Source of the DNA: Bacteroidales bacterium
GTDB taxonomy: Bacteria; Bacteroidota; Bacteroidia; Bacteroidales; UBA4417
Direction of reading: 5' to 3'
Length of the DNA: 64,000 nt
NCBI GenBank assembly: GCA_963665485.1
Contig: OY762227.1
Location: forward strand, 3,919,293-3,983,292
Shown piece by piece: positions 1 to 64,000 of this stretch. The notes under the pieces are model-generated. The model saw only the letters and a program-made list of their open reading frames with translations. It had not been told where the DNA came from and did not search any database. Within the stretch, counting starts at the first letter, position 1. Every line of letters starts with the position of its first letter. The translations under genes and the position numbers were made by a program.

Positions 1-1974
1 ATTCCTGTTGTCCCATGCCGAAGGAATATAGTCGCCATGTTTATCTTTAAACGAAGACCGAACCCATGTGTATGAAACAGTTACATCAAATACCCGGCTT
101 AGCTTTTCGCGGTAGTATAATTCAGCACCCCAGGCTCTTCCTTGCGATGTAGGTACAACACCTTCGGCACCAGAAACCCCGAAATCGGCACCTTTGCTTG
201 CGAGTGAAACGGAATCACGAAGTGAAAAAGGATAATAATTATACATTTTATAAAAGCCTTCAACGGTGATTTTCGACTTTTCATTTCGCCTGTAATCAAT
301 ACCTGCCACAATATGATCAGCCTGAATGTATCGCAAACCATTGGTTTTATTCAACAACTCACCATCTGGCAGCCTGTAACCCATTGTTGTATAGGCCGGT
401 AACTGAAAATATCTGCCAATATTGAAAGTAAGCATGAGTTTGGGGGCAATCGCATAAGATGCTGAAAACCTTGGTGAAAACTGGTCGAGCAAATTCGACA
501 TCTTTTTGGAGTAACTATTGGCATCGGCACGCGCTCCCAGTGAAAGCATCAGTTTTTCATCAAAATATCCTTTGCTAACCTGCCCAAAAAAGTTCCATTT
601 AAAAAGATCCAGGTCTGAAGAATATTTTAATTCAGTAATGGTATCCTGGCCTGTAGGAATAAAAACCTGCTGGCTGGTATTATTGCTGTATTTGGCATAT
701 TCCATTCCGGCACCATAAGTAATTTTATATCCTTTACTACGGGCAACTTCTTCATACCTGATTTTATTCTCAGTCTCATACGAAGAATAATCAAGAGTTT
801 TGGAATTGCTCTCATCATTATTCAAATACTTATATGCTTCGTTAAACAACATATTTCGACTGATTACCAGGGTACTGTATGAGCTTTCGCGGTAATGACG
901 GTAGTTTGCGCCAATGGCATAATTCCATTGGTTGTTAACCGGCAGATAACTTAGGATATATTGCTGTTCTTCGGTCGGGTTTTTAATTCCTGTATTAAGT
1001 ACTGACTTATCGAGAGCGCCAATACTGATAATGGTGAGTTCATTCTGATGATTGAATTTTGTTTTCACCTTTACCGTGTAATCAGTGAAAGTTGGCAGGA
1101 AAGGCAATCCAATTACATTGAACAGGAACTTGAGGTACGAGTGCCGGATGGAAAATAGCACTTTGGTTTTATCGCTTACCGGACCATTTATACTGAACGC
1201 AGTTTCACTCGCGCCAAGGGTGGCCCGGTAAACCATACGATCGGGGTTTCCATCAATAAGTTTCATATCGATTACCGAACTTAATGTGTTTCCCCTGCTG
1301 GCCGGAAATGCCCCTGAATAAAAATCCACATCGCGCAGAAAATCGGTATTTATAATGCCGGCTGGCCCTCCCGAAGCACCTTGGGTTGCAAAGTGATTGA
1401 GATTTGGGATTTCAATTCCATCGAGTAAAAATTTATTTTCCGATGGACCACCGCCTCTTACAATAATATCATTTCGAAACGAAACAGATGAAGCAACACC
1501 AGGCAACGATTGAATTACCTTGGAAATATCGCGGTTTGCGCCCGGACTTTTCTCTATCTGCGAAATTCCTATCGATTTTAGTGACACAGGACTTTCCTCA
1601 ACACGTTTGAAAACCGAAGCATTAATTTCTACACCTGCTATCTCTACCGCAATCTCGTTCATTGGAACATCCAACGAAGCTGTTTTTGCGTTCGTAATCA
1701 GAATTTCCTCCGTCATTACTTTATCAAAACCTATAGCCGAAGCTTCAAGTTTAACATATCCGGGTTTTAATCCGGTAAAAATAAAATTACCGTCCAAATC
1801 ACTTACCGTACCTATTACAGTACCACTGATTATAATGTTTGTAAAAGGCAGTGGATCGTTGTTTTTAATGTTAAAAACTCTCCCTTTAATTGAACCTGTC
1901 TGGGCAGATAATGCCATTGAAAAGCAAAGAAAGAGGCTTAAGGTAACTAGCTTAAAGTGTTTACTGTATTTCAT
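1..1974 (-). CDS. TonB-dependent outer-membrane receptor with an N-terminal carboxypeptidase-regulatory-like domain; the C-terminus runs off the window start
   Basis: Absent from the ORF track because it has no stop inside the window. In the frame of the ATG at 1974..1972 I checked every codon down to base 1 and found no in-frame stop (658 codons). The N-terminus is MKYSKHFKLVTLSLFLCFSMALSAQ (signal peptide). It is followed by TGSIKGRVFN..DPLPFTNIIISGT..GTVSDLDGNFIF (CarbopepD_reg-like) and a plug-like IGISQIEKSPGANRDISKVIQSLPGV..IIVRGGGPSENKFLLDGIEI. Confidence 0.85.
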   Translation of the reverse strand, partial: MKYSKHFKLVTLSLFLCFSMALSAQTGSIKGRVFNIKNNDPLPFTNIIISGTVIGTVSDLDGNFIFTGLKPGYVKLEASAIGFDKVMTEEILITNAKTASLDVPMNEIAVEIAGVEINASVFKRVEESPVSLKSIGISQIEKSPGANRDISKVIQSLPGVASSVSFRNDIIVRGGGPSENKFLLDGIEIPNLNHFATQGASGGPAGIINTDFLRDVDFYSGAFPASRGNTLSSVIDMKLIDGNPDRMVYRATLGASETAFSINGPVSDKTKVLFSIRHSYLKFLFNVIGLPFLPTFTDYTVKVKTKFNHQNELTIISIGALDKSVLNTGIKNPTEEQQYILSYLPVNNQWNYAIGANYRHYRESSYSTLVISRNMLFNEAYKYLNNDESNSKTLDYSSYETENKIRYEEVARSKGYKITYGAGMEYAKYSNNTSQQVFIPTGQDTITELKYSSDLDLFKWNFFGQVSKGYFDEKLMLSLGARADANSYSKKMSNLLDQFSPRFSASYAIAPKLMLTFNIGRYFQLPAYTTMGYRLPDGELLNKTNGLRYIQADHIVAGIDYRRNEKSKITVEGFYKMYNYYPFSLRDSVSLASKGADFGVSGAEGVVPTSQGRAWGAELYYREKLSRVFDVTVSYTWVRSSFKDKHGDYIPSAWDNRN

Positions 1975-2091
1975 GTTTAATAAATCATTGAAAAGATTAG
2001 ACAAAATTAAACATAGGAAAAATGAAATTGTTTATTTTTTTAAAAAAAATGCTTGACCTGGGAGGAAATCTGTCTAACTAATTTCAGATAA

Positions 2092-3015
2092 CTACATTGA
2101 TTTTAAATGCTTAATAGTTCTGTCGAGATTCGTTTGTAAACCATCTTCGCCGTTAAGCCAGTAAATTTTTATTCCTTTCTTTTCCATCCGCCTGAACCAG
2201 GTCATTTGCCGCTTGGCAAACTGGTGAATAGCCGTATTTAATAAGCTGAACATTTCATTATAACTCAATTCACCTAACAAGTACAATGTCAAATACTTAT
2301 ACTCAAGACCATAAAACATAAGCTGTTCTTTGCTTAAACCGCCATCCAGCAAATGTTGAACTTCTTCCGGCATACCTTCTTCTAAGCGTTGAGTAAGCCT
2401 CGAAGTAATTCGCTCACGCACAGTTTTGCGATCGAAACGGATTCCGAAAACCGGAGTATGGCTGAAATCAGTTGAAACCGGTTTGTTTTTATTTTGATTC
2501 TTAAAACTTTCAATTTCAATAGCTCTTATCAGCCGTTCCCTGTCGAGAGTATCCGTTGTATTATGTAATGGCCGATAGGATGAAATTCTGTTAACTAATT
2601 CATCATTAGAAAGTTCATTTAATTGCTGTCTCAGTATTTCATTCTTCTCAACTTCAACAAGGTTATATCCGAGAAGCACTGATTCCAGATACAATCCCGT
2701 TCCGCCACACATTACAGGTATTTTGCCTTTGGAGATAATCGCGTCCCATGCAGACTTAAAATCACGTTGAAACTGAAATACATTATATTCAGTACCAGGA
2801 GCGGCAATATCAATCAGGTGATAAGGAATAAGCTGATCATTGACTTTATAATCGCCAAGATCCTTTCCCGTTCCAATATCCATGCCTTTATACACCTGTC
2901 GTGAATCAGCACTTATAATTTCGGCATCCAATGCCAATGCCAGGTGAGCGGCAAAAGTGGTTTTCCCCACGGCAGTAGGGCCAAGTACGGTGATTAGTGG
3001 ATATTTGGAACTCAT
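2092..3015 (-). CDS. miaA: tRNA dimethylallyltransferase
   Basis: MSSKYPLITVLGPTAVGKT carries the P-loop, followed by IISADSRQVYKGMDIGTGK, and the length is typical for IPP transferase. The ORF-track start at 3141 adds 42 low-complexity residues, so I chose the ATG at 3015. Confidence 0.9.
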   Translation of the reverse strand: MSSKYPLITVLGPTAVGKTTFAAHLALALDAEIISADSRQVYKGMDIGTGKDLGDYKVNDQLIPYHLIDIAAPGTEYNVFQFQRDFKSAWDAIISKGKIPVMCGGTGLYLESVLLGYNLVEVEKNEILRQQLNELSNDELVNRISSYRPLHNTTDTLDRERLIRAIEIESFKNQNKNKPVSTDFSHTPVFGIRFDRKTVRERITSRLTQRLEEGMPEEVQHLLDGGLSKEQLMFYGLEYKYLTLYLLGELSYNEMFSLLNTAIHQFAKRQMTWFRRMEKKGIKIYWLNGEDGLQTNLDRTIKHLKSM

Positions 3016-3127
3016 TGTGCAAAGATGGGAAAAATACAGGCATAAAGAAAATTGGGAAATAGGGAAATAGAATAGTAGAACAATTGAATTAACAATCCTA
3101 TTTTTGTGCTTGAAAACAGAACTCAAT

Positions 3128-3748
3128 ATGGAGCTGATCACAAAATACTTTCCCGATCTTACTAACGTGCAACTTGATCAATTCGCACTATTAGAAGAAT
3201 TGTATCTTGACTGGAATAGCAAGATAAACGTGATTTCCCGTAAGGATATGGAACATTTTTACGAACGACATGTTTTACATTCGTTAGGCATCGCAAAAGT
3301 GATTCAGTTTACTCACGGAGCTTATGTATTAGATGTTGGCACTGGTGGTGGATTTCCAGGCATACCGCTGGCTATTTTATTTCCGGAAACTAAATTCCTG
3401 TTAGTTGATTCTATAGGCAAAAAAATAAAAGTAGTTCAGGAAGTAGCTGAAGCTGCTGGTATTAAAAATGTTGAAGCCATACAGGCAAGGGCAGAAGATG
3501 TGAAAGGAAAATTTGATTTTGTAGTCAGCCGCGCTGTAACCGCACTGCCGGATTTTATTAAATGGGTCGAAAGCAAAATAAAAAGAGAAAACAGGAATAG
3601 TATACAGAATGGCATCCTTTATTTAAAGGGAGGTGATCTTGAAAATGAGCTTGCTCCTTTGAAAAACAAATACCAGGTTATCAATCTAAGCAGTTATTTT
3701 GAAGAGGACTTTTTCGAGACAAAAAAAGTTGTGCACGTCAGTTTATAG
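3128..3748 (+). CDS. rsmG: 16S rRNA (guanine527-N7)-methyltransferase
   Basis: GidB/RsmG-like, with SAM motif VLDVGTGGGFPGIPLAILFP and a length of about 206 aa. I prefer the ATG at 3128 (MELITKYFPDL) because the track start at 3104 is a GTG that overlaps the miaA leader. Confidence 0.88.
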   Translation: MELITKYFPDLTNVQLDQFALLEELYLDWNSKINVISRKDMEHFYERHVLHSLGIAKVIQFTHGAYVLDVGTGGGFPGIPLAILFPETKFLLVDSIGKKIKVVQEVAEAAGIKNVEAIQARAEDVKGKFDFVVSRAVTALPDFIKWVESKIKRENRNSIQNGILYLKGGDLENELAPLKNKYQVINLSSYFEEDFFETKKVVHVSL

Positions 3749-3982
3749 AATTTCACAAGATTTAACATCTTAAGCATCAATATATATTCCTTGCCTGCTT
3801 TTTTTACTACTTTTGACTGCAACAATTACCTTTGACTTATTCTTATAATAACTACGTTACTAATTATAAAATTTTGAGGAAGTAACCTGCGATCTCAAAA
3901 CATATAGCAAACCAGACCTGTAGATTAATCATCGATACTGAATGCATAAAATAAAGTAAATAACATAAATAATTATAAATCA

Positions 3983-5458
3983 ATGAACAAAGAAATCTTT
4001 AAACTGGAACCCACCGCTGTTTGGAAAAACTTTTACAGCCTTACACAAATTCCACGTCCTTCACATCACGAAGAGCGTATTCAGCAATTTATGTTCGATT
4101 TTGGTAAAAACCTCGGTCTGGAAACTATCAAAGACGAAGTTGGGAACATTATCATCCGTAAACCAGCAACCGCAGGAATGGAAAACCGTAAAGGCATCGT
4201 TCTGCAAACCCATCTTGATATGGTGCCACAGAAAAACAGTGACAAAGCACATGATTTTGCTCAAGATCCTATCGAAGCGTATATTGATGGCGATTGGGTA
4301 ACAGCCAATGGAACTACACTAGGCGCTGACAATGGAATGGGCGTTGCAGCTGCAATGGCTGTTCTGGAAGCCACCAGCCTGGTTCACGGACCTGTTGAAG
4401 CATTGTTCACCTGCGACGAAGAAACCGGCATGACCGGAGCTTTTGAGCTAAAAGGCGGCGTTTTAAAAGGAGATATTCTCCTGAACCTGGATTCGGAAGA
4501 TGAAGGTGAATTGTATGTAGGATGTGCCGGTGGTACAAATGCCAATGCGACTTTCAGTTACAAAGAAGAACCAGTGCAACAGGGATTAGCATCATTCAAA
4601 CTGGCCATTACCGGTTTAAAAGGCGGTCACTCCGGACTTGAAATTATTTTGCAGCGGGGTAACAGCAATAAATTGATGAACCGTTTCCTGCAGCATTCAG
4701 TAGTTGAACATAGTTTGCGTTTAGCTTCCATCGAAGGCGGAAGTCTTCGAAATGCTATTCCACGCGAATCATTTGCTGTAGTAACTGTTCCACCATCAAA
4801 AGCTGACGATCTGATAAAATGTGTCGCCAGATTTGAAAAACTGTATCGCAGCGAACTTTCAGCTACTGAACCTGATTTAAAATTCACCATTTCTGCAACT
4901 GCTACACCTCATTCATTAATTGACGCTGCCTCGCTTGATAAAGTGATGAGGGCCATCAATGCCTGTCCAAATGGTGTAATGCGTATGAGCGACGATATGA
5001 AAGGTCTGGTTGAAACATCCACCAACCTTGCCAGCGTAAAATCAGGTAATGGTGAAATTCTGGTTCAGTGTTTACTCCGCAGTTCTGTTGATTCAGCACA
5101 GGAAGATCTTGGTGGGATGATAAAAGATGTATTCGAACTGGCCGGAGCTGATGTAGTTCTGGACGGAACTTATCCGGGATGGAAACCTAACATGCAATCA
5201 GCAATCCTGATCACTATGCAGGAAGTTTATCAGAAACTATACGGTCGAATTCCTGAAATTAAAGCTATACATGCCGGCCTCGAATGCGGTTTATTGGGTG
5301 GTGTTTATCCTAACTGGGATATGATTTCCTTTGGTCCAACCATTCGTTACCCACATTCGCCTGACGAAAAAGTAAATATTGCTTCTGTCGAAAAATTCTG
5401 GAACTACCTGGTTAACACGCTGAAAGATGCACCTTTGAAAGCAGCAGCTGTCGCCTAA
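3983..5458 (+). CDS. pepD: Aminoacyl-histidine (Xaa-His) dipeptidase, M20 family
   Basis: 491 aa. The metal and catalytic motifs appear in the M20/PepD order: THLDMVPQK, LGADNGMGVAAAM, FTCDEETGMTGA, LNLDSEDEGE, then C-terminal IHAGLECG. Confidence 0.88.
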   Translation: MNKEIFKLEPTAVWKNFYSLTQIPRPSHHEERIQQFMFDFGKNLGLETIKDEVGNIIIRKPATAGMENRKGIVLQTHLDMVPQKNSDKAHDFAQDPIEAYIDGDWVTANGTTLGADNGMGVAAAMAVLEATSLVHGPVEALFTCDEETGMTGAFELKGGVLKGDILLNLDSEDEGELYVGCAGGTNANATFSYKEEPVQQGLASFKLAITGLKGGHSGLEIILQRGNSNKLMNRFLQHSVVEHSLRLASIEGGSLRNAIPRESFAVVTVPPSKADDLIKCVARFEKLYRSELSATEPDLKFTISATATPHSLIDAASLDKVMRAINACPNGVMRMSDDMKGLVETSTNLASVKSGNGEILVQCLLRSSVDSAQEDLGGMIKDVFELAGADVVLDGTYPGWKPNMQSAILITMQEVYQKLYGRIPEIKAIHAGLECGLLGGVYPNWDMISFGPTIRYPHSPDEKVNIASVEKFWNYLVNTLKDAPLKAAAVA

Positions 5459-5471
5459 ATTTTATTAAAAG

Positions 5472-5514
5472 TCCTTGCCTTCTGTTAAAAATACAGAAAG
5501 CAGGGATTTTTTTT
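5472..5514 (+). terminator. Rho-independent terminator after pepD
   Basis: An imperfect hairpin, tccttgccttctgt / tacagaaagcaggga, is followed by T8 (5507..5514). It lies 14 nt after the pepD stop. Confidence 0.6.
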
Positions 5515-5522
5515 ATAAACCA

Positions 5523-5553
5523 TTTGGATATTAGGTTACTTTTCTTACCTTTG
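5523..5553 (+). promoter_or_regulatory. Bacteroidota sigma-A type promoter (-33 TTTG, -7 TAnnTTTG) for rpmH
   Basis: TTTG lies at 5523..5526 and tacctttg (TAnnTTTG) at 5546..5553, with 19 nt between them. The motif sits 21 nt upstream of the rpmH ATG. Confidence 0.45.
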
Positions 5554-5574
5554 CACCCCTAAAAACAACCAACC

Positions 5575-5724
5575 ATGAAGAGGACTTTCCAACCATCAGT
5601 AAGGAAAAGAAAAAATAAACACGGATTCAGACTAAGAATGTCGACTGTTAACGGACGCAGGGTTTTAGCTGCACGCAGGGCTCGCGGAAGAAAGAAATTA
5701 ACTACTTCTGACGAAGGCAAGTAA
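5575..5724 (+). CDS. rpmH: 50S ribosomal protein L34
   Basis: 49 codons: [49 protein letters not shown], a textbook L34 sequence. It is missing from the ORF track because it is under 60 aa. The 78-aa minus-strand ORF at 5559..5795 is its antisense shadow. Confidence 0.92.
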
Positions 5725-5782
5725 TTCTTTTCTGACATTGCTGTTGGTTTCAATAACAGCTCATATAGCATAAATGCATTCC

Positions 5783-5817
5783 GGAGGAGGCTCAATAGCC
5801 TACCTCCTTTTCTTTTT
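5783..5817 (+). terminator. Probable rho-independent terminator after rpmH
   Basis: A hairpin ggaggaggc-tcaata-gcctacctcc (one bulge) is followed by ttttcttttt. Confidence 0.5.
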
Positions 5818-5942
5818 ATACCTGACCCAAAGCGATATTATTCCGATAATTTACACATGAATTCAAACAGTACTTCAATGAAGATGAAAGCTGTTTCCAA
5901 TTCAGGAAAAAACAGTAATTTAGCCCTTCTTTTTAACATACG

Positions 5943-6233
5943 ATGAACCTAATTATTCAAGAAGCATCATTGACCGGAGTTTTCCGACTCATCCTTATTG
6001 TCTTAATTATTTACTATGCGTTTTCATTTCTCATGAGATACGTTATACCCAGGGTTATGCGTAAATACGTGAATGATTTCCAAAGACAATTTACTGAAGA
6101 GAACAGACGTTCACAGGATGAAATGAATATTAAAAAAGAAGGTGAGGTCTCGATCAAATTTGTTAATAAGGATAAAAATAAAAGTCAGCATACTAATGAT
6201 GTCGAATACGTTGACTACGAAGAAATTAAATAA
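5943..6233 (+). CDS. Small membrane protein (DUF4834-like)
   Basis: 96 aa with one N-terminal TM helix (VFRLILIVLIIYYAFSFLM) and a charged tail ending in ..YVDYEEIK. The family assignment is from memory of Bacteroidota small proteins and is unverified. Confidence 0.5.
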   Translation: MNLIIQEASLTGVFRLILIVLIIYYAFSFLMRYVIPRVMRKYVNDFQRQFTEENRRSQDEMNIKKEGEVSIKFVNKDKNKSQHTNDVEYVDYEEIK

Positions 6234-6279
6234 TTGACTGTACATTTTATAAACTAAAACCAACTTTAAAGCCATTCAC

Positions 6280-8726
6280 ATGAAGAACATCCGTTTCAAA
6301 CAGGTTCTCCCCTATTTTTCAGCAGTTGTAATATTTGTTGTTATTACAATAGCGTATTTCAGCCCGCTGCTTGAAGGCAAAAAAATGAAACAGTCAGATA
6401 TTACACAATTCCTGGGGATGTCGAAAGAAATTTCTGATTTCCGCGACGCAACCGGCCAGGAAGCCTTGTGGACTAACAGCATGTTCGGCGGGATGCCTGC
6501 TTACCAGATATCGGTTCAATATAAAGGGAACGTGTTGCGATACCTCGATCAGTTGATGCAATTGTACCTGCCACAACCAGCAGGGATGGTTTTCCTTTAT
6601 ATGATAGGGTTCTTCATTTTACTCCTGGTTCTGAAAGTCGATAAATGGCTGGCGATAGCCGGGGCAATCGCTTTTGCGTTTTCATCGTATCTTTTTATCA
6701 TTTTCGAAGCGGGGCATAACAGCAAAGCCCATGCAATTGGTTATATGGCGCCGGTACTAGCTGGAATCATTTTAACATACCGTGGCCGCTACCTGGCAGG
6801 CGGAATTATGGCAGCCATCGCCCTTTCGCTCGAATTGCTTACCAACCACCTTCAGATAACCTATTACCTGATGATGACTGCCGGTGTTTTTGTTATAACT
6901 GAATTAGTTAGTAGTATCCGCGAGAAAAAACTTCCCGGATTTGCAAAAGCTACAGGTGTACTGCTTATCGCGTCCATTTTTGCAGTTTTAACAAATATCA
7001 CAAATATCTGGGCTACTTATGAATATGGAAAAGAGACAATCCGAGGTAAAACTGAACTGACTTCCGAAAAATCAAACCGCACAAGTGGCCTGGATAAAGA
7101 TTACGCCACAGGCTGGAGTTATGGCAAAATGGAAACATTTACATTGCTGATTCCAAACTTTAACGGTGGATCATCACAAGGCGCATTATCTGAAACATCA
7201 AATACATATAAAGCGCTCAAAGCAAACAATATAGATGATAACCAGGCAAGTAAAATAATCAAGGCTTTACCGCTTTATTGGGGAACACAACCCGGTGTAG
7301 CCGGACCAGTTTATATTGGAGCCATTATCATGCTCCTGTTTGTTTTTGCGTTGTTTACAGTTGACAATAAATACAAATGGTGGCTTTTGGCTGCGACCAT
7401 ACTATCGGTTTTGCTGGCCTGGGGAAAAATCTGATGCCGTTTACTGATTTTTTCATGCACTATGTTCCAGGCTATAATAAATTCAGGGCTGTTTCAATGA
7501 CCCTCGTGATAGCAGAGTTTTGCATTCCATTACTTGCTATATTAGGCTTGCAGAAAGCATTTTCCGGAGAAATTGACAAGAAAAAACTATCAAAATCTCT
7601 TTATTATTCGCTTGGAATTACCGGCGGTATTTCGGTTTTCTTCGCTCTGTTTGGCAGCAGCTTGTTTGATTTCATCTCTCCTGCCGACGAACAATACAAA
7701 TCCTATTTCCCTGACTGGTTAATGGTCGCCTTACGCGAAGACCGTGCCGCCATTTTAAGCGCTGATGCATTCAGGTCTCTGGCATTCATTCTTCTTGCAG
7801 GCGCGGCGATCTGGGCTATGATTACTCAAAAAATCAAGAAACCGGTTTTCTACACAGCTTTGATTTTACTAGTCCTTATTGATATGTGGTCGATAAACCG
7901 CAGGTATGTTAACAACGATAGTTTTGTCAGCAAACGCGTTGCTGCAGTTCCATTTCAACCAACTTTGGCCGATCAGGTGATCATGAAGGATAAAGATCCG
8001 GATTTCAGGGTATTTAATCAGTCAGTCGGGAATCCTTTCAGTGATGCCAGTACTTCCTATTTTCATAAATCACTTGGAGGATATCATGGCGCTAAATTAC
8101 GTCGCTACCAGGAATTAATTGACAACCAACTTGTTAAAGGCAATATGAATGTTTACAATATGCTGAATACCAAGTATTTTATAGTTCCTGATGAAAAAGG
8201 CGGGCAGCCTCAAATGCAGATCAATATGCAGGCAATGGGAAATGCATGGTTTGTAAACAATGCGCATATGGTTAATAACGCAGATGAAGAATTAAATGCG
8301 CTCACCAATTTTGTTCCGGCCGAAACAGCTGTATACGATAAAAGGTATGAGAACCAGGTAAAAGGACATATTATCAGCAAAGATACCCTGGCTACAATCG
8401 TTCTTACTGATTACAAACCTAACCAACTGACTTACAAATCAGAAACAAGCAGGGAGCAATTGGCAGTTTTCTCGGAAATATACTACGAAAAGGGATGGAA
8501 CGCTTTTATTGATGGGAAACCAGCACCATACTTCCGCGCCAATTATGTGCTTCGTGCTATGATAGTTCCTGCTGGTAGCCATACCATTGAATTCAAATTT
8601 GAACCACAGGTTTATAAAACAGGTGAAAAAATATCATTTGCGTCATCCATACTCCTGGTTTTATTAGCTGTTGGAAGTATTGGATTTGTGCTAAAACGCA
8701 AATACGAAACCAGCCCAAAGGCATAA
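6280..8726 (+). pseudogene. YfhO-family (GT-C-like) polytopic membrane protein, split into two ORFs by a 1-nt frame change at 7421..7429
   Basis: ORF 6280..7434 ends ..SVLLAWGKI*. The -1 frame continues ..GKNLMPFTDFFMHYVPGYNKFRAVSM.. to 8726. One extra base in the G4A5 run would read WGKNLMPF as a single protein of about 815 aa. The N-terminal half has many TM helices and the C-terminal part is large and soluble, as in YfhO-like proteins. Confidence 0.7.
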
Positions 8727-8736
8727 TGTCTGAGTC

Positions 8737-10074
8737 ATGAGCACTCCAGGCGCCCGAAAAGTATTGATAATCACATATTACTGGCCCCCAAGCGGAGGCG
8801 CAGGCGTACAGCGATGGCTTAAATTCAGCAAATATCTTCGGGAATTTGGATGGGAGCCCGTTATTTATACTCCTGAAAACCCGGAAGCACCGGCAATAGA
8901 TAATTCACTTGAAAAAGATATTCCCGTTGGAATTTCCATAATCAAGAGGCCTATACTTGAGCCGTACTCCGTTTACAAAAAAATTGTTGGCATGAAACCC
9001 GGTGAAAAAGTAAATGCCGGATTTCTGCAGGAAAAAGAGAAACCAGGCATAGCCGAAGGATTCGCGGTTTGGATGAGAGGGAATTTTTTTATTCCGGATG
9101 CACGTCGCTATTGGATAAAACCTTCTGTAAAATTTCTGACCAAATTTCTGGAAGACCATCCAGTTGATGCCATTGTTTCAACTGGCCCACCTCACTCTAT
9201 GCATCTTATTGCATTAAAGCTTCATAAGAAACTTAATATTCCCTGGCTGGCAGATTTTCGCGATCCATGGACCGGCATTGATTTTTACCATCAGCTTAAG
9301 CTAACTTCACTCGCTGACCGGCTACACCATAAACTTGAGAAAAAGGTTCTGGCTTCGGCCTCAGCTATTACCGTGGTAAGCAAGGATATGGCATATGAGT
9401 TTAATGAAATTGTAACACGAGATTACAAACTTGTTACCAACGGTTATGACGAAGAAGATATCAGTCCTCTGCCTCAAAACCAGCTTGACACAAAATTCAC
9501 GATTTCACATATTGGTAGTATTAACGCGTCGCGAAATCCAATAAAACTTTGGAAGGTTCTTTCTGAAATGGTAAATCAAAATTCCAGTTTTGCCGACGAA
9601 TTGCAGATAAAACTGGTTGGCAAAGTTGATATAGGAGTTTTAAAATGCATTAATGAAAATGGTTTAGGCAAACATCTTCAAAAGATTGACTATATGCCTC
9701 ACCAGGATGTGATGCAAGAAATCCGGAAATCGCAGGTACTTTTACTGCTAATCAATAATACGCCCAATGCTAAAGGGATATTAACAGGTAAAATTTTCGA
9801 ATATCTGGGATCGGGAAGGCCAATACTGAATATAGGTCCTGAGAATGGTGAAGCATCAACCGTAGTGAAAGAATGTGAAGCAGGAAAAACAGCAGGTTAT
9901 GATAATGATGCAGGCATGTTAAGTATTTTAACTGACTTTTATATTCGTTATACAGAGCAGCGCCTGGAAAGCAGCAAAGGTAACAGGTTAAAATATTCGC
10001 GGAAAGAGCTGACGGGGAATATTGCGGAGATTTTGGATAAAATCAGTTCCTCGGGCAAGGAAGATTCTAAATAG
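8737..10074 (+). CDS. Glycosyltransferase, GT4-like (GT-B fold)
   Basis: 445 aa. The N-terminus KVLIITYYWPPSGGAGVQRWLKFSKYL is typical of this Bacteroidota GT group, and the C-terminus has FEYLGSGRPIL. It lies 10 nt after the YfhO-like gene. Confidence 0.75.
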   Translation: MSTPGARKVLIITYYWPPSGGAGVQRWLKFSKYLREFGWEPVIYTPENPEAPAIDNSLEKDIPVGISIIKRPILEPYSVYKKIVGMKPGEKVNAGFLQEKEKPGIAEGFAVWMRGNFFIPDARRYWIKPSVKFLTKFLEDHPVDAIVSTGPPHSMHLIALKLHKKLNIPWLADFRDPWTGIDFYHQLKLTSLADRLHHKLEKKVLASASAITVVSKDMAYEFNEIVTRDYKLVTNGYDEEDISPLPQNQLDTKFTISHIGSINASRNPIKLWKVLSEMVNQNSSFADELQIKLVGKVDIGVLKCINENGLGKHLQKIDYMPHQDVMQEIRKSQVLLLLINNTPNAKGILTGKIFEYLGSGRPILNIGPENGEASTVVKECEAGKTAGYDNDAGMLSILTDFYIRYTEQRLESSKGNRLKYSRKELTGNIAEILDKISSSGKEDSK

Positions 10075-10095
10075 AAATAAATACCGACAGGCATA

Positions 10096-10812
10096 ATGAA
10101 AAAAAGAGCTGTAATACTGGCAGGCGGCAAAGGAACGAGATTACGTCCTTATACTGTCGTGCTTCCCAAACCGCTGATGCCGGTAGGAGATTACCCGGTT
10201 TTGGAAATTATTATCCGCCAATTAGCATTTTACGGTTTTGAGCATATTACTTTAACTGTGAATCACCAGGCCGAGATCATCAAGGCATTTTTTGGTGATG
10301 GCTCAAAATGGAATATCAAAATTGATTATTCCTTAGAGGATAAGCCATTGAGTACCATGGGACCTTTAAAACTGATACAAGATTTGCCTGAGGTTTTCCT
10401 GATCATGAATGGCGATGTTTTGACTGATCTTGATTTCGATTGGTTTTACAATTTCCATAAAAATAATGGCAAGCTATTTTCCATTTCGGCTTTCAGCAGA
10501 ACAGAAGTCAGTGAATACGGCGTTTTGTTTTCGGGTACTGACAATCTGTTGACTGGTTTTGTAGAAAAACCGAAAACGGATTACACCGTAAGTATGGGCA
10601 TTTATATGGCAAACCGAGAAATATTGAAACATATCCCTGACAATGTTGCGTACGGTTTTGATCATTTGATGCTGGCCCTGATACAGAAAAAACAGGAAGT
10701 GCTTATTCACCGTCATTCAGGTTATTGGCTCGATATCGGGCGGCCGGATGATTATATTCAGGCTATTGATGAACTTGAATTATTGAAAGAAAAACTCATG
10801 CCATGGGAATAA
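10096..10812 (+). CDS. Sugar-phosphate nucleotidyltransferase
   Basis: It carries the NTP_transferase signature AVILAGGKGTRLRPYTVVLPKPLMPV and is 238 aa. The specific sugar cannot be assigned from sequence. Confidence 0.85.
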   Translation: MKKRAVILAGGKGTRLRPYTVVLPKPLMPVGDYPVLEIIIRQLAFYGFEHITLTVNHQAEIIKAFFGDGSKWNIKIDYSLEDKPLSTMGPLKLIQDLPEVFLIMNGDVLTDLDFDWFYNFHKNNGKLFSISAFSRTEVSEYGVLFSGTDNLLTGFVEKPKTDYTVSMGIYMANREILKHIPDNVAYGFDHLMLALIQKKQEVLIHRHSGYWLDIGRPDDYIQAIDELELLKEKLMPWE

Positions 10813-11672
10813 AAACGTCGAAACGAGTGTTAGTAACCGGCAGCAGTGGATTTATTGGTCGAAGACTCGTTAGATCCTTGCGGGAGAACGGATTTATTGT
10901 CGAAGAATTTGACATAAATATCGGCGATATTTCGACTTACGAATTCAATTATTCCGAACTTGATCATATTGTGCATCTTGCTTCAATGATTTTCGTTCCG
11001 GCAAGTTGGGACAATACAAAATCATTTTATCAAACCAATGTTATAGGAACCATTAACCTTTTGGAATTATGCCGGAAGATGAACTGCCCGCTTACCTATA
11101 TCAGCTCTTATGTATATGGAACACCGCAGTATTTGCCGGTAGACGAAAATCATCCTATTAACCCTCTAAGCCCGTATAATCACAGTAAATTACTGGCAGA
11201 AGAAGCATGCAGGTATTATTCCGAGACATTTAATTTTCCTGTAACTGTTTTCAGGCCGGTTAATGTATACGGACCTGGCCAGAATCCAATTTTCCTCATC
11301 CCTAAAATTATCAAACAAGTATTTGACTCTTCTGTTAAATCTATTGAGGTGATGGATCTACGGCCGAAACGAGACTTTTTATTTATCGATGATTTTATAA
11401 AAGCCATCCACTTAAGTTTTAACCAGCCAAATTTTGATATTTATAATATTGGAGCTGGCTATTCGGTTAGTGTTGAGGAGATCATAACAACAATTCTTAA
11501 GGAATCAGGAATTGATAAACCCTATTCAGCAAAAGGTGAAGAACGTAAAAACGAAACATGGGATGTATATAGCGGTATCTCGAAAATAAAAAAACAACTA
11601 TCATGGGAACCAGACACCACTTTCGAAGAAGGAATTAAGAATTGCATTAAAGAATACAAAGAGAGTTTATAG
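10803..11672 (+). CDS. NAD-dependent sugar epimerase/dehydratase (extended SDR)
   Basis: It has the Rossmann motif VLVTGSSGFIGRRL and the catalytic YNHSK (YxxxK). It overlaps the previous gene by 10 nt. Confidence 0.85.
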   Translation: MGIKTSKRVLVTGSSGFIGRRLVRSLRENGFIVEEFDINIGDISTYEFNYSELDHIVHLASMIFVPASWDNTKSFYQTNVIGTINLLELCRKMNCPLTYISSYVYGTPQYLPVDENHPINPLSPYNHSKLLAEEACRYYSETFNFPVTVFRPVNVYGPGQNPIFLIPKIIKQVFDSSVKSIEVMDLRPKRDFLFIDDFIKAIHLSFNQPNFDIYNIGAGYSVSVEEIITTILKESGIDKPYSAKGEERKNETWDVYSGISKIKKQLSWEPDTTFEEGIKNCIKEYKESL

Positions 11673-11689
11673 ATATCAAGCCTTTCCAG

Positions 11690-12772
11690 ATGGAAAAACA
11701 AAAAACACTTCTCTACATAAAGCCGGCCAATTCGTCGTTTATTGCTTCCGATCAGAAATTGCTTGAAAAGTATTACCACGTAATTCCTTTTCTGGTGAAA
11801 CAATCAGGTAAGAAATGGAAATTCTTCCTGGATTTGTTTTCCTTAGTATTTTTCCTCATAGGCAAAGCTCGTAAAAGTGAAATTTTTATTTGCTGGTTTG
11901 GTGATTACCATGCCGCTGTAATGGTATTGATTGCAAGAATATTCAGAAAAAAATCCATCATTGTTGCCGGTGGGCAGGAAGCGATTTGTTACAAGGTACT
12001 AGGCAAAGGAGTGTATTTGAAAAGATTCAGAGGATGGTGCGTAAAATATGCTTTGCGTAACGCATCTTTAATACTTCCAAATCACGCTTCGCTCATTTAC
12101 CACGAAAACTTCTTTTATAATGCTGATAATCCACATATTGATGGAATTCGCCATTATGTGAAAGATATAAAAGGAGAAATTATTGTTGTTCCCAATGGAA
12201 TAGACTTTTTGCGTATTGACCGAAACCCGGAAATTAAAAAAAATCCTAATCTTGTTCTCACTGTTGGTACTATGAATAAAGAGGCGGACTTTTATAATAA
12301 AGGATTTGATCTTTTTATTTATTTATCACGTTTGCACGCTGATAAAGAATTTGTGCTGATTGGTGTTAAAAAGACATATCTAGCCTGGATTGAAGAAAAA
12401 TTCAACGTTTCAAAAATCATAAATCTCAGGATCATTCCTTCTTTCTGTCCAGATGAAATCCTGGCAGATTTTTTCAATAAAGCAACTGTATACTTGCAAA
12501 TATCGATTACCGAAGGAATGCCGGTTAGCCTGGGTGAAGCAATGCTATGCGAATGCATACCTGTTGGATCAAATGTCAACGGTATTCCTGATGCGATTGC
12601 CGATACCGGAGTTCTTGTTTACAAGAGAGATATCAATGAGTTATCAGAAGCGTTAAATAAGTCATTTACGCTCAAAACTGGAGCGGATGCGCGCATCCAT
12701 ACTCTCAAACACTTTTCAATGGATCAAAGAGAAGAAAAGTTGATTTCAGCAATCCGCAGCATTACTGGCTGA
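11690..12772 (+). CDS. Glycosyltransferase, GT4/group 1
   Basis: The C-terminal Glycos_transf_1 pattern is present: SITEGMPVSLGEAMLCECIPVGSNVNGIPDAI (E-x7-E). 360 aa. Confidence 0.75.
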   Translation: MEKQKTLLYIKPANSSFIASDQKLLEKYYHVIPFLVKQSGKKWKFFLDLFSLVFFLIGKARKSEIFICWFGDYHAAVMVLIARIFRKKSIIVAGGQEAICYKVLGKGVYLKRFRGWCVKYALRNASLILPNHASLIYHENFFYNADNPHIDGIRHYVKDIKGEIIVVPNGIDFLRIDRNPEIKKNPNLVLTVGTMNKEADFYNKGFDLFIYLSRLHADKEFVLIGVKKTYLAWIEEKFNVSKIINLRIIPSFCPDEILADFFNKATVYLQISITEGMPVSLGEAMLCECIPVGSNVNGIPDAIADTGVLVYKRDINELSEALNKSFTLKTGADARIHTLKHFSMDQREEKLISAIRSITG

Positions 12773-12774
12773 TT

Positions 12775-13800
12775 TCAGTTTTTATAACTTGGCCGGTTTA
12801 AAAACTTCGCTAAACCTTCTACATCAAGATGAAATAAACTTAGAAAAAGCCCAACCATTGCCCGAAGTTTCCATATATATTCCCCTCTTTTTGAAAAAAT
12901 AGCTTTAATATACCTTTTCCGGGCTTCTTTAAACTGCTTTTTAATCAATAGGTAGCGGCCTTCTCTTGCGTAAGCCATTATCATCACCTTGTCAAAATAA
13001 GTTTTTATATCTTTTTGCTTTACGGAAAAAGACAGTGAAGGATCAGACGAGAATTTTTTGAAATTATCCAGTGAAAGAGCATAAAATCCTGAAAATATGC
13101 TGACAAGGTGCGTTTTCGTCGTTTGCCCCGGATACACGCGCCATCGACCGGTTGGTTCAGCATCGTAAACGAACGTTCCCTGGGTACTCAGTAGTTGCCA
13201 GGTGGGCAAATCAACCAAAGGCAATCCATAGCCTTGTTGAAAACCGCCAATCTTCTCAAGAGTTTCTTTTCGAATACATGCTGTAAGTGCAGGTATACAG
13301 TTTCTGAATAAAAGTATATCCAGAAAACTACCTACAGGGTTATTTGTAAACAATTTGATATCCGAAGGTTCTAATTCAGGAGAAACTATAAAAACCTGGC
13401 TTTGATCAATATTCACCTGCCGGGAACTGCTCCAGGCAATAACAGCCGATGGATTGCTTTCGAGAGTAGCAACTTGCCGGCTTAGTTTATCAGTTTCCCA
13501 TATATCGTCACCTTCCAGAATTGCAATATATTTACCTTTTGCGTGTTGAAGCGCAAAATTATAGGTTTCGGAAAGCCTGAAAATTCCAATGTTCTGTTGG
13601 TTATAAACTGTGATTCTTGGATCAGCTGCTGCAAACCGGTTAGCGATTTCTACAGTATGATCTGTGCTTCCATCATTGATTATCAACATTTCCCAACCAG
13701 TAAATGATTGATCTATAGCCGACTGAATACATTCGGCAATAAAATCAGCATGATTAAAAGTTGGGGTGATGATTGTAACAATTACAGTTTCATTTATCAT
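12775..13800 (-). CDS. Glycosyltransferase family 2
   Basis: It has TIITPTFNHADFIAECIQSAIDQSFTGWEMLIINDGSTDHT and the DD motif in ILEGDDIWE. I chose the ATG at 13800. The track start at 13806 is a GTG that abuts the upstream stop. Confidence 0.85.
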   Translation of the reverse strand: MINETVIVTIITPTFNHADFIAECIQSAIDQSFTGWEMLIINDGSTDHTVEIANRFAAADPRITVYNQQNIGIFRLSETYNFALQHAKGKYIAILEGDDIWETDKLSRQVATLESNPSAVIAWSSSRQVNIDQSQVFIVSPELEPSDIKLFTNNPVGSFLDILLFRNCIPALTACIRKETLEKIGGFQQGYGLPLVDLPTWQLLSTQGTFVYDAEPTGRWRVYPGQTTKTHLVSIFSGFYALSLDNFKKFSSDPSLSFSVKQKDIKTYFDKVMIMAYAREGRYLLIKKQFKEARKRYIKAIFSKRGEYIWKLRAMVGLFLSLFHLDVEGLAKFLNRPSYKN

Positions 13801-13806
13801 ATCCAC

Positions 13807-15468
13807 CTATTTTGTTGCAACATAAATCATATTATTTGAATATTCAAATTCTTCTGTTGCAATAATATATTCTGATTTCAAAGGATAAATTTTTCGTTTA
13901 TATACAAGCATTGATATTAAGTTCTTAATCCAGAAGGGCAAAATCAGCATTATTTTTTTCTTCACCGATAATCTCATTTTTATTTCCGGATTTACACTAG
14001 CAATTGAATTAATTTCCTGCCTGACAGGATTGAAAAGGCCATTAGTTTCAATAGTTTTAAAATGTCTGAGCAGAATATCGACAAATTCGGTATGAGTCAA
14101 TTCCCATAAATGAAAATAATTTTTAGGTGCAATTCCGTTTGGATTTAAAACACTTTTGTTGGGTGTTGAAATAATTAATTGTCCACCAGGTTTTAATACC
14201 CGGTGAAATTCCTCGATACATTTTTCCTGAAGTTTTTGGGGAATATGTTCTAATGTCTCCATGCTGGTTAAGACATCAAAATAATTATCAGAAAATGGTA
14301 GTTCGGTTGCAGAACCCTGATTGAGAATTGCATTGTCAAATTTGATGTTTTCTCTTGCCGTTTTGAATGTACTTTCATCAATATCTACACCATAGACTGT
14401 TTTTGCATTTTTACAAAGAATATTCACACCGATACCTTCACCACTTGCGCAATCCAATACTATTTTTCCATCACAGAAGCTGGCAGCATATTCATATCGG
14501 ACAAAATGCTCAGCAATAGATGGCTGCCTGAAATCAGAATAATCCAGACGCTCCAAATATAATGGCAAAGTATAATTTCGCAAAAATATAATCTCGGCAA
14601 ATCCTTTTAACGCTCCTGTGAGTGCTGTAAAAGATTTTTGACAAAATATTGTTTTGAGAATTAATCCTTTTATTGATAAATAATGAGCTAGCCTGGAATT
14701 AGTGTCTGCACTAAAATTCTTCTTAAAAACATAATGAAAATTAGTAGTTTTCTGATAGAACTCTTCCTCTAAATTTGCAGTTGGTGCAAATTTATACTCA
14801 TAAAATTTAGCACTTGACAAATAGAAAAGTTTGTGCTTTTTCGATATTCTTATGGAAAAATCTAAATCATCAAAATAGGAGTAATTTTTTAGATTTTCGT
14901 CAAACCAATTAAATTCAAACACTTCTTTCCTTAAAAACATATTGGTTTTTGGCAGCCAATCAATTTCACCAGATTTCTTTTCGGAATAATCAATATTATT
15001 TCCGAATCCGGATTCCAGTATTTTGCCATTTGAATTATCAGGCAGGTAAAAACACCTGTTCAGAAATCCCACAAAAGAATTTCTCTTGTAAATAGTATCA
15101 GCCAGGCAACCTGTTATGCCTCCGATCTTATAAGAAGCCTCATTTCCCAGAAATTTTAATGCTTCTTCAAAATAAAAATCATCTAGTTTAATATTTCCTT
15201 CGGCAAAGAAAACAAAATCGCATGAAATATTTGTAATACCAATATTTTTCTGAAATGAGGAATGTGAAACAGATGGGATAATTTTAAAGTCAATATTTCG
15301 GGATGTAAAATCAGGATTAAATGATTCATAATCATTTATAATATAATCCTTACCAATGAGTGAAACTTTTGAAGGCAAACTAGTTTGAGACAAAATAGAG
15401 GTTAAAAACGCTTTTAGGTTTTTTGAGTTATCTTGGGCAATAATTATTACTTCTAACGAAAATGACAT
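13807..15468 (-). CDS. Fusion protein: GT2-like N-terminal half plus class I SAM-dependent methyltransferase C-terminal half
   Basis: 553 aa. The N-terminus is VIIIAQDNSKNLKAFLTSILSQT (GT2-like start). Residues around 330-440 read VLDCASGEGIGVNIL..VYGVDID..LKPGGQLIISTPN (methyltransferase motifs I, II and post-I). Confidence 0.7.
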   Translation of the reverse strand: MSFSLEVIIIAQDNSKNLKAFLTSILSQTSLPSKVSLIGKDYIINDYESFNPDFTSRNIDFKIIPSVSHSSFQKNIGITNISCDFVFFAEGNIKLDDFYFEEALKFLGNEASYKIGGITGCLADTIYKRNSFVGFLNRCFYLPDNSNGKILESGFGNNIDYSEKKSGEIDWLPKTNMFLRKEVFEFNWFDENLKNYSYFDDLDFSIRISKKHKLFYLSSAKFYEYKFAPTANLEEEFYQKTTNFHYVFKKNFSADTNSRLAHYLSIKGLILKTIFCQKSFTALTGALKGFAEIIFLRNYTLPLYLERLDYSDFRQPSIAEHFVRYEYAASFCDGKIVLDCASGEGIGVNILCKNAKTVYGVDIDESTFKTARENIKFDNAILNQGSATELPFSDNYFDVLTSMETLEHIPQKLQEKCIEEFHRVLKPGGQLIISTPNKSVLNPNGIAPKNYFHLWELTHTEFVDILLRHFKTIETNGLFNPVRQEINSIASVNPEIKMRLSVKKKIMLILPFWIKNLISMLVYKRKIYPLKSEYIIATEEFEYSNNMIYVATK

Positions 15469-15531
15469 ATGTTTTTATCTGTTTAAAATACAAAAGTAGA
15501 AAAGGAAAACCGTAAGTGTGCTATAGTTCGT

Positions 15532-15539
15532 TATTTTTG
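15532..15539 (+). promoter_or_regulatory. TAnnTTTG -7-type promoter motif upstream of the flippase gene
   Basis: tatttttg lies 27 nt upstream of the ATG at 15567, in the divergent intergenic region. Confidence 0.35.
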
Positions 15540-15566
15540 CAAACATTATTGAACATAATTTAAATA

Positions 15567-17057
15567 ATGATATCGAAAAACCTGATAAAATCATCCTTAA
15601 TCTATACTGTCTTTGGGGCTCTTCCAATGGTATCGGGTTTCATCCTACTGCTTTTTTATACAAATGTAAATTATATCAGTAAACCTGACTTTGGCGCTTT
15701 TATTATTTACATAAGTTTCACTCTTTTCTTACAAACCCTTATAAATCTGGGGTTGGATACATATGTAGGAGTTAGCTATTTTGAGAACAAGCATGATAAA
15801 ATAATAAACAAATCAAAAATTGGTGCCCTTACAGGTTATTTAGTACTTTGGGGAATAATAATAATAGCCATCTTCAGCCTGACTGGTGAAAGCATTTTCA
15901 AATTAGTGTTTCAGTCGAAAGATATATTTTTCTATCCCTATGGATTTATAGCAGTTATAACAGCTTTTTGTAACAGTTTTTTTAAAACGTATACGAACCT
16001 GCTCATAAACCAAGAAAGGCCTACGCGGTTTGCTTTAGTAAATTCAGTTAATTTCATTCTGACTTTAGTGTTTTCACTTTCAGGATTATTTCTATATCCA
16101 TTAACACTTATAGGCCCTATGTGGGGAAGATTATTATCGGGAATAGGCATCTTTATTATCGCATTTTCGTCGTTCTCAGTAGAATTCCCATTCAGAATTT
16201 CTTTAGGAAATGAATTGAAACAGACCCTTCGCTTTTCGTTACCAGTTCTAATATTCTTATTAATATCCTGGAGCATATCCAATATATATCCGTTCATACT
16301 GAAATATTTCATGACATTAAATGATGTTGCGATCTTCGGACTAGTTTTGCAACTCACTCTTTTAGTTGAATTTTTGTTAAATGGTATGAGTAGCGCCATT
16401 ATTCCAAAAGTTTTTGGACTGATTACCGATAAAAAACTAACAGGATCAACGCCAGAGCTTAATAAATATTTTAGCGGATTTAATGCTTTTGCTCTAATTG
16501 TTATACCAGCTTCTACCTTTTTTATCCCTCTTCTTTTGCCTGTATTGATCAGTAAAGACTATGAAGCAAGTTTCTTCTTCCTTGCAATGCTCAATATTGG
16601 ATTTGCATCCAGAGGTTTATATAATTATTTCCTTACTCCTATTTACCTTTTCAAAAAGACTAGTGTTTTACCAAAAATGTATCTGATCACAGCCTTTCTT
16701 CAAATCATTATCTCTATTGTATTGATTAAACATTTTGGCATTTGGGGAGCCGTAGCTGCTAATCTCATTACCAAAGTGATCCAAAACCTATTATTATTCC
16801 TTGCTTCACGGAAATTCTTTAAATATGAATTCAATGTTTTCAAATTTATTTGGTTACCACTTATCGTAACATTAGTTATTATTTCCAGCGAATATTTTGT
16901 TACTGTGAGTAGCATGCATATAATCAGACTAGCGCAGATGGCCTTCTCTTACCTGATGGTATATATTTTTTACAGAAACGAGGCTGGCACTTTATTTAAG
17001 GATCTGTTAAACAAATCTTGTATTCACTTAAAATCTACAACAATAACTAATAATTGA
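15567..17057 (+). CDS. Oligosaccharide/polysaccharide flippase (MOP superfamily, Wzx-like)
   Basis: 496 aa and hydrophobic throughout, with roughly 12-14 TM segments. It sits in a glycosyltransferase locus. Confidence 0.75.
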   Translation: MISKNLIKSSLIYTVFGALPMVSGFILLLFYTNVNYISKPDFGAFIIYISFTLFLQTLINLGLDTYVGVSYFENKHDKIINKSKIGALTGYLVLWGIIIIAIFSLTGESIFKLVFQSKDIFFYPYGFIAVITAFCNSFFKTYTNLLINQERPTRFALVNSVNFILTLVFSLSGLFLYPLTLIGPMWGRLLSGIGIFIIAFSSFSVEFPFRISLGNELKQTLRFSLPVLIFLLISWSISNIYPFILKYFMTLNDVAIFGLVLQLTLLVEFLLNGMSSAIIPKVFGLITDKKLTGSTPELNKYFSGFNAFALIVIPASTFFIPLLLPVLISKDYEASFFFLAMLNIGFASRGLYNYFLTPIYLFKKTSVLPKMYLITAFLQIIISIVLIKHFGIWGAVAANLITKVIQNLLLFLASRKFFKYEFNVFKFIWLPLIVTLVIISSEYFVTVSSMHIIRLAQMAFSYLMVYIFYRNEAGTLFKDLLNKSCIHLKSTTITNN

Positions 17058-17173
17058 AAAACCAACCTGATTCATTTTATTATTCAGATATATTTCCATT
17101 AAATTTGGTTTCATTTTTACGAGTACTGGAAATATCCCTAAATGTAAGACAGAAATTTAAATCAGGAGTCAAA

Positions 17174-20100
17174 TTACCTTAATAAAGTAATGGCTCCTCG
17201 CTTAACTCTCTGATTTGAAATGGAACTCTGCGTACCTAAAATATATTCAGCAATATAATAATAGACTCCGCCAGGGCAATCGTTTCCATTATAAGTTCCG
17301 TCCCAACCAGAATAAGGATCATTTGACTCAAATAACTGCTGTCCCCACCTATTAAAAATTAGAATTTGAAAAGATCCAATTCCTCTTAGGCTTACTGGTT
17401 TGAATCGGTCATTTAGTCCATCTTTATTAGGAGTAAAAACATTAGGAAACCAAAGTTCATTTCCACAATTATCAATAAAAATTTCATCACTTGCACTACA
17501 CAAACCATTTGATACATTTACTGTAAAAGTTCCTGGTTTTTCTACAGTTATTTTTTGCGAGCTTTCCCCTGTATTCCATTTATACTTACTTCCTGAATTG
17601 CCGGCATTTAAAGTTATGATTGAACCTTCGCATATAATTGTATCATTGCCTAAGCTAACAAATGGATCAGGCGCTATACTAACAATTTTATTTGCTGATG
17701 CATTTGTGCAACCACCTAAGATAAGAGTATATCTTCCTGCCTGGCTCTCACTAAAATTAAATATAACCAAATCTTGGTTTGCAGATGAAAAACCATTTGG
17801 GCCTGTCCACAAGAAAGAATAAGACTGATCAGCATTAGAAATCAGATGTAATGTGTCGCCGGCGCATACTAAAGTATCACCCATAACAGTGGGACTGGAA
17901 ATAACATTGACATTTTTTTTTGCCTCTACATTTGGACACCCACTCAATGTAAGCGTATATTCACCTTCATTAAGGATAGATATGTCAGGAATTGTCAGAA
18001 TGTGACTACTTGAAGAATAACCGTTCGGTCCAGACCACAGAAATGTATCTCCAGAAGTAGAATTTGAGCTCAAACTTAATACTCCCCCAACACAAACAGT
18101 TGTATCACCAGTTATTGCCGGATTTGTGGAAATTTTCACAGTACTTCTAAATGAAGCACTTATACATCCATTTATCATCAAAGAATATACACCTGAATTA
18201 CTACTGGAAACATTTGGGATTGATAAGTTTTGACTTGTTGATGAAAAACCATTTGGACCAGTCCAAAAATAAGAATTACCTGCAGTAGCAATTGAATTCA
18301 AACGAAGTGTATCTCCCTCACATACCGATGTATCACCTGAAACTGAGGGTCTAGTTATAACATTGACAGACCAATTTGACGCTACATTGGCACAGCCACC
18401 TAAATGAAGAGTATAAACTCCAGCATCATTGATAGTTATGCCAGTAATAGTTAAATTCTGACTTGTTGAAGTGTAACCATTCGGACCAGTCCACAGATAA
18501 GTATTACCAGATGCAGCATCAGAGCTCAAATTTAAAGTACCTCCATCACATATTGTTGTATCACCAATTATTGTAGGATTTGTGGCTACTATAACCAAAC
18601 TGTTGAAAGCTGGATTTAAACAACCGCTAACAGTTAGGGTATAAGTACCCGAGTTGCTCTGACCAGCATTAGGAATTGAAATATTTTGGCTAGTTGATGT
18701 AAACCCATTAGGGCCGGTCCATAAATAGGAATTAGCTTGAGAAGAGCTTGCACTCAGATGTAAAGTATCGCCAAAGCAAATGTAAGCATCACCTGTAACT
18801 GTTGGGTTTAAAGCGACACTTACGAGCTTTTCAACTACTACATTTTTACAACCACTTACAGTAAGTGTGTATTTGCCGGCATTAAATAAACTAACACTTG
18901 GGATTATCAAATTCCGGCTAGTAGAGAAAAATCCGTTTGGGCCTGTCCATAAAAAAGAATCACCGGTACTTCCAGTTGAAACCAGATTTAATGGATCACC
19001 CACACATAAATTAGTATCACCAGTAACAATAGGTAACGTAAAACCTTTAACATAAATTTCTTTGCAAATATTTGATTGTGAAGGCAAACCTTCATTAACA
19101 ACCAGACTAATATTATAAGTACCGGGATTATTATAAAAGAAGGAAGGTGGATACTGAAGATTTGAAGACTGAATCGATGAATTAATGCAACTCGGAAAGG
19201 TTAATCGAGATATAGTACTGTTGTTTACATTCATAATAAAAGTATACAAGGAATCTCCAACCCTGAAAAGTTCAGAAATATGATGCGGAAACGAGAAATT
19301 TCCTATATTTCCTAGACTCGTGCTAGATGGCATACTTGATAATCCATCAGGGAATGTAAGCCTTACGATATCATTAGAACCTTCATTTACAACAAAACCA
19401 AATATATTTCCGCAATCCTTTATAATTGAAATTGATCTTGGATAATTCAGTAATCCTCCAACATTCCCAATATTTATACCGGTTGGTGTATTTAGTAATG
19501 AACTACCAAAATATAATCTTGATAAACTATTGTCACCTCTATTTATTACAAACAGATGCCAAAATCCATTTTCTTGTACAGGATATAACCCAACAGGACC
19601 AATCAGAATTCCAACATTTCCCAGGTTTGTCGCAGTGGGAATATTTGCTAAACTAGTTCCAAAGTTAAGCCTGATTATATTGCTAGTATTAAAATTGCAT
19701 ATAAAACTGTACCAATTCCCATTTTCATAGAATGTATATAATGTATGTGGATAATTCAACAAATTATCAATGTTGTGTAAGTTTGAAACAGTTGGAATAT
19801 TATTCAAACTATTCCCAAAATTTAATCTTATTAAATTATTTACAGATCCACCAATCACAACCAAGCCGAACCAATTACCCGTTAAAGCATCTCTTTTTAT
19901 TTGTATTCCCTCAGTGTTTGCTTCCAAAATACCAAAATTTCCAAGATTTGTAGCTACAGGCGTATTAGTCATGTCATTACCAAAAGAAAGTTTTATTATT
20001 CTTCCATCAGTATTGTTAGAAATAAAAACGAAATAATTACTTCCATCTTTCGCTATACTTGAATAAACCGGGCGATCTAATGCCCCGAAATTTCCCATAT

Positions 20101-20293
20101 TTAAACCAACTGGTGTTGAAGCTAAATTACCGGAACAAAAATTCCAGTAATAAGAACTTGCACCGATTGATGTATTTTGAATTGATATACTTTGGTTCAC
20201 ACAGACTGTATCAGGAATAATAAAATTAGCAACCTGACTAAAAACCAATAAATTCACTAATAAGAGACTTGATAATAAGAAGAGCTTTCTCAT
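17174..20293 (-). CDS. Large secreted repeat protein (adhesin-like) with a T9SS type-B (gliding-motility-associated) C-terminal sorting domain
   Basis: 1039 aa. It starts with signal peptide MRKLFLLSSLLLVNLLVFSQ. Six repeats of about 50 aa follow, of the form ..IIRLNFG.SL.N.PT.TNLGN.G.. (propeller-like). Then come six 76-aa Ig-like repeats (GDT..C.GD.L.L.S....G.S.LWTGPNGF.STSQNL.IPN......G.YTL...GC). The C-terminus is ELWFPNVFTPNKDGLNDRFKP...IFNRWGQQLFES..GWDGTYNG...PGGVYYY. Confidence 0.85.
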   Translation of the reverse strand: MRKLFLLSSLLLVNLLVFSQVANFIIPDTVCVNQSISIQNTSIGASSYYWNFCSGNLASTPVGLNMGNFGALDRPVYSSIAKDGSNYFVFISNNTDGRIIKLSFGNDMTNTPVATNLGNFGILEANTEGIQIKRDALTGNWFGLVVIGGSVNNLIRLNFGNSLNNIPTVSNLHNIDNLLNYPHTLYTFYENGNWYSFICNFNTSNIIRLNFGTSLANIPTATNLGNVGILIGPVGLYPVQENGFWHLFVINRGDNSLSRLYFGSSLLNTPTGINIGNVGGLLNYPRSISIIKDCGNIFGFVVNEGSNDIVRLTFPDGLSSMPSSTSLGNIGNFSFPHHISELFRVGDSLYTFIMNVNNSTISRLTFPSCINSSIQSSNLQYPPSFFYNNPGTYNISLVVNEGLPSQSNICKEIYVKGFTLPIVTGDTNLCVGDPLNLVSTGSTGDSFLWTGPNGFFSTSRNLIIPSVSLFNAGKYTLTVSGCKNVVVEKLVSVALNPTVTGDAYICFGDTLHLSASSSQANSYLWTGPNGFTSTSQNISIPNAGQSNSGTYTLTVSGCLNPAFNSLVIVATNPTIIGDTTICDGGTLNLSSDAASGNTYLWTGPNGYTSTSQNLTITGITINDAGVYTLHLGGCANVASNWSVNVITRPSVSGDTSVCEGDTLRLNSIATAGNSYFWTGPNGFSSTSQNLSIPNVSSSNSGVYSLMINGCISASFRSTVKISTNPAITGDTTVCVGGVLSLSSNSTSGDTFLWSGPNGYSSSSHILTIPDISILNEGEYTLTLSGCPNVEAKKNVNVISSPTVMGDTLVCAGDTLHLISNADQSYSFLWTGPNGFSSANQDLVIFNFSESQAGRYTLILGGCTNASANKIVSIAPDPFVSLGNDTIICEGSIITLNAGNSGSKYKWNTGESSQKITVEKPGTFTVNVSNGLCSASDEIFIDNCGNELWFPNVFTPNKDGLNDRFKPVSLRGIGSFQILIFNRWGQQLFESNDPYSGWDGTYNGNDCPGGVYYYIAEYILGTQSSISNQRVKRGAITLLR
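17657..19024 (-). repeat. Six tandem 228-nt (76-codon) coding repeats (Ig-like modules) inside the T9SS type-B protein
   Basis: I counted aa 424..879, and each unit is exactly 76 aa. The WTGPNGF codons recur. I confirmed the coordinates by locating the repeat-6 Trp codon at 17807..17809. A seventh, degenerate unit follows toward 17460. Confidence 0.8.
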
Positions 20294-20544
20294 AATATCA
20301 TTTAATAAAATAAAAAAAATAGACTATAAAATTAGTGTATTTTATAAATCCTCTTAATAAAGTTAATAATTTTTCAAAATATCTTTGAAAATTTATTGCT
20401 AAATGACTTAAAACAAAAAAAGGAGATATTTCACATGTATTATATTTGCATTATTTCAAATAAATTTGAAACTCAACAAATCTTCCATTAAATGTATTAA
20501 CACTGCTTTTCACAAATTATTAAAGAGTAATTAATTGTCTAAAA

Positions 20545-21522
20545 TCAATATCTCTCATTAATCATCTTATTCACGAACTCGGCTATATCTGTATTACCGG
20601 CAAAAACCTTGTCGAGCTGCAGCATCATATGATAACCGGTTTCGGGCATATCGCTTTCGGATAATTTTTTAAGAATGATACTCATTGCAATTCGGCCTTC
20701 GAGTACCACTTTGTTAGGAATACCTTCGTTGAAAAAGCCTTTACCAATAAGTAATCCAAGCGTGCGGTTGCGACTCAGGTCGTTGAGTGCCGTTAGCCCG
20801 AAATCTCCGATACCGCAATAGTGGAACATGGTTTCCTCGTGGCCGCCAAAGTGAATCAGGATTTTACGCATTTCGTTAAAAGCCCTGGTAAACATCATAA
20901 ACCGGAGATTTGGCGAATTAAAATGAGCGTCGACAATTCCAATTAAAATGGCATAAATATTTTTAAGAATACTGACTATTTCGACTCCAAGAAGATCAGT
21001 TGTTGTGTCAATAAATATATTAGTTTCATCAAACAAGGGTTCCAGCAATCTACAAAGCTCATCATCAGCAGATGCCAGGGTAAATGAAGTTGGACTATTA
21101 TTAACAATTTCGCGGGCAAAGGAAGGCCCCTTAAGCGCACATACCGGATTTGGAAGATGCCCGGCGAGACATTGCGAAATAATCTGATCGTGGCAGCCAA
21201 ATCCTTTGGCAAGGTTCACTAAAATGGCTTTTTCAGGAAGCAACAGCTGGATATCCAGCATGTAATCAACTACTGCTACAGAGGGAATAGCAATAAAAAC
21301 CACGTCCGCGTCTTTCAGAATGTTCTGATCCGTTGTAGCCTTCAATTCGTGTGACAAGCGGATATTCGGGAAATATTTCTGGTTGATATGGGAAGTTCTG
21401 ATGGTTTCGACAACATCCTTCTCAATCGATAATAAGCTGACATTCAAATCAGAACGGACAGCCAGTGAGTTTCCCAAAGCAGTGCCAATAGAGCCGGCAC
21501 CCAGAAAAACAATATTTTTCAT
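20545..21522 (-). CDS. gpsA: NAD(P)H-dependent glycerol-3-phosphate dehydrogenase family protein
   Basis: MKNIVFLGAGSIGTALGNSLA is the Rossmann motif, followed by ..INQKYFPNIRL..IAIPSVAV.. and C-terminal GRIAM, all GpsA-like. 325 aa from the ATG at 21522. Alternative starts are ATG 21531 and TTG 21537. The sequence is somewhat divergent (GSIG rather than GSWG). Confidence 0.7.
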   Translation of the reverse strand: MKNIVFLGAGSIGTALGNSLAVRSDLNVSLLSIEKDVVETIRTSHINQKYFPNIRLSHELKATTDQNILKDADVVFIAIPSVAVVDYMLDIQLLLPEKAILVNLAKGFGCHDQIISQCLAGHLPNPVCALKGPSFAREIVNNSPTSFTLASADDELCRLLEPLFDETNIFIDTTTDLLGVEIVSILKNIYAILIGIVDAHFNSPNLRFMMFTRAFNEMRKILIHFGGHEETMFHYCGIGDFGLTALNDLSRNRTLGLLIGKGFFNEGIPNKVVLEGRIAMSIILKKLSESDMPETGYHMMLQLDKVFAGNTDIAEFVNKMINERY

Positions 21523-21538
21523 TTCCCTCATAATCAAT

Positions 21539-23038
21539 TTACTTTTTAATCAGTCGAAGTACATTCTGCTTAAATTCTCCCGGATTGTGCCATTTAGCCC
21601 AGCCGCTTCTCAACACTGATAGTTCAACAGGATTATAAAACCTGAACAAGTACAGTATAAACGGATAAGACAGGATAACAAATAATTTGGCTACCAAACG
21701 TGGAATTAAATCCCAGGAATTGAAGAAAACCGATATCCCAAACAATCCGGCTGCAAGTATAAGCATTAATGCAATCCGTTTCATCTCATAGGGAATAAGG
21801 TAATTTCTCTGAGCATAGTATAAGGTCAGTGTAAAAAAAACCAACATCGACAACATTTTTGAAAGTGCGGCTCCCTGGTTACCCCACAAACGGATAAGTA
21901 CAATATTCAGAACTAAATTTATTACTGCTGTAACAATAACCGTAAAGGCGATTACTTTTGTTTTCTTAGAAATACTCAGTCCGGTAGTGACCACATCTTT
22001 CATCATCCCAAAGACAATGGAATAAATTATAAACGGAAAAATATACCAGGCATCAAAATACTCAACACGCCTTGCAAAAAGCTTTGTGATCTCCATTCCG
22101 AAAACCATCATCGCCAGTGCTACTATCATTGTGCCATAGGTATAATAAGTGAGCAACCTGGCATAAAATTTCTTATTGACAGGATCATTCATCATGCGGT
22201 AAATCATAGGCTGAATGGCAAAATTCACCGAAGTTATGAGAAATACATTCAAGGTATTAGCAAGCTTATAACCATATGAATATAAACCGACATCAGCCAT
22301 ATTACCCAGAACCTTTATTGAATACCGATCGGTAACATTAAGAAATACCAGTGCTACTCCTGAAAAAAATAAAGGCAAACAATACACAAGTATATCCCGT
22401 AACATCGCGGTTTCAAATCTGAAAACCATATTCCTGAGCGAGTAGCGTACCAAAACTGAAGCGAATGCAAGGCTACCGGCAATCTGGCCGTAATAAATGC
22501 CTTCGATACCTGAATGGCGGTAAACAATAAAATAGATTGTAACAGACAAACTAAAAACGAGTTGCAACAAATTGGCAAGTGTAAAAAGCCATGGTTTTTC
22601 CTGAAGTCGTAATAAAGTATTAGGCATCAACAGAACAGTCTGCATCAATGCTGATATCAGCATCAGTTTCAACAAAAAAGCATAATCAGGCGTATCCAGA
22701 ATAAGCTGCGAAAAGCATTTCAGGAAAGGCAACATTGCGAAGTACGCAAGTATAACTACCCCGATCTGAAATAGTGTTACCGTAAAAAACAAGGATTCCT
22801 TTTTATTTTCGGCACTTTTATCCCAGTACCACCTGAAAAAACCTGAATACAGCGAGAATCCGAAAAAAGATATTATTACTACTGCACTCACTTCGAGCAG
22901 GCCAAGCACCCCGAACTGGGCTACCGAAAAACTCCTGGTGTATAATGGAATAAGTACAAAGCCAGCCAATTTGGTCGACAAAGTGCCTAGTCCATATATC
23001 GCAGACAAGCGGAAAAGTTTTCGGAATTCAGCTAACAT
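21539..23038 (-). CDS. Polysaccharide biosynthesis protein / flippase (MOP superfamily)
   Basis: 499 aa polytopic membrane protein. The N-terminus RLSAIYGLGTLSTKLAGFVLIPLYTR is typical of Wzx-like flippases. Confidence 0.75.
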   Translation of the reverse strand: MLAEFRKLFRLSAIYGLGTLSTKLAGFVLIPLYTRSFSVAQFGVLGLLEVSAVVIISFFGFSLYSGFFRWYWDKSAENKKESLFFTVTLFQIGVVILAYFAMLPFLKCFSQLILDTPDYAFLLKLMLISALMQTVLLMPNTLLRLQEKPWLFTLANLLQLVFSLSVTIYFIVYRHSGIEGIYYGQIAGSLAFASVLVRYSLRNMVFRFETAMLRDILVYCLPLFFSGVALVFLNVTDRYSIKVLGNMADVGLYSYGYKLANTLNVFLITSVNFAIQPMIYRMMNDPVNKKFYARLLTYYTYGTMIVALAMMVFGMEITKLFARRVEYFDAWYIFPFIIYSIVFGMMKDVVTTGLSISKKTKVIAFTVIVTAVINLVLNIVLIRLWGNQGAALSKMLSMLVFFTLTLYYAQRNYLIPYEMKRIALMLILAAGLFGISVFFNSWDLIPRLVAKLFVILSYPFILYLFRFYNPVELSVLRSGWAKWHNPGEFKQNVLRLIKK

Positions 23039-23256
23039 TTACTTAAATAATGTTGAAAGGCGCAAAGGTAAAAGAAATTTCGGGCTAAATTTTATTTAGA
23101 TGCGCTGTCAAGCAAAAAGGAAAAAGAGATAAATCAAAGCAAGTTTAGTCCGCAATATGTTAGAAAAAAAAATTAAACCAATGTAACATTTAGCTCAAAC
23201 CGGGGTGATTCGAAAAATACAGAGTAGATTCATTCAGTCACAAATAACCTGACTGT

Positions 23257-24258
23257 CTAACGGCGTACCACCGGCTTTTTATCATGCCCGAAGCGTGGAA
23301 GCCTTCCGAATTTTCTTTTTGCATTCCGGATGCTGACATTAAGTTCAAATCCAATCAGAACGATCATTGCATTAAAATAAATCCAGACCATTATAATGAT
23401 AAGGGTTCCGATTGATCCATACAACGAATTGTATCGTGAAATGCTGTTGACGTAATAATTAAATGCAACCGAAGCCAGTATAGTGAGTACGGTGGAAAGA
23501 GTACTTCCGGCCGAAAAAAACCTGAACCTTGATTCAGCCGCGGGCGCCAGATAATAAAGAAATGAGAAAGCAAAAAACAACATCGCTGATGATATCAGCC
23601 ATTTCCCCGCTATAAGCAAGTAATATGTGAAACTACCCCGCAGCAAATTATGCTTTACAAGGATATCAAGAGCCACAGGACCGAGTGTAATTAAAACAAT
23701 AGCAACGATAATCAATAATGAAAGAATAACCACCAGCACTATCGCTATCAGTCGCTGTTTAACCCATGAACGGGTTTCGATAGTGTGACGGGATTGGTTA
23801 AATGCTACTATCAGGCTGTGAATTCCGTTGGTTGAGAAATACAATGCCATTACAAATCCTAATGACAAGAGTCCGCCACGAGGTCGTTTTACGATATCAA
23901 ACAGAGTTCCCTCAACTGCATCAAATGCTTTTTTAGGAATAAAGTTTCGCATCAATTCCAGTAAATTATCCTGAAAACCAACAATCGGGATGTAAGGGAT
24001 GATGGTAAAGAAGAAAATAATTGTGGGGAAAAGTGCCAGAAAAAAATTGTACGAAAAAGCTGCTGCCCGCATCGAAATTGCGCCTTTTTGCAATCCTTTT
24101 ATGAAAAACGCGGCCACATCATAAACTGGCATTCCATCGAAGCCGGGAATTACAAGCTTTCTTAAAAACTTTTCAGCCGATATTACCTGGTCACTATTTA
24201 ACAGCAGGTTGCGCTTAACTTGAAAATAATTGTTCAGCCTGACTGAAATCTTTGCCAT
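23257..24258 (-). CDS. YihY/BrkB family inner-membrane protein
   Basis: 333 aa. It has AAAFSYNFFLALFPTIIF, about 6 TM segments and YGSIGTLIIIMVWIYF, which are characteristic of YihY (the former ribonuclease BN-like family). Confidence 0.78.
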   Translation of the reverse strand: MAKISVRLNNYFQVKRNLLLNSDQVISAEKFLRKLVIPGFDGMPVYDVAAFFIKGLQKGAISMRAAAFSYNFFLALFPTIIFFFTIIPYIPIVGFQDNLLELMRNFIPKKAFDAVEGTLFDIVKRPRGGLLSLGFVMALYFSTNGIHSLIVAFNQSRHTIETRSWVKQRLIAIVLVVILSLLIIVAIVLITLGPVALDILVKHNLLRGSFTYYLLIAGKWLISSAMLFFAFSFLYYLAPAAESRFRFFSAGSTLSTVLTILASVAFNYYVNSISRYNSLYGSIGTLIIIMVWIYFNAMIVLIGFELNVSIRNAKRKFGRLPRFGHDKKPVVRR

Positions 24259-24353
24259 TTATTGAAATTTGATTCCCCGACTTTAAGACCGGGCAAATGA
24301 TTCTTTATTTTACCCCGCGAACAAGAGGTCGGGGCAGGAAATTTCACTAATCC

Positions 24354-25190
24354 TTATTTAATTGCTTTCAGGCTTAAATCAAGGCTGTTGATATGGTGAG
24401 TAAGCGCTCCTACCGAAATAAAATCAACTCCACATTCGGCATACTGCCGTATAGTTTGTAAAGTGATGCCTCCGGAAGCTTCGGTTTCATATTTTGAACC
24501 AATCAGGTTTACAGCCTGTCTAAGCGTCGTGAAAGAGAAGTTATCGAGCATAATACGATTTACACCACCATGCTCAAGCACCTGGTTCACTTCGTCGAGG
24601 TTGCGGGTTTCAATTTCAACTGTCAGGTGCAAACCTTTATGATGCATGTATTCCTGGCAGGCCGAAATAGCTTTTGCTATTCCGCCAGCAAAATCCACAT
24701 GATTGTCTTTTATCAGAATCATATCATACAGGCCGAAACGATGATTAAAACCACCTCCCAACCTTACTGCCATTTTCTCGAATTCACGGAGCAAGGGAGT
24801 TGTTTTACGGGTATCGAGTATTCGGGTTGGTAAGCCTTCGATGGCATCCACCATTAAGCGGGTTTGTGTGGCAATTCCGCTCATCCGCTGCATAAAATTA
24901 AGCGCTGTACGCTCAGCTGTGAGCAAAGCCATGGAAGGGCCGCTCACTTCGAAAGCCACATCCCCTACTTTTACACGCGAGCCATCCTGGATAAACTGCT
25001 CCAATACAATCCGGTCATCGGTTTGAGAAAATACTTTTCGCGCCACGGCAACGCCTGCCAGCACACCGGCTTCTTTTACCAGTAAACGTGCTTTGCCGAA
25101 GGCATTTGGCGGAATAGTCGATAAAGAAGTATGATCACCTTCGCCTATATCTTCACGAAGTGCCTTAGTTATAATTTCATCAATAGTCAC
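24354..25190 (-). CDS. nadC: Nicotinate-nucleotide diphosphorylase (carboxylating), quinolinate phosphoribosyltransferase
   Basis: 278 aa. It has ALREDIGEGDHTS, ERTALNFMQRMSGIAT, ILDTRKTTP, HRFGLYDMILIKDNH and GALTHH. The start is a GTG at 25190, and no upstream in-frame ATG exists. Confidence 0.9.
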   Translation of the reverse strand: MTIDEIITKALREDIGEGDHTSLSTIPPNAFGKARLLVKEAGVLAGVAVARKVFSQTDDRIVLEQFIQDGSRVKVGDVAFEVSGPSMALLTAERTALNFMQRMSGIATQTRLMVDAIEGLPTRILDTRKTTPLLREFEKMAVRLGGGFNHRFGLYDMILIKDNHVDFAGGIAKAISACQEYMHHKGLHLTVEIETRNLDEVNQVLEHGGVNRIMLDNFSFTTLRQAVNLIGSKYETEASGGITLQTIRQYAECGVDFISVGALTHHINSLDLSLKAIK

Positions 25191-25211
25191 GTAAAAGAGG
25201 ATTTGGTCTGA

Positions 25212-25619
25212 TTAGTCAGTCTCGAAATGAATCTGCTGTATCATCAGCTGATTTGAAACCGGTTTCAGAAAGATATAAACATTTAATTTTTCAGTCTTGC
25301 TTTTATAAGTACCAATAATAAATTGCGCTCCACCAGCCGAATTACGATTCTGATTAACAATAAAGGAAACAGGAGCTGATTTTGCAAAAAAAGCTTTAAT
25401 TATCATTTCGGCCTGAGCTTTGCTGAATGTCCCATCGCTGCCAGGCAGGATAATTTCAACGGTTGGTCCAAAATATTTTGATAAATCCTTTGAATTTCCG
25501 GCTCTGATAGAGGCTGCAATATCTTCGACAATTCCAGCTGGCTCTAATGATACAGCAGAACTGGAACTGAAAATAATCACAGAAAAACAGAAGATTATAA
25601 TTCTCAATACATTTTTCAT
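25212..25619 (-). CDS. Small exported protein (DUF4783-like)
   Basis: 135 aa with signal peptide MKNVLRIIIFCFSVIIFSSSSA. It lies immediately upstream of nadC on the same strand. The family name is from memory and is unverified. Confidence 0.45.
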   Translation of the reverse strand: MKNVLRIIIFCFSVIIFSSSSAVSLEPAGIVEDIAASIRAGNSKDLSKYFGPTVEIILPGSDGTFSKAQAEMIIKAFFAKSAPVSFIVNQNRNSAGGAQFIIGTYKSKTEKLNVYIFLKPVSNQLMIQQIHFETD

Positions 25620-25819
25620 TCGTTATTATTTGTTTTTTACGGGTGGCATGAAACTACTCACATCAGGCTTATTTTTAATGGTGTTCGTGAGCCAAGGGGT
25701 TCGCCAGATTGATCACAATTTCATTCTTTGTTGGTATTCTTTAACAACACTGTAAAGGTACAAAAATCAAACCAAAAAATTCCAGAATGATTTATCTTCC
25801 AAAAATTAAAGAGTGTAGC

Positions 25820-25827
25820 TATCTTTG
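25820..25827 (+). promoter_or_regulatory. TAnnTTTG -7-type promoter motif upstream of rlmH
   Basis: tatctttg lies 67 nt upstream of the ATG at 25895. Confidence 0.35.
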
Positions 25828-25894
25828 AAGCGCGGGAAATTGGCTCTTTCTCAAAAAGCCGGTTGCCCGCAGGAAATCACAAATAACTGGTTGA

Positions 25895-26368
25895 ATGAAC
25901 ATTACACTCCTTATGATTGGAAATACTTCGGAAGCTTTTGTGCTTGATGGGTATGAAGTATTTATAAAAAGGCTGAAACATTATGTTAAAGTAAAAGAAG
26001 TTGTGATTCCGGATATAAAAGACAGAAAGCACCTGAATCCTGAGCAGATTAAAGAAAAAGAAGCGGTAATTATCCTTGAGAAGTTAAATTCAGCCAACTA
26101 TTCAGTTCTGCTTGATGAACGTGGTAAAGAATTCAGCTCGGTTGAGTTTTCGCAATTTCTCCAGAAAACAATGAATGCGGGAACCCGCGAGCTGTTTTTT
26201 ATCATCGGCGGGGCTTATGGAGTTGCTGAAAGTGTAAAACAAAAAGTTGACAGTACAGTTTCTCTTTCGCGAATGACTTTTACCCACCAGTTTATCCGCC
26301 TGCTTTTTGTGGAACAATTGTACCGAGCCATGACGATTCTTAAAAATGAACCTTACCACAACGAATAA
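25895..26368 (+). CDS. rlmH: 23S rRNA (pseudouridine1915-N3)-methyltransferase
   Basis: 157 aa SPOUT (SPOUT_MTase/YbeA) pattern: [50 protein letters not shown]. Confidence 0.9.
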
Positions 26369-26372
26369 CCAT

Positions 26373-26957
26373 ATGACCCACGAACTTATTTTTGCGACCA
26401 ACAACCTTCATAAACTTACTGAAATACAATCAATTGTTGGTAAGAATTTCACCATCAAAAGCCTTCATGAAATTGGTTGTACCGAAGATATACCGGAAAC
26501 AGCGCCTACACTCGAAGGCAACGCTTTACTTAAAGCAGAGTATATTTACGACAAGTTTGGTAAAAATTGTTTTGCCGACGATACAGGGCTTGAGGTAGAA
26601 GCCCTTGATGGACGCCCGGGAGTATTTTCGGCCAGGTATGCTACCGATGGTCACGATTTTGAGGCAAATATTGATAAAGTTCTCGATGAACTATCAGGAG
26701 TTGAAAACCGCAAAGCCCGTTTCCGTACTGTAATAGCGTTGATTTTAGATGGTTCGGTGCAATATTTCGAAGGAATAGTGAATGGCGAAATTATTGCTGA
26801 GAGAAAAGGTGTAAAAGGCTTTGGTTATGACCCGGTATTTCTGCCAGATGGATATGAACAAACTTTTGCTGAAATGCCGCTTGCCGAGAAGAATAAGATC
26901 AGCCACAGGGCCAGAGCGGTAAGCAAATTGGTTGAATTCCTTAATTTGGAGATCTGA
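26373..26957 (+). CDS. rdgB: Non-canonical purine NTP pyrophosphatase (dITP/XTP pyrophosphatase, Ham1 family)
   Basis: It has [61 protein letters not shown] and ISHRARA. I prefer the ATG at 26373. The track start at 26346 overlaps the rlmH 3' end. Confidence 0.87.
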
Positions 26958-27065
26958 GGATTTGAGGATCCGAAAATGAAGAATTTAAATATAAATTGAT
27001 TGGAATTAAGTTTTGACTATACCAAAGTCATTATTATTCAAAACGCAGTGATATCAGTTTTAAAT

Positions 27066-27653
27066 TCACTTCTTTTCGTAAGTATAATGCCCGATAATCT
27101 TAAACTCAAATAAACAATCAGCAAGAACTTGTCCACCACCGATGTTGTGGACGATTAAATTATGGTTACCGCCGGCATTTTTTTTGCCGACAACAATTCC
27201 TATGTGTGTTATTCCTCCACCCAAATCCCAGCAAACAATATCGCCAGGTAGATAATCTCCGGGTTTCTGTGTTATAGGCTTAACCAGGCCATTTCGCGAA
27301 AAGAATGTCATTAAATTCAGAACCCGCCGGTGATCAATATTTTTGTCGGGACCGGATAATCCCCATTTCTGTGGGTATTTTCTGAAATTAGCTTTTATGT
27401 CCTCATGAACGTCCTTTTGCAGGTCAATTCCTAGTTTCCGGTAGGCACGGATCACTACATCGGTGCAAACTCCTTTGTTGGCAGGAATGTCACCATTGGG
27501 GTACCCAATGGTAAAGTAAGCCGGATCGTAACTAACTTTTTGCTTTGTTAATTCGAGCGCCGCATCTGAAAGTCTTTTACTAAAATCAGTTTGTCCAACA
27601 GCCATTAAGTCGGGCAAATAGAAAACGAGAAAACAGATTAAAATCTTCCTCAT
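27066..27653 (-). CDS. Exported DUF1287-like protein
   Basis: 195 aa with a signal peptide. It has YDPAYFTIGYPNGDIPANKGVCTDVVIRAYRKLGIDLQ and DIVCWDLGGGITHIGIV, which match my recollection of DUF1287. Confidence 0.6.
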   Translation of the reverse strand: MRKILICFLVFYLPDLMAVGQTDFSKRLSDAALELTKQKVSYDPAYFTIGYPNGDIPANKGVCTDVVIRAYRKLGIDLQKDVHEDIKANFRKYPQKWGLSGPDKNIDHRRVLNLMTFFSRNGLVKPITQKPGDYLPGDIVCWDLGGGITHIGIVVGKKNAGGNHNLIVHNIGGGQVLADCLFEFKIIGHYTYEKK

Positions 27654-27775
27654 TAGTAAATCAATTCAATTTCAAAGCCAGTAAATCGCTACATGAATAT
27701 ATGCTAACATTAAGAACTAATATCCGGAGTAACTTGATCAAGCTGATTTTACTACTTTTCTTACGATTCGGTGTG

Positions 27776-28759
27776 TCACTTCCTCATAGCCTCGTTAACC
27801 AAAGCGCCAAAGAATTGCTTCAGTTCGTAGCCGGCAGCTTTTGCCTGCTTGGGAATAATACTTTCGGCTGAGAAACCCGGAACTGTATTAACTTCCAGGA
27901 ACCACCATTCGTTATCCGTGAGGAAATAATCGAACCTGACAACACCTTTGCAATTGAACTTGCGGTACATGTATTCTGTGAGCCGCCTGCATTCTGTTGA
28001 TTGTTCTTTGGTTATAGGGGCCGGTGTAATTTCACTGGCAAGGCCTTCGGTATATTTCGCCTGGTAATCAAAGAAATCGTTTTTTGAAACAACTTCCGTT
28101 ACCGGAAAAACTTCAACGTCTCCATTGATAGTAAACACGCCGCAAGCCATTTCACGACCCTTGATAAATTGCTGAACCAGCACTTCATCATCTTCGGCAA
28201 ATGCTTTGTTGATGGCAGCTTCGATTCCGGTAAGGTCATAGACTTTCGAAACACCTACACTCGAGCCGGCTTTATTAGGTTTTATAAAACAGGGCAATCC
28301 AACTTCTTTTACAAGCACATCTGCTTTCCAGGATTCGCCTTGCCTGATAATTATAGTTGTAGCTACTTTAACACCATATTGTTTGGCCAAATCGTTGCAG
28401 AAATACTTGTTAAATGTTAACGCAGAAGTTGTTACATCGCATGTTGTATACGGAATCCCGGCCATTTCGAGATAGCCCTGGAGTTTTCCGTCTTCGCCCG
28501 GAGTACCGTGAATAGCGATAAACGCACAATCAAACTTCACAGATTCGCCATCAATCAGCAGGCTATGAGTATTCCTGTCGAAAGGAATCTGTTCCCCGCT
28601 TTCATCGAAATACAGCCAGCTGCCATCGTGTATCAGCACCGGGTAAACCTCATATTTTTCAGGATCGAGGTGATTTTTTATCTGTCTGGAACTGGCAATT
28701 GAAACTTCGTATTCGCCTGAATCACCACCCATGAACAACACAACTTTGATTTTACTCAT
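27776..28759 (-). CDS. ddl: D-alanine--D-alanine ligase
   Basis: 327 aa. It has VLFMGGDSGEYEVSIAS, AFIAIHGTPGEDGKLQGYLE, the ATP-grasp motif PCFIKPNKAGSSVGVSKV, and FLEVNTVPG. Confidence 0.9.
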   Translation of the reverse strand: MSKIKVVLFMGGDSGEYEVSIASSRQIKNHLDPEKYEVYPVLIHDGSWLYFDESGEQIPFDRNTHSLLIDGESVKFDCAFIAIHGTPGEDGKLQGYLEMAGIPYTTCDVTTSALTFNKYFCNDLAKQYGVKVATTIIIRQGESWKADVLVKEVGLPCFIKPNKAGSSVGVSKVYDLTGIEAAINKAFAEDDEVLVQQFIKGREMACGVFTINGDVEVFPVTEVVSKNDFFDYQAKYTEGLASEITPAPITKEQSTECRRLTEYMYRKFNCKGVVRFDYFLTDNEWWFLEVNTVPGFSAESIIPKQAKAAGYELKQFFGALVNEAMRK

Positions 28760-28834
28760 AGTATTGAAATTTTATTCGCTTTAAAAGTGCAAAGTTAAAG
28801 AACCTTTATATACCAACACTGCCATGTAAATTTA

Positions 28835-28842
28835 TATCTTTG
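28835..28842 (+). promoter_or_regulatory. TAnnTTTG -7-type promoter motif upstream of the PASTA-domain gene
   Basis: tatctttg lies 81 nt upstream of the ATG at 28924, in the ddl-divergent intergenic region. Confidence 0.35.
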
Positions 28843-28923
28843 CAAAACAGAAACAATAATTACGCTCTCTTGCAGTTTATATAAGCAAGGGCTAACCAGC
28901 ATAATTCTGGCACAGAAAGGCTT

Positions 28924-29751
28924 ATGAACTTTATTCAATTCATTACTACTCGGCGGTTTTTAAAACATCTGGCATATTCGATATTGCTCTTTATAGTAAT
29001 AGCGTGGGTAACATTGATGATTCTGAAAATGTATACCCGTCACGATCAGATTGCTGTTACCCCAAATTTTGTCGGACTCTCAATGGATCAGGTAAATAGC
29101 CTCGAAACCAGTAAAGATTTTGAAATAGTAATAGTTGATTCGATTTACGACTATACCCGAACACCGGGAAGTGTAATTTCACAAGATCCTTTGCCTGATA
29201 CAAAAGTAAAACCGGGCAGATCCATTTACCTTTCCCTTGTTTCGTATGTGCCTGAACAGGTGAGCATGCCTGCATTAACAGACCTTTCGCTTCGTCGTGC
29301 CAAAGCTCTTCTGCAAACCTATGGACTGAAACTTGGAAGTGTACGTGTAGTTGCTGATATGGCGGAAAACGCTGTACTCAAAGTTACTGTAAATGGGCGA
29401 ACAGTGAAACCGGGAACTTCTATCCGCAAAGGTTCAGTTGTTGACCTAGTGATCGGATCAGGTAAAGGAGCCGGTGATGCGGCTATTCCATTCCTGATCG
29501 GGAAAAGCCGCGAAGCTGCCCATATTGAGCTTACCCGGCTTGGGTTTATCATCAGCGACGAATTTTATTCTGACGACTGCGACAGCACTAATGGAAGGGT
29601 TTATGAACAAACTCCGGTGTATATTTATGGGAAACGTATTGTGAGTGGTACTGGTTTTTCACTTACTTATAAACCGGGAAATTTCAACTTCGATGACTAT
29701 ATCAGCAAAATGATAATTGATACCATTCCTCCAGAAACACCTTTACCTTAA
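28924..29751 (+). CDS. Membrane-anchored PASTA-domain protein
   Basis: 275 aa. It has an N-terminal TM helix (LAYSILLFIVIAWVTLMIL) and then three PASTA-like modules of about 65 aa (VTPNFVGLSMDQV.., SMPALTDLSLRRAKALL.., AIPFLIGKSREAAHIEL..). Confidence 0.72.
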   Translation: MNFIQFITTRRFLKHLAYSILLFIVIAWVTLMILKMYTRHDQIAVTPNFVGLSMDQVNSLETSKDFEIVIVDSIYDYTRTPGSVISQDPLPDTKVKPGRSIYLSLVSYVPEQVSMPALTDLSLRRAKALLQTYGLKLGSVRVVADMAENAVLKVTVNGRTVKPGTSIRKGSVVDLVIGSGKGAGDAAIPFLIGKSREAAHIELTRLGFIISDEFYSDDCDSTNGRVYEQTPVYIYGKRIVSGTGFSLTYKPGNFNFDDYISKMIIDTIPPETPLP

Positions 29752-29763
29752 CTTAAATATTGA

Positions 29764-31728
29764 ATGCAAAAACACATTTTTGCCATACTAATTTTAATAT
29801 TCATCAGCATTACTGCTAAAGCGCAGGAAATGCTGACCATGCCTGCCTGTAATCCGGCTGTAGCCAATCAATATCAACTCAAAAAATCAACTGCTCGTGT
29901 CAAATCAACCGACGCATTAACGCTGCCTTTTTACGATGATTTTTCTGAAATTTCGGTATTTCCGTCCCCATTACGATGGGCTGATTCGTCTGCATTTATA
30001 AATACCGATTATGCAAAATATCCACCCAGCATTGGGATAGCAACTCTGGACGCCCTAAATCAAGATGGCGATCTATATACGAATGCCGGCCCGAATCCTT
30101 TTAACGCGGATTACCTTACATCCCTTCCTATCAGGCTCGATTCAGTCTTTTCTCCTTCGCGAAATGCTATAACGCCTGCGGATTCAGTATTTTTTAGTTT
30201 CTACTACCAGCCACAGGGACGAAGTATTAGCGCTCCTACAAAAAAGTCATCGTTAATACTTGAATTCTACTCACCGGTTGTTAACGACACCTTACATAAA
30301 TGGGATCTTATCTGGTCAACTGATGGTGGAGTATCCGTAGATGCTTTCGCATCAGCTAACGGCAACTATTTTAAGCAGGTCCTTATCCCTATTACTGATA
30401 CATCCTATTTCAAAAATGGTTTCAGGTTCAGGTTTCGTAACATTGCCGCTCTGACAGGCAACGATCTGGCTGACTGGCGCAGTAATGGCAGCCTTTGGAA
30501 CATTGATGTTGTGAATCTGGCAACAGGCGGCAGTAAGAATGGTATCCGTATCGAAGATGTAGCTTTTGGTGACCAGGCGCCATCAATGCTGGTGAACTAC
30601 GAAGCTATGCCATTCAGGCAGTACGCAAAGAGTTTCGACAAAGAGATGAAAGAGTTCCTGGATATCAAAATTGCAAATCTTGATACTATTGCCCAAAACA
30701 GAACCTACAGATACAGCGTAAGTAAGAACTCCCTCCCTACTTTCAGAGATTACAACGGATCACCTTATACTGTTGATCCGTTTCATAGTGATGGATATTT
30801 AACCTATGCGCCATGGGCAAAGCCACCAGTTAACTTTTTTTTCGATCCTACTACGATCGAAAAAAATCTGGTTTTCCATATCACGCATTCACTTACACCT
30901 GATCCTGAACCCAAATACCGTTCGAACGATACAATACGATTTACCCAGGTATTTAGTAATTACTATGCTTACGATAACGGAACATCGGAAGCTGGAATCG
31001 GGATAAACGGAACCGCCGGATCGTACGCTGTTCAGTTTAAGCTTAACTTAGCAGATACGCTTCGGGGAATGCAGATATATTTTAACCCGGTAATTGGCGG
31101 AAGTAATCAGAAAGCAGTTGACCTGAAAGTATGGAATGATTCCAACGGAAAACCAGGCCGGATTATCAAAACACTTGGCGGAGTTACACCGATATATACC
31201 AGTAAACTGAACGAATTTAATTCATATTGGTTCGACACACCAATTATTGTTGATCCTGTGGATTTCCCCGGCCTGATCTTTTACATCGGCTGGTCACAAT
31301 CGTACGTTGATAATCTCAATGTTGGCTTCGACAGGTATAACGACAGCCACACCAAGCGGTTTTTTAATGTAAACGGATCCTGGGAAATGAGTAGCGACAC
31401 ATCCAACTATGGTTCCCTTATGTTTCGTCCGATTGTCGGACCGGTTGATCCACTTGGAATTGAGAAACCTTTGGCAGTAGAACATCTTAGTATTCAGCCT
31501 AACCCGGTGACGGATGGCAACCTTGTACTCAGGCTTCCTGAAGCCTGGACAGGTAATTCAAATAGCGATGTAAATATCAGTATTTTTTCTGCAAACGGAA
31601 GTCGTGTAATATCTGAAACATTTAATAATCCTGTGAATGTAAGCGCACTTGCGCCCGGCATTTATATGGTAATTCTTTCTGATGAAAATATCGGCCGGAA
31701 AGCTACCGGAAAATTGATTATCAGGTAA
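29764..31728 (+). CDS. Secreted protein of unknown function with a T9SS type-A C-terminal sorting domain
   Basis: 654 aa with signal peptide MQKHIFAILILIFISITAKAQ. The C-terminus reads LSIQPNPVTDGNLVLRLPE..ISIFSANGSRVISETF..ALAPGIYMVILSDEN..GKLIIR (Por_Secre_tail pattern). Confidence 0.7.
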   Translation: MQKHIFAILILIFISITAKAQEMLTMPACNPAVANQYQLKKSTARVKSTDALTLPFYDDFSEISVFPSPLRWADSSAFINTDYAKYPPSIGIATLDALNQDGDLYTNAGPNPFNADYLTSLPIRLDSVFSPSRNAITPADSVFFSFYYQPQGRSISAPTKKSSLILEFYSPVVNDTLHKWDLIWSTDGGVSVDAFASANGNYFKQVLIPITDTSYFKNGFRFRFRNIAALTGNDLADWRSNGSLWNIDVVNLATGGSKNGIRIEDVAFGDQAPSMLVNYEAMPFRQYAKSFDKEMKEFLDIKIANLDTIAQNRTYRYSVSKNSLPTFRDYNGSPYTVDPFHSDGYLTYAPWAKPPVNFFFDPTTIEKNLVFHITHSLTPDPEPKYRSNDTIRFTQVFSNYYAYDNGTSEAGIGINGTAGSYAVQFKLNLADTLRGMQIYFNPVIGGSNQKAVDLKVWNDSNGKPGRIIKTLGGVTPIYTSKLNEFNSYWFDTPIIVDPVDFPGLIFYIGWSQSYVDNLNVGFDRYNDSHTKRFFNVNGSWEMSSDTSNYGSLMFRPIVGPVDPLGIEKPLAVEHLSIQPNPVTDGNLVLRLPEAWTGNSNSDVNISIFSANGSRVISETFNNPVNVSALAPGIYMVILSDENIGRKATGKLIIR

Positions 31729-31898
31729 CACCATCTCACAATATTTTGCCAGAGTTTACATTCGGTCAACATCATTATATACAGTAGCTAATAGAATCTT
31801 TGATCAGGTTCTGGCAGTTTTATGTTGCTGTCATTAACCAATAAAAAATTGTATCGAAAACAGTTTACAATCAGCCCGCCAAAACAGATATTTATTAA

Positions 31899-32954
31899 AT
31901 GGAAGAAGAAGAATTAGAAGATAACTCAGCAACAGCGGAAGAAAATGACCTTTACGAACATTTCAGATTTGAGGTGGATAAAGGGCAGGCTATGTTACGC
32001 ATAGATAAATTCCTGATGGGACGCATACAAAATGCATCGCGTAACAAAATACAGAACGCGGCTCGTGCTGACAATATCCTTGTTAACGACAAACCGGTTA
32101 AACCCAATTATAGAGTTAAACCGCTTGATGTCATTTCGATAGTGCTTGCGTATCCTCCCCGTGAAACCGAAATACTTGCTGAAGATATTCCGCTTAATAT
32201 TGTTTACGAAGACGACGATGTACTGGTAATAAACAAAGCTCCCGGTATGGTGGTGCATCCGGCGCATGGTAATTATACCGGCACTCTTGTAAATGCCCTG
32301 GCATACAGGTTTCAACAGCAAGGTATAATGAGTGAAACAGGCCCTTATCTGGTTCACCGTATTGATAAAGACACTTCAGGATTAATACTTGTGGCTAAAA
32401 ACGAGCTTGCTCAAAGTAAACTTGCACGAGGCTTTTTCGAACACAAGGTCGACAGAAAATACCTGGCATTGGTTTGGGGCGATTTTAAAGAAGAGGAAGG
32501 AACGGTTACCGGCCATATAGGCCGTTGCCTTCGCGACAGGCTGATCATGGATGTATTTCCGGATGGCAGCCATGGCAAAGAAGCTATAACACACTACCGT
32601 GTATTGCGCAGATTCTATTATATCACACTTATTGAATGCACTTTGGAAACGGGCCGTACACACCAGATACGCGCTCATATGCAACATATCGGGCATACTT
32701 TATTTAATGACGCGCGCTATAATGGCAACCAGGTACTGAAAGGCACTACATTTACCAGGTATAAACAATTTATCCAGAATTGTTTTGATTTATGCCCGCG
32801 ACAGGCATTGCACGCGCAATCGCTGGGTTTTGCGCATCCGGCAGATGGGAGGAAAATGTATTTCGAAACAGAATTGCCGGCTGATATGCAGGGTGTTATC
32901 GAAAAATGGGAACGGTATGTGATGAAAATTGACCCTGATGACGAAATGGAATAA
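31899..32954 (+). CDS. rluD: 23S rRNA pseudouridine synthase, RluA family (RluD-like)
   Basis: It has an S4-like N-terminus (RIDKFLMGRIQNASRNKIQNAARADNILVN) and the catalytic motif LVHRIDKDTSGLILVAKN, plus TGRTHQIRAHM. Confidence 0.88.
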   Translation: MEEEELEDNSATAEENDLYEHFRFEVDKGQAMLRIDKFLMGRIQNASRNKIQNAARADNILVNDKPVKPNYRVKPLDVISIVLAYPPRETEILAEDIPLNIVYEDDDVLVINKAPGMVVHPAHGNYTGTLVNALAYRFQQQGIMSETGPYLVHRIDKDTSGLILVAKNELAQSKLARGFFEHKVDRKYLALVWGDFKEEEGTVTGHIGRCLRDRLIMDVFPDGSHGKEAITHYRVLRRFYYITLIECTLETGRTHQIRAHMQHIGHTLFNDARYNGNQVLKGTTFTRYKQFIQNCFDLCPRQALHAQSLGFAHPADGRKMYFETELPADMQGVIEKWERYVMKIDPDDEME

Positions 32955-32957
32955 AAT

Positions 32958-32990
32958 AAAAAAAAGGTCTGATTTTCAGACCTTTTTTTT
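32958..32990. terminator. Bidirectional rho-independent terminator between rluD and the convergent OMP gene
   Basis: aaaaaaaaGGTCTGattttCAGACCtttttttt. A GC stem is flanked by an A-run and a T-run, so it can work on both strands. Confidence 0.7.
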
Positions 32991-33022
32991 ATCAAGAAGC
33001 AGAATACAATCTGGCAAACTCC

Positions 33023-33529
33023 TTACAACCGGATGGATATTCCTATTTTCCCGCCAGAAAATGAATTTCCGCTTCCTACCTCTGCATTTATACCAAATTT
33101 ATCGTTAAAATAATAACGACCTCCAACCTGAAGGCCTAATCCAAGACCAGAACTACCACTACCGTTATAATTAGAGTCATTAGTATGCCAGATATAGTAG
33201 CCTAAATTGGCACCGGCATACACATCCCATTCTTTAGGAATATTTAGCAGGGTATTAAAATGATAATTCCCGTTAGCCGAGATACCAATAATTGTGTGCC
33301 GACTATTATAATTATCACCCCAATTATCGCTATATGACCGAAACGAAATTTCACCGCCTACAGTTATATCCTTATGTACACCAAAATCAACACCACCATA
33401 AACAGGAAGGCCCCAGGAAGAAAATCCGAAACCCGCGTTAATCTGTGCCTGGCCGATTCCAATAGGTGCTTGGGCAAACATTGCTGTTGCTGCGACTAAA
33501 AATACAAAAGTAATAAGAGCTTTTTTCAT
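33023..33529 (-). CDS. Small outer-membrane beta-barrel protein (OmpW/OmpX-like porin family)
   Basis: 168 aa with signal peptide MKKALITFVFLVAATAMFAQA. The body has an alternating Gly/aromatic beta-strand pattern, and the C-terminus is GGKIGISIRL. Confidence 0.7.
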   Translation of the reverse strand: MKKALITFVFLVAATAMFAQAPIGIGQAQINAGFGFSSWGLPVYGGVDFGVHKDITVGGEISFRSYSDNWGDNYNSRHTIIGISANGNYHFNTLLNIPKEWDVYAGANLGYYIWHTNDSNYNGSGSSGLGLGLQVGGRYYFNDKFGINAEVGSGNSFSGGKIGISIRL

Positions 33530-34042
33530 AATTAAGTTTTTAAAGTTACCTACTCGTATGGCTTTTCGGTTACGCCCTGTCTTTTAAAGTGGCTACAGAC
33601 CCACTTCTGTTATACAATCTTAAAAATCAAGTATCTGTTTCTCATTTTGCCGGTTGCAGAAAAAAATTCGCTTCACCATGAGATTATTCTTTGAGAATAC
33701 TACGTTGAGCCAGACATTTTTTTAGATAAACTTACAAAGTACTAAATTAGTATTCACTTTAACAAAGATAATTCATTAAAGTTTATTTACACTGGGGAAA
33801 TAAGCCCTAATTCAGAATCTTTTCAACATGGGATTGTTAAAATCAGAAAACGCCAGAAGAGAGAACACCAGGAACTTTTTTAGTTCTTACCTTGGAATCA
33901 ATTAAACTGAAAAGAAGATTGTGGTCAGATTGATAAAGTATTAAATAGGAATTTAGAACTCTTTTATATTTTTCGGTATTCATTTTGAAAATATCAAGAT
34001 TCTTTTTTCCAATAAAAGAGTTTGTAGTTTAAGCTCAAAGGT

Positions 34043-35152
34043 TTATCCCTCAGAAATAATATTATACACCGAATCCCTTTCGGCTGGTATACGTCCGGCT
34101 TTCAGTATCAGTTGCCTGAGTTCGTCGCTGCTTAACGAAGGATTCTCGCCGGCGCCGGCAAGGGAATATATTTTAGTTGAATCGTTAATTGTACCATCCA
34201 GGTCATCAACGCCAAAGGCCAGTGACAATGCGGCCATCTCCTTGCCTATCATTGGCCAGTAGGCTTTCAGATGGGCAATGTTATCAAGATAAATACGTGA
34301 AACGGCGAAATTACGGAGATCCTCAATGAGTGAAACTTCACCGACATATGACATTTCGTTGTTTTTGCTTTTAAATTTCAACGGGATATACGCATTGAAA
34401 CCACCTGTGCGATCCTGCAATTGCCTGAGCAATTCCATGTGATGAATGCGATGTTCGAATTGTTCGATATGACCGTAAAGAATAGTGGCATTGGTTGGTA
34501 TTCCAAGTTTATGAGCGGTTTCATGAATTTCGATCCAGGCTTCGGTTGATGATTTTTTGCCACAGATCTGTTCCCTGATTGCATCATCAAATATTTCGGC
34601 ACCTCCGCCCGGTAATGAGTTGAGCCCGGCATCTTTGAGGAGTTGAAGCCCTTCGGCAAAACTCAAACCTGATCGCTGTGCCATATATTCAATTTCTATG
34701 GCGGTATACGCTTTAATATGCAACGAAGGTCTGGCCTCGTGTACCCGTTTTATCAAATCAGCGTAATAATAAATATCGCGGCCCGGATGCACGGCACCTA
34801 CAATATGAACTTCAGTAATGTCGTCGCCCAGGGTAACAACGGTTTTCACCATTTCGTCAACAGTAAGTTCCCACGATTCCTTACTCTGATGGTGCGAATA
34901 GGAACAGAATTTACAATCATACACACAGATATTGGTAGGCTCAATATGTACATTTCGGTTGTAAAAAACGTAATCACCCACAGCGCGTTTCCTAACCTGG
35001 TCAGCCAGCAAAGCAAGTAACGAAGTATCAGCTTCGCGGTAAAGGATAACACCTTCTTCAGGCGTAATCCGGGTTGAACTTAGAACTTTTAAGGCTATGT
35101 CTTTAATCTGGCTGCTTATAGCTGAAGCTTGAATTATATCTGAAATCATCAT
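34043..35152 (-). CDS. Radical-SAM menaquinone (futalosine pathway) enzyme, MqnE/MqnC (CofH-like) family
   Basis: 369 aa with a CxxxCxxC cluster in TNICVYDCKFCSY. The TIM-barrel radical-SAM length fits, and the gene neighbours mqnD and mqnB. I lean toward aminofutalosine synthase (MqnE) but cannot separate it from MqnC by eye. Confidence 0.78.
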   Translation of the reverse strand: MMISDIIQASAISSQIKDIALKVLSSTRITPEEGVILYREADTSLLALLADQVRKRAVGDYVFYNRNVHIEPTNICVYDCKFCSYSHHQSKESWELTVDEMVKTVVTLGDDITEVHIVGAVHPGRDIYYYADLIKRVHEARPSLHIKAYTAIEIEYMAQRSGLSFAEGLQLLKDAGLNSLPGGGAEIFDDAIREQICGKKSSTEAWIEIHETAHKLGIPTNATILYGHIEQFEHRIHHMELLRQLQDRTGGFNAYIPLKFKSKNNEMSYVGEVSLIEDLRNFAVSRIYLDNIAHLKAYWPMIGKEMAALSLAFGVDDLDGTINDSTKIYSLAGAGENPSLSSDELRQLILKAGRIPAERDSVYNIISEG

Positions 35153-35377
35153 TGTTGTTTTATGTAGGATGCTTGATCTTCTTTAAAATTTAATCTGTAT
35201 TTAATTGAGGGTTTAGGATTTGGGATTTTGGGGTTGGAGGTTATCGGCTAAGAATAAAAAGTTCAAAATTCTGGTTCATCTAAATCAGCAGGTTCAAGAG
35301 TAACAAAGCATTCAGCGATGAAAGGATAAATCGTGTTACACCCTGCGCCTTCATACTATTCCCTTATAATTATTAAC

Positions 35378-37285
35378 TTAGCGAGCTACAATAACCTTGT
35401 GGATTTGCACAGTGCTACCCTGAACTACCTTAACAAAAAAGAAGTTACCTCTATCGGGCAAGGTAATAGTATAACCCCCGGAAGCAGATTCGGAGTATGG
35501 GAAATCAGGGTATCTTTTACCTTGTAAATCAAACACTTCAATATAGACATTACCAGAATTATTATTGTCAGGAAGAATATTGATGACACCTGTGCACGGA
35601 TTGGGTGAAAGAATGGCCCTGACATCAATAAATCCTTCTTTAACAATTGAATCCGAATTAAAGGCATTGCTAACTACTAACTTTACATTCATTTTACCAA
35701 AGCGGTCAAATAGGACTCCTGCAGGGTTTTGCGCTGTCGATTCCGTTGGCTTGCCACCCTGGAAATACCAATGCCATTTAGTAGGTTTACCAGCTGAAAG
35801 GTCCTGGAAATTAATGGTTCCACCGATAGGAATAACAAAAGTATTAGCTGAAAAATCAGCTACGGCGAGGTTATTATTAAATGAACCAGGCATTTTAAGA
35901 ATCCCTTCAGCTTCTAATATATTCCCAGGATCAAGCCATGGTTTTAGTTGCATATCAGCGGTGGTTCCGTTTGATTCCCAGGAGTAGGAAACTTTCCCGA
36001 ACATATCTACCCCCGCTTCGTTATTACACCCACTTTCCCCACCGGTTAGTGTTCCTATTATCAGTCCTTCATCATCAAACAAAGGAGATCCTGATGAACC
36101 ACCCTCAGTGACACCAAAACCATTTACAGTTTGTGCCCAGCTTACTGTCCAATGAGTATACGGAGTTGATCCCCAGTTGCCGGACCCCAAAAACGTATTG
36201 TATGTAGATATTTTCTTTACATCGCCATCGGGATGATGAATGCAAACACCTGAAGCAGAATTGCCGCTTCCCGCATCCCAACCGCAATAAAACGCGTTGT
36301 ATTGAGCAGGAATATTTTTCAGACTTTGCATTAAAAGGAAATCGGAGCCAATATCCGAAGTGGTAGAACTAATTGCAAGTTTCTTAACTCCAACAACTGT
36401 CGACTGCGTAGTAGCCGAAGGAACACAACCGGTGTATTCATAATTAAAATAAAAAATCCATTGCTCATAATCGGTAATAGTAGAAGCCCCGCCACTTCCA
36501 TCCTTACTGCAATGCGAAGCTGTAAGCAACAAACCTTTAAAATCCTGGGCAGTATTATTAAGAAGAGATCCAGAACAGGAATAATACCGTGAACCTACTT
36601 TAGTAAGGATTTTCACAACTCCCTGCTTTTGTTTCTGCCAGTTTTCACCTTCTGAGCAATTCACATTTACTTCGCATATTCCGGATGAAACAGATTTGGT
36701 TTTTTCGAAATCCAGAGCCTCAAAACCGCGATAAATATATACAAGGCCCGAAATATCAATACTTGCGTGTTCTTTAACCCAATCAGGTTCGTATAACTCC
36801 AATACCACCGCATCACCTGATAAAGGTCTGGTTGCAAATTTCTCATTCAGGGGAATTTCTGCTGAAGTCAACGCGCCTATCACAAATTTTTGGTTCTGCG
36901 TATATACAAAGACGTCAGCACCTGCAGGCAAACGTAATTCATTATAATTCAGGCCAATTGCCTGAGCTCCTTTACATAGTAAGGTAACCCGCCAGATACG
37001 CCCACCACCGGGAAGGTCTTCCCACTGGCCTGAGTTGTGGGTTGAAAATGATACAGGAACTTCCACTCCAACCCGGTATGATTTTTCATGCATTGCATCG
37101 TCGTAATCTTCCTTCTGAATGGAAAGCATATCAGGAGCGGCAATTTCTACCGGGAAAAATTGCGATTTCAAACTCTGTCGAAACTGGAAACTCCGGGGAA
37201 CTCCTCCCCTGTCAACCTGGCCAAATACAGTAGAATTGACTGATCCAAAGAAAATTACAACAAATAATACGAGTATATATTTCAA
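35378..37285 (-). CDS. Secreted S1-family (trypsin-fold, lysyl-endopeptidase-like) serine protease with a PKD domain and a T9SS type-A C-terminal domain
   Basis: The catalytic His is in LLLTASHC and the Ser in TEGGSSGSPLF. A PKD-like segment follows (FSANTFVIPIGGTINFQDLS..WHWYF..G). The C-terminus is ILSPNPCTGVINI..IEVFDLQGKRY....IHKVIVAR. There is no in-frame ATG at the 5' end. The possible starts are TTG 37285 (giving MKYILVLFVVIFFGSVNSTVFGQ) or TTG 37312. Confidence 0.8.
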   Translation of the reverse strand: MKYILVLFVVIFFGSVNSTVFGQVDRGGVPRSFQFRQSLKSQFFPVEIAAPDMLSIQKEDYDDAMHEKSYRVGVEVPVSFSTHNSGQWEDLPGGGRIWRVTLLCKGAQAIGLNYNELRLPAGADVFVYTQNQKFVIGALTSAEIPLNEKFATRPLSGDAVVLELYEPDWVKEHASIDISGLVYIYRGFEALDFEKTKSVSSGICEVNVNCSEGENWQKQKQGVVKILTKVGSRYYSCSGSLLNNTAQDFKGLLLTASHCSKDGSGGASTITDYEQWIFYFNYEYTGCVPSATTQSTVVGVKKLAISSTTSDIGSDFLLMQSLKNIPAQYNAFYCGWDAGSGNSASGVCIHHPDGDVKKISTYNTFLGSGNWGSTPYTHWTVSWAQTVNGFGVTEGGSSGSPLFDDEGLIIGTLTGGESGCNNEAGVDMFGKVSYSWESNGTTADMQLKPWLDPGNILEAEGILKMPGSFNNNLAVADFSANTFVIPIGGTINFQDLSAGKPTKWHWYFQGGKPTESTAQNPAGVLFDRFGKMNVKLVVSNAFNSDSIVKEGFIDVRAILSPNPCTGVINILPDNNNSGNVYIEVFDLQGKRYPDFPYSESASGGYTITLPDRGNFFFVKVVQGSTVQIHKVIVAR

Positions 37286-37418
37286 TTGAGACGCATTTTG
37301 AAATTGAGACAAAAGTACTTAAAAAAACAATGAACTAAGAGAATGAGTAGCATCTTACCTGAATAGCATAGATTTCCAGCTTTTAACAGAACTGGCTCAA
37401 AAAAAAAAAAATCCGGCG

Positions 37419-38258
37419 CTATAGATCAGGAGCAAAAATCCTTGCAGGCATTTTTGATATAATTCCAGCTGCAATGGCAAATTCAAACATTTGATTTACA
37501 GCTTGTTTTCCTTGTATTCCAAGGCTTACAGAGAACCCGTTCACATACAGGTCAATATGTTTCTGCATTACTGCATCTTCCATTTCGCGGGCATTACACC
37601 GAATAAATTCGTTTAATTCGCCTTTGTGGGAATTTGCGTATTCAACACTGCGGCGGATACTTCTGTTTACCCTGGCAATTACTTCATTCCCAAGCCTTTT
37701 ATGCGCAGCTATGCCACCCAGCGGAACAGGAGAACCTGTACGTTGTTCCCAAAACTCACCCAAATCGATCAGTTTGCGCAGCCCCTTTAACTGATATGTA
37801 AAGCGGCTTTCGTGAATAATAACACCTGCATCAACTTCCCCGGAAAGAATGGCATTTTCTATTTCCGAAAACAAGAGTTCCTTTTTAAGAACTTCTGTTT
37901 GATTCATTGCCAACGAAAACAAGAGGTTAGCTGTGGTATATTTTCCTGGTATAGCAATTGTTTTCCCTTTAAGCTCCTCGAAATTCGTCAGATTTTTGCT
38001 TATCACAAGCGGTCCGGCACCAAAACCCAGAGCTGCACCTGAATCGAGTAAAAGATATTGGCCGGCGAGGTGAAGAAATGCATGAAAACTAAGTTTTGTA
38101 ATATCCGGTTTTTCAGCAAACGCTTCCCCGTTCAATTTCTCGACATCGGCCATAAAATATTCGAATTCAAGACCTTCGGTATCTATCTTTTGATGAACCA
38201 TTGCATCGAAAATATAAGTATCGTTAGGACAGGGGGAAAAGCCGAGGGTGAGTTTCAT
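37419..38258 (-). CDS. mqnD: 1,4-dihydroxy-6-naphthoate synthase (futalosine pathway)
   Basis: MKLTLGFSPCPNDTYIFDAMVH is the MqnD-type N-terminus, whereas MqnA proteins lack SPCPND. 279 aa, with a periplasmic-binding-protein-like fold length. Confidence 0.78.
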   Translation of the reverse strand: MKLTLGFSPCPNDTYIFDAMVHQKIDTEGLEFEYFMADVEKLNGEAFAEKPDITKLSFHAFLHLAGQYLLLDSGAALGFGAGPLVISKNLTNFEELKGKTIAIPGKYTTANLLFSLAMNQTEVLKKELLFSEIENAILSGEVDAGVIIHESRFTYQLKGLRKLIDLGEFWEQRTGSPVPLGGIAAHKRLGNEVIARVNRSIRRSVEYANSHKGELNEFIRCNAREMEDAVMQKHIDLYVNGFSVSLGIQGKQAVNQMFEFAIAAGIISKMPARIFAPDL

Positions 38259-38259
38259 T

Positions 38260-38268
38260 GGGGGGGGG
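38260..38268. repeat. G9 (C9 on the coding strand) homopolymer, 1 nt upstream of the mqnD start codon
   Basis: The sequence reads ..agtttCATtGGGGGGGGGaatgg.., which is nine consecutive G. Confidence 0.95.
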
Positions 38269-38270
38269 AA

Positions 38271-38396
38271 TGGTTAATGGTTAATCGTTATTGGTTAATC
38301 GTTAATCGTTATTGGTCATTGGTTAATCGTTGTTGGTTAATCGTTGTTGGTTAATCGTTAATCGTTATTGGATAGTGGTGAATCGTTATTGGTTAA
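38271..38396. repeat. Heptanucleotide tandem repeat, 18 copies of T(G/C)GTTAA-like units
   Basis: tggttaa tggttaa tcgttat tggttaa tcgttaa tcgttat tggtcat tggttaa tcgttgt tggttaa tcgttgt tggttaa tcgttaa tcgttat tggatag tggtgaa tcgttat tggttaa. That is 18 x 7 = 126 nt exactly. Confidence 0.95.
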
Positions 38397-38410
38397 CAGG
38401 GACTTGCGTT

Positions 38411-38455
38411 TTGGAATTTTAAATTTGAAATTTGGTGCTTGGAATTTTAAATTTG
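38411..38455. repeat. Two copies of the 17-nt direct repeat ttggaattttaaatttg (period 28 nt)
   Basis: The copies lie at 38411..38427 and 38439..38455. Each contains taaatttg (TAnnTTTG) on the plus strand. Confidence 0.9.
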
Positions 38456-38499
38456 GGATTTGCGAACCTTATTCTATTTTCTATTTTCCCTCACCTGCC

Positions 38500-39195
38500 C
38501 TACTCATTCAGCAAATCCATCAAGAAATGGTTCAGGTTATGAACAGCTAATGGAATATCCCATTTCGACACATCACGATCTTCAATATAATTGGAAACAC
38601 TCCGAACCTGGATAAACCGGGCTTTAAGTACTTTACAGGCATACATAAATGCGGCACCTTCCATAGACTCAACATCAACTTTGGTTCTAGTTAAGAAGGC
38701 AGCTATGCTTTGTTCATTTCCATGAACGGTATTTACAGTTACACCGGTTGAAACCAGCAATCCGTTAATCAAGTTGCTTTCGAAAGATGAGTCATTAATT
38801 AGTTCCCCTCCGGTGAAAGGAAATTCATCCTGGTCGAGGAGTTTTAAGTCGATAATCGAAAGAAAGTGCTCCCCGTCTTCAGCCCCGGTTTCAGGTATGC
38901 TATCTTTGGTAATATTAAGTACCTGACCGATAAGAATATCGCGGTTGAAGCTTCCGCAGATGCCTGCATTAATCACAGCATCGTACGTATTCTGAGCCAA
39001 TACCAGTGTTGCTGCCACGGCCGTGGGAACCATACCAACGCCAGTAATCAGAACATCAACCTGAAAATCTTTATAATTATAGCGGGTAACATGATTCTGC
39101 AAAACTTTTCCATTTCCCAGTGCAGAAACAAAAGGCTTTATTTCGAGCGATGTAGCCGAAATTATAAGAAGTTTATTTAATGAATTTCCTTTCAC
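38500..39195 (-). CDS. mqnB: Futalosine hydrolase (PNP/MTAN superfamily)
   Basis: 231 aa. It has LLIISATSLEIKPF, LITGVGMVPTA and VESMEGAAFMYAC, the nucleosidase-fold motifs. The start is a GTG at 39195. It sits next to mqnD. Confidence 0.72.
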   Translation of the reverse strand: MKGNSLNKLLIISATSLEIKPFVSALGNGKVLQNHVTRYNYKDFQVDVLITGVGMVPTAVAATLVLAQNTYDAVINAGICGSFNRDILIGQVLNITKDSIPETGAEDGEHFLSIIDLKLLDQDEFPFTGGELINDSSFESNLINGLLVSTGVTVNTVHGNEQSIAAFLTRTKVDVESMEGAAFMYACKVLKARFIQVRSVSNYIEDRDVSKWDIPLAVHNLNHFLMDLLNE

Positions 39196-39205
39196 TTTTC
39201 AGTAC

Positions 39206-40294
39206 TTATTTAAAGCCGAACAGTTTTACACATTTTTTGAAAATATCTGTGTTGTCCTGAACGCCTGTAAATGTTTTGGAACCTGGTCCGTAAGCAAACA
39301 CCGGAACCATAGAGGCAGTATGATCTTTAATCAGAAATGCGCCCTGAACGATACCGTCGGTAATGCTTCCGCCAATTATACCAAATCCACCCGTCTCATG
39401 ATCAGCAGTAACAAGAACAAGAGTTTCGCCATCTTTTCTGGCGAATTCCAGCGCTTTACCTACTGCATTGTCGAAATCAACCATTTCGTCAACTATATAG
39501 CCTGCATCATTAGCATGTCCGCCCCAATCAATCTGGGAGCCTTCGACCATGATAAAAAAGCCTTTGTTGTTTTTATCCAGGATATTTAATGCCATTTCGG
39601 TAGCATCAGGAAGCATATTTCCACGACCTTTCGACATCTGAGGCATATGCTCATCGGCCAGTAAAGCTGCCAGGTGGTTCGTTGTCTTCACATTTACATC
39701 TTTCAGGCTACGGGCGATAAAATATCCGCGAGCTTTCAGGCTGTCGATCAGGTTTACACTATCGGCTCTTTTTGCAAAATCTTTGTAACCACCCCCAATA
39801 AACACATCAATATCAGTCTTCAGGAAATCGAGAGCGATATCCGAATATTTTGATCGGTTTGCTGTATGAGCAATAAATGAAGCAGGGGTTGCATGTGTGA
39901 TGGATGATGTAGAAACAAGCCCGGTAGAAAGACCTCTTTTTTCAGCCATCTCAAGAATAGTCTCAAGCGGCTTACCACTTGGATCAACACCTATACTGCC
40001 ATTTTTTGTTTTCACGCCAGTGGACAAGGCCGTACCACCAGCGCCTGAATCAGTGATATAGTCATCGGCTGAATAGGTAACTGAAAATCCACTTACAGGC
40101 ATACCCGTGATATTCATTATCCCTTTTTTAGCTGTATAACCGGCATAAACCTGGGCAGTACCCATCCCATCACCAATAAGCAGGATGATATTCTTTGGTT
40201 GCTTTGTTTTTTTCTTTTTATCACTTGGGGTTCCGGCAAAAAGTACCGGGAAAATCATTACCAGGAGTAAGACGTTGACGACAAATTTCTTCAT
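39206..40294 (-). CDS. Alkaline phosphatase (PhoA family), exported
   Basis: It has a signal peptide and LIGDGMG. The active-site Ser lies in TDSGAGGTALSTG. The metal ligands are in ..VEGSQIDWGGHAND.. and VTADHETGG. Confidence 0.85.
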   Translation of the reverse strand: MKKFVVNVLLLVMIFPVLFAGTPSDKKKKTKQPKNIILLIGDGMGTAQVYAGYTAKKGIMNITGMPVSGFSVTYSADDYITDSGAGGTALSTGVKTKNGSIGVDPSGKPLETILEMAEKRGLSTGLVSTSSITHATPASFIAHTANRSKYSDIALDFLKTDIDVFIGGGYKDFAKRADSVNLIDSLKARGYFIARSLKDVNVKTTNHLAALLADEHMPQMSKGRGNMLPDATEMALNILDKNNKGFFIMVEGSQIDWGGHANDAGYIVDEMVDFDNAVGKALEFARKDGETLVLVTADHETGGFGIIGGSITDGIVQGAFLIKDHTASMVPVFAYGPGSKTFTGVQDNTDIFKKCVKLFGFK

Positions 40295-40420
40295 TATTCA
40301 GTTTTATTTAGGTTACAAAAATACGAAACGGATTCTAACTTCAAAGCGCAAAAATAAACCGGATGAAGTCATGAAACGCCATCCGGTTCGAAACTTAATA
40401 ATTAGTTGATACAGGCAGTA

Positions 40421-41815
40421 TTATTTCTGGATATTCGGTAACTGAAGCCCGTATCCTTTTTTCTTATCTTCAACTTTAAGCAGATAAGCGAATAAAAGGG
40501 CGAGCAAACCAAATGCTGTGAATATCAACATCGGGACTGTATAATTATATGTATTTACAGAAACGCCTTCACGCATTATCTGACCGGTAACACAATATTT
40601 ATCAAGTACCCAACCTATTAATGCAGGAACACCCATCAATCCCCAGTTCTGAACCCAGAAAATCAAAGCATAAGCAGTTCCTAATTGTTTTTCAGGAATA
40701 ATTTTGGGAACAGAAGGCCACATGGCAGAAGGAACAAGTGAGAATCCAACACCGAGAGCAAGTATCAGAAGGATAGCAACCGGCCACTGATTCAGGAAAG
40801 GAACCGCGAATAGTGCATGAACTAATATGAGTATGCCGGCACCAATCATCATGATTGTAGCTCCTTTTCCTTTTCTGTCGTAAAGGCTGCCAAATAATGG
40901 GGTAAGTAAAATAGTACCGAAAGGTAACATCGAAGGAATTGCACCCGCAAGATCATCACTTATTCCGAATTTATTAACCATGAGATCGGCAGCATATTTA
41001 AGGAACGGGAAAACCGCCGAATAAAACAGAACACACAGAATTGCAATATACCACCAACCTTTGTTGGTTATGATTAGTAGAATATCGGAAAGTTTGAAGG
41101 CTTCTTCTTCCTCAACAGGTTTATTAGCATCTACCTCTGAAGCATCAAGTTTCTTATCCATAAAGATGTACATTATGAATGAAAGAAGGCCAATGCACAG
41201 TAAAATTAAACCAAGCAGAATCGGGCGTGAAACATCAACCATACCCGTTGCTTTTGCGATAGGAACTGATGTAGCTAACGCAAGAGCTGTTCCTAACCTG
41301 GCAGTAGCCATTTCGAGGCCCATTGCCAAGGCAAGTTCTTTGCCTTTAAACCATTTGTAAATAATTTTCGAAACTGTAATACCGGCAACTTCAACACCTA
41401 CGGCAAAAATGGCGAAACCAAGTCCGGCCACCATTACCTGGGCTTTAACATCAAACCAAAGCGGATGCCACATTACTCCATCGAGAGTATGCGTTTGAAC
41501 AGCCCAATATTTAATTGCCGTACCACAAACCATGACAATTGCAGCCATAAGTCCGGTAAAACGAACGCCCATTTTATCGAGGATGATACCACCAACGATC
41601 AGCATTCCAAGGAAAACATTGAACCAGCCGTAACCGCTGTTGAAAAATCCAAAGTCTGAGCTATCCCAGCCTAAGTGCCCTTCAAGAAGTCCTTTTAAAG
41701 GGGCGATAACATCTGTAAGATAATAGCCAGTAAGCATTGTAAATGCTACAACAGCCAAAGCCGACCACCTGGCGGCTTTTGAATCTCGCAGAGTTTTTCT
41801 AATAGTGTCTGTCAT
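40421..41815 (-). CDS. MFS transporter
   Basis: 464 aa with about 12 TM segments and a central charged loop (KLDASEVDANKPVEEEEAF). The substrate is unknown. Confidence 0.78.
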   Translation of the reverse strand: MTDTIRKTLRDSKAARWSALAVVAFTMLTGYYLTDVIAPLKGLLEGHLGWDSSDFGFFNSGYGWFNVFLGMLIVGGIILDKMGVRFTGLMAAIVMVCGTAIKYWAVQTHTLDGVMWHPLWFDVKAQVMVAGLGFAIFAVGVEVAGITVSKIIYKWFKGKELALAMGLEMATARLGTALALATSVPIAKATGMVDVSRPILLGLILLCIGLLSFIMYIFMDKKLDASEVDANKPVEEEEAFKLSDILLIITNKGWWYIAILCVLFYSAVFPFLKYAADLMVNKFGISDDLAGAIPSMLPFGTILLTPLFGSLYDRKGKGATIMMIGAGILILVHALFAVPFLNQWPVAILLILALGVGFSLVPSAMWPSVPKIIPEKQLGTAYALIFWVQNWGLMGVPALIGWVLDKYCVTGQIMREGVSVNTYNYTVPMLIFTAFGLLALLFAYLLKVEDKKKGYGLQLPNIQK

Positions 41816-41856
41816 GTTTAAGATTTATTTATAGGATTTGTTGATTAGTAGAATTA

Positions 41857-42723
41857 CTATTTAAAACATTGCAAAAATCGACTTTTTCCGTGAAAATCAA
41901 AAATTATATTTACCTTGTTAAAACCTTGATTCAGAGCCATATCTCTTATTTCCTCCGCAAACATTTCATTTATTTCGAACCAAAGACTGCCTTCTTCATA
42001 AAGTTTCAATTTTGCCAGTGCAATAATCTCCCGATAAAACAGAAGCGGATCATCATCCGGAACAAATAAAGCAATATGTGGCTCATGGTCAAGTACATTC
42101 CGTTGCATCAGTTCTTTTTCGGCATAGGTAACGTATGGCGGATTACTCACAATAATATCGAACTGTGGTAGGGTCTCCCATTGAGCATGATCGAGAATAT
42201 CGGCATGGATAAAATTAATATCGGCTTCGTTTTTTGCTGCATTTGCAGTTGCTACACTAAGTGCTTCTTTTGAAACATCGATCGAATAAACTTTTGATTC
42301 AGGAATATAACGCTTTAAGGCAATAGGGATACATCCGCTACCGGTTCCGATATCGAGGATGGTTAATTTATTTTCTGCCTTCCAACCGGAATATTTTTTC
42401 AAAATCAGGCTTACCATTTCTTCCGTTTCCGGCCGTGGTATCAAAACGGATGAATTAACGACAAACTGCATATCCATGAAATAAGCTTCACCAATTACGT
42501 ATTGCAGAGGAACGTTATGCAACAATTTGTTCACTGCTTCATCCATCAAAGAAATCATATCTGGTCGGACTAAGGCATTTGCTGAGATTACCCGTTTTGC
42601 CGGCGAAAGGTTTAAATAATGGTCAAACAACCTGTCAGCCATAGCACGGGCTTCTTCATGCGGATACAATGCTTTCAATTTAAGCATTATACTTTTATAA
42701 TACTCACTCACCGAATAAGTCAT
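41857..42723 (-). CDS. prmC: Peptide chain release factor N5-glutamine methyltransferase
   Basis: It has VNSSVLIPRPETEEMV, ILDIGTGSGCIPIAL and the catalytic IIVSNPPYV. I chose the ATG at 42723 because the track start at 42756 is a TTG. Confidence 0.85.
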   Translation of the reverse strand: MTYSVSEYYKSIMLKLKALYPHEEARAMADRLFDHYLNLSPAKRVISANALVRPDMISLMDEAVNKLLHNVPLQYVIGEAYFMDMQFVVNSSVLIPRPETEEMVSLILKKYSGWKAENKLTILDIGTGSGCIPIALKRYIPESKVYSIDVSKEALSVATANAAKNEADINFIHADILDHAQWETLPQFDIIVSNPPYVTYAEKELMQRNVLDHEPHIALFVPDDDPLLFYREIIALAKLKLYEEGSLWFEINEMFAEEIRDMALNQGFNKVNIIFDFHGKSRFLQCFK

Positions 42724-42826
42724 GCTCTTTAACTTGTTATACAATGTTGACGACAAAGATATTCCTATTTAAAAATATCCAGCCTTAAATTGCGGGCTAA
42801 AGGGTTCAATTTATCTACAAATTCAC

Positions 42827-42834
42827 TATTTTTG
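42827..42834 (+). promoter_or_regulatory. TAnnTTTG -7-type promoter motif upstream of the OmpA-family gene
   Basis: tatttttg lies 28 nt upstream of the ATG at 42863. Confidence 0.35.
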
Positions 42835-42862
42835 ATAAAATTTAGTTTTAAGAACTCAAAAT

Positions 42863-45286
42863 ATGAAAAAGCTGCTCTACATTCCTTTATTCTTATTGTG
42901 GTTTATACCTAAAGCAAATGCTCAAAGTTTCCTGCCATTTGCCTCGAGTAATTATGCGGGAATTACAGGAGTACATGCACAACCTGCTTCAATTGCCGAC
43001 AGTCGCTATAAGTTTGACCTGGCACTATTTTCAACAGATTTCAGCTTTCACAATACCTTTTATGGAATAGATCCATATGTACTTTCTCATCCAAAAGCAA
43101 TGAAGGACTTCGATTTTAAAGGTCCATATATTACACGTAATATGGATGGAGCCGATAAAACCGGAATAATCAGTATGCGACAGGATATTTTCTCATTTAT
43201 GATCACGCTTTCGAAAAAAGATGCGATAGCTTTTACTCCTTCAATCCGATCAATTGTCAATATCGATAATATGACCGAATCCCTGGCTCTGCTTGCTGAC
43301 GGGCTTAATAAGGAAACCAATTTATGGGGATTAACTTTGAAAAATGAAAATTTAAGTATACAGGCTAATGCATGGGTTGAATATGGCTTCACTTATGCAC
43401 GTACACTTATGGATAATAAGAAACACTTCCTGAAAGCCGGTACGACAATCAAAATTAACCAGGGTTTAGGATCGGCATATTTATTCATGAAAAATCTCAA
43501 TTATGAGGTTAATGATAGTTTGATATCAGTATATAACAGCTTTACAAATTACGGAATTTCCAATAATATCAATAAAGATTTCACGTATCGTCTTGAACCA
43601 AATCCTTCATTATCATTCGATTTTGGTTTTGTTTATGAATACCGTCCGGACTGGATCAAGTACAAATATGATATGGATGGGAAGATTAACCTGTGGCGCA
43701 GAGACCAGGATAAATATCTTTTCAGGATCGGATTTACTGCATCTGACCTAGGGAGTATTCGCTATAGCAGGAATCCTGACAGCAGAGACTTTGCTGCCGA
43801 TATTAAAAATCTGGATCCAGGCGACCTGATAATTGAGAACTTTGATGATTTCAATAAATTTATTGCTGATTCATTTAACCTTTCCAGTCCGTCCGATAAA
43901 TATAACCTCTCACTTCCTGTAAGCCTTAGCATGCAAGCCGATGTAAGAGTTGCGAATGGATTTTATGTCAATTTTACACCGTATATAGCACTCAACCGAG
44001 GGAACGTTAAAATTAATAAAGTACATTACATTTCATCGTACAGCCTGGTTCCACGATATGATAAAAAATGGTTCGGAGTCTCAGTTCCTTTTCAGTATAA
44101 TGCATTCAAGCAGTGGAATGTAGGATTAGGACTGAGGGTTGGACCTTTATGGTTCGGGTCGAATGACATTATCTCAATACTTGCATCATCCAAAAGCAGG
44201 TATGGAACTTCCTTTTCAATGGTGCTAAAAGTTCCGTTTTTCTATCATCGCCCGCACGATCGCGATAACGATAATGTATCTGATAAAAAAGATCATTGTC
44301 CTGAAATCGCCGGTTTCCTGCAACTCGATGGTTGTCCCGATGCCGATCTTGATGGAATCACAGATAGTAAAGATAAATGCCCTGATGTAGCTGGTTTAAA
44401 AGAATTTGACGGTTGCCCGGATACTGACGGAGACGGTATTGTTGACCAAAATGACCAGTGTCCCAATTTAAAGGGCATTCCAGCATTTAATGGCTGCCCC
44501 GATAGTGATGGCGATAGCATCATCGACCAGAATGATGAGTGCCCGATGAATGCCGGTTCAATTAAAATGCATGGTTGTCCTGATCAGGATGATGACGGTA
44601 TAGCTGATAAAGATGATAATTGTCCAACAGTAGCCGGTACACGCGAAAACAAAGGTTGTCCTTATATAGATAGCGACGGAGACGGAATTATTGATGAAGC
44701 AGACAATTGTCCCGGCACAAAAGGTCCTATCGAAAATCACGGATGCCCTTACCTGGATAGTGATAACGATAGCATTCCTGATAAAGACGATGATTGCCCG
44801 AGTATTCCGGGCCTTGTAGTATTCAGAGGTTGTCCGGATACTGATGGTGATGGAATTTCTGATAAATACGATCTTTGCCCGACCATACCGGGAATAGCCC
44901 AAAACAATGGTTGCCCGGAAATAAAAAAAGAAGAGCAGGAAATCATAAAAAAAGCTTTTGACAATCTCGAATTTGAAAGTGGTAAATCCATAATAAAAAA
45001 GACATCTTTGGAATCGCTCGACGGACTTGCAGATGTGATGAAAAAACGAAGTGAATTTAAACTTTCACTTTCCGGGCATACCGATAATGTAGGCAAACCA
45101 GCATCAAATCTCACTTTGTCAAAAAACCGCACAATGGCAGTACGGGATTATCTTGTAAAAAAAGGAATTGAACCTGAGCGTATTAAAACGGAATGGTTTG
45201 GCCAGACCCAACCGGTTGCCGAAAATACAACACCTGAAGGTCGGCAGAAAAACAGGAGAGTTGAGATGAAGATTGTTTTTGAGTAG
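42863..45286 (+). CDS. OmpA-family outer-membrane protein with an N-terminal beta-barrel-like region, eight thrombospondin type-3 (Ca-binding) repeats and a C-terminal OmpA peptidoglycan-binding domain
   Basis: 807 aa with signal peptide MKKLLYIPLFLLWFIPKANAQ. It has 8 repeats of D.D.DG(I/V).D..D.CP......GCP. The C-terminus is FEFESGKS...LSGHTDNVG....NLTLSKNRTMAVRDYL...G......WFG...P......EGRQKNRRVE. Confidence 0.85.
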   Translation: MKKLLYIPLFLLWFIPKANAQSFLPFASSNYAGITGVHAQPASIADSRYKFDLALFSTDFSFHNTFYGIDPYVLSHPKAMKDFDFKGPYITRNMDGADKTGIISMRQDIFSFMITLSKKDAIAFTPSIRSIVNIDNMTESLALLADGLNKETNLWGLTLKNENLSIQANAWVEYGFTYARTLMDNKKHFLKAGTTIKINQGLGSAYLFMKNLNYEVNDSLISVYNSFTNYGISNNINKDFTYRLEPNPSLSFDFGFVYEYRPDWIKYKYDMDGKINLWRRDQDKYLFRIGFTASDLGSIRYSRNPDSRDFAADIKNLDPGDLIIENFDDFNKFIADSFNLSSPSDKYNLSLPVSLSMQADVRVANGFYVNFTPYIALNRGNVKINKVHYISSYSLVPRYDKKWFGVSVPFQYNAFKQWNVGLGLRVGPLWFGSNDIISILASSKSRYGTSFSMVLKVPFFYHRPHDRDNDNVSDKKDHCPEIAGFLQLDGCPDADLDGITDSKDKCPDVAGLKEFDGCPDTDGDGIVDQNDQCPNLKGIPAFNGCPDSDGDSIIDQNDECPMNAGSIKMHGCPDQDDDGIADKDDNCPTVAGTRENKGCPYIDSDGDGIIDEADNCPGTKGPIENHGCPYLDSDNDSIPDKDDDCPSIPGLVVFRGCPDTDGDGISDKYDLCPTIPGIAQNNGCPEIKKEEQEIIKKAFDNLEFESGKSIIKKTSLESLDGLADVMKKRSEFKLSLSGHTDNVGKPASNLTLSKNRTMAVRDYLVKKGIEPERIKTEWFGQTQPVAENTTPEGRQKNRRVEMKIVFE
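44258..44917 (+). repeat. Eight tandem 27-codon thrombospondin type-3-like coding repeats
   Basis: The units begin DRDNDNVSDKKDHCP, DADLDGITDSKDKCP, DTDGDGIVDQNDQCP, DSDGDSIIDQNDECP, DQDDDGIADKDDNCP, DSDGDGIIDEADNCP, DSDNDSIPDKDDDCP and DTDGDGISDKYDLCP. Confidence 0.85.
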
Positions 45287-45433
45287 CTGGAAGTCAGAAG
45301 CTGGAAGACGGAGAATAAGAAATAAGAAAGCAGGAAAACCTGTCAGGTTTAGCGAAATTTTGCATTAAATACAGGCATCCGACTTCGGTATTCCGGCAAA
45401 TTATAATCTATCACAAAACAAACAACAAGCCAT

Positions 45434-45886
45434 ATGAAAACAAGCGAATCAATTAAGATGTTTCTGCAACAACCTCAGATTGCAGTAGTTGGAGTATCGC
45501 GAAATAAAAACAAATTTGGAAATGCCGTTTATCAAACCTTGAAAAAGAAGGGACTTAAAGTTCTCCCTATTAATCCTCATTTAACTCATTTCGAAGGCGA
45601 TAGATGCTTCAGTAGCATTGAAACTCTACCACCCGATGTAAAGGCATTATTTGTTAATACTCCGCCTGAGTCAACCATTAAAATTGTGGATAGTGCTTAT
45701 AAAAAGGGTATTCAGCACCTGTGGCTGCAACAAGGCTCCAGCAATGACGAGGTGATTAAGTATCTTGAAGGCAAAGATATTAATTATGTATCCGATCGTT
45801 GTATTATGATGTTTGCCGAACCGGTTGGATCGTTCCATGGAATTCACAAGTTCTTTTCAAAAATCACAGGCAATTATCCGAAATAG
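45434..45886 (+). CDS. CoA-binding domain protein (YccU/YneT-like)
   Basis: 150 aa. IAVVGVSRNKNKFGNAVYQTLKKKGLKVLPINP matches the CoA_binding_2 pattern. Confidence 0.7.
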   Translation: MKTSESIKMFLQQPQIAVVGVSRNKNKFGNAVYQTLKKKGLKVLPINPHLTHFEGDRCFSSIETLPPDVKALFVNTPPESTIKIVDSAYKKGIQHLWLQQGSSNDEVIKYLEGKDINYVSDRCIMMFAEPVGSFHGIHKFFSKITGNYPK

Positions 45887-45906
45887 AAAACTTGCAAAGA
45901 CTAAGT

Positions 45907-46389
45907 ATGGAACAATCTGCCAATCAAACTGAAGTTAGCTGCCTTTTCTGCCGGAAAGAGATTATTGAAAAGTCCTTTTATAACACTGAACGATTCAGCG
46001 CCATTTATAATATTGCCCCAATATTACCGGGACATTCGCTCATTATTCCAAATAAACATTACACATCGCTGTTCGAATTACCGGAAGATGAACTTTGTGA
46101 AATGATGCTGTTCGCCCGAAAAATCACTACGGTTTTAAAAACTATTTTCAACTGTGATGGCTTCGATTGGACGATACAGGATGGAATTTCGGCAGGGCAA
46201 ACCGTACCACATCTGCATCTGCATATTATTCCACGTAAACCTCTCGATTTGCCTGAGGCTAATGAATGGTACAGCAAAATCCGGGAAAATGAAGTACAAA
46301 TGCTTGATAGTGCTAACCGTGAACGGCTCAGTGATGTTGAATATGATTCAATTACCCAACTTTTGAAGAAAGCACTATCAGCTGTATAA
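45907..46389 (+). CDS. HIT (histidine triad) family hydrolase
   Basis: It has the zinc-ribbon-like CLFCRKEI, PILPGHSLIIPNKH and the triad HLHLHIIPR. I chose the ATG at 45907 because the track start at 45799 overlaps the previous gene. Confidence 0.85.
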   Translation: MEQSANQTEVSCLFCRKEIIEKSFYNTERFSAIYNIAPILPGHSLIIPNKHYTSLFELPEDELCEMMLFARKITTVLKTIFNCDGFDWTIQDGISAGQTVPHLHLHIIPRKPLDLPEANEWYSKIRENEVQMLDSANRERLSDVEYDSITQLLKKALSAV

Positions 46390-46528
46390 ACATTTTATCA
46401 GAATCTAATTGAGCTATAAAGATTAACCTTTACTAAATAATTCAGAATTTCATTCTTTCTGTATTGGCATGGTAATAGAATGGATTAATTTTCAGTTTGG
46501 CAAGATTTTACACAGTAACTTTTATCCA

Positions 46529-47545
46529 TCAGTTCGGTAATTTTATTAAATCATAATCGTGGGTAGGAAGTTTATAAAACCATTTATTGTCCTGATCGAA
46601 ATGTCCATCCCTTTTAGTTGCATTACCCGATTGTAATATTAGTTGTGTTTCGCGAATATATTGATTGTATTGAATGGTGAATTGATAAGTAGCCTTTTCC
46701 AACGCTGCATTTTGGGTCGACAACAACTTCCCCCACGCATCCTTGCCATCTTTGCGGCTCCACGTTTCGAATACTGCTTTTTGCGGAGTAAGTGTGATGC
46801 TGTTACCATTTACCTGATAAGTACCGCTTTCTTTAGTTAAATAGATATCCGAAAAAAATGAAAATGTTTTAATGATATCTCTGTAAGTGCCATTCTGATC
46901 GAAAATGTACTGCCTTTGAATATATCCAGAAGCCCCATTATTAGCATGATAAGCATCCTGGTCACTTGCAACCTTTGTCCAGGTACCAATTATTGAGCTA
47001 TTCGTATTAGCTGTTTCCTGTTGCTGAATTTCCGTATGTACGGCAAGTTTCTTATCAGGATTTGATAATGACACGGAGGTTAAAAGGCTTTGAATCTGCG
47101 GCATATAATCCTGACTGTTGTTAATGGCTATTATGCTTACAACCCTGCCGTAGCCACTCATAACCGAAAGTATCACCTGGGCATCACTATTATTAAAGGA
47201 AAATGTTCCGGAACCAACTTTAATTTTCCAACCTTCGGCTTCCTGTATGTCACCTGACTTTGGCGCTTCTTTGATTTGATAGGGAGTTGCTGCCAGAATC
47301 TGCCATTCACTTTCAAAATCCTCATCAATACTGCCTTTGCTGGCGGTGCTGCGGTAAATTCCGATCTGGCACCATGTTTTCTTACTATTATCGGTTTTTG
47401 TATAACTGATTAGGTTATCTTTAACTTCTTTCTTCCATCCGTCTCTTTTTGGAGGGGGAGTGTAAGTGGTGAGATCAAAGGTTTCGGTTTGGGCTGTTGC
47501 TATCGAAGTAATTACGATAAGGATTAGTGTAAATAAAGTTCTCAT
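46529..47545 (-). CDS. Exported hypothetical protein (338 aa)
   Basis: The ATG at 47545 gives signal peptide MRTLFTLILIVITSIATAQ. I recognise no family. The C-terminal half (IIGTWTKV..YIFDQNGTY..GTYQVNGNSITL) is lipocalin-like in flavour only. Confidence 0.55.
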   Translation of the reverse strand: MRTLFTLILIVITSIATAQTETFDLTTYTPPPKRDGWKKEVKDNLISYTKTDNSKKTWCQIGIYRSTASKGSIDEDFESEWQILAATPYQIKEAPKSGDIQEAEGWKIKVGSGTFSFNNSDAQVILSVMSGYGRVVSIIAINNSQDYMPQIQSLLTSVSLSNPDKKLAVHTEIQQQETANTNSSIIGTWTKVASDQDAYHANNGASGYIQRQYIFDQNGTYRDIIKTFSFFSDIYLTKESGTYQVNGNSITLTPQKAVFETWSRKDGKDAWGKLLSTQNAALEKATYQFTIQYNQYIRETQLILQSGNATKRDGHFDQDNKWFYKLPTHDYDLIKLPN

Positions 47546-47682
47546 TTGGCTATCAATATTTTGTGATTTTAATAGTAATGATAAATTATGCCTCTGTTTC
47601 CTCATCGCTTCGTCCATAAGAAAAAGAAAGAGCATTTGGTGGGTTTGAAATGATGATTGTGCGTTTCTTCATAACCAGGAAT

Positions 47683-48672
47683 TTATTTGCCTAGCATTGC
47701 TTTTAACACTTTGAAATCAACCGCATTCTGTATACCGGCGATATTCTCTTCAAATACGCGATCTCCATGCGCTATTTTATAAACCACGTAAAAAAACTGC
47801 GGAACTGATTTGGGCAATTTCTTATTGTAATAACTCAGATCTGGCTTTACGGCAATAAAACTTCCTTTAGTTCCTTCGTCAACAAAGCATGAAAATCGTT
47901 CTTCATCGTTCCATTTGCAAATAGCAGGCATGCTCAACTCCTGTTCGGGTTTCGATAATTCGTTATCAATGTTCTTCATGAACTGCTTATAGTAATCCGA
48001 GCTGCTTGGGTCGTCCTTCATGGTTTTCTCCAGTCTTTTCTTCTGGATTAAAAGGTATTCTTTACGATTTACGTAATAAAACGGAAGTTTGTTATCATAT
48101 GTAATCAGCCAGCGGTATTCAATAGTTTTATTCTCCAACCAGTCGCCACCAACAACTTCTTCACCCATATACCAGAAGCCATCTTTCAGTTGTGGTTTTT
48201 CTTTTAGTTTTAAATATCCCCTGAAGTCGTCATCCGGAAGGTCGGCGGCAAAAAGATTATTGAGCGACCAGATTGCATTGGCGGTTACTGTTACTGTAGT
48301 TGGAGTAGAAATATCGACATAGTATTTTAATTTATCAGCGTTTTTCTGATCACATATATACCTGAGAATGTACATATTGTAAGCAAAGTTATCGGCGATC
48401 CAGTTTTTGCCAGAAGCCGGACTGGCGCCACTAAAAGCATTGCTGTAGCTAACCTGGCAACCTTTGGGGGTGTAACCGCCAGATATCATTTTATGAATGT
48501 TTGCAAGTACGGCTTTTTCCTTCACCAGATCCGTAGCGCTAACGTTTGGGGTGGAGCCTTTTATTCCGGCTTTCCAGGTACCGGGCTTTTCGGCCAGTAA
48601 TTCCTGCGAGCAATCCTGTGCTGATGAAGCAAGCACAATCATCATAGCTGGTAACAATATCAGATATTTCAT
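47683..48672 (-). CDS. Exported hypothetical protein (329 aa)
   Basis: It has signal peptide MKYLILLPAMMIVLASSAQ. I recognise no family. The start lies 14 nt after the upstream stop. Confidence 0.55.
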   Translation of the reverse strand: MKYLILLPAMMIVLASSAQDCSQELLAEKPGTWKAGIKGSTPNVSATDLVKEKAVLANIHKMISGGYTPKGCQVSYSNAFSGASPASGKNWIADNFAYNMYILRYICDQKNADKLKYYVDISTPTTVTVTANAIWSLNNLFAADLPDDDFRGYLKLKEKPQLKDGFWYMGEEVVGGDWLENKTIEYRWLITYDNKLPFYYVNRKEYLLIQKKRLEKTMKDDPSSSDYYKQFMKNIDNELSKPEQELSMPAICKWNDEERFSCFVDEGTKGSFIAVKPDLSYYNKKLPKSVPQFFYVVYKIAHGDRVFEENIAGIQNAVDFKVLKAMLGK

Positions 48673-48686
48673 TTTTTTTGAAATTA

Positions 48687-50831
48687 TTACTTTTTAAAAA
48701 CGCCATCCAGAATTCCTGTACTTTCAACAGATGATTTGCCGCTGACCAAACTAATTTCTCCTTTAACACCAGCTTCAACGGATAAATCGCTCACCCCAAC
48801 ACCTGATTGACTGCCACCCTCTATAATATCGGTACCAACACTTACACCGGCCTGTGTTTTTACAATTACATCAGTTAATCCCGAACGATCAAATTCAGCC
48901 CTCATTGCAACCCCTATTGATGCTTCGGCTTTTAATACTCCGCCATTGAATCCTGCTGATTCCCCTGCCCCTATTTCAACAGAACAAGACATAAACTGGT
49001 CGCTAAAGTTGTCCAATGCGGAGCCTTCATTGGTTCCTTTATCCATATTCTGTTTTAACCCGAGTTTAATAATTTTCAAGTCGAGTTCACTTGTTACCCT
49101 GCTGCAATCCACATTAATTTTGCCAATGGGCAATTTTAATTCGCTGTGATATTCACAATGTACATCATCAAAATCCTGAAGTACAAATTTGCCTGGCTCA
49201 TTGTCCTGACTTTTAATACAATAAATGCTTTTGTCTTTAAACATTACTCTTTGTCCTGAAATTGCGCTCAACCATTGTATTTTTGCAGTTACTTTTTCGA
49301 CTTCAAATTCTTCGGGCCACTTAGTATATTGGTCGTAATAAATCTGGTTAATTAATTTCCGGCGCAAGAAATTCAGGTAGTCAGTCTGAGTTTGTCGCAA
49401 GAGTGTATTCGAATTAACCAGAAACAATTCGTTTACCCCGTTGTAATCACTGCAGGCCTGGCCAAAAGGATTTGACTTGCCTTCGCCAAACTTATCCTCG
49501 TACTTTTCATTCAATTCTTTAACACTATTACCACAAATCTGGCTGAGGCTGTCAACTGAATTCATTACCTGAATTAGCGCAGCATTTTTTTGTTGCATGG
49601 CAAATTCAAGATGTCCGTCTCTATCATCCACCAGGTAACCCAATTTTTTCATAGCCTTACTGGCCAAAGGAGGAAACAATGATCCATTTTGTCCTTTCGA
49701 CCCGGCTTTTAGTAACTGTTGAGTGCGCACCTGCCTGATTGAATTCAGGGCATCCTGCAACTTTTCCTCCTGGCTTTCCAGATTTGCTATTTCGTCGGCA
49801 CAAGCGTTTTTGAATTCATGCCACTTCTTTTCAAGAATTTCGCTTTCTTCTACATTTTGTGGATAATCGGGCCAGTTAAACTTTTCCAATCCAAGCGGAT
49901 CCTGAGGCATTTGTTTATCCCAGCCGATATCTTTGCTTTCCAGCTCATAACCTAATTTATACAACCTGTTTTCCTTTTCGGTAGTGTAACCTGCTTTTAT
50001 ACTGGCCAATGCAGCTTCCACGGCTCCTTGTGTATTTCCTTTGCTTTCTTCAATAAATGATTTGGTGTAATTGGCCTGTGGATGAGAAGCACAGATACGG
50101 ATTGTACTATCGAGATATTTTTCGGATTTTTCGATGTCGCCAAGCCCAAACCAAGCCTGTCCGAGGTTATTCAGAATAGTGCTGTTTGCGGGAGAACGCT
50201 TGTTCACATAATTTAAAATCGGTATTGACAATTGCTCTGCACCTGCCATTGCCAACATAGCGCCATAATTGTTCATATTATTCGTATTGGATGGATCATC
50301 GATACACGACTTTCCTATGACGTAAATTGCCAGTTCGGGTTTACCCATCATCCATAGGCCGGCTGCAGTATTTCCGGTTTCTACAGCCGAATTATGTTCT
50401 GCTTTAATGAGTTTGTATATTTCTTCAGCTGTTGAATTTGCATCAGGTTTCAGGACTGCAATTACTTTATTATGAGTTGCTAAAAGAAATGCTGGCAACG
50501 TAGCATTTGTCAAAGGCGTTTTGGAGATGCTGGCAATCCTCGCTGCATCCTTGTCCGGGATTATCCTCAAAGATGCAGTAGCTCCTTCCTGCAGTTGCAT
50601 GTCGGTAAAATCCGGAAGAGTATTCATTGCCGGCAATGATACACCCATACTATCCATCATCTTTTTATCTTCAGGACTCATATTGTCCAATTCTTTCTGT
50701 ACGTCTTCCATCATCTCCTGCATTTCTTTTTGAGTCGGGGCTTTCTCGGCCGGGGTCTTCGCAGGCTTTGCTTGTGGAAATGCCGTGACTATTGCCAGCA
50801 GGAATAAAGAAATGGATAGCAACTTTTTCAT
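48687..50831 (-). CDS. Exported hypothetical protein (714 aa) with TPR-like repeats, a coiled-coil segment and a Gly/Ser/Val-rich beta C-terminus
   Basis: The ATG at 50831 gives signal peptide MKKLLSISLFLLAIVTAFPQA. The track start at 51044 overlaps the upstream gene and I reject it. The TPR-like stretch is NNYGAMLAMAGAEQLSIPILNYV..ILNNLGQAWFGLGDIEKSEKYL. The tail is ..GVSVGTDIIEGGSQSGVGVSDLSVEAGVKGEISLVSGKSS. Confidence 0.55.
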   Translation of the reverse strand: MKKLLSISLFLLAIVTAFPQAKPAKTPAEKAPTQKEMQEMMEDVQKELDNMSPEDKKMMDSMGVSLPAMNTLPDFTDMQLQEGATASLRIIPDKDAARIASISKTPLTNATLPAFLLATHNKVIAVLKPDANSTAEEIYKLIKAEHNSAVETGNTAAGLWMMGKPELAIYVIGKSCIDDPSNTNNMNNYGAMLAMAGAEQLSIPILNYVNKRSPANSTILNNLGQAWFGLGDIEKSEKYLDSTIRICASHPQANYTKSFIEESKGNTQGAVEAALASIKAGYTTEKENRLYKLGYELESKDIGWDKQMPQDPLGLEKFNWPDYPQNVEESEILEKKWHEFKNACADEIANLESQEEKLQDALNSIRQVRTQQLLKAGSKGQNGSLFPPLASKAMKKLGYLVDDRDGHLEFAMQQKNAALIQVMNSVDSLSQICGNSVKELNEKYEDKFGEGKSNPFGQACSDYNGVNELFLVNSNTLLRQTQTDYLNFLRRKLINQIYYDQYTKWPEEFEVEKVTAKIQWLSAISGQRVMFKDKSIYCIKSQDNEPGKFVLQDFDDVHCEYHSELKLPIGKINVDCSRVTSELDLKIIKLGLKQNMDKGTNEGSALDNFSDQFMSCSVEIGAGESAGFNGGVLKAEASIGVAMRAEFDRSGLTDVIVKTQAGVSVGTDIIEGGSQSGVGVSDLSVEAGVKGEISLVSGKSSVESTGILDGVFKK

Positions 50832-50886
50832 TGGCAGAATTTTTGAAAGTGGTAAAATATTGATTCGACTCTTATATCTTATCATT

Positions 50887-51399
50887 TTAGAAAGCAGTCC
50901 ATGCAATATTTCTTTCGGAATCCCATCCGTTTTTAGCAGAAACAGTAAGTCCTCCGGTTTTACTGTTGGTATAATAAGTCCAGCCGATCCGGACAGCTCT
51001 GAGCACAACCTGTGTAACCATTTGACCATTTGCATCCTGCACATCGTCGCAACTTTCCACTTTGATATTTTCCATATTGATTTTATACACTATCACCACA
51101 CGATCGCTGCTCCGGGTTGTTACAGTAACTTCTCCATTAGGAAGTAATTGTTTGGAATTGATACCTGCACGCAATTCGCCTGATGCAGGGCCGACGGGCA
51201 TGGTAAAACTTATATGGGTATCATTACTGGCGGAGTTGCTTTGAAATGGATACGCTTCAATTTGTCGTTCGAATCCTTTTGCTACAGAATTTCCTTTGAT
51301 GGGGAGGCCGGTAGTGCCCGTGAGTTTTATGTAAGCATTGTTTTTCTGGCTGAATGCAATTGCCGGCAGAAGTAATAAAACAGACAGTAACTTTTTCAT
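50887..51399 (-). CDS. Exported Hcp-like (T6SS tube / tail-tube fold) protein
   Basis: 170 aa with signal peptide MKKLLSVLLLLPAIAFSQ. The mature part follows the Hcp pattern: AYIKLTGT..IKGNSVAKGFERQIEAYPF at the N-terminus, ISFTMPVGPASGELRAGINSKQLLP..VTV in the middle, VYKINMENIKVES, and RIGWTYY....GG.....NGWDSERN at the C-terminus. Compare P. aeruginosa Hcp1 (recalled from memory): FIKIGDVKGES..H..EIDVL.WSW, LSFTKYIDKSTPNLMMACSSGKHYP, YLIITLKEVLVSS and YGWNIRQN. Confidence 0.55.
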   Translation of the reverse strand: MKKLLSVLLLLPAIAFSQKNNAYIKLTGTTGLPIKGNSVAKGFERQIEAYPFQSNSASNDTHISFTMPVGPASGELRAGINSKQLLPNGEVTVTTRSSDRVVIVYKINMENIKVESCDDVQDANGQMVTQVVLRAVRIGWTYYTNSKTGGLTVSAKNGWDSERNIAWTAF

Positions 51400-51429
51400 T
51401 TTCTGATTTTTAGGGAGTGATTAATGACA

Positions 51430-53025
51430 TTATTTAATTGGATTAAAAAGATCGCTGAACCTTGTTCCGGCAATACCGGTATATGAAGCAAAAATTCCGC
51501 TCGACTGGAACCTGCTATCCAGTTTCGGGCACATACCAAAAACTACATAACTGGCATTTATTGACATGACCGGTTGTGTCGTCAAGCAACCATCATTCCC
51601 GGTTGTAACTGCTCGTGTTTCGCCGGTTGCGGTATTATGCATAAAGAAATTGTAATCAGGCGCACCCAGGTTTTTTGCTTTTGAATTAAAGGCAATCCAT
51701 TTCCCATCGAAACTGATAGCTACTTTTTCCCCCTGGCCTATCGGGCTATCGCCGTTTCCTTCTATTCCTTTAGAGTCAATGCTTACGCGAACAACAGTAT
51801 CTTTTTCAGTATCAACAACAAATATATCCTGGGAATTATTATTATCGTTGGGAACCAGGTTGGTGGCCGTAGTGGCAAATGCAACATACCGGCCATTGCC
51901 CGAAATAGAAGGCTTAACATCGCGTGTGGCGCTTTCATTTCCCTGGTTTCGTTCGTCACCATTATAAGTAAGGCTGATCCGCTTGAGCGGTTTATTTTTG
52001 CTATAAAGAAAAATATCCCAGAAATCGTTGTTATCTCCTCTTACAAGGTTAGGTGAAGCCGAGTGAAATGCAATTCTGGTGCTGTCGCCTGAAACCATGC
52101 TAATAGATGGTCTTGATCCGCCACCGCCTTTCTTCGTATTGTAATCTACACTGATCAGTTTTTGTTCACCAGTAGCCAGGTTGCACCAGTACACATTAAC
52201 CATTGATCCTGCATCAACTCCGGGAACAAGGTTTGTGGCTGAAGAAGTATAGGCTATTTCATCGGTTGATAGCGAAGGTTCGAAACTTTCGCCATTTGCC
52301 TCAACGCCATTCGGTCCGATGCTTACACGCTTTATTTCTCCTGTAGCGCTAGCCCATACAAAAACATCCTTAAACCCGTTTTTATCTCCATCCACCAGAT
52401 TGGTTGCATTCGACTCGAAAGCTACTGTACGACCATCCATTGACATGGAAGGAGCATAACTGTCGTTGTCGCCCTCCTCGCCTTTCGTGCCGCGACTAAC
52501 AAGGATTGTTTTACCGGTATTACGATCGCGCCAGAAAATCTGCCTGTGTTTACCGGTTGTTCCACAAAATTTTTCACTGTTGGAAACGAAGGCCACATAT
52601 CGCCCTTCCTCATTATTACTTCCGGCAACAACAGGCGCACTGCTTTCATAAAAAGTGCTGAAATTTGCATCCTTGGTGCTTCGGCTTACAAGATCATATT
52701 TATAATCGCATTCAATTTTTACATTGCCATTTTGTGGCATTACACCCTGCCCGCTGGTAATTCTACACACCATCCCGGCTGGTACAGTCTTTACTAAAAC
52801 ATTAAATTTTGCTCCTACCGGGATGGGTTTCGTGAATTTAAAAACATTCCTGCTGAATGTTCCAGTATCCTTTTTTGCTATCAGCGAAAGAATATCCGTG
52901 CCATTTTGCAAAACAATTGACGTGCCCGGAGGCGCTACAAAAATCCCATTAACTGAAGATCCTGTCTGTGCGTGCAACTGAATAATTACAATACACAGAA
53001 TTAATAAAGAGGCTAGTTTTTTCAT
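51430..53025 (-). CDS. Exported beta-propeller protein with PD40/TolB-like repeats
   Basis: 531 aa with signal peptide MKKLASLLILCIVIIQLHAQ. The repeated unit is ..G..(V/I)AF.S.ATNLV.GD.N...D(V/I)F(V/L)......G...RVS(I/V)...G.E.NG.S..PS(I/M)S.DG, about 6-7 copies. Confidence 0.7.
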   Translation of the reverse strand: MKKLASLLILCIVIIQLHAQTGSSVNGIFVAPPGTSIVLQNGTDILSLIAKKDTGTFSRNVFKFTKPIPVGAKFNVLVKTVPAGMVCRITSGQGVMPQNGNVKIECDYKYDLVSRSTKDANFSTFYESSAPVVAGSNNEEGRYVAFVSNSEKFCGTTGKHRQIFWRDRNTGKTILVSRGTKGEEGDNDSYAPSMSMDGRTVAFESNATNLVDGDKNGFKDVFVWASATGEIKRVSIGPNGVEANGESFEPSLSTDEIAYTSSATNLVPGVDAGSMVNVYWCNLATGEQKLISVDYNTKKGGGGSRPSISMVSGDSTRIAFHSASPNLVRGDNNDFWDIFLYSKNKPLKRISLTYNGDERNQGNESATRDVKPSISGNGRYVAFATTATNLVPNDNNNSQDIFVVDTEKDTVVRVSIDSKGIEGNGDSPIGQGEKVAISFDGKWIAFNSKAKNLGAPDYNFFMHNTATGETRAVTTGNDGCLTTQPVMSINASYVVFGMCPKLDSRFQSSGIFASYTGIAGTRFSDLFNPIK

Positions 53026-53124
53026 TTTATATACTTATGTTTATTTCTTTTTGTCTGATATGCTGTGAATTAAAACAATCCATATCACTTTTAGTTAATT
53101 CTTAAAATGCAACTATTCTTATGC

Positions 53125-54525
53125 TTAAGGTCGGCTTTTTGCGATTTTTATCGTTTGTGGATTCCCGTCCCCGTCAGATGAAAATGTCAAAAAATACAAT
53201 CCTGCCGGTTGGTTTTCAAGTGTTATTTTATCTGAATTATTTCCATTTTTTTTATCTGACTTATATTCTGAAATCAGCTGACCCTGGCAATTCACCAATC
53301 TTATTAGTACATGAGAATTATGATGCAATTTATAATCGATATTTAAAAAATCACTGGTTGGATTTGGATACGCATTGATTGACAAATTATCTGCTTTGGT
53401 TTCTGAAACACCCATAAATGCAGGGCAGCTAACTTCTATCGGGATGAGTGAGCTTACGTTAGTCCCGTTACCAAACTGGCTCGAAACATTAGTTCCCCAG
53501 GCATATAATTTATTATCATTTTTTATAACCAACGAAAGGTAGTATCCGCAGGAAACAGATAACAGATTTGTTATATTTACAAGTTTCGGAATATTAAAAT
53601 TAGCATCATTGTTTATCCCCAGCGCTCCATTCTGGCCGTTCCCCCAAGCCCAAACAGTTCCACTGGTTTTTTGTGCAACTACATGTTCGGGGCCGCAAGC
53701 TATAATTTGCCAATCTGTAGCATTTCCAATTTTTGTGGGTACAAATTTGCCAACATTGGTGCCATCACCTAATTGGCCATAATAATTGTCGCCCCAGGTC
53801 CAAAGTGTGCCATCCGTTTTTATGCCTACAGTAAAATATTTCCCAACGGAGATTGCAGACCAGTCTGCAGATGTACCAACCTGCACAAATGTATTTCTGT
53901 TAGTGGTGGTTCCATCACCCAACTGACCCAGGTTATTCCGGCCACAGCCCCAAAGCGTTCCATCTTGTTTTATTGCAAACGTATTGAAAGGTCCGGCATA
54001 AACTTTTTGCCAGTTTGTTGCCAGGTCGACTTGGGTTGGCGTATTAAGCGAGGTATTAATAATTCCACCATTTCCAAGCTGACCATACTCATCACTCCCC
54101 CAGGTCCATAATGTTCCATCTGTTTTAACAGCAGTTGAATGATTTGCACCGGCTGCTATTCCAGCCCAATCAGATGATGTACCAACCTGTATAAGTCTCG
54201 AAGTATCTGTAACAGAAGCAACACCAATTTGTCCTGTGCCGTTGTGTCCCCAGGCCCAGATAGTTCCATCGGTTTTAAGACCAAGCGAATGACTAAGTCC
54301 GCACGAAGCAACTTGCCATGAAGAACCATCGATAAACGCAGGAGTTGTTCTCAATACAAGAGTCCCATCGCCTAATTCTCCATTATAATTTGCTCCCCAC
54401 GCCCAGAGTTTCCCGTCAATATCAATTGCCAGTGCATGGTAATCGCCGGCTGAAATTTTGCTCCAGCATTGTGCCTTTGCATTTATGCTTGCTATGAGAA
54501 ACAAAAAAAACATTATTTTTTTCAT
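53125..54525 (-). CDS. RCC1-repeat beta-propeller protein with a T9SS type-A C-terminal sorting domain
   Basis: 466 aa with signal peptide MKKIMFFLFLIASINAKAQ. It has seven RCC1-like blades (KTDGTLWTWG.N.YGQLGDGT). The C-terminus is LSINAYPNPTSDFLNIDY..LVNCQGQLISEY......AGLYFLTFSSD. Confidence 0.85.
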   Translation of the reverse strand: MKKIMFFLFLIASINAKAQCWSKISAGDYHALAIDIDGKLWAWGANYNGELGDGTLVLRTTPAFIDGSSWQVASCGLSHSLGLKTDGTIWAWGHNGTGQIGVASVTDTSRLIQVGTSSDWAGIAAGANHSTAVKTDGTLWTWGSDEYGQLGNGGIINTSLNTPTQVDLATNWQKVYAGPFNTFAIKQDGTLWGCGRNNLGQLGDGTTTNRNTFVQVGTSADWSAISVGKYFTVGIKTDGTLWTWGDNYYGQLGDGTNVGKFVPTKIGNATDWQIIACGPEHVVAQKTSGTVWAWGNGQNGALGINNDANFNIPKLVNITNLLSVSCGYYLSLVIKNDNKLYAWGTNVSSQFGNGTNVSSLIPIEVSCPAFMGVSETKADNLSINAYPNPTSDFLNIDYKLHHNSHVLIRLVNCQGQLISEYKSDKKNGNNSDKITLENQPAGLYFLTFSSDGDGNPQTIKIAKSRP

Positions 54526-54836
54526 AGTCCATGGGGTTTTAGGTTTTTCTGTTTAAGTCTGATTGAAGTAGTTGATATTTCGCATAATTTACCCGTATGC
54601 GTTTTCAATTTGGAAGCTAATTAACTATCTATCTGCTTGTTCTTACGCTACGACAACATTTCATTTTCTAACATTCCGAATTGTACTGATAGCTTAATGA
54701 TAGCTGATTTATTATTCTGAGTATTCTTTTCGGTTAAAACAAATCATCTTTCAGGTTACAATGCATTTCCGGCTCTTAGCAATAACAAATGCAAATATCT
54801 GACTATATAAGTCCGTTCCATATCCTGTAAAAACAC

Positions 54837-54844
54837 TATATTTG
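54837..54844 (+). promoter_or_regulatory. TAnnTTTG -7-type promoter motif upstream of the sensor kinase gene
   Basis: tatatttg lies in the 443-nt divergent intergenic region, 124 nt before the first possible start at 54969. Confidence 0.3.
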
Positions 54845-54968
54845 TCTAAGGATCTCAAAATCATGGAAAAACAGGATACTCACTGCTCCGCTAATTGATT
54901 TATTTTGCATCAACGGAACAGTAATTCATTGTGATTAGAGATACAAAAAAATATTAGCCTATATAAAC

Positions 54969-56999
54969 ATGTTTTCACTTCTGCCATTAAACACATATTT
55001 TCATATGTTTAAAACCGATCATATTATGCTGAACCGGCATCACTTAATCCAAATGGTTAAAAGAATTTTAATCATATGCGCCGTCATTTTGCTTTCGGGA
55101 AATATTGTTTCGGCACAAAAGCAAGTGGTTGACAGCCTTACAAAAGAGCTAAAAAAAAACCTGGCTGATACTTCAAAAGCATTAGATCTTATGCGCCTTG
55201 CAATTGCATATGAGGGTATTGATACTTCCAAATCTGCTCATCTCTACAAAGAAGCAATCGCTTTCGGCAGAAAGAAGAAACTAACCTATTTAACTGGCCG
55301 CATATACTATAACCAGGCGCTATTATTTAAAGCTGGCTCCAAATATGCGGATGGTAATAAAAGCCTGGATAGCGCTATGTACTTATACACTCATGCAAAA
55401 GCGCCTGATGTTCAATTCCGTGTAGCGCAGGTTTATACCGAAAAATCTACGCTTGCACGCTATGCCGGCGACTACAAAAAAGCTTCATCGGAATTGCTGA
55501 AAGCAATCGATATTTTTACAAAGCTCGAAAAATACAGAAGTCTGCTTATTGCATACATCAATCTTGCTTCTATTTATAAGGAAATGAATGAATTTGAAAT
55601 TGAGGCAAAATATGCAAAAAAAGCAATTGACGTAGCACGCAAAACCGGAAAACCCGAAGATTTTTTTATAACGTATTCAAATGTCGCTCTTGCGTTAACC
55701 ATGATGAATGATTATAAACGAGCCGATATGTTTATCGATTCCGCAACGAAAAATTATTCGGATAACTATATGTTCGACAGGCTGGTAACCTTTCATTTAA
55801 TTGCTGGACTAATTGACATGAATCTCAAAAAAATGCAATTGGCAGAGAATCATTTTAAAGAATGCTATAAAATTTCGGAACAGAATAAATTTGAATTCGG
55901 GATAATACAATCGCGCCTGCAACTTTCTAGAGTACTAACATTAGAGAAAAAATTCGGAGAAGCTGAGCCATTGCTGTTATCCGTGTATGCTGAAGTAAAG
56001 AAATCCAATGAGTCAAGCCACCTGCTTACAACTTTGGATTACCTCTCCCGCTTTTATGAGGAATCAGGCAATTATAAACCTGCACTTAGTTATTACAAGG
56101 AATTTAAGACACTCACTGATTCAGTTTCCAGCATACAAAACAAAGAATACATGTCGGGGCTGGAAGTAAAGTACGATGTAGCCACCAAAGAAAACCTGCT
56201 GATGAGCCAGAAGGCTCAGCTGTTAAAAAGGCGGAACTTTGCTTATCTGCTTTCAGGATTTTTAGTAACATCCTTATTAACAGTGCTTTTCCTGATTTTA
56301 AACTTCAAACACAAACAGAAAATTCAGCAGCAACGCATTAATGAACTTGAGAAAGAAAAACAACTTGAAGCCGCCGAAGCAGTTGTTAAAGGCGAAGAAC
56401 TGGAAAGATCGCGCCTTGCCAGAGATCTGCACGATGGATTAGGAGGTATGCTAAGCGGAATAAAACATTCATTTGCAACTATGAAAGGAAATTTAATAAT
56501 GACGCCTGACAACGTGCAGGCTTTCGAACGCAGCATGGATATGCTGGATAGTTCCATAAAAGAAATGCGCCGGGTGGCTCATAATATGATGCCTGAAGCC
56601 CTTATCAGGTTCGGACTGGATACCGCGCTGAAGGATTTCTGCAACGAAATTAACCAAAGCGGAGTTTTAAAAGTCAACTACCAATCCATTGGTATTGAAG
56701 GTGTTGTAACTGATTCGACAATTACAATAACCCTTTACCGTATTGTGCAGGAATTACTGAATAACGTAATGAAACATGCCGGTGCAACTTCAGCCATTGT
56801 GCAGGTAACAAAATCGAATGAGTTGTTGTCGCTTACCGTTGAAGATGACGGAAAAGGATTCGATACCAGTATTTTGAAAATGAATAAAGGAATTGGATGG
56901 GTAAATATTCAGAACCGTGTTGATTTTTTGCAAGGTAAACTGGATATCCGCTCCAAAGAAGGAGAAGGAACTTCGGTGCAGATTGATTTGAATACTTAG
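54969..56999 (+). CDS. Sensor histidine kinase with a TPR-repeat sensor region, one TM helix, and HisKA_3 plus HATPase_c domains
   Basis: It has a TPR-like repeat region of about 350 aa and the TM helix FAYLLSGFLVTSLLTVLFLILNF. The H-box is ERSRLARDLHDGLGGMLSG, and the ATPase motifs are ELLNNVMKHAGA..VEDDGKGF..GIGWVNIQNRV..GEGTSV. The true start may be ATG 55053 (MVKRILIICAVILLSGNIVSAQ). Confidence 0.85.
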   Translation: MFSLLPLNTYFHMFKTDHIMLNRHHLIQMVKRILIICAVILLSGNIVSAQKQVVDSLTKELKKNLADTSKALDLMRLAIAYEGIDTSKSAHLYKEAIAFGRKKKLTYLTGRIYYNQALLFKAGSKYADGNKSLDSAMYLYTHAKAPDVQFRVAQVYTEKSTLARYAGDYKKASSELLKAIDIFTKLEKYRSLLIAYINLASIYKEMNEFEIEAKYAKKAIDVARKTGKPEDFFITYSNVALALTMMNDYKRADMFIDSATKNYSDNYMFDRLVTFHLIAGLIDMNLKKMQLAENHFKECYKISEQNKFEFGIIQSRLQLSRVLTLEKKFGEAEPLLLSVYAEVKKSNESSHLLTTLDYLSRFYEESGNYKPALSYYKEFKTLTDSVSSIQNKEYMSGLEVKYDVATKENLLMSQKAQLLKRRNFAYLLSGFLVTSLLTVLFLILNFKHKQKIQQQRINELEKEKQLEAAEAVVKGEELERSRLARDLHDGLGGMLSGIKHSFATMKGNLIMTPDNVQAFERSMDMLDSSIKEMRRVAHNMMPEALIRFGLDTALKDFCNEINQSGVLKVNYQSIGIEGVVTDSTITITLYRIVQELLNNVMKHAGATSAIVQVTKSNELLSLTVEDDGKGFDTSILKMNKGIGWVNIQNRVDFLQGKLDIRSKEGEGTSVQIDLNT

Positions 57000-57198
57000 G
57001 AATCAGTCTCGGAAGCACGAAAACGAATGACAGGTTTATGGAGAAAACTGTAGCTTTAAACCGATCCACTCCAAAGGAGAACGCTTTGAAATTAGGCATC
57101 AAAACTGATGGAAAATATCGGCAAATCACCTTTCTTCTCTACTTACAAGAAAAATTAAAATCTCATCAAAAAGAGAACCAGCTAAAACAGACTCATCC

Positions 57199-57816
57199 AT
57201 GGCAATAAAAGTATTTATTACTGATGATCATTATATGGTAGTGGAAGGAATCCGGTCACTGTTGCAACTTGAGTCAAAGATAGAATGGATGGGTCATGCC
57301 ACCAATGCTTCATCGTGCATGTCGTTTATCCGGCAGCAGCAACCGGATGTTTTGCTACTTGATATAAATCTGCCTGATAAGAGCGGAATTGATTTATGTA
57401 AGGAAATCAAAACTATGTATCCCGAAATAAACATCCTCGGACTAAGCTCATTCAATCAACAGAGTTATATTCAGAAAATGATGCAAAACGGAGCTTCCGG
57501 CTACCTGTTAAAAAATGCTACCCAGGAAGAAATTCTTAATGCCATCGAAGCCGTAGTTCGCGGCGACATTTTTATGAGTAAAGAAGCTGTTACCACCATG
57601 CGTGAGAACAAAGATGCCGCGATACCGGTAATAACCAGGCGAGAGAAAGAAGTTTTGCAATTGATTGCCGAAGGCATGAAGAACAAAGAGATTGCCGAAA
57701 AATTATTTATCAGCATCACTACTGTTGATACACACCGAAATAGTCTGCTCTCGAAATTTGATGTAAAGAATACGGCTAACCTAATTCATCTGGCCGCTCA
57801 GTACAAGCTGATTTAA
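57199..57816 (+). CDS. Response regulator, NarL/LuxR family (REC plus HTH_LuxR)
   Basis: It has IKVFITDDHYMVVEG and the phospho-acceptor context DVLLLDINLPDKSG. The C-terminus is ITRREKEVLQLIAEGMKNKEIAEKLFISITTVDTHRNSLLSKF. Confidence 0.9.
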   Translation: MAIKVFITDDHYMVVEGIRSLLQLESKIEWMGHATNASSCMSFIRQQQPDVLLLDINLPDKSGIDLCKEIKTMYPEINILGLSSFNQQSYIQKMMQNGASGYLLKNATQEEILNAIEAVVRGDIFMSKEAVTTMRENKDAAIPVITRREKEVLQLIAEGMKNKEIAEKLFISITTVDTHRNSLLSKFDVKNTANLIHLAAQYKLI

Positions 57817-58012
57817 TACATGTTCACATATAAATACAAATTGAATTCAATATTCCGTTAATAATTTCCAGCTACCTCATTATCAGCAGTATATAAAACC
57901 ATATCTTTGCGTCCTCATATTTTGAAAATCAGTCACTTATTTCTTTGCGTCTTTTCGGCAAATAAAAAACTATCGGAGTATTGTTGTATTCTAACTCAAA
58001 TTTAATTCGACA

Positions 58013-58933
58013 TTACCACACAAAAAACATTACCGCGCCGCAGACCGCTATTACGGCTCCTATAATTTCACGGGCAGTAACTTTCTCCTTATTAATAAGC
58101 ACTGCTGGTGGAATAATAAACACCGGTGTCAGCGACATAATTGTCTGTGCAATTCCTGCATTGGTGTGCTGAACAGCCATAAGTGAAAACGAAACACCCA
58201 GAAATGGCCCGAAAATGGAACCGACTATAAGCCATTTCATTGCTTTGGTATTTTTGAAAGATACCGGTAACTCCTTCCATCTGCCTAATATAAAAAACAG
58301 GATGGCAAAACCGATAAAACCTGTTATTACCCTGATATGTGATGCGGCAAAAGGATCATAATTCCTCATACCGTATTTACTCAGCACCAATCCAACACCC
58401 TGGCCGGCAGCAGCAATTATGCCAAGTACAATTCCTTTAATTGGATAGGACATTGAAAATCTTTTTTTACTCTTTTTTTCGCCAGGCAAAGAATCCGCCG
58501 TACGTGTAAATATCACAAGGGCAATTCCGCCCAAAGTAATAATCATTGCCAGCAGGCTTTTACCACTCATCACTTCGCCAAGCATTATCCAGGCAGTGAA
58601 AGCAGCAAAAACCGGCGCCAGCGTCATCATCAGCATGGCAACCCTTGCTCCCGTAATAACGTAAGCTTTGAAAAGGCAATAATCGCCGATGATAAAACCT
58701 ACAATACCTGAAATTGCAAGCCAGGTCCAGGTATGAAGATCTGCATCTGATGGAAGGAAAAGTCCCCGGTAGAAATATGAAAATACTGAAAGCAATATTG
58801 CCGCAACACCTAACCTTAACAGGTTAACATGCATCGATCCGATTCGTTTGCTTGCAGATTCAAATGCTAAAGCAGTAATAGTCCAGAAAAGTGTGGTGAG
58901 TAACGCAGCAAATTCGCCCAGATGTGATGTCAT
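58013..58933 (-). CDS. DMT superfamily (EamA-like) transporter
   Basis: About 306 aa from the ATG at 58933, with 10 TM segments and two EamA-like halves. Confidence 0.78.
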   Translation of the reverse strand: MTSHLGEFAALLTTLFWTITALAFESASKRIGSMHVNLLRLGVAAILLSVFSYFYRGLFLPSDADLHTWTWLAISGIVGFIIGDYCLFKAYVITGARVAMLMMTLAPVFAAFTAWIMLGEVMSGKSLLAMIITLGGIALVIFTRTADSLPGEKKSKKRFSMSYPIKGIVLGIIAAAGQGVGLVLSKYGMRNYDPFAASHIRVITGFIGFAILFFILGRWKELPVSFKNTKAMKWLIVGSIFGPFLGVSFSLMAVQHTNAGIAQTIMSLTPVFIIPPAVLINKEKVTAREIIGAVIAVCGAVMFFVW

Positions 58934-59038
58934 ATACCTTATTATAATGCAGGGGCCAAAATTAGGTAAATGATCGGTCATTAGAGTAAAGCCCGAAAAA
59001 TATATGGTAAAATACTCAGAATTATATTTTGGTCTGCC

Positions 59039-59046
59039 TACCTTTG
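59039..59046 (+). promoter_or_regulatory. TAnnTTTG -7-type promoter motif upstream of yigZ
   Basis: tacctttg lies 56 nt upstream of the ATG at 59103. Confidence 0.35.
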
Positions 59047-59102
59047 CAAAAACCGGAAGTAGTTAAAATCAACCTTTTTATTAACAGAACATTTGATATC
59101 GG

Positions 59103-59717
59103 ATGCTATTCAGCGACGAATATAAAACTATAGCAAAACCTTCGCAGGGATCTTTCCGTGAAAAGGGCAGCAAGTTCTTAGCCTTTGCTATTCCGGCTTC
59201 CAGCGAGCAGGAAGTAAAACAACAACTTGAAGCTTTGCGCAAGCAATATTATGATGCAACTCACCATTGTTACGCTTATGTACTTGGCTTCGACAAATCA
59301 GCCTACCGTATTAACGACGATGGTGAACCATCCGGAACTGCCGGACGGCCGATTTACGGGCAGTTACTTTCGGCTGATCTTACCAATACGCTGATTGTGG
59401 TTGTACGTTATTACGGCGGTACAAATCTCGGAGTACCGGGTTTAATAAATGCGTACAAAACATCAGCACTGGAAGCAATAAACAATGCAACTATATTAAC
59501 TAAAATTGTCAAGGAAATCTATGAGATACAATATCCATATGAAGTTATGAATGATGTGATGAAAATCATCAAAGATGAAATATTAGAAGTTATTAACAAT
59601 GAGTTTGGCATGAAATGTGTTATCCGGCTGGCGATCCGACACAGTGAAGCAGGGCGTGTTGTCAGTAAATTTTCGAAGATAAACCAATTAATTATTAAAT
59701 ACTTATCAATTTCTTAA
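59103..59717 (+). CDS. yigZ: YigZ / IMPACT family protein (UPF0029)
   Basis: 204 aa. It has KGSKFLAFAIPASSEQEV, ATHHCYAY, DDGEPSGTAGRPI and VVVRYYGGTNLG, the family hallmarks. Confidence 0.8.
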   Translation: MLFSDEYKTIAKPSQGSFREKGSKFLAFAIPASSEQEVKQQLEALRKQYYDATHHCYAYVLGFDKSAYRINDDGEPSGTAGRPIYGQLLSADLTNTLIVVVRYYGGTNLGVPGLINAYKTSALEAINNATILTKIVKEIYEIQYPYEVMNDVMKIIKDEILEVINNEFGMKCVIRLAIRHSEAGRVVSKFSKINQLIIKYLSIS

Positions 59718-59926
59718 CATTTCCGCCTGGAATCCGGACTTATTTTTTACCATTTTGCCATATACGACTAAAATATTAAAAATCAAATATCATTAAAATT
59801 TTTTTTTGAACTTTGTTATAATGATTTTTGAACACTTTTAAGACTGAACAAACTATTTCATACCTATTTTTAGCTATTAAGCTGATATCAAGCTGAATTA
59901 CAGACCAAAAATAACCAAGAGTAAAC

Positions 59927-61384
59927 ATGCAATACAACGAAATGGAAGGAATTAAAGAACTTCATCAGGAAGTTTGGGAAAATTGCCTTAAAGTAATCCG
60001 CGACAACCTCAACTATCAAAGTTTTAAAACCTGGTTTTCTCCTATTAAAGCAATTAAACTGGATAACAATATTCTTACCATCCAGGTTCCGAGCCAGTTT
60101 TTTTATGAATGGCTTGAAGAGCATTATATTACTCTTCTAAAGAAAACCATTCGAAACGAACTGGGTCCAAACGGAAGGTTAGAATATAGTATTGTTATGG
60201 AAGGAGCATACACTTCCGATCCTTACACCATTAAAATACCTACCAGTAACAATAAAGCTACCAGAAATCCATCAGTACAAATGCCGATAGATTTAAACGC
60301 GGGGAAATCAAAAGAAATACCTAATCCATTTGTTATTCCGGGCCTCAAAAAGATCCAGGTTCAATCGCAATTGAACGAATCATACTCTTTTGATAATTTC
60401 ATTGAAGGTGATTGTAACAGGTTAGCACGGTCAGCTGGCTACGCGGTTGCATGTAATCCTGGTAAAACTGCTTTTAATCCGCTGTTTCTCTACAGCCCTG
60501 TTGGTTTAGGCAAAACTCACCTTGCCCAGGCTATCGGTTTGCAGGTAAAAAACAATTTCCCTGAAAAAACTGTTTTGTATGTTGCTACTGAGCAGTTTAC
60601 GCAACAATTTATTGATTCGGTCCGCAGTAACAACCAAAACGATTTTGTTCATTTTTACCAGATGATCGATGTACTGATCATTGATGATATTCATTTCCTT
60701 TCAGGCAAAGAAAAGACACAAGATGTTTTCTTTCATATTTTCAACCATCTGCATCAAAAAGGAAAACAACTAATCCTCACCAGCGATAAAGCGCCGGTTG
60801 AATTGAAAGGATTAGAGCCAAGATTATTATCGCGTTTCAAATGGGGATTGGCAGCCGATCTTCAGGTTCCGGATCTGGAAACCCGTATTGCCATCCTGAA
60901 AAAGAGATTGTATAAAGACGGCATCGATATGCCATACGAGGTTCTCGAATACCTGGCATACAGCATCACTACCAATGTTCGGGAACTTGAAGGCGCTCTG
61001 ATTTCGCTGATGGCTCAGTCATCACTGAATAAAAAAGCCATTACCATTGACCTGGCAAGGCAAATGATTGATAAGTTCGTAAAAAATACAGCCCGCGAAA
61101 TATCTATTGATTTTATCCAGAAAATAGTTTGCGATTACTTTGATATCCCTGTTGACGCAATAAACTCAAAAACCCGCAAGCGCGATATCGTTCAGGCACG
61201 TCAGCTGGCAATGTATTATTCCAAAAAGCACACTAAGGCTTCGCTGGCAACCATCGGGCTGCATTGTGGCAACAAAGATCACGCAACCGTACTTCATGCC
61301 TGTCGCACCGTAAACAACCTGATTGAGACCGACAAGCAATTCCGCACTTATGTGGAAGAAATTGAAAAAAGGATCAAATTCTAA
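59927..61384 (+). CDS. dnaA: Chromosomal replication initiator protein DnaA
   Basis: 485 aa. It has YSFDNFIEGDCNRLA, Walker A PLFLYSPVGLGKTHL, Walker B VLIIDDIHFL, sensor NVRELEGAL, and the domain IV DNA-binding helix RQLAMYYSKKHT..SLATIG..G.KDHATVLHA. Confidence 0.95.
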   Translation: MQYNEMEGIKELHQEVWENCLKVIRDNLNYQSFKTWFSPIKAIKLDNNILTIQVPSQFFYEWLEEHYITLLKKTIRNELGPNGRLEYSIVMEGAYTSDPYTIKIPTSNNKATRNPSVQMPIDLNAGKSKEIPNPFVIPGLKKIQVQSQLNESYSFDNFIEGDCNRLARSAGYAVACNPGKTAFNPLFLYSPVGLGKTHLAQAIGLQVKNNFPEKTVLYVATEQFTQQFIDSVRSNNQNDFVHFYQMIDVLIIDDIHFLSGKEKTQDVFFHIFNHLHQKGKQLILTSDKAPVELKGLEPRLLSRFKWGLAADLQVPDLETRIAILKKRLYKDGIDMPYEVLEYLAYSITTNVRELEGALISLMAQSSLNKKAITIDLARQMIDKFVKNTAREISIDFIQKIVCDYFDIPVDAINSKTRKRDIVQARQLAMYYSKKHTKASLATIGLHCGNKDHATVLHACRTVNNLIETDKQFRTYVEEIEKRIKF

Positions 61385-61413
61385 TTTTCCGAAGAATATT
61401 CCAATAAAACATA

Positions 61414-61446
61414 AAAGGAAGTTGTGCAGGCACGGCTTCCTTTTTT
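61414..61446 (+). terminator. Rho-independent terminator after dnaA
   Basis: ggaagttgtgc / gcacggcttcc forms the stem, with two G-U wobble pairs at the RNA level. It is followed by tttttt (61441..61446). Confidence 0.6.
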
Positions 61447-61549
61447 AGGTTTTAAATTATACTGATTTATGCATTGCGACTAATAGCTCAAATTAAAGTT
61501 ACACTTCTCAACCCATTCAGATATTTCTTTTTAATTGAAAAGTTAAAGT

Positions 61550-61557
61550 TATTTTTG
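61550..61557 (+). promoter_or_regulatory. TAnnTTTG -7-type promoter motif upstream of the LMW-PTP gene
   Basis: tatttttg lies 44 nt upstream of the ATG at 61602. Confidence 0.35.
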
Positions 61558-61601
61558 CATACCATCCATTAGAAACACAAATTGAAAAATATAGTACGCC
61601 A

Positions 61602-62066
61602 ATGAAAATACTTATGGTATGCCTTGGTAATATTTGCAGGTCGCCAATGGCGGAAGGACTAATGAAGGCGAAAATTGAAAAGTACAAACTTGATGTTGAA
61701 GTAGATTCAGCCGGGTTTGAACCTTTTCATACAGGTGATGCTCCGGATTTCAGGGCGACAAGAGTAATGAAACAACATGGAATTGATATTTCCAGGCAAC
61801 GATCACGACTTTTCCGGGAATCAGATTTTACTGATTTTGATCGGATATATGTAATGGACAGCGGAAACTTCCAGGATGTGAAATCAGTTGCCAGAAATGG
61901 CATTCAGATGCAAAAAGTTGATTACATCCTGAATATTTCACACCCCGGCAGCAACAAACCGGTTCCTGATCCTTATTACGGAGGTGAGCAGGGATTTGAA
62001 AAGACCTATCAATTACTCGATTCAGCTACTGAACTTATCGCTCAAGAAATAAAGAACGGAGAATAA
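61602..62066 (+). CDS. Low-molecular-weight protein-tyrosine phosphatase
   Basis: It has the active-site loop VCLGNICRSPMAE (C-x5-R-S) at the N-terminus and the DP loop VPDPYYG. 154 aa. Confidence 0.87.
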   Translation: MKILMVCLGNICRSPMAEGLMKAKIEKYKLDVEVDSAGFEPFHTGDAPDFRATRVMKQHGIDISRQRSRLFRESDFTDFDRIYVMDSGNFQDVKSVARNGIQMQKVDYILNISHPGSNKPVPDPYYGGEQGFEKTYQLLDSATELIAQEIKNGE

Positions 62067-62067
62067 A

Positions 62068-63024
62068 ATGGATACTACTCACGAACCCGGTAAGGAAGAA
62101 ATAATAACTGCGGCAGAACGCATTCAACCCTATGTACATCGCACGCCGGTATTGACCTGCAAAACCATTGACGAAATTTCCGGGGCAAGTATTTTTTTTA
62201 AATGCGAGAATTTACAAAAAGCTGGCGCCTTTAAATCGCGTGGAGCCGTAAATGCCGTTTTTAGTCATGACCCATATGAAATCAAACAAGGCGTGGCTAC
62301 CCATTCATCAGGCAATCACGCTGCAGCGCTGGCACGTGCTGCCCAGCTTAAGCAAATTCCTGCCTATATAGTAATGCCCGAAAACTCGTCAAAAGTTAAA
62401 GTCGCAGCGGTAAAAAACTACGGAGGCAGAATCACTTTCTGCCAACCAACGCTTGAAGCCCGGGAATCAAAACTGAATGAAGTTTTAAGTGAAACCAATG
62501 CCTTTGAGATACACCCCTACAACAACTACGCGGTTATTGCCGGCCAGGCAACAGCTGCACTCGAACTAATTGAAGATTACAAGGACCTTGACATAATTAT
62601 AGCACCCGTTGGTGGTGGAGGTTTACTAAGTGGAACTGCTCTGGCCACACATTATTTTTCGCCTTCAACAAAGGTGATAGCTGCCGAACCTTCCGGCGCT
62701 GATGATGCATACCAGTCTTTCTATCAAAGAAAGTTTGTACCTTCAGTTAATCCCGATACCATTGCCGATGGGCTCCGGACTTCACTTGGAAGTCTCACGT
62801 TCCCGATTATCAGGCAATTAGTCAGCGATATAGTAACTGTAAATGACCAGGCAACCACCGAAGCCATGAAACTGGTTTGGGAACGAATGAAAATCATTAT
62901 TGAACCTTCGTCGGCCGTAGCTTTAGCCATAATTTTGAAACACAAACATCGTTTTGAAAGACGACGAATCGGAATTATAATTTCAGGCGGAAATGTAGAT
63001 CTGATGCATTTGCCTTGGTTGTAA
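62068..63024 (+). CDS. PLP-dependent serine/threonine dehydratase family enzyme (serine racemase / threo-3-hydroxyaspartate ammonia-lyase-like)
   Basis: It has the PLP-lysine motif FKCENLQKAGAFKSRGA, then SSGNHAAALA and the glycine loop APVGGGGLLSG. 318 aa with no ACT regulatory domain. Confidence 0.8.
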   Translation: MDTTHEPGKEEIITAAERIQPYVHRTPVLTCKTIDEISGASIFFKCENLQKAGAFKSRGAVNAVFSHDPYEIKQGVATHSSGNHAAALARAAQLKQIPAYIVMPENSSKVKVAAVKNYGGRITFCQPTLEARESKLNEVLSETNAFEIHPYNNYAVIAGQATAALELIEDYKDLDIIIAPVGGGGLLSGTALATHYFSPSTKVIAAEPSGADDAYQSFYQRKFVPSVNPDTIADGLRTSLGSLTFPIIRQLVSDIVTVNDQATTEAMKLVWERMKIIIEPSSAVALAIILKHKHRFERRRIGIIISGGNVDLMHLPWL

Positions 63025-63125
63025 TGATTGTGGGTTATACAGGCTAAGATAGTAGGGGTAGGTCTGAAATTCCCAGGCCCTAAATAATAAATTACAGATT
63101 CTGCATCAAACATCGCCCATCAAAC

Positions 63126-63836
63126 ATGAATAAAGGAAACCTCTATCTTATTCCAACACCACTGGGAGAAACCGGATTCGACGCTGCTTTGCCAGACTAT
63201 AATCTCCATATCCTTCAGCGAATCGATACTTTTATTGTGGAGGAACTTCGTACAGCCCGAAGGTTTCTTCGAAAAGTTGGTTATTTAAAAGATTTTGAAA
63301 CGGTTACCTTTTATCTTCTAAATGAACATACACCTGATGATGAAGCTGCCGGAATGCTTGTAAATGCGATGATTGGCCAACACATAGGACTGCTTAGCGA
63401 AGCCGGATTGCCCTGCATTGCCGATCCAGGAAATATTGCAGTAAGGCTGGCTCATCGGAAAGGTATTAGGGTAATTCCGCTTACAGGGCCATCCTCAATT
63501 ATGCTGGCATTAATGGCCTCCGGATTGAACGGCCAGAATTTTGTTTTTCATGGCTACCTTCCGGTAAAACCGGATGAACGATCCAAAGCACTCCGCGAAC
63601 TGGAACACGCTGCGGCAAAAGGCAGCCAAACCCAGATTTTTATAGAAACACCTTACCGCAACCTGCAGATGCTCGAAAGCATAGTAAAAACATGTAATCC
63701 TGCACTTACACTTTGCATTGCCGCCGATCTTACACTCGAAACCGAATGGATTAGAAGTATGCCATTGAATGAATGGAAAAGACAAAAACCTGAATTGCAT
63801 AAAAGGCCGGCGGTGTTTCTATTAGGAAATAGCTGA
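63126..63836 (+). CDS. SAM-dependent methyltransferase of the tetrapyrrole-methylase (TP_methylase, RsmI-like) superfamily
   Basis: 236 aa. NLYLIPTPLGE, SEAGLPCIADPG and IPLTGPSSIMLALMASG resemble the RsmI/YraL fold motifs. Confidence 0.65.
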   Translation: MNKGNLYLIPTPLGETGFDAALPDYNLHILQRIDTFIVEELRTARRFLRKVGYLKDFETVTFYLLNEHTPDDEAAGMLVNAMIGQHIGLLSEAGLPCIADPGNIAVRLAHRKGIRVIPLTGPSSIMLALMASGLNGQNFVFHGYLPVKPDERSKALRELEHAAAKGSQTQIFIETPYRNLQMLESIVKTCNPALTLCIAADLTLETEWIRSMPLNEWKRQKPELHKRPAVFLLGNS

Positions 63837-64000
63837 CTTGCTTAAGAGTATTGGTCAGAATAACGCGCCCATTAGAGTGAAAGTTCTGGCAAAAAACACA
63901 CTCTGATGATGTTACTTTTCTGCGCAATCCGTGGCATCACTTTGTATTAATAGTATTGACAAGGCTGATTAGTTTCTATAATTTTATTCTCATATTTTAA

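Follow-up and report, generated by a model that had tools for sequence, protein, structure and literature searches.

Tandem heptanucleotide repeats between mqnB and mqnD belong to a genome-wide, polar class of period-7 and period-8 arrays in a Bacteroidales bacterium

Tandem arrays of heptanucleotides have been known from cyanobacteria, as STRR sequences, since 1990, and as the commonest prokaryotic long SSRs since 2007. The STRR sequences were reportedly described in heterocystous cyanobacteria by Mazel et al. They are heptanucleotides repeated in tandem at many dispersed non-coding sites, and the units STRR1-3 are CCCCAGT, TTGGTCA and CAACAGT. Repeats are also found at the contingency loci of Haemophilus and Neisseria, where they lie within open reading frames (ORFs) or between the -35 and -10 boxes of surface and restriction genes and vary within populations.

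Repeats of period 7 have been described in Xanthomonas (GGGAATC) and in Nostoc PCC 7120 (GGGGAYT), with about 100-190 sites per genome, most of which are intergenic (Rehm 2015, PMC4692102). Where such a repeat lies 0-50 bp upstream of an ORF its G-rich strand is the non-coding strand, and where it lies 0-50 bp past a stop its G-rich strand is the coding one, and in some cases the repeat overlaps the stop. In the same study neither the leading nor the lagging strand was preferred, and the locations of the repeats were conserved.

TAACTGA repeats are found in marine Beggiatoaceae, in cyanobacteria and in five Bacteroidetes (MacGregor 2015, PMC4679880). They stand in forward orientation immediately before start codons and in the opposite orientation behind a stop, and the corresponding spacers of related genomes are free of them. 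They were proposed to act in translation, at genes without Shine-Dalgarno sites. An earlier survey is summarised in that paper (Mrazek et al. 2007, via PMC4679880): long SSRs with units of 5-11 nt are over-represented, heptanucleotides are the commonest of these, and polymerase slippage was proposed. As summarised there, the survey reports no strand rule and did not sample the genus studied here.

The DNA studied here is a window of 64,000 nt (G000:C1:3919293-3983292) from a complete Bacteroidales genome of 5.47 Mb with 39.9% G+C. In this window mqnB lies upstream of mqnD in the same direction, and the two genes are separated by a spacer of 241 nt (Table 1). The best solved relative of the mqnD product is Thermus MqnD (TTHA1568, E 1.3e-65), and the mqnD start, ATGAAA, is at a position common to all relatives. 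Read on the sense strand, the mqnB stop is followed by a G-rich, C-poor module, a G-poor module of period 14, 18 heptamers of the WTAACSA type, the C9 tract, an A and the mqnD ATG.

The heptamers read TTAACCA, ATAACGA, TTAACGA, ACAACGA and three variants on the sense strand. On the plus strand the same units are TGGTTAA (seven copies), TCGTTAT (four), TCGTTAA and TCGTTGT (two each) and three singletons. A higher-order repeat of 56 nt runs through them (TRF score 202), with an identity of 0.87 at lag 56 compared to 0.71 at lag 7. The period-14 array and a (TTCTATT)2.4 piece are also present, and the whole spacer is therefore built on period 7. The last 204 nt of the sense spacer comprise 43% A, 28% C, 22% T and 6% G. 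A search of Rfam with positions 37000-39500 gave no match at E <=1. The G9 run, the 18 heptamers, the two 17-mers and the plus-strand TAnnTTTG motifs had all been noted in an earlier, sequence-only reading, which also placed the array in the mqnD leader, 5' of the ATG; each of these features was found again. The 17-mers are a portion of a larger period-14 array, which goes beyond that reading.

Table 1. Features of the mqnB-mqnD spacer and its flanking genes, in window positions.
Feature	Position	Strand	Details
mqnD (menaquinone, futalosine pathway), 279 aa	37419..38258	-	start codon 38258-38256; PF02621, E 1e-69
C9 tract (G9 on plus)	38260..38268	-	one A between tract and mqnD ATG
Leader array, 18 in-register heptamers, sense WTAACSA type	38271..38396	-	56-nt higher-order repeat
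Sole upstream ATG in the G-poor part of the leader	38302..38319	-	created by variant unit ATGACCA; 5-codon frame
Period-14 G-poor module, sense CAAATTTAAAATTC type	38410..38461	-	contains both 17-mers
17-mer ttggaattttaaatttg, two copies	38411-38427, 38439-38455		start-to-start 28 nt (4 x 7)
TAAATTTG, two copies	38420, 38448	+	
TTTG-N20-TAAATTTG promoter-consensus match	38424..38455	+	exact match to Bacteroidota consensus; antisense into mqnB
G-rich, C-poor trailer module directly after mqnB stop	38462..38499	-	sense GGCAGGTGAGGG then (GAAAATA)2.4
(TTCTATT)2.4 piece	38472-38488		
mqnB (futalosine hydrolase), 231 aa	38500..39195	-	TIGR03664 154.8 bits, cut-off 124.7; PF01048

Arrays were detected across the whole genome by lag identity. 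A genome-wide search for heptamer arrays and their positions relative to genes, as proposed when the spacer was first read, gives 171 arrays of period 7, mostly intergenic, together with 63 of period 8; periods 5, 6, 9 and 10 give 1, 7, 7 and 3. TRF agrees with this census of period-7 and period-8 arrays. Period-7 repeats are far above chance, both in the mqnB-mqnD spacer and in the genome as a whole. The gene borders behind the array statistics are simple ORF calls made in this analysis, used in place of an annotation, and 156 of the 171 period-7 arrays lie outside these calls. Long ORFs, of at least 150 aa, occupy 86% of the genome, so that the remaining 14% hosts 121 of the 171. The density of arrays per kb of spacer is 0.38 between convergent genes, 0.22 between co-directional genes and 0.083 between divergent genes, which indicates that arrays shun promoter regions and prefer gene ends.

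The arrays near gene borders belong to 57 unit families, the commonest units in the genome are TAACTCA and TAACTTA, and all kinds of genes flank the approximately 230 arrays. The same periods are seen in 400 kb of a congener (G003), which contains 27 arrays of period 7, four of period 8 and none or one of each other period from 5 to 12. Of 45 genomes of this GTDB genus, 18 have arrays of four WTAACSA units. In a sample of 300 high-quality Bacteroidota genomes such arrays are present in 20, and they are concentrated in one family (15 of 49).

The arrays follow a strand rule at gene borders. Of 36 arrays that lie no more than 40 nt before a start, 31 are G-poor on the sense strand (C-rich to G-rich, 31:3), whereas of 85 that lie no more than 40 nt after a stop, 66 are G-rich and C-poor on that strand (G-rich to C-rich, 66:12). 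The contrast in polarity between starts and stops has a Fisher p of 1.4e-14. Arrays of period 8 show the same polarity (15:1 at starts, 22:6 at stops). The rule spans all 57 unit families, and a single unit can be found in both orientations: AACTCAT occurs at six starts and ATGAGTT at six stops. In the congener, starts have six C-rich and no G-rich arrays, and stops have four G-rich and one C-rich; the mqnD loci of close relatives give 6:0 and 4:0 under the same rule. Replication-strand bias was rejected as the cause of the polarity, since the rule is kept for genes of either replication strand and the genes are split 51:49.

In many spacers a G-rich array starts 0-15 nt past the stop and gives way to a C-rich array that reaches the next start. 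The spacer between mqnB and mqnD is arranged in this way, and its 18-heptamer array, next to the mqnD ATG, is G-poor on the sense strand as the rule demands. The spacer is thus one member of a large class of polar arrays with periods of 7 and 8.

This class resembles the Xanthomonas and Nostoc heptamers in its period of 7, its intergenic sites, its placement rule and its lack of a replication-strand bias. The Xanthomonas and Nostoc units form G-quadruplexes and comprise one family per genus, whereas here there are 57 families without G tracts. G-quadruplex formation is associated with G runs of at least three per unit in four or more units, and the TGGTTAA and TCGTTAA units contain no run of three Gs. 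This genome also differs in having period-8 arrays and in belonging to a different phylum, and GGGAATC never occurs in tandem in it.

The likeness to the TAACTGA repeats lies in heptamers that stand before starts and are reversed after stops, and the units TAACTCA and TAACTTA found here are one base off TAACTGA. The arrays here are longer, with up to tens of units and many unit types, compared to 2-6 units in the Beggiatoaceae genome, and unlike the TAACTGA repeats the majority of them follow stop codons. No tandem TAACTGA was found in the genome, which contains 1022 single copies.

With the STRR sequences the arrays share the tandem amplification of heptanucleotides at dispersed non-coding sites; the host here is a member of the Bacteroidales. 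None of the units STRR1-3 occurs even twice in succession anywhere in the genome. The resemblance to STRR sequences suggested by the sequence-only reading therefore holds at the level of the class, heptameric SSR arrays being dispersed over approximately 170 sites, and does not hold at the level of the unit: TTGGTCA is one variant unit, and STRR1-3 are never tandem. The same reading had taken such arrays to be undescribed in Bacteroidota, which is incorrect. Heptamer direct repeats have been reported from five Bacteroidetes (MacGregor 2015, PMC4679880), and the placement rule is known from Xanthomonas and Nostoc (Rehm 2015, PMC4692102).

The unit, the dispersal, the non-coding location and the placement rule of the class are all found here, and the named units STRR1-3, TAACTGA and GGGAATC are not. 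The array is for this reason regarded as a further case of a known class of repeat, outside the families with named units. This genome contributes a wide range of unit families that obey a single rule, together with their period-8 companions, a folding asymmetry based on G-U pairs as a candidate reason for the orientation of leader arrays, and a locus, sampled in many relatives, at which units are exchanged while the position stays fixed.

The locus was followed through about 30 related mqnB-mqnD spacers, of 57-443 nt, from metagenome-assembled genomes of Lentimicrobiaceae and other Bacteroidales. Seven relatives have spacers of 57-63 nt without repeats, and these fall outside the array-bearing clade on the MqnD tree. 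The remaining relatives form one clade (support 80/89, ultrafast bootstrap / SH-aLRT) with spacers of 109-443 nt, most of which contain arrays. A shared layout is found in the loci L001, L081/L082, L083, L084, L085 and L087, in which a GGAAAATAG-type trailer is followed by CAAATTCC, WTAACSA units, a C-rich tract and the ATG; L001 shows no recognisable part of this layout beyond the heptamer array and the C-rich tract. Homologous WTAACSA arrays of other lengths are present in L001, L081/L082 and L084, and the layout-sharing relatives have from 2 to 11 WTAACSA-like units compared to 17-18 in this genome. The CAAATTCC sequence occupies the position of the period-14 module in L083, L085 and L087, and repeats of the GGAAAATAG type follow the mqnB stop in L013, L081, L083, L085 and L087.

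Other relatives have arrays of AATCCGC, AATCCGA, ACATCCC or AACTCAT units, an array of period 8, or a 14-mer in about 17 copies. Even sisters differ in their units, with AACTCAT in L052 and WTAACSA in its sister L081, and ACATCCC in L004 and AATCCGC in its sister L006. In every array-bearing relative the array abuts the mqnD ATG, and its sense strand is poor in G. At this locus, position and polarity are kept while unit and copy number change. This pattern separates composition and structure from sequence-specific recognition. A metagenome scan for contigs of the same species gave none with more than 87% protein identity.

The C tract next to the ATG is part of the same picture. The genome contains seven genuine G or C runs of at least 8 nt, in keeping with the earlier remark that a C9 run before a start is unusual. 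Five of the seven are intergenic. Three of these five read C9-C10 in the sense direction and end 1-5 nt short of a start codon, the genes concerned being mqnD, a pstB-like gene and a YbaK-like gene. In relatives the C runs close to the mqnD ATG are shorter, reaching C6 at most, and in some they are interrupted by T. The tract is thus a recurrent, length-variable end-piece of G-poor leaders, since three of the five intergenic runs precede starts and the runs of the relatives are shorter.

A homopolymer tract and short-unit repeats beside a start codon are also features of the Haemophilus and Neisseria contingency loci. The spacer could be such a locus, in which slippage of the C9 tract or of the heptamers switches or tunes mqnD at high frequency within populations. 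A C9 tract and an 18-unit SSR are classical substrates for slippage, long G or C runs are rare in the genome and three of them nevertheless stand just before starts, and the 56-nt higher-order repeat suggests a recent block duplication. The sequence-only reading had named both elements as slipped-strand sites, and this is borne out to the extent that copy number and C-tract length vary between related species. Placement within an ORF or between promoter elements, as at the known contingency loci, is absent; the repeats lie wholly within an intercistronic leader without a sense promoter motif. The genes that bear C9-C10 tracts are housekeeping genes, arrays lie beside every kind of gene, and seven relatives have no repeats at the spacer at all. 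Two near-identical contig pairs with repeats in the spacer also have spacers of equal length, those of L006 and L090 differing by three substitutions and those of L081 and L082 being identical, which disfavours very fast length switching. Heptamer repeats elsewhere are at locations more conserved than controls (Rehm 2015, PMC4692102). A classical slipped-strand switch at mqnD is unlikely, and a contingency locus of either kind, switching or tuning, is improbable. Such spacers should not be taken by default for assembly errors or phase-variation switches when they are annotated.

The G-poor orientation of leader arrays has a marked effect on predicted RNA structure. The sense RNA of the spacer (271 nt) folds at -19.1 kcal/mol, compared to -29.7 +/- 4.0 for its shuffles (z +2.67). 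None of the 200 shuffles folds less well, and the centroid structure contains hardly any pairs. For the antisense RNA the value is -82 kcal/mol (z -5.1), as the G/T-rich strand can self-pair by means of G-U pairs. ATG, GTG and TTG jointly make up 3/64 of the possible trinucleotides. In the whole 244-nt sense stretch, the mqnB stop included, one GTG and one ATG are the only start codons. The sense RNA of the spacer is therefore predicted to stay unfolded, and it offers hardly any start codons. A long-range pairing of the box after the mqnB stop with the mqnD start was considered and rejected; the minimum-energy fold contains it, but it counts for nothing in the ensemble, and 200 of 200 shuffles fold better than the RNA.

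The same asymmetry is seen beyond this spacer. Across the genome, leader arrays fold on average at -0.035 kcal/mol/nt on the sense strand and -0.154 on the antisense strand, with an array-free background of -0.101. Between positions -100 and +20 of mqnD the sense strand is the less structured in 16 of 16 array-bearing relatives, with means of -0.065 compared to -0.183 for the antisense strand; the repeat-free short spacers give -0.103 over the same interval. Array-free leaders are themselves depleted of G, with 10% G and 18% C in their last 20 nt. These RNA properties agree with published findings (2019, PMC6847099).

We consider it moderately probable that the spacer is a leader-type member of a genome- and genus-wide set of period-7 and period-8 intergenic arrays, that it was born by slippage, and that its orientation gives mqnD an unstructured, G-poor leader. 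Arrays would arise and change in size through slipped-strand mispairing or unequal recombination. A filter acting on the RNA could then let only the G-poor orientation survive before start codons, where the transcript would contain almost no AUG, GUG or UUG and be unable to fold, while its G/U-rich complement would fold strongly through G-U pairs. The array would in this way provide a long, structure-free intercistronic leader for mqnD, which would suit the structure-sensitive initiation of Bacteroidota that does not depend on Shine-Dalgarno sites. It would at most tune the expression of mqnD, being neither required nor an on/off switch. Since seven relatives have a repeat-free spacer, the array can be dispensed with and may be no more than tolerated. 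The idea suggested, which can be tested, is that arrays persist where they supply an unfoldable leader that is free of start codons, in organisms whose translation starts without Shine-Dalgarno pairing.

Some features of the spacer and its class do not follow from the unstructured-leader reading. An A at position -3 favours initiation in Flavobacterium johnsoniae (2019, PMC6847099), whereas positions -2 to -10 of mqnD are all C and the favoured A is missing. The leader-structure argument also accounts for the orientation of leader arrays only, and not for the G-rich arrays 0-15 nt past stops. Trailer arrays fold at -0.128 kcal/mol/nt on the sense strand and -0.054 on the antisense strand, with an array-free background of -0.157, and since array-free trailers show no G/C skew the RNA-structure argument fails for them. 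Trailer arrays were also considered as partners of intrinsic terminators, and this was rejected as a terminator-like hairpin follows 5 of 66 compared to 206 of 1438 controls. The leader-structure reading moreover gives no reason for the periods of 7 and 8.

A long, unfolded, C-rich RNA could also serve the Rho factor. The roughly 200-nt stretch would then be a rut-like site, and the transcription of mqnD would depend on the speed at which ribosomes start. The composition and predicted lack of structure of the leader part would allow this, and the genome encodes Rho (a 706-aa open frame). The WTAACSA units however contain few pyrimidine-C (YC) dinucleotides, and a G-poor design is general to leaders in this genome, so that Rho loading at the spacer is very unlikely.

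The confinement of the periods to 7 and 8 could be explained if this spacing were the footprint of a protein that binds single-stranded RNA or DNA and, by coating the arrays, regulates translation or decay. S1, a cold-shock protein and the Avd-like four-helix-bundle proteins of PF05635 are candidates. Binding of S1, Csp or CsrA has been proposed for the TAACTGA repeats (MacGregor 2015, PMC4679880), and in this genome PF05635 genes are next to arrays in 9 of 18 cases compared to 338 of 4023, an 11-fold enrichment (p 5e-6). The 57 distinct unit families under one rule speak against such a platform, the replacement of the unit at mqnD between close sisters argues against sequence-specific recognition, and no PF05635 gene is near the mqnB-mqnD spacer. 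We regard a binding platform as rather unlikely.

A broader reading takes leaders and trailers together, with the arrays as a deliberate punctuation system of this lineage, acting at the RNA level and at gene borders, in which leaders are G-poor and unfoldable and trailers are G/U-rich and foldable. The system would be read by a protein with a footprint of 7-8 nt or made by a process linked to PF05635. This is improbable, and if true it would provide a mechanism for the long-unexplained heptamer excess of bacteria.

The transcription of the spacer was considered from its promoter motifs. No TAnnTTTG was found on the sense strand of the spacer, of mqnB or of 14 related spacers. Given this lack of a sense-strand -7 promoter motif, mqnD is probably co-transcribed with mqnB. 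A scan for promoters of the sigma-70 type gave nothing informative, this promoter type being the wrong one for the phylum. On the plus strand, the 17-mers could carry a real antisense promoter (38424-38455) whose RNA opposes mqnB. The match to TTTG-N20-TAnnTTTG is exact, and such full matches are rare, with three in 64 kb. On the other hand 2.2 matches are expected in the window and at least three occur in 38 of 100 shuffles, the motif is absent from 14 of 14 related spacers, which have GGAATTTG instead, and there is no Rfam family match. The match is probably a by-product of the repeat, and a real antisense promoter at the 17-mers, in which the sequence-only reading had noted TAnnTTTG motifs that point into mqnB, is most improbable.

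Inverted complementary pairs of arrays that bracket a gene were considered as a source of the polarity, and were rejected as they involve only a handful of arrays and none at mqnD; 3' of the mqnD stop is a T13 run without a complementary array. Examples of such pairs are found around a 360-nt gene at G000 3174923-3175228 and around a 624-nt gene flanked by arrays at 5032195 and 5032873. The PF05635 genes that lie beside arrays are sometimes bracketed by inverted arrays.

Genes of the PF05635 family, which encode Avd-like four-helix-bundle proteins, are strongly associated with the period-7 and period-8 arrays. The chromosome G000:C1 carries 18 copies, nine of which are adjacent to such an array, compared with 338/4023 genes (an 11-fold enrichment, p = 5e-6), and arrays flank three of the 18 on both sides.

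Heptamer arrays of this genus are also repeatedly adjoined or interrupted by a hairpin motif, GGCAGG...CCTGCC (of the CCTGCCTGAC-loop-GTCAGGCAGG type). This motif could represent a small element of the REP or MITE kind. In the near-identical pair of relatives L006 and L090, an inserted copy of this motif splits the AATCCGC array mid-way. The mqnB-mqnD spacer of another relative, L009, is enlarged to 443 nt; in it a 14-mer of the GACCATTGTAT type is repeated approximately 17 times, followed by a C-rich tract and then the ATG.

Two further C tracts lie before start codons elsewhere in G000:C1, each is preceded by a G-poor leader. The genes behind them are a pstB-like ABC ATPase in one case and a YbaK-like gene in the other. 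Downstream of mqnD there is a T13 run, with no hairpin before it on the minus strand.

Coordinates of the features described in the text
Feature	Location	Detail
PF05635/array example loci	G000:C1:3174752-3175318; 2551859-2552833; 4766742-4767512	
GGCAGG...CCTGCC motif	window 38489-38499; L006 and L090; L014; G003:C4 (L162-L181)	upstream of mqnD in L006 and L090
Enlarged spacer	L009:417-861	
C10 tract	G000:C1:2932767-2932776	sense strand; start codon 5 nt on
C9 tract	G000:C1:3040032-3040040	sense strand; start codon 5 nt on
T13 run	window 37399-37411	minus strand; starts 8 nt past mqnD stop codon
Poly-C stretch	G000:C1:1212520-1213470	

The cumulative GC skew of the whole G000:C1 sequence has its maximum at 3.449 Mb and its minimum at 5.445 Mb, the replichores are therefore unequal, at approximately 3.5 and 2.0 Mb. 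Across this sequence genes show no preference for the leading strand (2062/4023). A near-pure poly-C stretch of approximately 950 nt lies within a long open frame; its appearance points to an artefact of assembly or masking, not to a biological feature.

Follow-up and report, generated by a model that had tools for sequence, protein, structure and literature searches.

The locus

The window (the whole stretch of 64,000 nucleotides that was analysed) harbors on its minus strand a gene for a protein resembling Hcp, the tube protein of type VI secretion systems (T6SS), and flanked by genes for larger exported proteins (Table 1). An in-frame TAA lies 8 codons 5′ of the start codon, codons 2-25 contain no ATG, GTG or TTG, and the next methionine is residue 67. 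An internal start, which the preliminary description of this DNA had named as a possible flaw of its reading, would therefore cost the protein its leader and the first strands of its fold. The dN/dS values of ~0.21 and 0.10 indicate that the gene is real and under purifying selection. The composition of the locus shows no sign of recent transfer.

Table 1. Features around the Hcp-like gene, numbered from the first letter of the window.
Feature	Positions	Strand	Remarks
C0, exported, ~337 aa	46529..47542	minus	Lipocalin_4, 24 bits; C-terminal lipocalin-like domain, N-terminal domain of no known family
C8, exported, 329 aa	47683..48672	minus	No known family; found behind C3 in 30 of the 36 long loci seeded with C3
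C3, exported, 714 aa	48687..50831	minus	Begins 55 nt past the end of the Hcp-like gene
Hcp-like ORF, 170 aa	50887..51399	minus	PF05638 above gathering cutoff; AlphaFold model like Hcp crystal structures; stop codon 50887-50889
Predicted Sec/SPase I signal peptide of the Hcp-like protein, codons 1-18	51346..51399	minus	MKKLLSVLLLLPAIAFS followed by Q, read from the sequence; Gln18 is the predicted mature N-terminus
C12, exported PD40/TolB-like beta-propeller protein, 531 aa	51430..53025	minus	PD40, 29.7 bits; 30 nt upstream of the Hcp-like gene
RCC1-repeat protein with T9SS C-terminal sorting domain	53125..54525	minus	99 nt upstream of C12, co-directional
C5, TPR-containing HisKA_3 sensor histidine kinase	54969..56999	plus	Divergent from the cluster
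C6, LuxR/NarL-type response regulator	57199..57816	plus	Paired with the C5 kinase

C3 has four conserved cysteines. It combines a TPR array with long bundled helices, and its C-terminus, rich in Gly/Ser/Val, resembles amphipathic beta-hairpins. Its mechanically called ORF reaches position 51044, the start being over-extended. The cluster of the RCC1-repeat protein (C31) occurs in 4 loci only and is not a conserved member of the neighborhood. Judged from their N-termini, about 15 further ORFs of the window look like sugar-metabolism or housekeeping genes. NCBIfam gave sub-threshold matches alone, for three window proteins, and PHROGs gave none for the Hcp-like protein or its window neighbors.

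The Hcp fold

The preliminary description had deduced an Hcp fold from motifs, and this was borne out at the levels of profile and structure. The protein matches the Pfam family T6SS_HCP (PF05638) at 31.9 bits (E 1.8e-7; gathering cutoff 23.5), residues 23-142 covering positions 1-129 of the 129 of the model. The same family is matched by 38 of 48 diverse relatives, the best with an E of 1.3e-24. The TssD subfamily model of NCBIfam (TIGR03344) is not passed (15.2 bits vs. a cutoff of 58.9).

Because a phmmer search against the PDB sequences yielded nothing useful, the fold was assigned by modelling. The AlphaFold2 model (pLDDT 86.4, pTM 0.78) shows the Hcp beta-barrel with its single helix and long bent strands. 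The best 50 structures that Foldseek listed from the PDB are without exception Hcp proteins or fusion constructs that include Hcp (4tv4, 5xhh, 1y12, 4hkh and others), with a best E of 4.6e-11, target-normalised TM scores of 0.7-0.86 and 150-168 aligned columns; the identity to proteobacterial Hcps is 13-23%. The most conserved motifs, RIGWTYY and GWD, sit in long strands of the Hcp-barrel type, and the family has a conserved W-x-x-F C-terminus.

Viral tube proteins were considered and rejected as the closest kin, since their matches had an E of 3e-4 at best and a TM of at most 0.5, PHROGs did not match and phage genes were not found in the window. A known anti-phage defence function was likewise dismissed, PADLOC matching neither the Hcp-like protein nor five neighbors.

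The relatives form about 95 clusters at 50% identity, mostly from Chitinophagaceae and Cytophagales, and the family occurs in soil and wastewater Bacteroidota, isolates of Terrimonas, Ferruginibacter and Paraflavitalea among them. Annotation pipelines name them "type VI secretion system component Hcp". Two distant signal-peptide Hcp-like matches (P0078 and P0094), both on contigs of uninformative length, possibly lie outside the Bacteroidota. Literature searches on Sec-exported Hcp returned nothing relevant.

The leader

The leader has the n-h-c composition MKK, LLSVLLLLPAIAF and AFS, with small residues at −3 and −1 and glutamine at +1. It thus has the features of the Bacteroidota Q-rule for Sec/SPase I substrates, which have Gln at +1 (PMC5837995; PMC10653852). 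Residues 1-17 are the sole disordered part of the AlphaFold2 model (pLDDT <50). The assignment as a signal peptide was made by sequence rules and by conservation in the family: of 154 relatives, 149 have a leader with an h-region and 133 the small-x-small motif with Q next to it at +1, and Q18 is invariant in the relatives' alignments A1 and A3. In the exhaustive HMMER search (to E 1e-3) all relatives had a leader except fragments and those with mis-called starts. The cleavage at AFS-Q expected in the preliminary description therefore agrees with the rules and with the family. That the leader is ancestral in the Hcp-like clade (mostly Chitinophagaceae and Cytophagales) is strongly supported by these sequence comparisons.

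Other ways of reading the N-terminus were discarded. The leader is too short and too rich in proline for a membrane anchor. Processing by SPase II as a lipoprotein would need a lipobox, and there is no cysteine in or near the leader. A T9SS cargo is improbable as well, since Pfam found no Por_Secre_tail or CHU_C C-terminal domain and the 152-aa mature chain consists wholly of the Hcp fold. Tube-fold paralogues among the neighboring families were also sought with hhalign, which aligned only the signal peptides of the Hcp-like and neighbor profiles, all ending in A/S-Q. The window protein has a single cysteine, residue 117; in two subfamilies cysteine pairs are found at 117/123 or within an inserted loop, which hints at an oxidising compartment.

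No T6SS genes found nearby

The T6SS tube polymerises in the cytoplasm, on a baseplate, from a canonical Hcp that has no signal peptide. Hcp is the textbook case of a protein secreted without one, a property that helped to define the T6SS. Since the tube polymerises in the cytoplasm, a protein that folds outside, as predicted here, cannot feed it. TssB/C, VgrG, baseplate proteins and ClpV were not found by Pfam in the 36 window ORFs, nor were T6SS parts found among the recurrent gene families of 85 related loci (flanks of up to ±10 kb), so that the absence of T6SS genes noticed earlier in the window extends to the relatives. Hcp fold, Sec leader and lack of a T6SS context together argue for a biology other than that of the T6SS tube, as the preliminary description had anticipated. 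We consider it very probable that the gene encodes an exported, T6SS-independent Hcp fold.

A conserved cluster of exported proteins

The preliminary description had proposed a survey of Hcp-family signal peptides and neighbors. Carried out on the relatives, it showed that the genes around the Hcp-like gene again encode exported proteins. It is strongly supported that these belong to a cluster of co-directional genes for signal-peptide proteins, made up of C3, C8 and one or several copies of C0, in many cases with C4 and C12 as well. Core families (at least one) are found in 71 of the 85 Hcp-like loci and in 36 of the 40 well-flanked ones (~90%). The upstream neighbor of the Hcp-like gene is co-directional in 71 of 79 loci, with a median gap of 41 nt. 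The C0 family is present in 65 of the 85 loci, in many of them with 2-4 copies, and is the immediate upstream neighbor in 45; C3 is present in 39 and C12 in 16. In the window the Hcp-like gene lies between C12 and C3, although C0 is the commonest neighbor across loci; C12 is likewise the neighbor in L001, L002, L085 and L086.

In many loci a divergent TPR-HisKA_3 kinase and a LuxR-type regulator adjoin the cluster and may control it. The kinase was found in 19 of 40 long Hcp-like loci and in 24 of 36 long C3 loci, thus near C3 in about two-thirds of the well-flanked cases. Sigma-70 promoters were at or below shuffle expectation, and the exact sequence TAnnTTTG is absent from the intergenic regions. 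As the promoter and terminator scans gave no support, the operon structure is deduced from common strand and short gaps.

The C3 family has more than 855 relatives. In 36 long loci collected with C3 as the seed the Hcp-like gene was present in 3, whereas 30 had C8, 25 had C0 and 24 had the kinase. Because the cluster is far commoner than the Hcp-like gene, the latter is an accessory part. The preliminary description was therefore right in seeing an exported Hcp fold with no T6SS genes nearby, but not in picturing an isolated oddity: the gene belongs, as an accessory, to a conserved and widespread cluster encoding exported proteins.

Profiles of C0, C4 and C8 matched nothing in the PDB and that of C3 its TPR segment only; Foldseek on the C3 model likewise returned TPR matches only, and NCBIfam gave nothing for the neighbor families. 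That the C-terminus of C3 forms a spike-like beta-helix or a membrane beta-barrel was considered and found unsupported, the pLDDT being <50 there. Searches of the literature on the C3-C8-C0 cluster found no paper.

Some loci contain additional genes. A 155-aa protein (C29) that takes the position of Hcp in L097 was rejected as an Hcp substitute, since L001 and L002 have C29 and the Hcp-like gene together; its likeness to YbjN is sub-threshold (E 0.12) and has no support in the PDB. L097 also encodes a CDC-like homologue (PDB 6nal, E 1e-4), and CDC-like relatives lie beside the Hcp-like gene in L020, L021, L070 and L077. A family of astacin-like proteases (C20, 7 members) recurs in some loci.

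In a distant sister subfamily, a protein with a signal peptide and a T9SS C-terminal domain is encoded 10-45 nt after the Hcp-like gene in all 4 informative members. The two genes thus form a module, in which the T9SS-sorted partner is small and has an N-terminal segment of ~60 residues.

Comparison with known systems

With the Hcp/TssD of T6SS (Hcp1 from Pseudomonas aeruginosa, 1Y12; Burkholderia pseudomallei, 4TV4; Hcp1 from Salmonella Typhimurium, 5XHH) the protein shares the fold over the whole mature chain, with TM scores in the range given above. The likeness in sequence motifs pointed out in the preliminary description is also found, namely I-K-G-x-S in the N-terminal strand and GWD at the C-terminus. 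The Hcp-like protein differs from Hcp/TssD in its cleavable Sec leader, in the loop cysteine pairs of the family, in the W-x-x-F C-terminus and in failing TIGR03344. In place of VgrG, sheath or effectors it has exported proteins as partners.

The TssD of the Bacteroidota T6SSiii belongs to the same phylum and the same protein superfamily. In T6SSiii, tssD sits with tssI, adjoins tssR and is often present in several copies (PMC10781749). The Hcp-like family is Sec-exported and was never found with tssI or tssR in the 85 loci. Phage tail tube proteins (T4 gp19 and lambda gpV class) have the tube fold distantly in common with it, and their structural match is far weaker than that of Hcp. The loci of antibacterial pore-forming CDCL toxins in Bacteroidota are, like the cluster described here, systems of exported proteins, and some cluster variants contain a CDC-like homologue. 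The CDCL operons described contain two lipoprotein toxins, optionally joined by an immunity lipoprotein and a porin, but no Hcp (PMC7527733; PMC11169675). The window differs from them in having no CDC-like gene.

Possible functions

The preliminary description had named a chaperone ring, a conduit and a decoy as candidate roles. It is strongly supported that Sec carries the protein unfolded across the inner membrane, with a predicted cleavage after Ser17. The new N-terminal glutamine would be cyclised to pyroglutamate in accordance with the Q-rule, and the protein would then fold outside the cytoplasm. In T6SS, Hcp rings bind and chaperone their cargo. By analogy, we tentatively propose the following as the likeliest role. 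The mature 152-aa protein would assemble, as assumed from its fold, to an Hcp-type ring in the periplasm or on the cell surface, where it would bind or hold one or several exported proteins encoded with it or act as their adaptor. The principle proposed is that of Hcp as effector receptor and chaperone, a ring holding partners that are encoded alongside; it would re-use what Hcp rings are known for, namely binding and stabilising cargo, transferred to the periplasm or surface and to Sec- or T9SS-routed proteins, and it parallels the module with the T9SS-sorted partner in the sister subfamily. Taken as a whole, export plus ring role, this statement is quite possibly correct, though short of probable; the role as ring-shaped chaperone or adaptor, taken by itself, we regard as possible.

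Some observations do not sit easily with a ring-shaped chaperone. C0 (~37-50 kDa) and C3 (~78 kDa) are too large for a lumen of ~40 Å, so that binding would use a segment of the partner or the outer face of the ring. No single partner stands out: the commonest neighbor is C0, yet the window gene has C12 and C3 at its sides. Moreover, the neighboring families match nothing of assigned function. The barrel might not form rings at all. As a monomer or dimer it could have a binding or structural task in the envelope, or it could be secreted as cargo or assist a toxin system as an accessory subunit. The wide failure to reach the TssD model would be in line with this, as would the homologues of CDC-like pore-formers near the gene in variants and the astacin-like proteases. 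We think it rather unlikely, since the model superposes on ring-forming Hcps over nearly the whole mature chain and RIGWTYY and GWD occupy the long strands typical of the Hcp barrel; a CDC-like gene, or one of the C21 family (a partial match to CDC-like), is present in only ~10 of the 85 loci, and neither is found in the window.

If rings do form, they could also stack. Exported Hcp-like rings might build a periplasmic or extracellular tube or fibre that docks on an outer-membrane pore made of C3, giving a channel independent of T6SS. Hcp rings are the building blocks of tubes and the fold matches Hcp; C3 is modelled with very long helices and with low-confidence amphipathic hairpins at the C-terminus, as expected for parts that fold in an oligomer or a membrane; and the 55-nt distance between the two genes recurs in the orthologues. 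Such a conduit is nevertheless improbable. The presence of the Hcp-like gene in so few C3-seeded loci shows that it is not obligatory in a C3-based machine, the clusters contain neither a sheath or spike nor an ATPase or any other source of energy, the TPR part is all that Foldseek recognises in C3, and no neighbor family is a detectable tube-fold paralogue. For many T6SS effectors the periplasm is the site of action and the Hcp lumen the site of recognition, and contact-dependent attack is plausible for soil and wastewater Bacteroidota; a periplasmic ring could therefore be imagined as a decoy that traps Hcp-dependent effectors injected by the T6SS of rivals and so protects the cell. This we hold to be very unlikely, as the gene lies amid large exported proteins and a sensor kinase rather than in an array of immunity genes, as the T9SS-sorted partner of the sister subfamily would be left without explanation, and as the low identity to proteobacterial Hcps makes mimicry of a foreign lumen unlikely; judged by its context, the gene fits binding or chaperoning better than it fits a decoy. 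Other bacteria commonly have orphan hcp genes outside their T6SS loci, and the pipelines' name for the relatives would suit a cytoplasmic T6SS Hcp with an internal start or a hydrophobic N-terminus that is no signal, its T6SS lying elsewhere in the genome. With no other start codon before residue 67, with leader and Q-rule motif kept in the family, and with neither tssI nor tssR, the companions of tssD in T6SSiii (PMC10781749), found here, such an annotation artefact is extremely unlikely.

Returning to the ring-shaped adaptor, a more far-reaching version of it would be that a T6SS tube protein was exapted across the inner membrane, and that its Sec-exported rings hold and hand on periplasmic partners as adaptors or chaperones: a T9SS recipient in one subfamily and the C3-C8-C0 envelope system in that of the window. 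In this extended form the proposal is speculative and, we think, unlikely. Since CDC-like toxins occur in some cluster variants, the C3-C8-C0 system itself may be a new secreted antagonism or pore-forming apparatus; the recurrence of CDC-like and astacin-like genes hints at an antagonism system with interchangeable accessories.

A clade of Hcp-like proteins with an ancestral Sec leader, found outside T6SS loci in every locus examined, very probably represents a second life of the tube fold outside the cytoplasm. In practice, because of the Hcp label given by pipelines, soil and wastewater Bacteroidota can be credited wrongly with a T6SS. The gene is, in addition, a marker for a far larger conserved cluster of exported proteins without known families, as the number of C3 relatives illustrates.

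Fold and Leader of the Hcp-Like Protein

[quoted passage not shown] In a Pfam scan its residues 23-142 match the whole PF05638 (T6SS_HCP) model (1-129 of 129) with 31.9 bits (curated cutoff 23.5), and 38 of 48 diverse family members match PF05638 individually (best E 1.3e-24). With the NCBIfam TssD model TIGR03344 the protein scores 15.2 bits, far below the cutoff of 58.9, and a plain sequence search of the PDB gave no match. An AlphaFold2 model (11 homologues) has a mean pLDDT of 86.4 and a pTM of 0.78, with disorder limited to residues 1-17; the best 50 Foldseek matches listed from the PDB are all Hcp proteins or Hcp-containing fusion constructs (best E 4.6e-11, target-normalised TM 0.7-0.86, 150-168 aligned columns). 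A phage tube protein was considered and dismissed: because the matches to viral tail-tube models are much weaker (best E 3e-4, TM no higher than 0.5) and a PHROG search gave no match, we assign the protein to the Hcp lineage.

The same description had claimed a Sec signal peptide, and the N-terminus, MKK-LLSVLLLLPAIAF-S/QKNNAY (slash, predicted cleavage site), strongly supports a Sec/signal peptidase I leader: a basic n-region, a Pro-interrupted h-region of 13 residues, small residues at -3 and -1 and Gln at +1, without a lipobox Cys. An in-frame TAA lies 8 codons 5' of the ATG, codons 2-25 contain no ATG, GTG or TTG, and Met does not recur before residue 67, so that the hydrophobic N-terminus cannot be avoided without losing the first strands of the domain. 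The dN/dS values of ~0.21 and 0.10, measured against orthologues with 86% and 68% identity, show that selection maintains the gene.

The leader is kept in 10 of 10 close homologues (48-96% identity). When 1.84 billion cluster representatives were searched exhaustively with HMMER, 95 relatives were recovered at E up to 1e-3, of which all full-length ones begin with a signal-peptide-like sequence, the exceptions being fragments or mis-called starts. In the survey of leaders that had been proposed, these relatives and 85 genomic or metagenomic copies were pooled to 154 distinct proteins; a leader-type hydrophobic core was recognised in 149 of them, and in 133 Gln comes directly after a small-x-small site. 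Gln18 is invariant across the homologue alignments. In Bacteroidetes a "Q-rule" places Gln at +1 of signal peptidase I substrates, where it is converted to pyroglutamate (PMC5837995, PMC10653852). Cys pairs occur in two subfamilies, in one at the long hairpin's tip (positions 117/123), of which the clade of the window retains Cys117 alone, and in the other in a loop inserted after position 60; as a supporting hint, the loop pairs would fit folding in an oxidising compartment.

A scan of one genome per species found 80 loci, nearly all in Chitinophagaceae (Terrimonas, Ferruginibacter, Paraflavitalea, Lacibacter, Hydrotalea, Niabella) and Cytophagales-type MAGs, with at most 46% identity to the protein of the window. 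A literature search found no paper describing a Sec-exported Hcp. One locus (L069) comes from a MAG labelled Bordetella parapertussis, and a homologue of the neighbouring TPR protein C3 (P0127) bears the name Candidatus Methanoperedens; in both cases mis-binning of a Bacteroidota contig is the most likely explanation. A few of the most distant matches (P0078, P0094, P0098, P0104) have leaders without Gln at +1 (e.g., ...TASA/DIYLKLEG). They may come from other phyla, so that the exported fold may not be confined to Bacteroidota, their contigs being too short to judge.

Genomic Neighbourhood

The claim that T6SS genes are missing nearby held: Pfam scans of 36 ORFs of the window detected no T6SS component, about 15 other ORFs being judged by eye, and no T6SS or tail component occurs among the recurrent neighbour families of 85 loci (80 from the species scan, 4 metagenomic and the window). 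T6SSiii, the T6SS of Bacteroidota, differs in that its tssD genes co-localise with tssI and tssR (PMC10781749). At the level of the locus, independence from a T6SS is thus strongly supported.

ORFs of the 85 loci were called with a simple ORF picker and clustered by single-linkage BLAST, family boundaries therefore being approximate (e.g., C0 versus C24). The Hcp-like gene belongs to an array of closely spaced, co-directional genes; the gene upstream of it shares its strand in 71 of 79 loci (median gap 41 nt). The families that recur are C0 (about 340-460 aa; 65 loci, often in 2-4 copies, in 45 as the gene immediately preceding the Hcp-like one), C3 (about 710 aa, including a TPR array; 39 loci), C4 (about 620 aa; 30 loci), C8 and C16 (both about 330-370 aa; 23 and 10 loci) and the PD40 beta-propeller family C12 (16 loci); a TPR-HisKA_3 kinase (28 loci) and a LuxR-type regulator (27 loci) are transcribed divergently. 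In the survey of neighbours, also proposed earlier, 36 of 40 long-flank loci contained at least one core family. By a heuristic, 72-100% of the members of each core family have signal-peptide-like N-termini, and in profile comparisons between the Hcp-like and neighbour families the leaders alone align, each ending A/S-Q. Apart from TPR in C3, PD40 in C12 and a weak lipocalin-like match in the C0 protein of the window, these families had no match in Pfam, NCBIfam, PADLOC, PHROGs or the PDB (profile search). Other recurrent clusters (SET-domain proteins, M48 peptidase, fmt/rsmB-like by sequence reading, pntAB, an ATP-grasp protein) are housekeeping synteny or unrelated.

In the window the gaps RCC1/C12/Hcp-like/C3/C8/C0 are 99, 30, 55, 14 and 140 nt. 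The order C12, Hcp-like, C3 recurs on other contigs with an identical Hcp-like protein and in orthologues; base composition across the cluster is unremarkable. As called mechanically, the C3 ORF shares 158 nt with the 3' end of the Hcp-like gene; the true start is almost certainly the Met at 50831, which opens a signal peptide (MKKLLSISLF) and agrees with the 714-aa gene called on other contigs carrying the locus.

Coordinates of features in the window and in loci carrying related clusters
Feature	Sequence	Position	Strand	Remarks
Hcp-like ORF	window	50887-51399	-	170 aa
RCC1 T9SS cargo	window	53125-54525	-	
C12	window	51430-53025	-	
C3	window	48687-50831	-	
C3, mechanical ORF	window	48687-51044	-	785 aa
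C8	window	47683-48672	-	
C0	window	46529-47542	-	
Kinase + regulator	window	54969-57816		divergent from (-) cluster
DUF805 RNA motif (Rfam)	window	33543-33609	-	52.7 bits, gathering score 51.1
Outer-membrane beta-barrel gene	window	33023-33529		168 aa
DUF5723/OmpA protein	window	42863-45286	+	807 aa
dnaA	window	59927-61384	+	
CDC-like protein	L097	7715-9397		561 aa
CDC-like relative	L021	10711-12645		beside Hcp-like gene
CDC-like relative	L020	10908-12645		beside Hcp-like gene
CDC-like relative	L077	11295-12190		beside Hcp-like gene
CDC-like relative	L070	10624-12780		beside Hcp-like gene
C29	L097	9430-9894		
C29	L001	7831-8289		
C29	L002	6399-6860		
Two-gene module	L091	10001-11309		Hcp-like + T9SS-sorted partner
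Two-gene module	L093	439-1815		Hcp-like + T9SS-sorted partner
Two-gene module	L094	1375-2712		Hcp-like + T9SS-sorted partner
Two-gene module	L095	5001-6422		Hcp-like + T9SS-sorted partner

The C3 Cluster

At E up to 1e-10 the C3 family numbers more than 855 relatives, whose names do not go beyond "TPR repeat protein" or "hypothetical". A metagenome scan seeded with C3, and hence unbiased toward Hcp-like loci, gave 80 annotated loci (L098-L177); in the 36 of at least 12 kb, C8 was found 30 times, C0 25, the kinase 24, C4 17 and the Hcp-like gene 3 times. From these counts the conserved core is [regulator< kinase<] C3> C8> (C4) (C12) C0> (arrowheads, direction). The Hcp-like gene is an optional add-on, yet itself almost always inside such a cluster; its accessory place in this conserved group of exported-protein genes, often adjoining a two-component system, is strongly supported. 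The finding also points to a large, widespread and unannotated gene cluster (46529-57816 in the window), no functional annotation having been found for C3/C8/C4/C0.

The model of C3 is confident in two regions, the TPR array (about 112-292) and, at 327-525, a bundle whose very long helices reach about 52 residues; Foldseek recognised the TPR and nothing else. Four Cys are invariant or nearly so. The C-terminal 170 residues are conserved, rich in Gly/Ser/Val and alternate in hydrophobicity; the model shows them as long hairpins with pLDDT below 50, and one may speculate that this tail inserts into membranes or oligomerises.

Some variants of the cluster include, as an optional member, a protein resembling cholesterol-dependent cytolysins (CDC-like). 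The one of locus L097, not recognised by Pfam, matches the "thiol-activated cytolysin" structure 6nal over about 200 residues (E 9.8e-5). In L020, L021 and L077 the gene of a CDC-like relative comes directly after the Hcp-like gene, on its downstream side; the C21 family is shorter and corresponds to a part of the L097 protein. CDC-like proteins of Bacteroidota are two-component antibacterial pore-formers (PMC11169675). Because Hcp is unmentioned there and the window contains no CDC-like gene, they give only a hint that the cluster may concern secreted antagonism. Two further optional members are the well conserved, exported 155-aa family C29, which recurs at the head of the cluster and resembles YbjN weakly and below threshold (E 0.12), with no support from the PDB, and an astacin-like protease family (C20, 7 members).

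A Sister Subfamily With a T9SS-Sorted Partner

More distant relatives, 180-190 aa long, carry an I-x-G-E-S motif resembling that of canonical Hcp, and their Cys pair is the one of the inserted loop. Their genomic context is another one and very compact. In 4 of 4 informative, mutually independent cases (P0064, P0086, P0055, P0070) their gene is followed at 10-45 nt by one for a protein of ~250-270 aa, whose parts are a signal peptide, an N-terminal stretch of ~60 residues that is specific to it and usually contains Cys, a generic beta-sandwich and a type IX secretion C-terminal sorting domain (T9SS CTD); in a fifth case the homologue is truncated. The pairs are surrounded by unrelated housekeeping genes. 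The sandwich-plus-CTD tail is shared with unrelated T9SS cargo, and the specific segment has no homologue in clusters of the window type. In either context, then, the gene of the exported Hcp-like protein is linked to genes of further exported proteins, and the sister subfamily suggests that a partner is bound.

Proposed Role

The exported Hcp-like family shows a known fold that occupies a new compartment and has new partners, for which no explanation was found in the literature or in profile libraries. Hcp rings of the T6SS bind cargo and act as chaperones. By analogy we tentatively propose that the leader would be cleaved after export, leaving pyroglutamate at residue 18, that the mature 152-aa protein would fold in the periplasm, or reach the surface with a partner, and form an Hcp-type ring, and that the ring may serve as a binding, holding or adaptor module for the co-encoded exported proteins. 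This reading, though held with less than even confidence, is preferred because it explains both genomic contexts.

Use of the fold without a ring is a somewhat unlikely alternative to the ring adaptor. A tube or conduit docked on C3 is improbable, since most C3 clusters lack the Hcp-like gene. That the protein acts as a decoy against T6SS seems more doubtful still, and an ordinary Hcp, mis-annotated, is scarcely credible. Public pipelines name the relatives "type VI protein secretion system component Hcp" or "hypothetical".

Other Features of the Window

The window is an ordinary chromosomal region of Bacteroidota, with 39% GC, T9SS cargo proteins and dnaA. Since dnaA is present, the window may lie near the replication origin; between 40 and 62 kb the GC skew has no clear switch. 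The DUF805 RNA motif is located just 5' of the outer-membrane beta-barrel gene, and in the exported 807-aa protein DUF5723 is combined with many successive thrombospondin type 3 (calcium-binding) repeats and, at the C-terminus, an OmpA domain.
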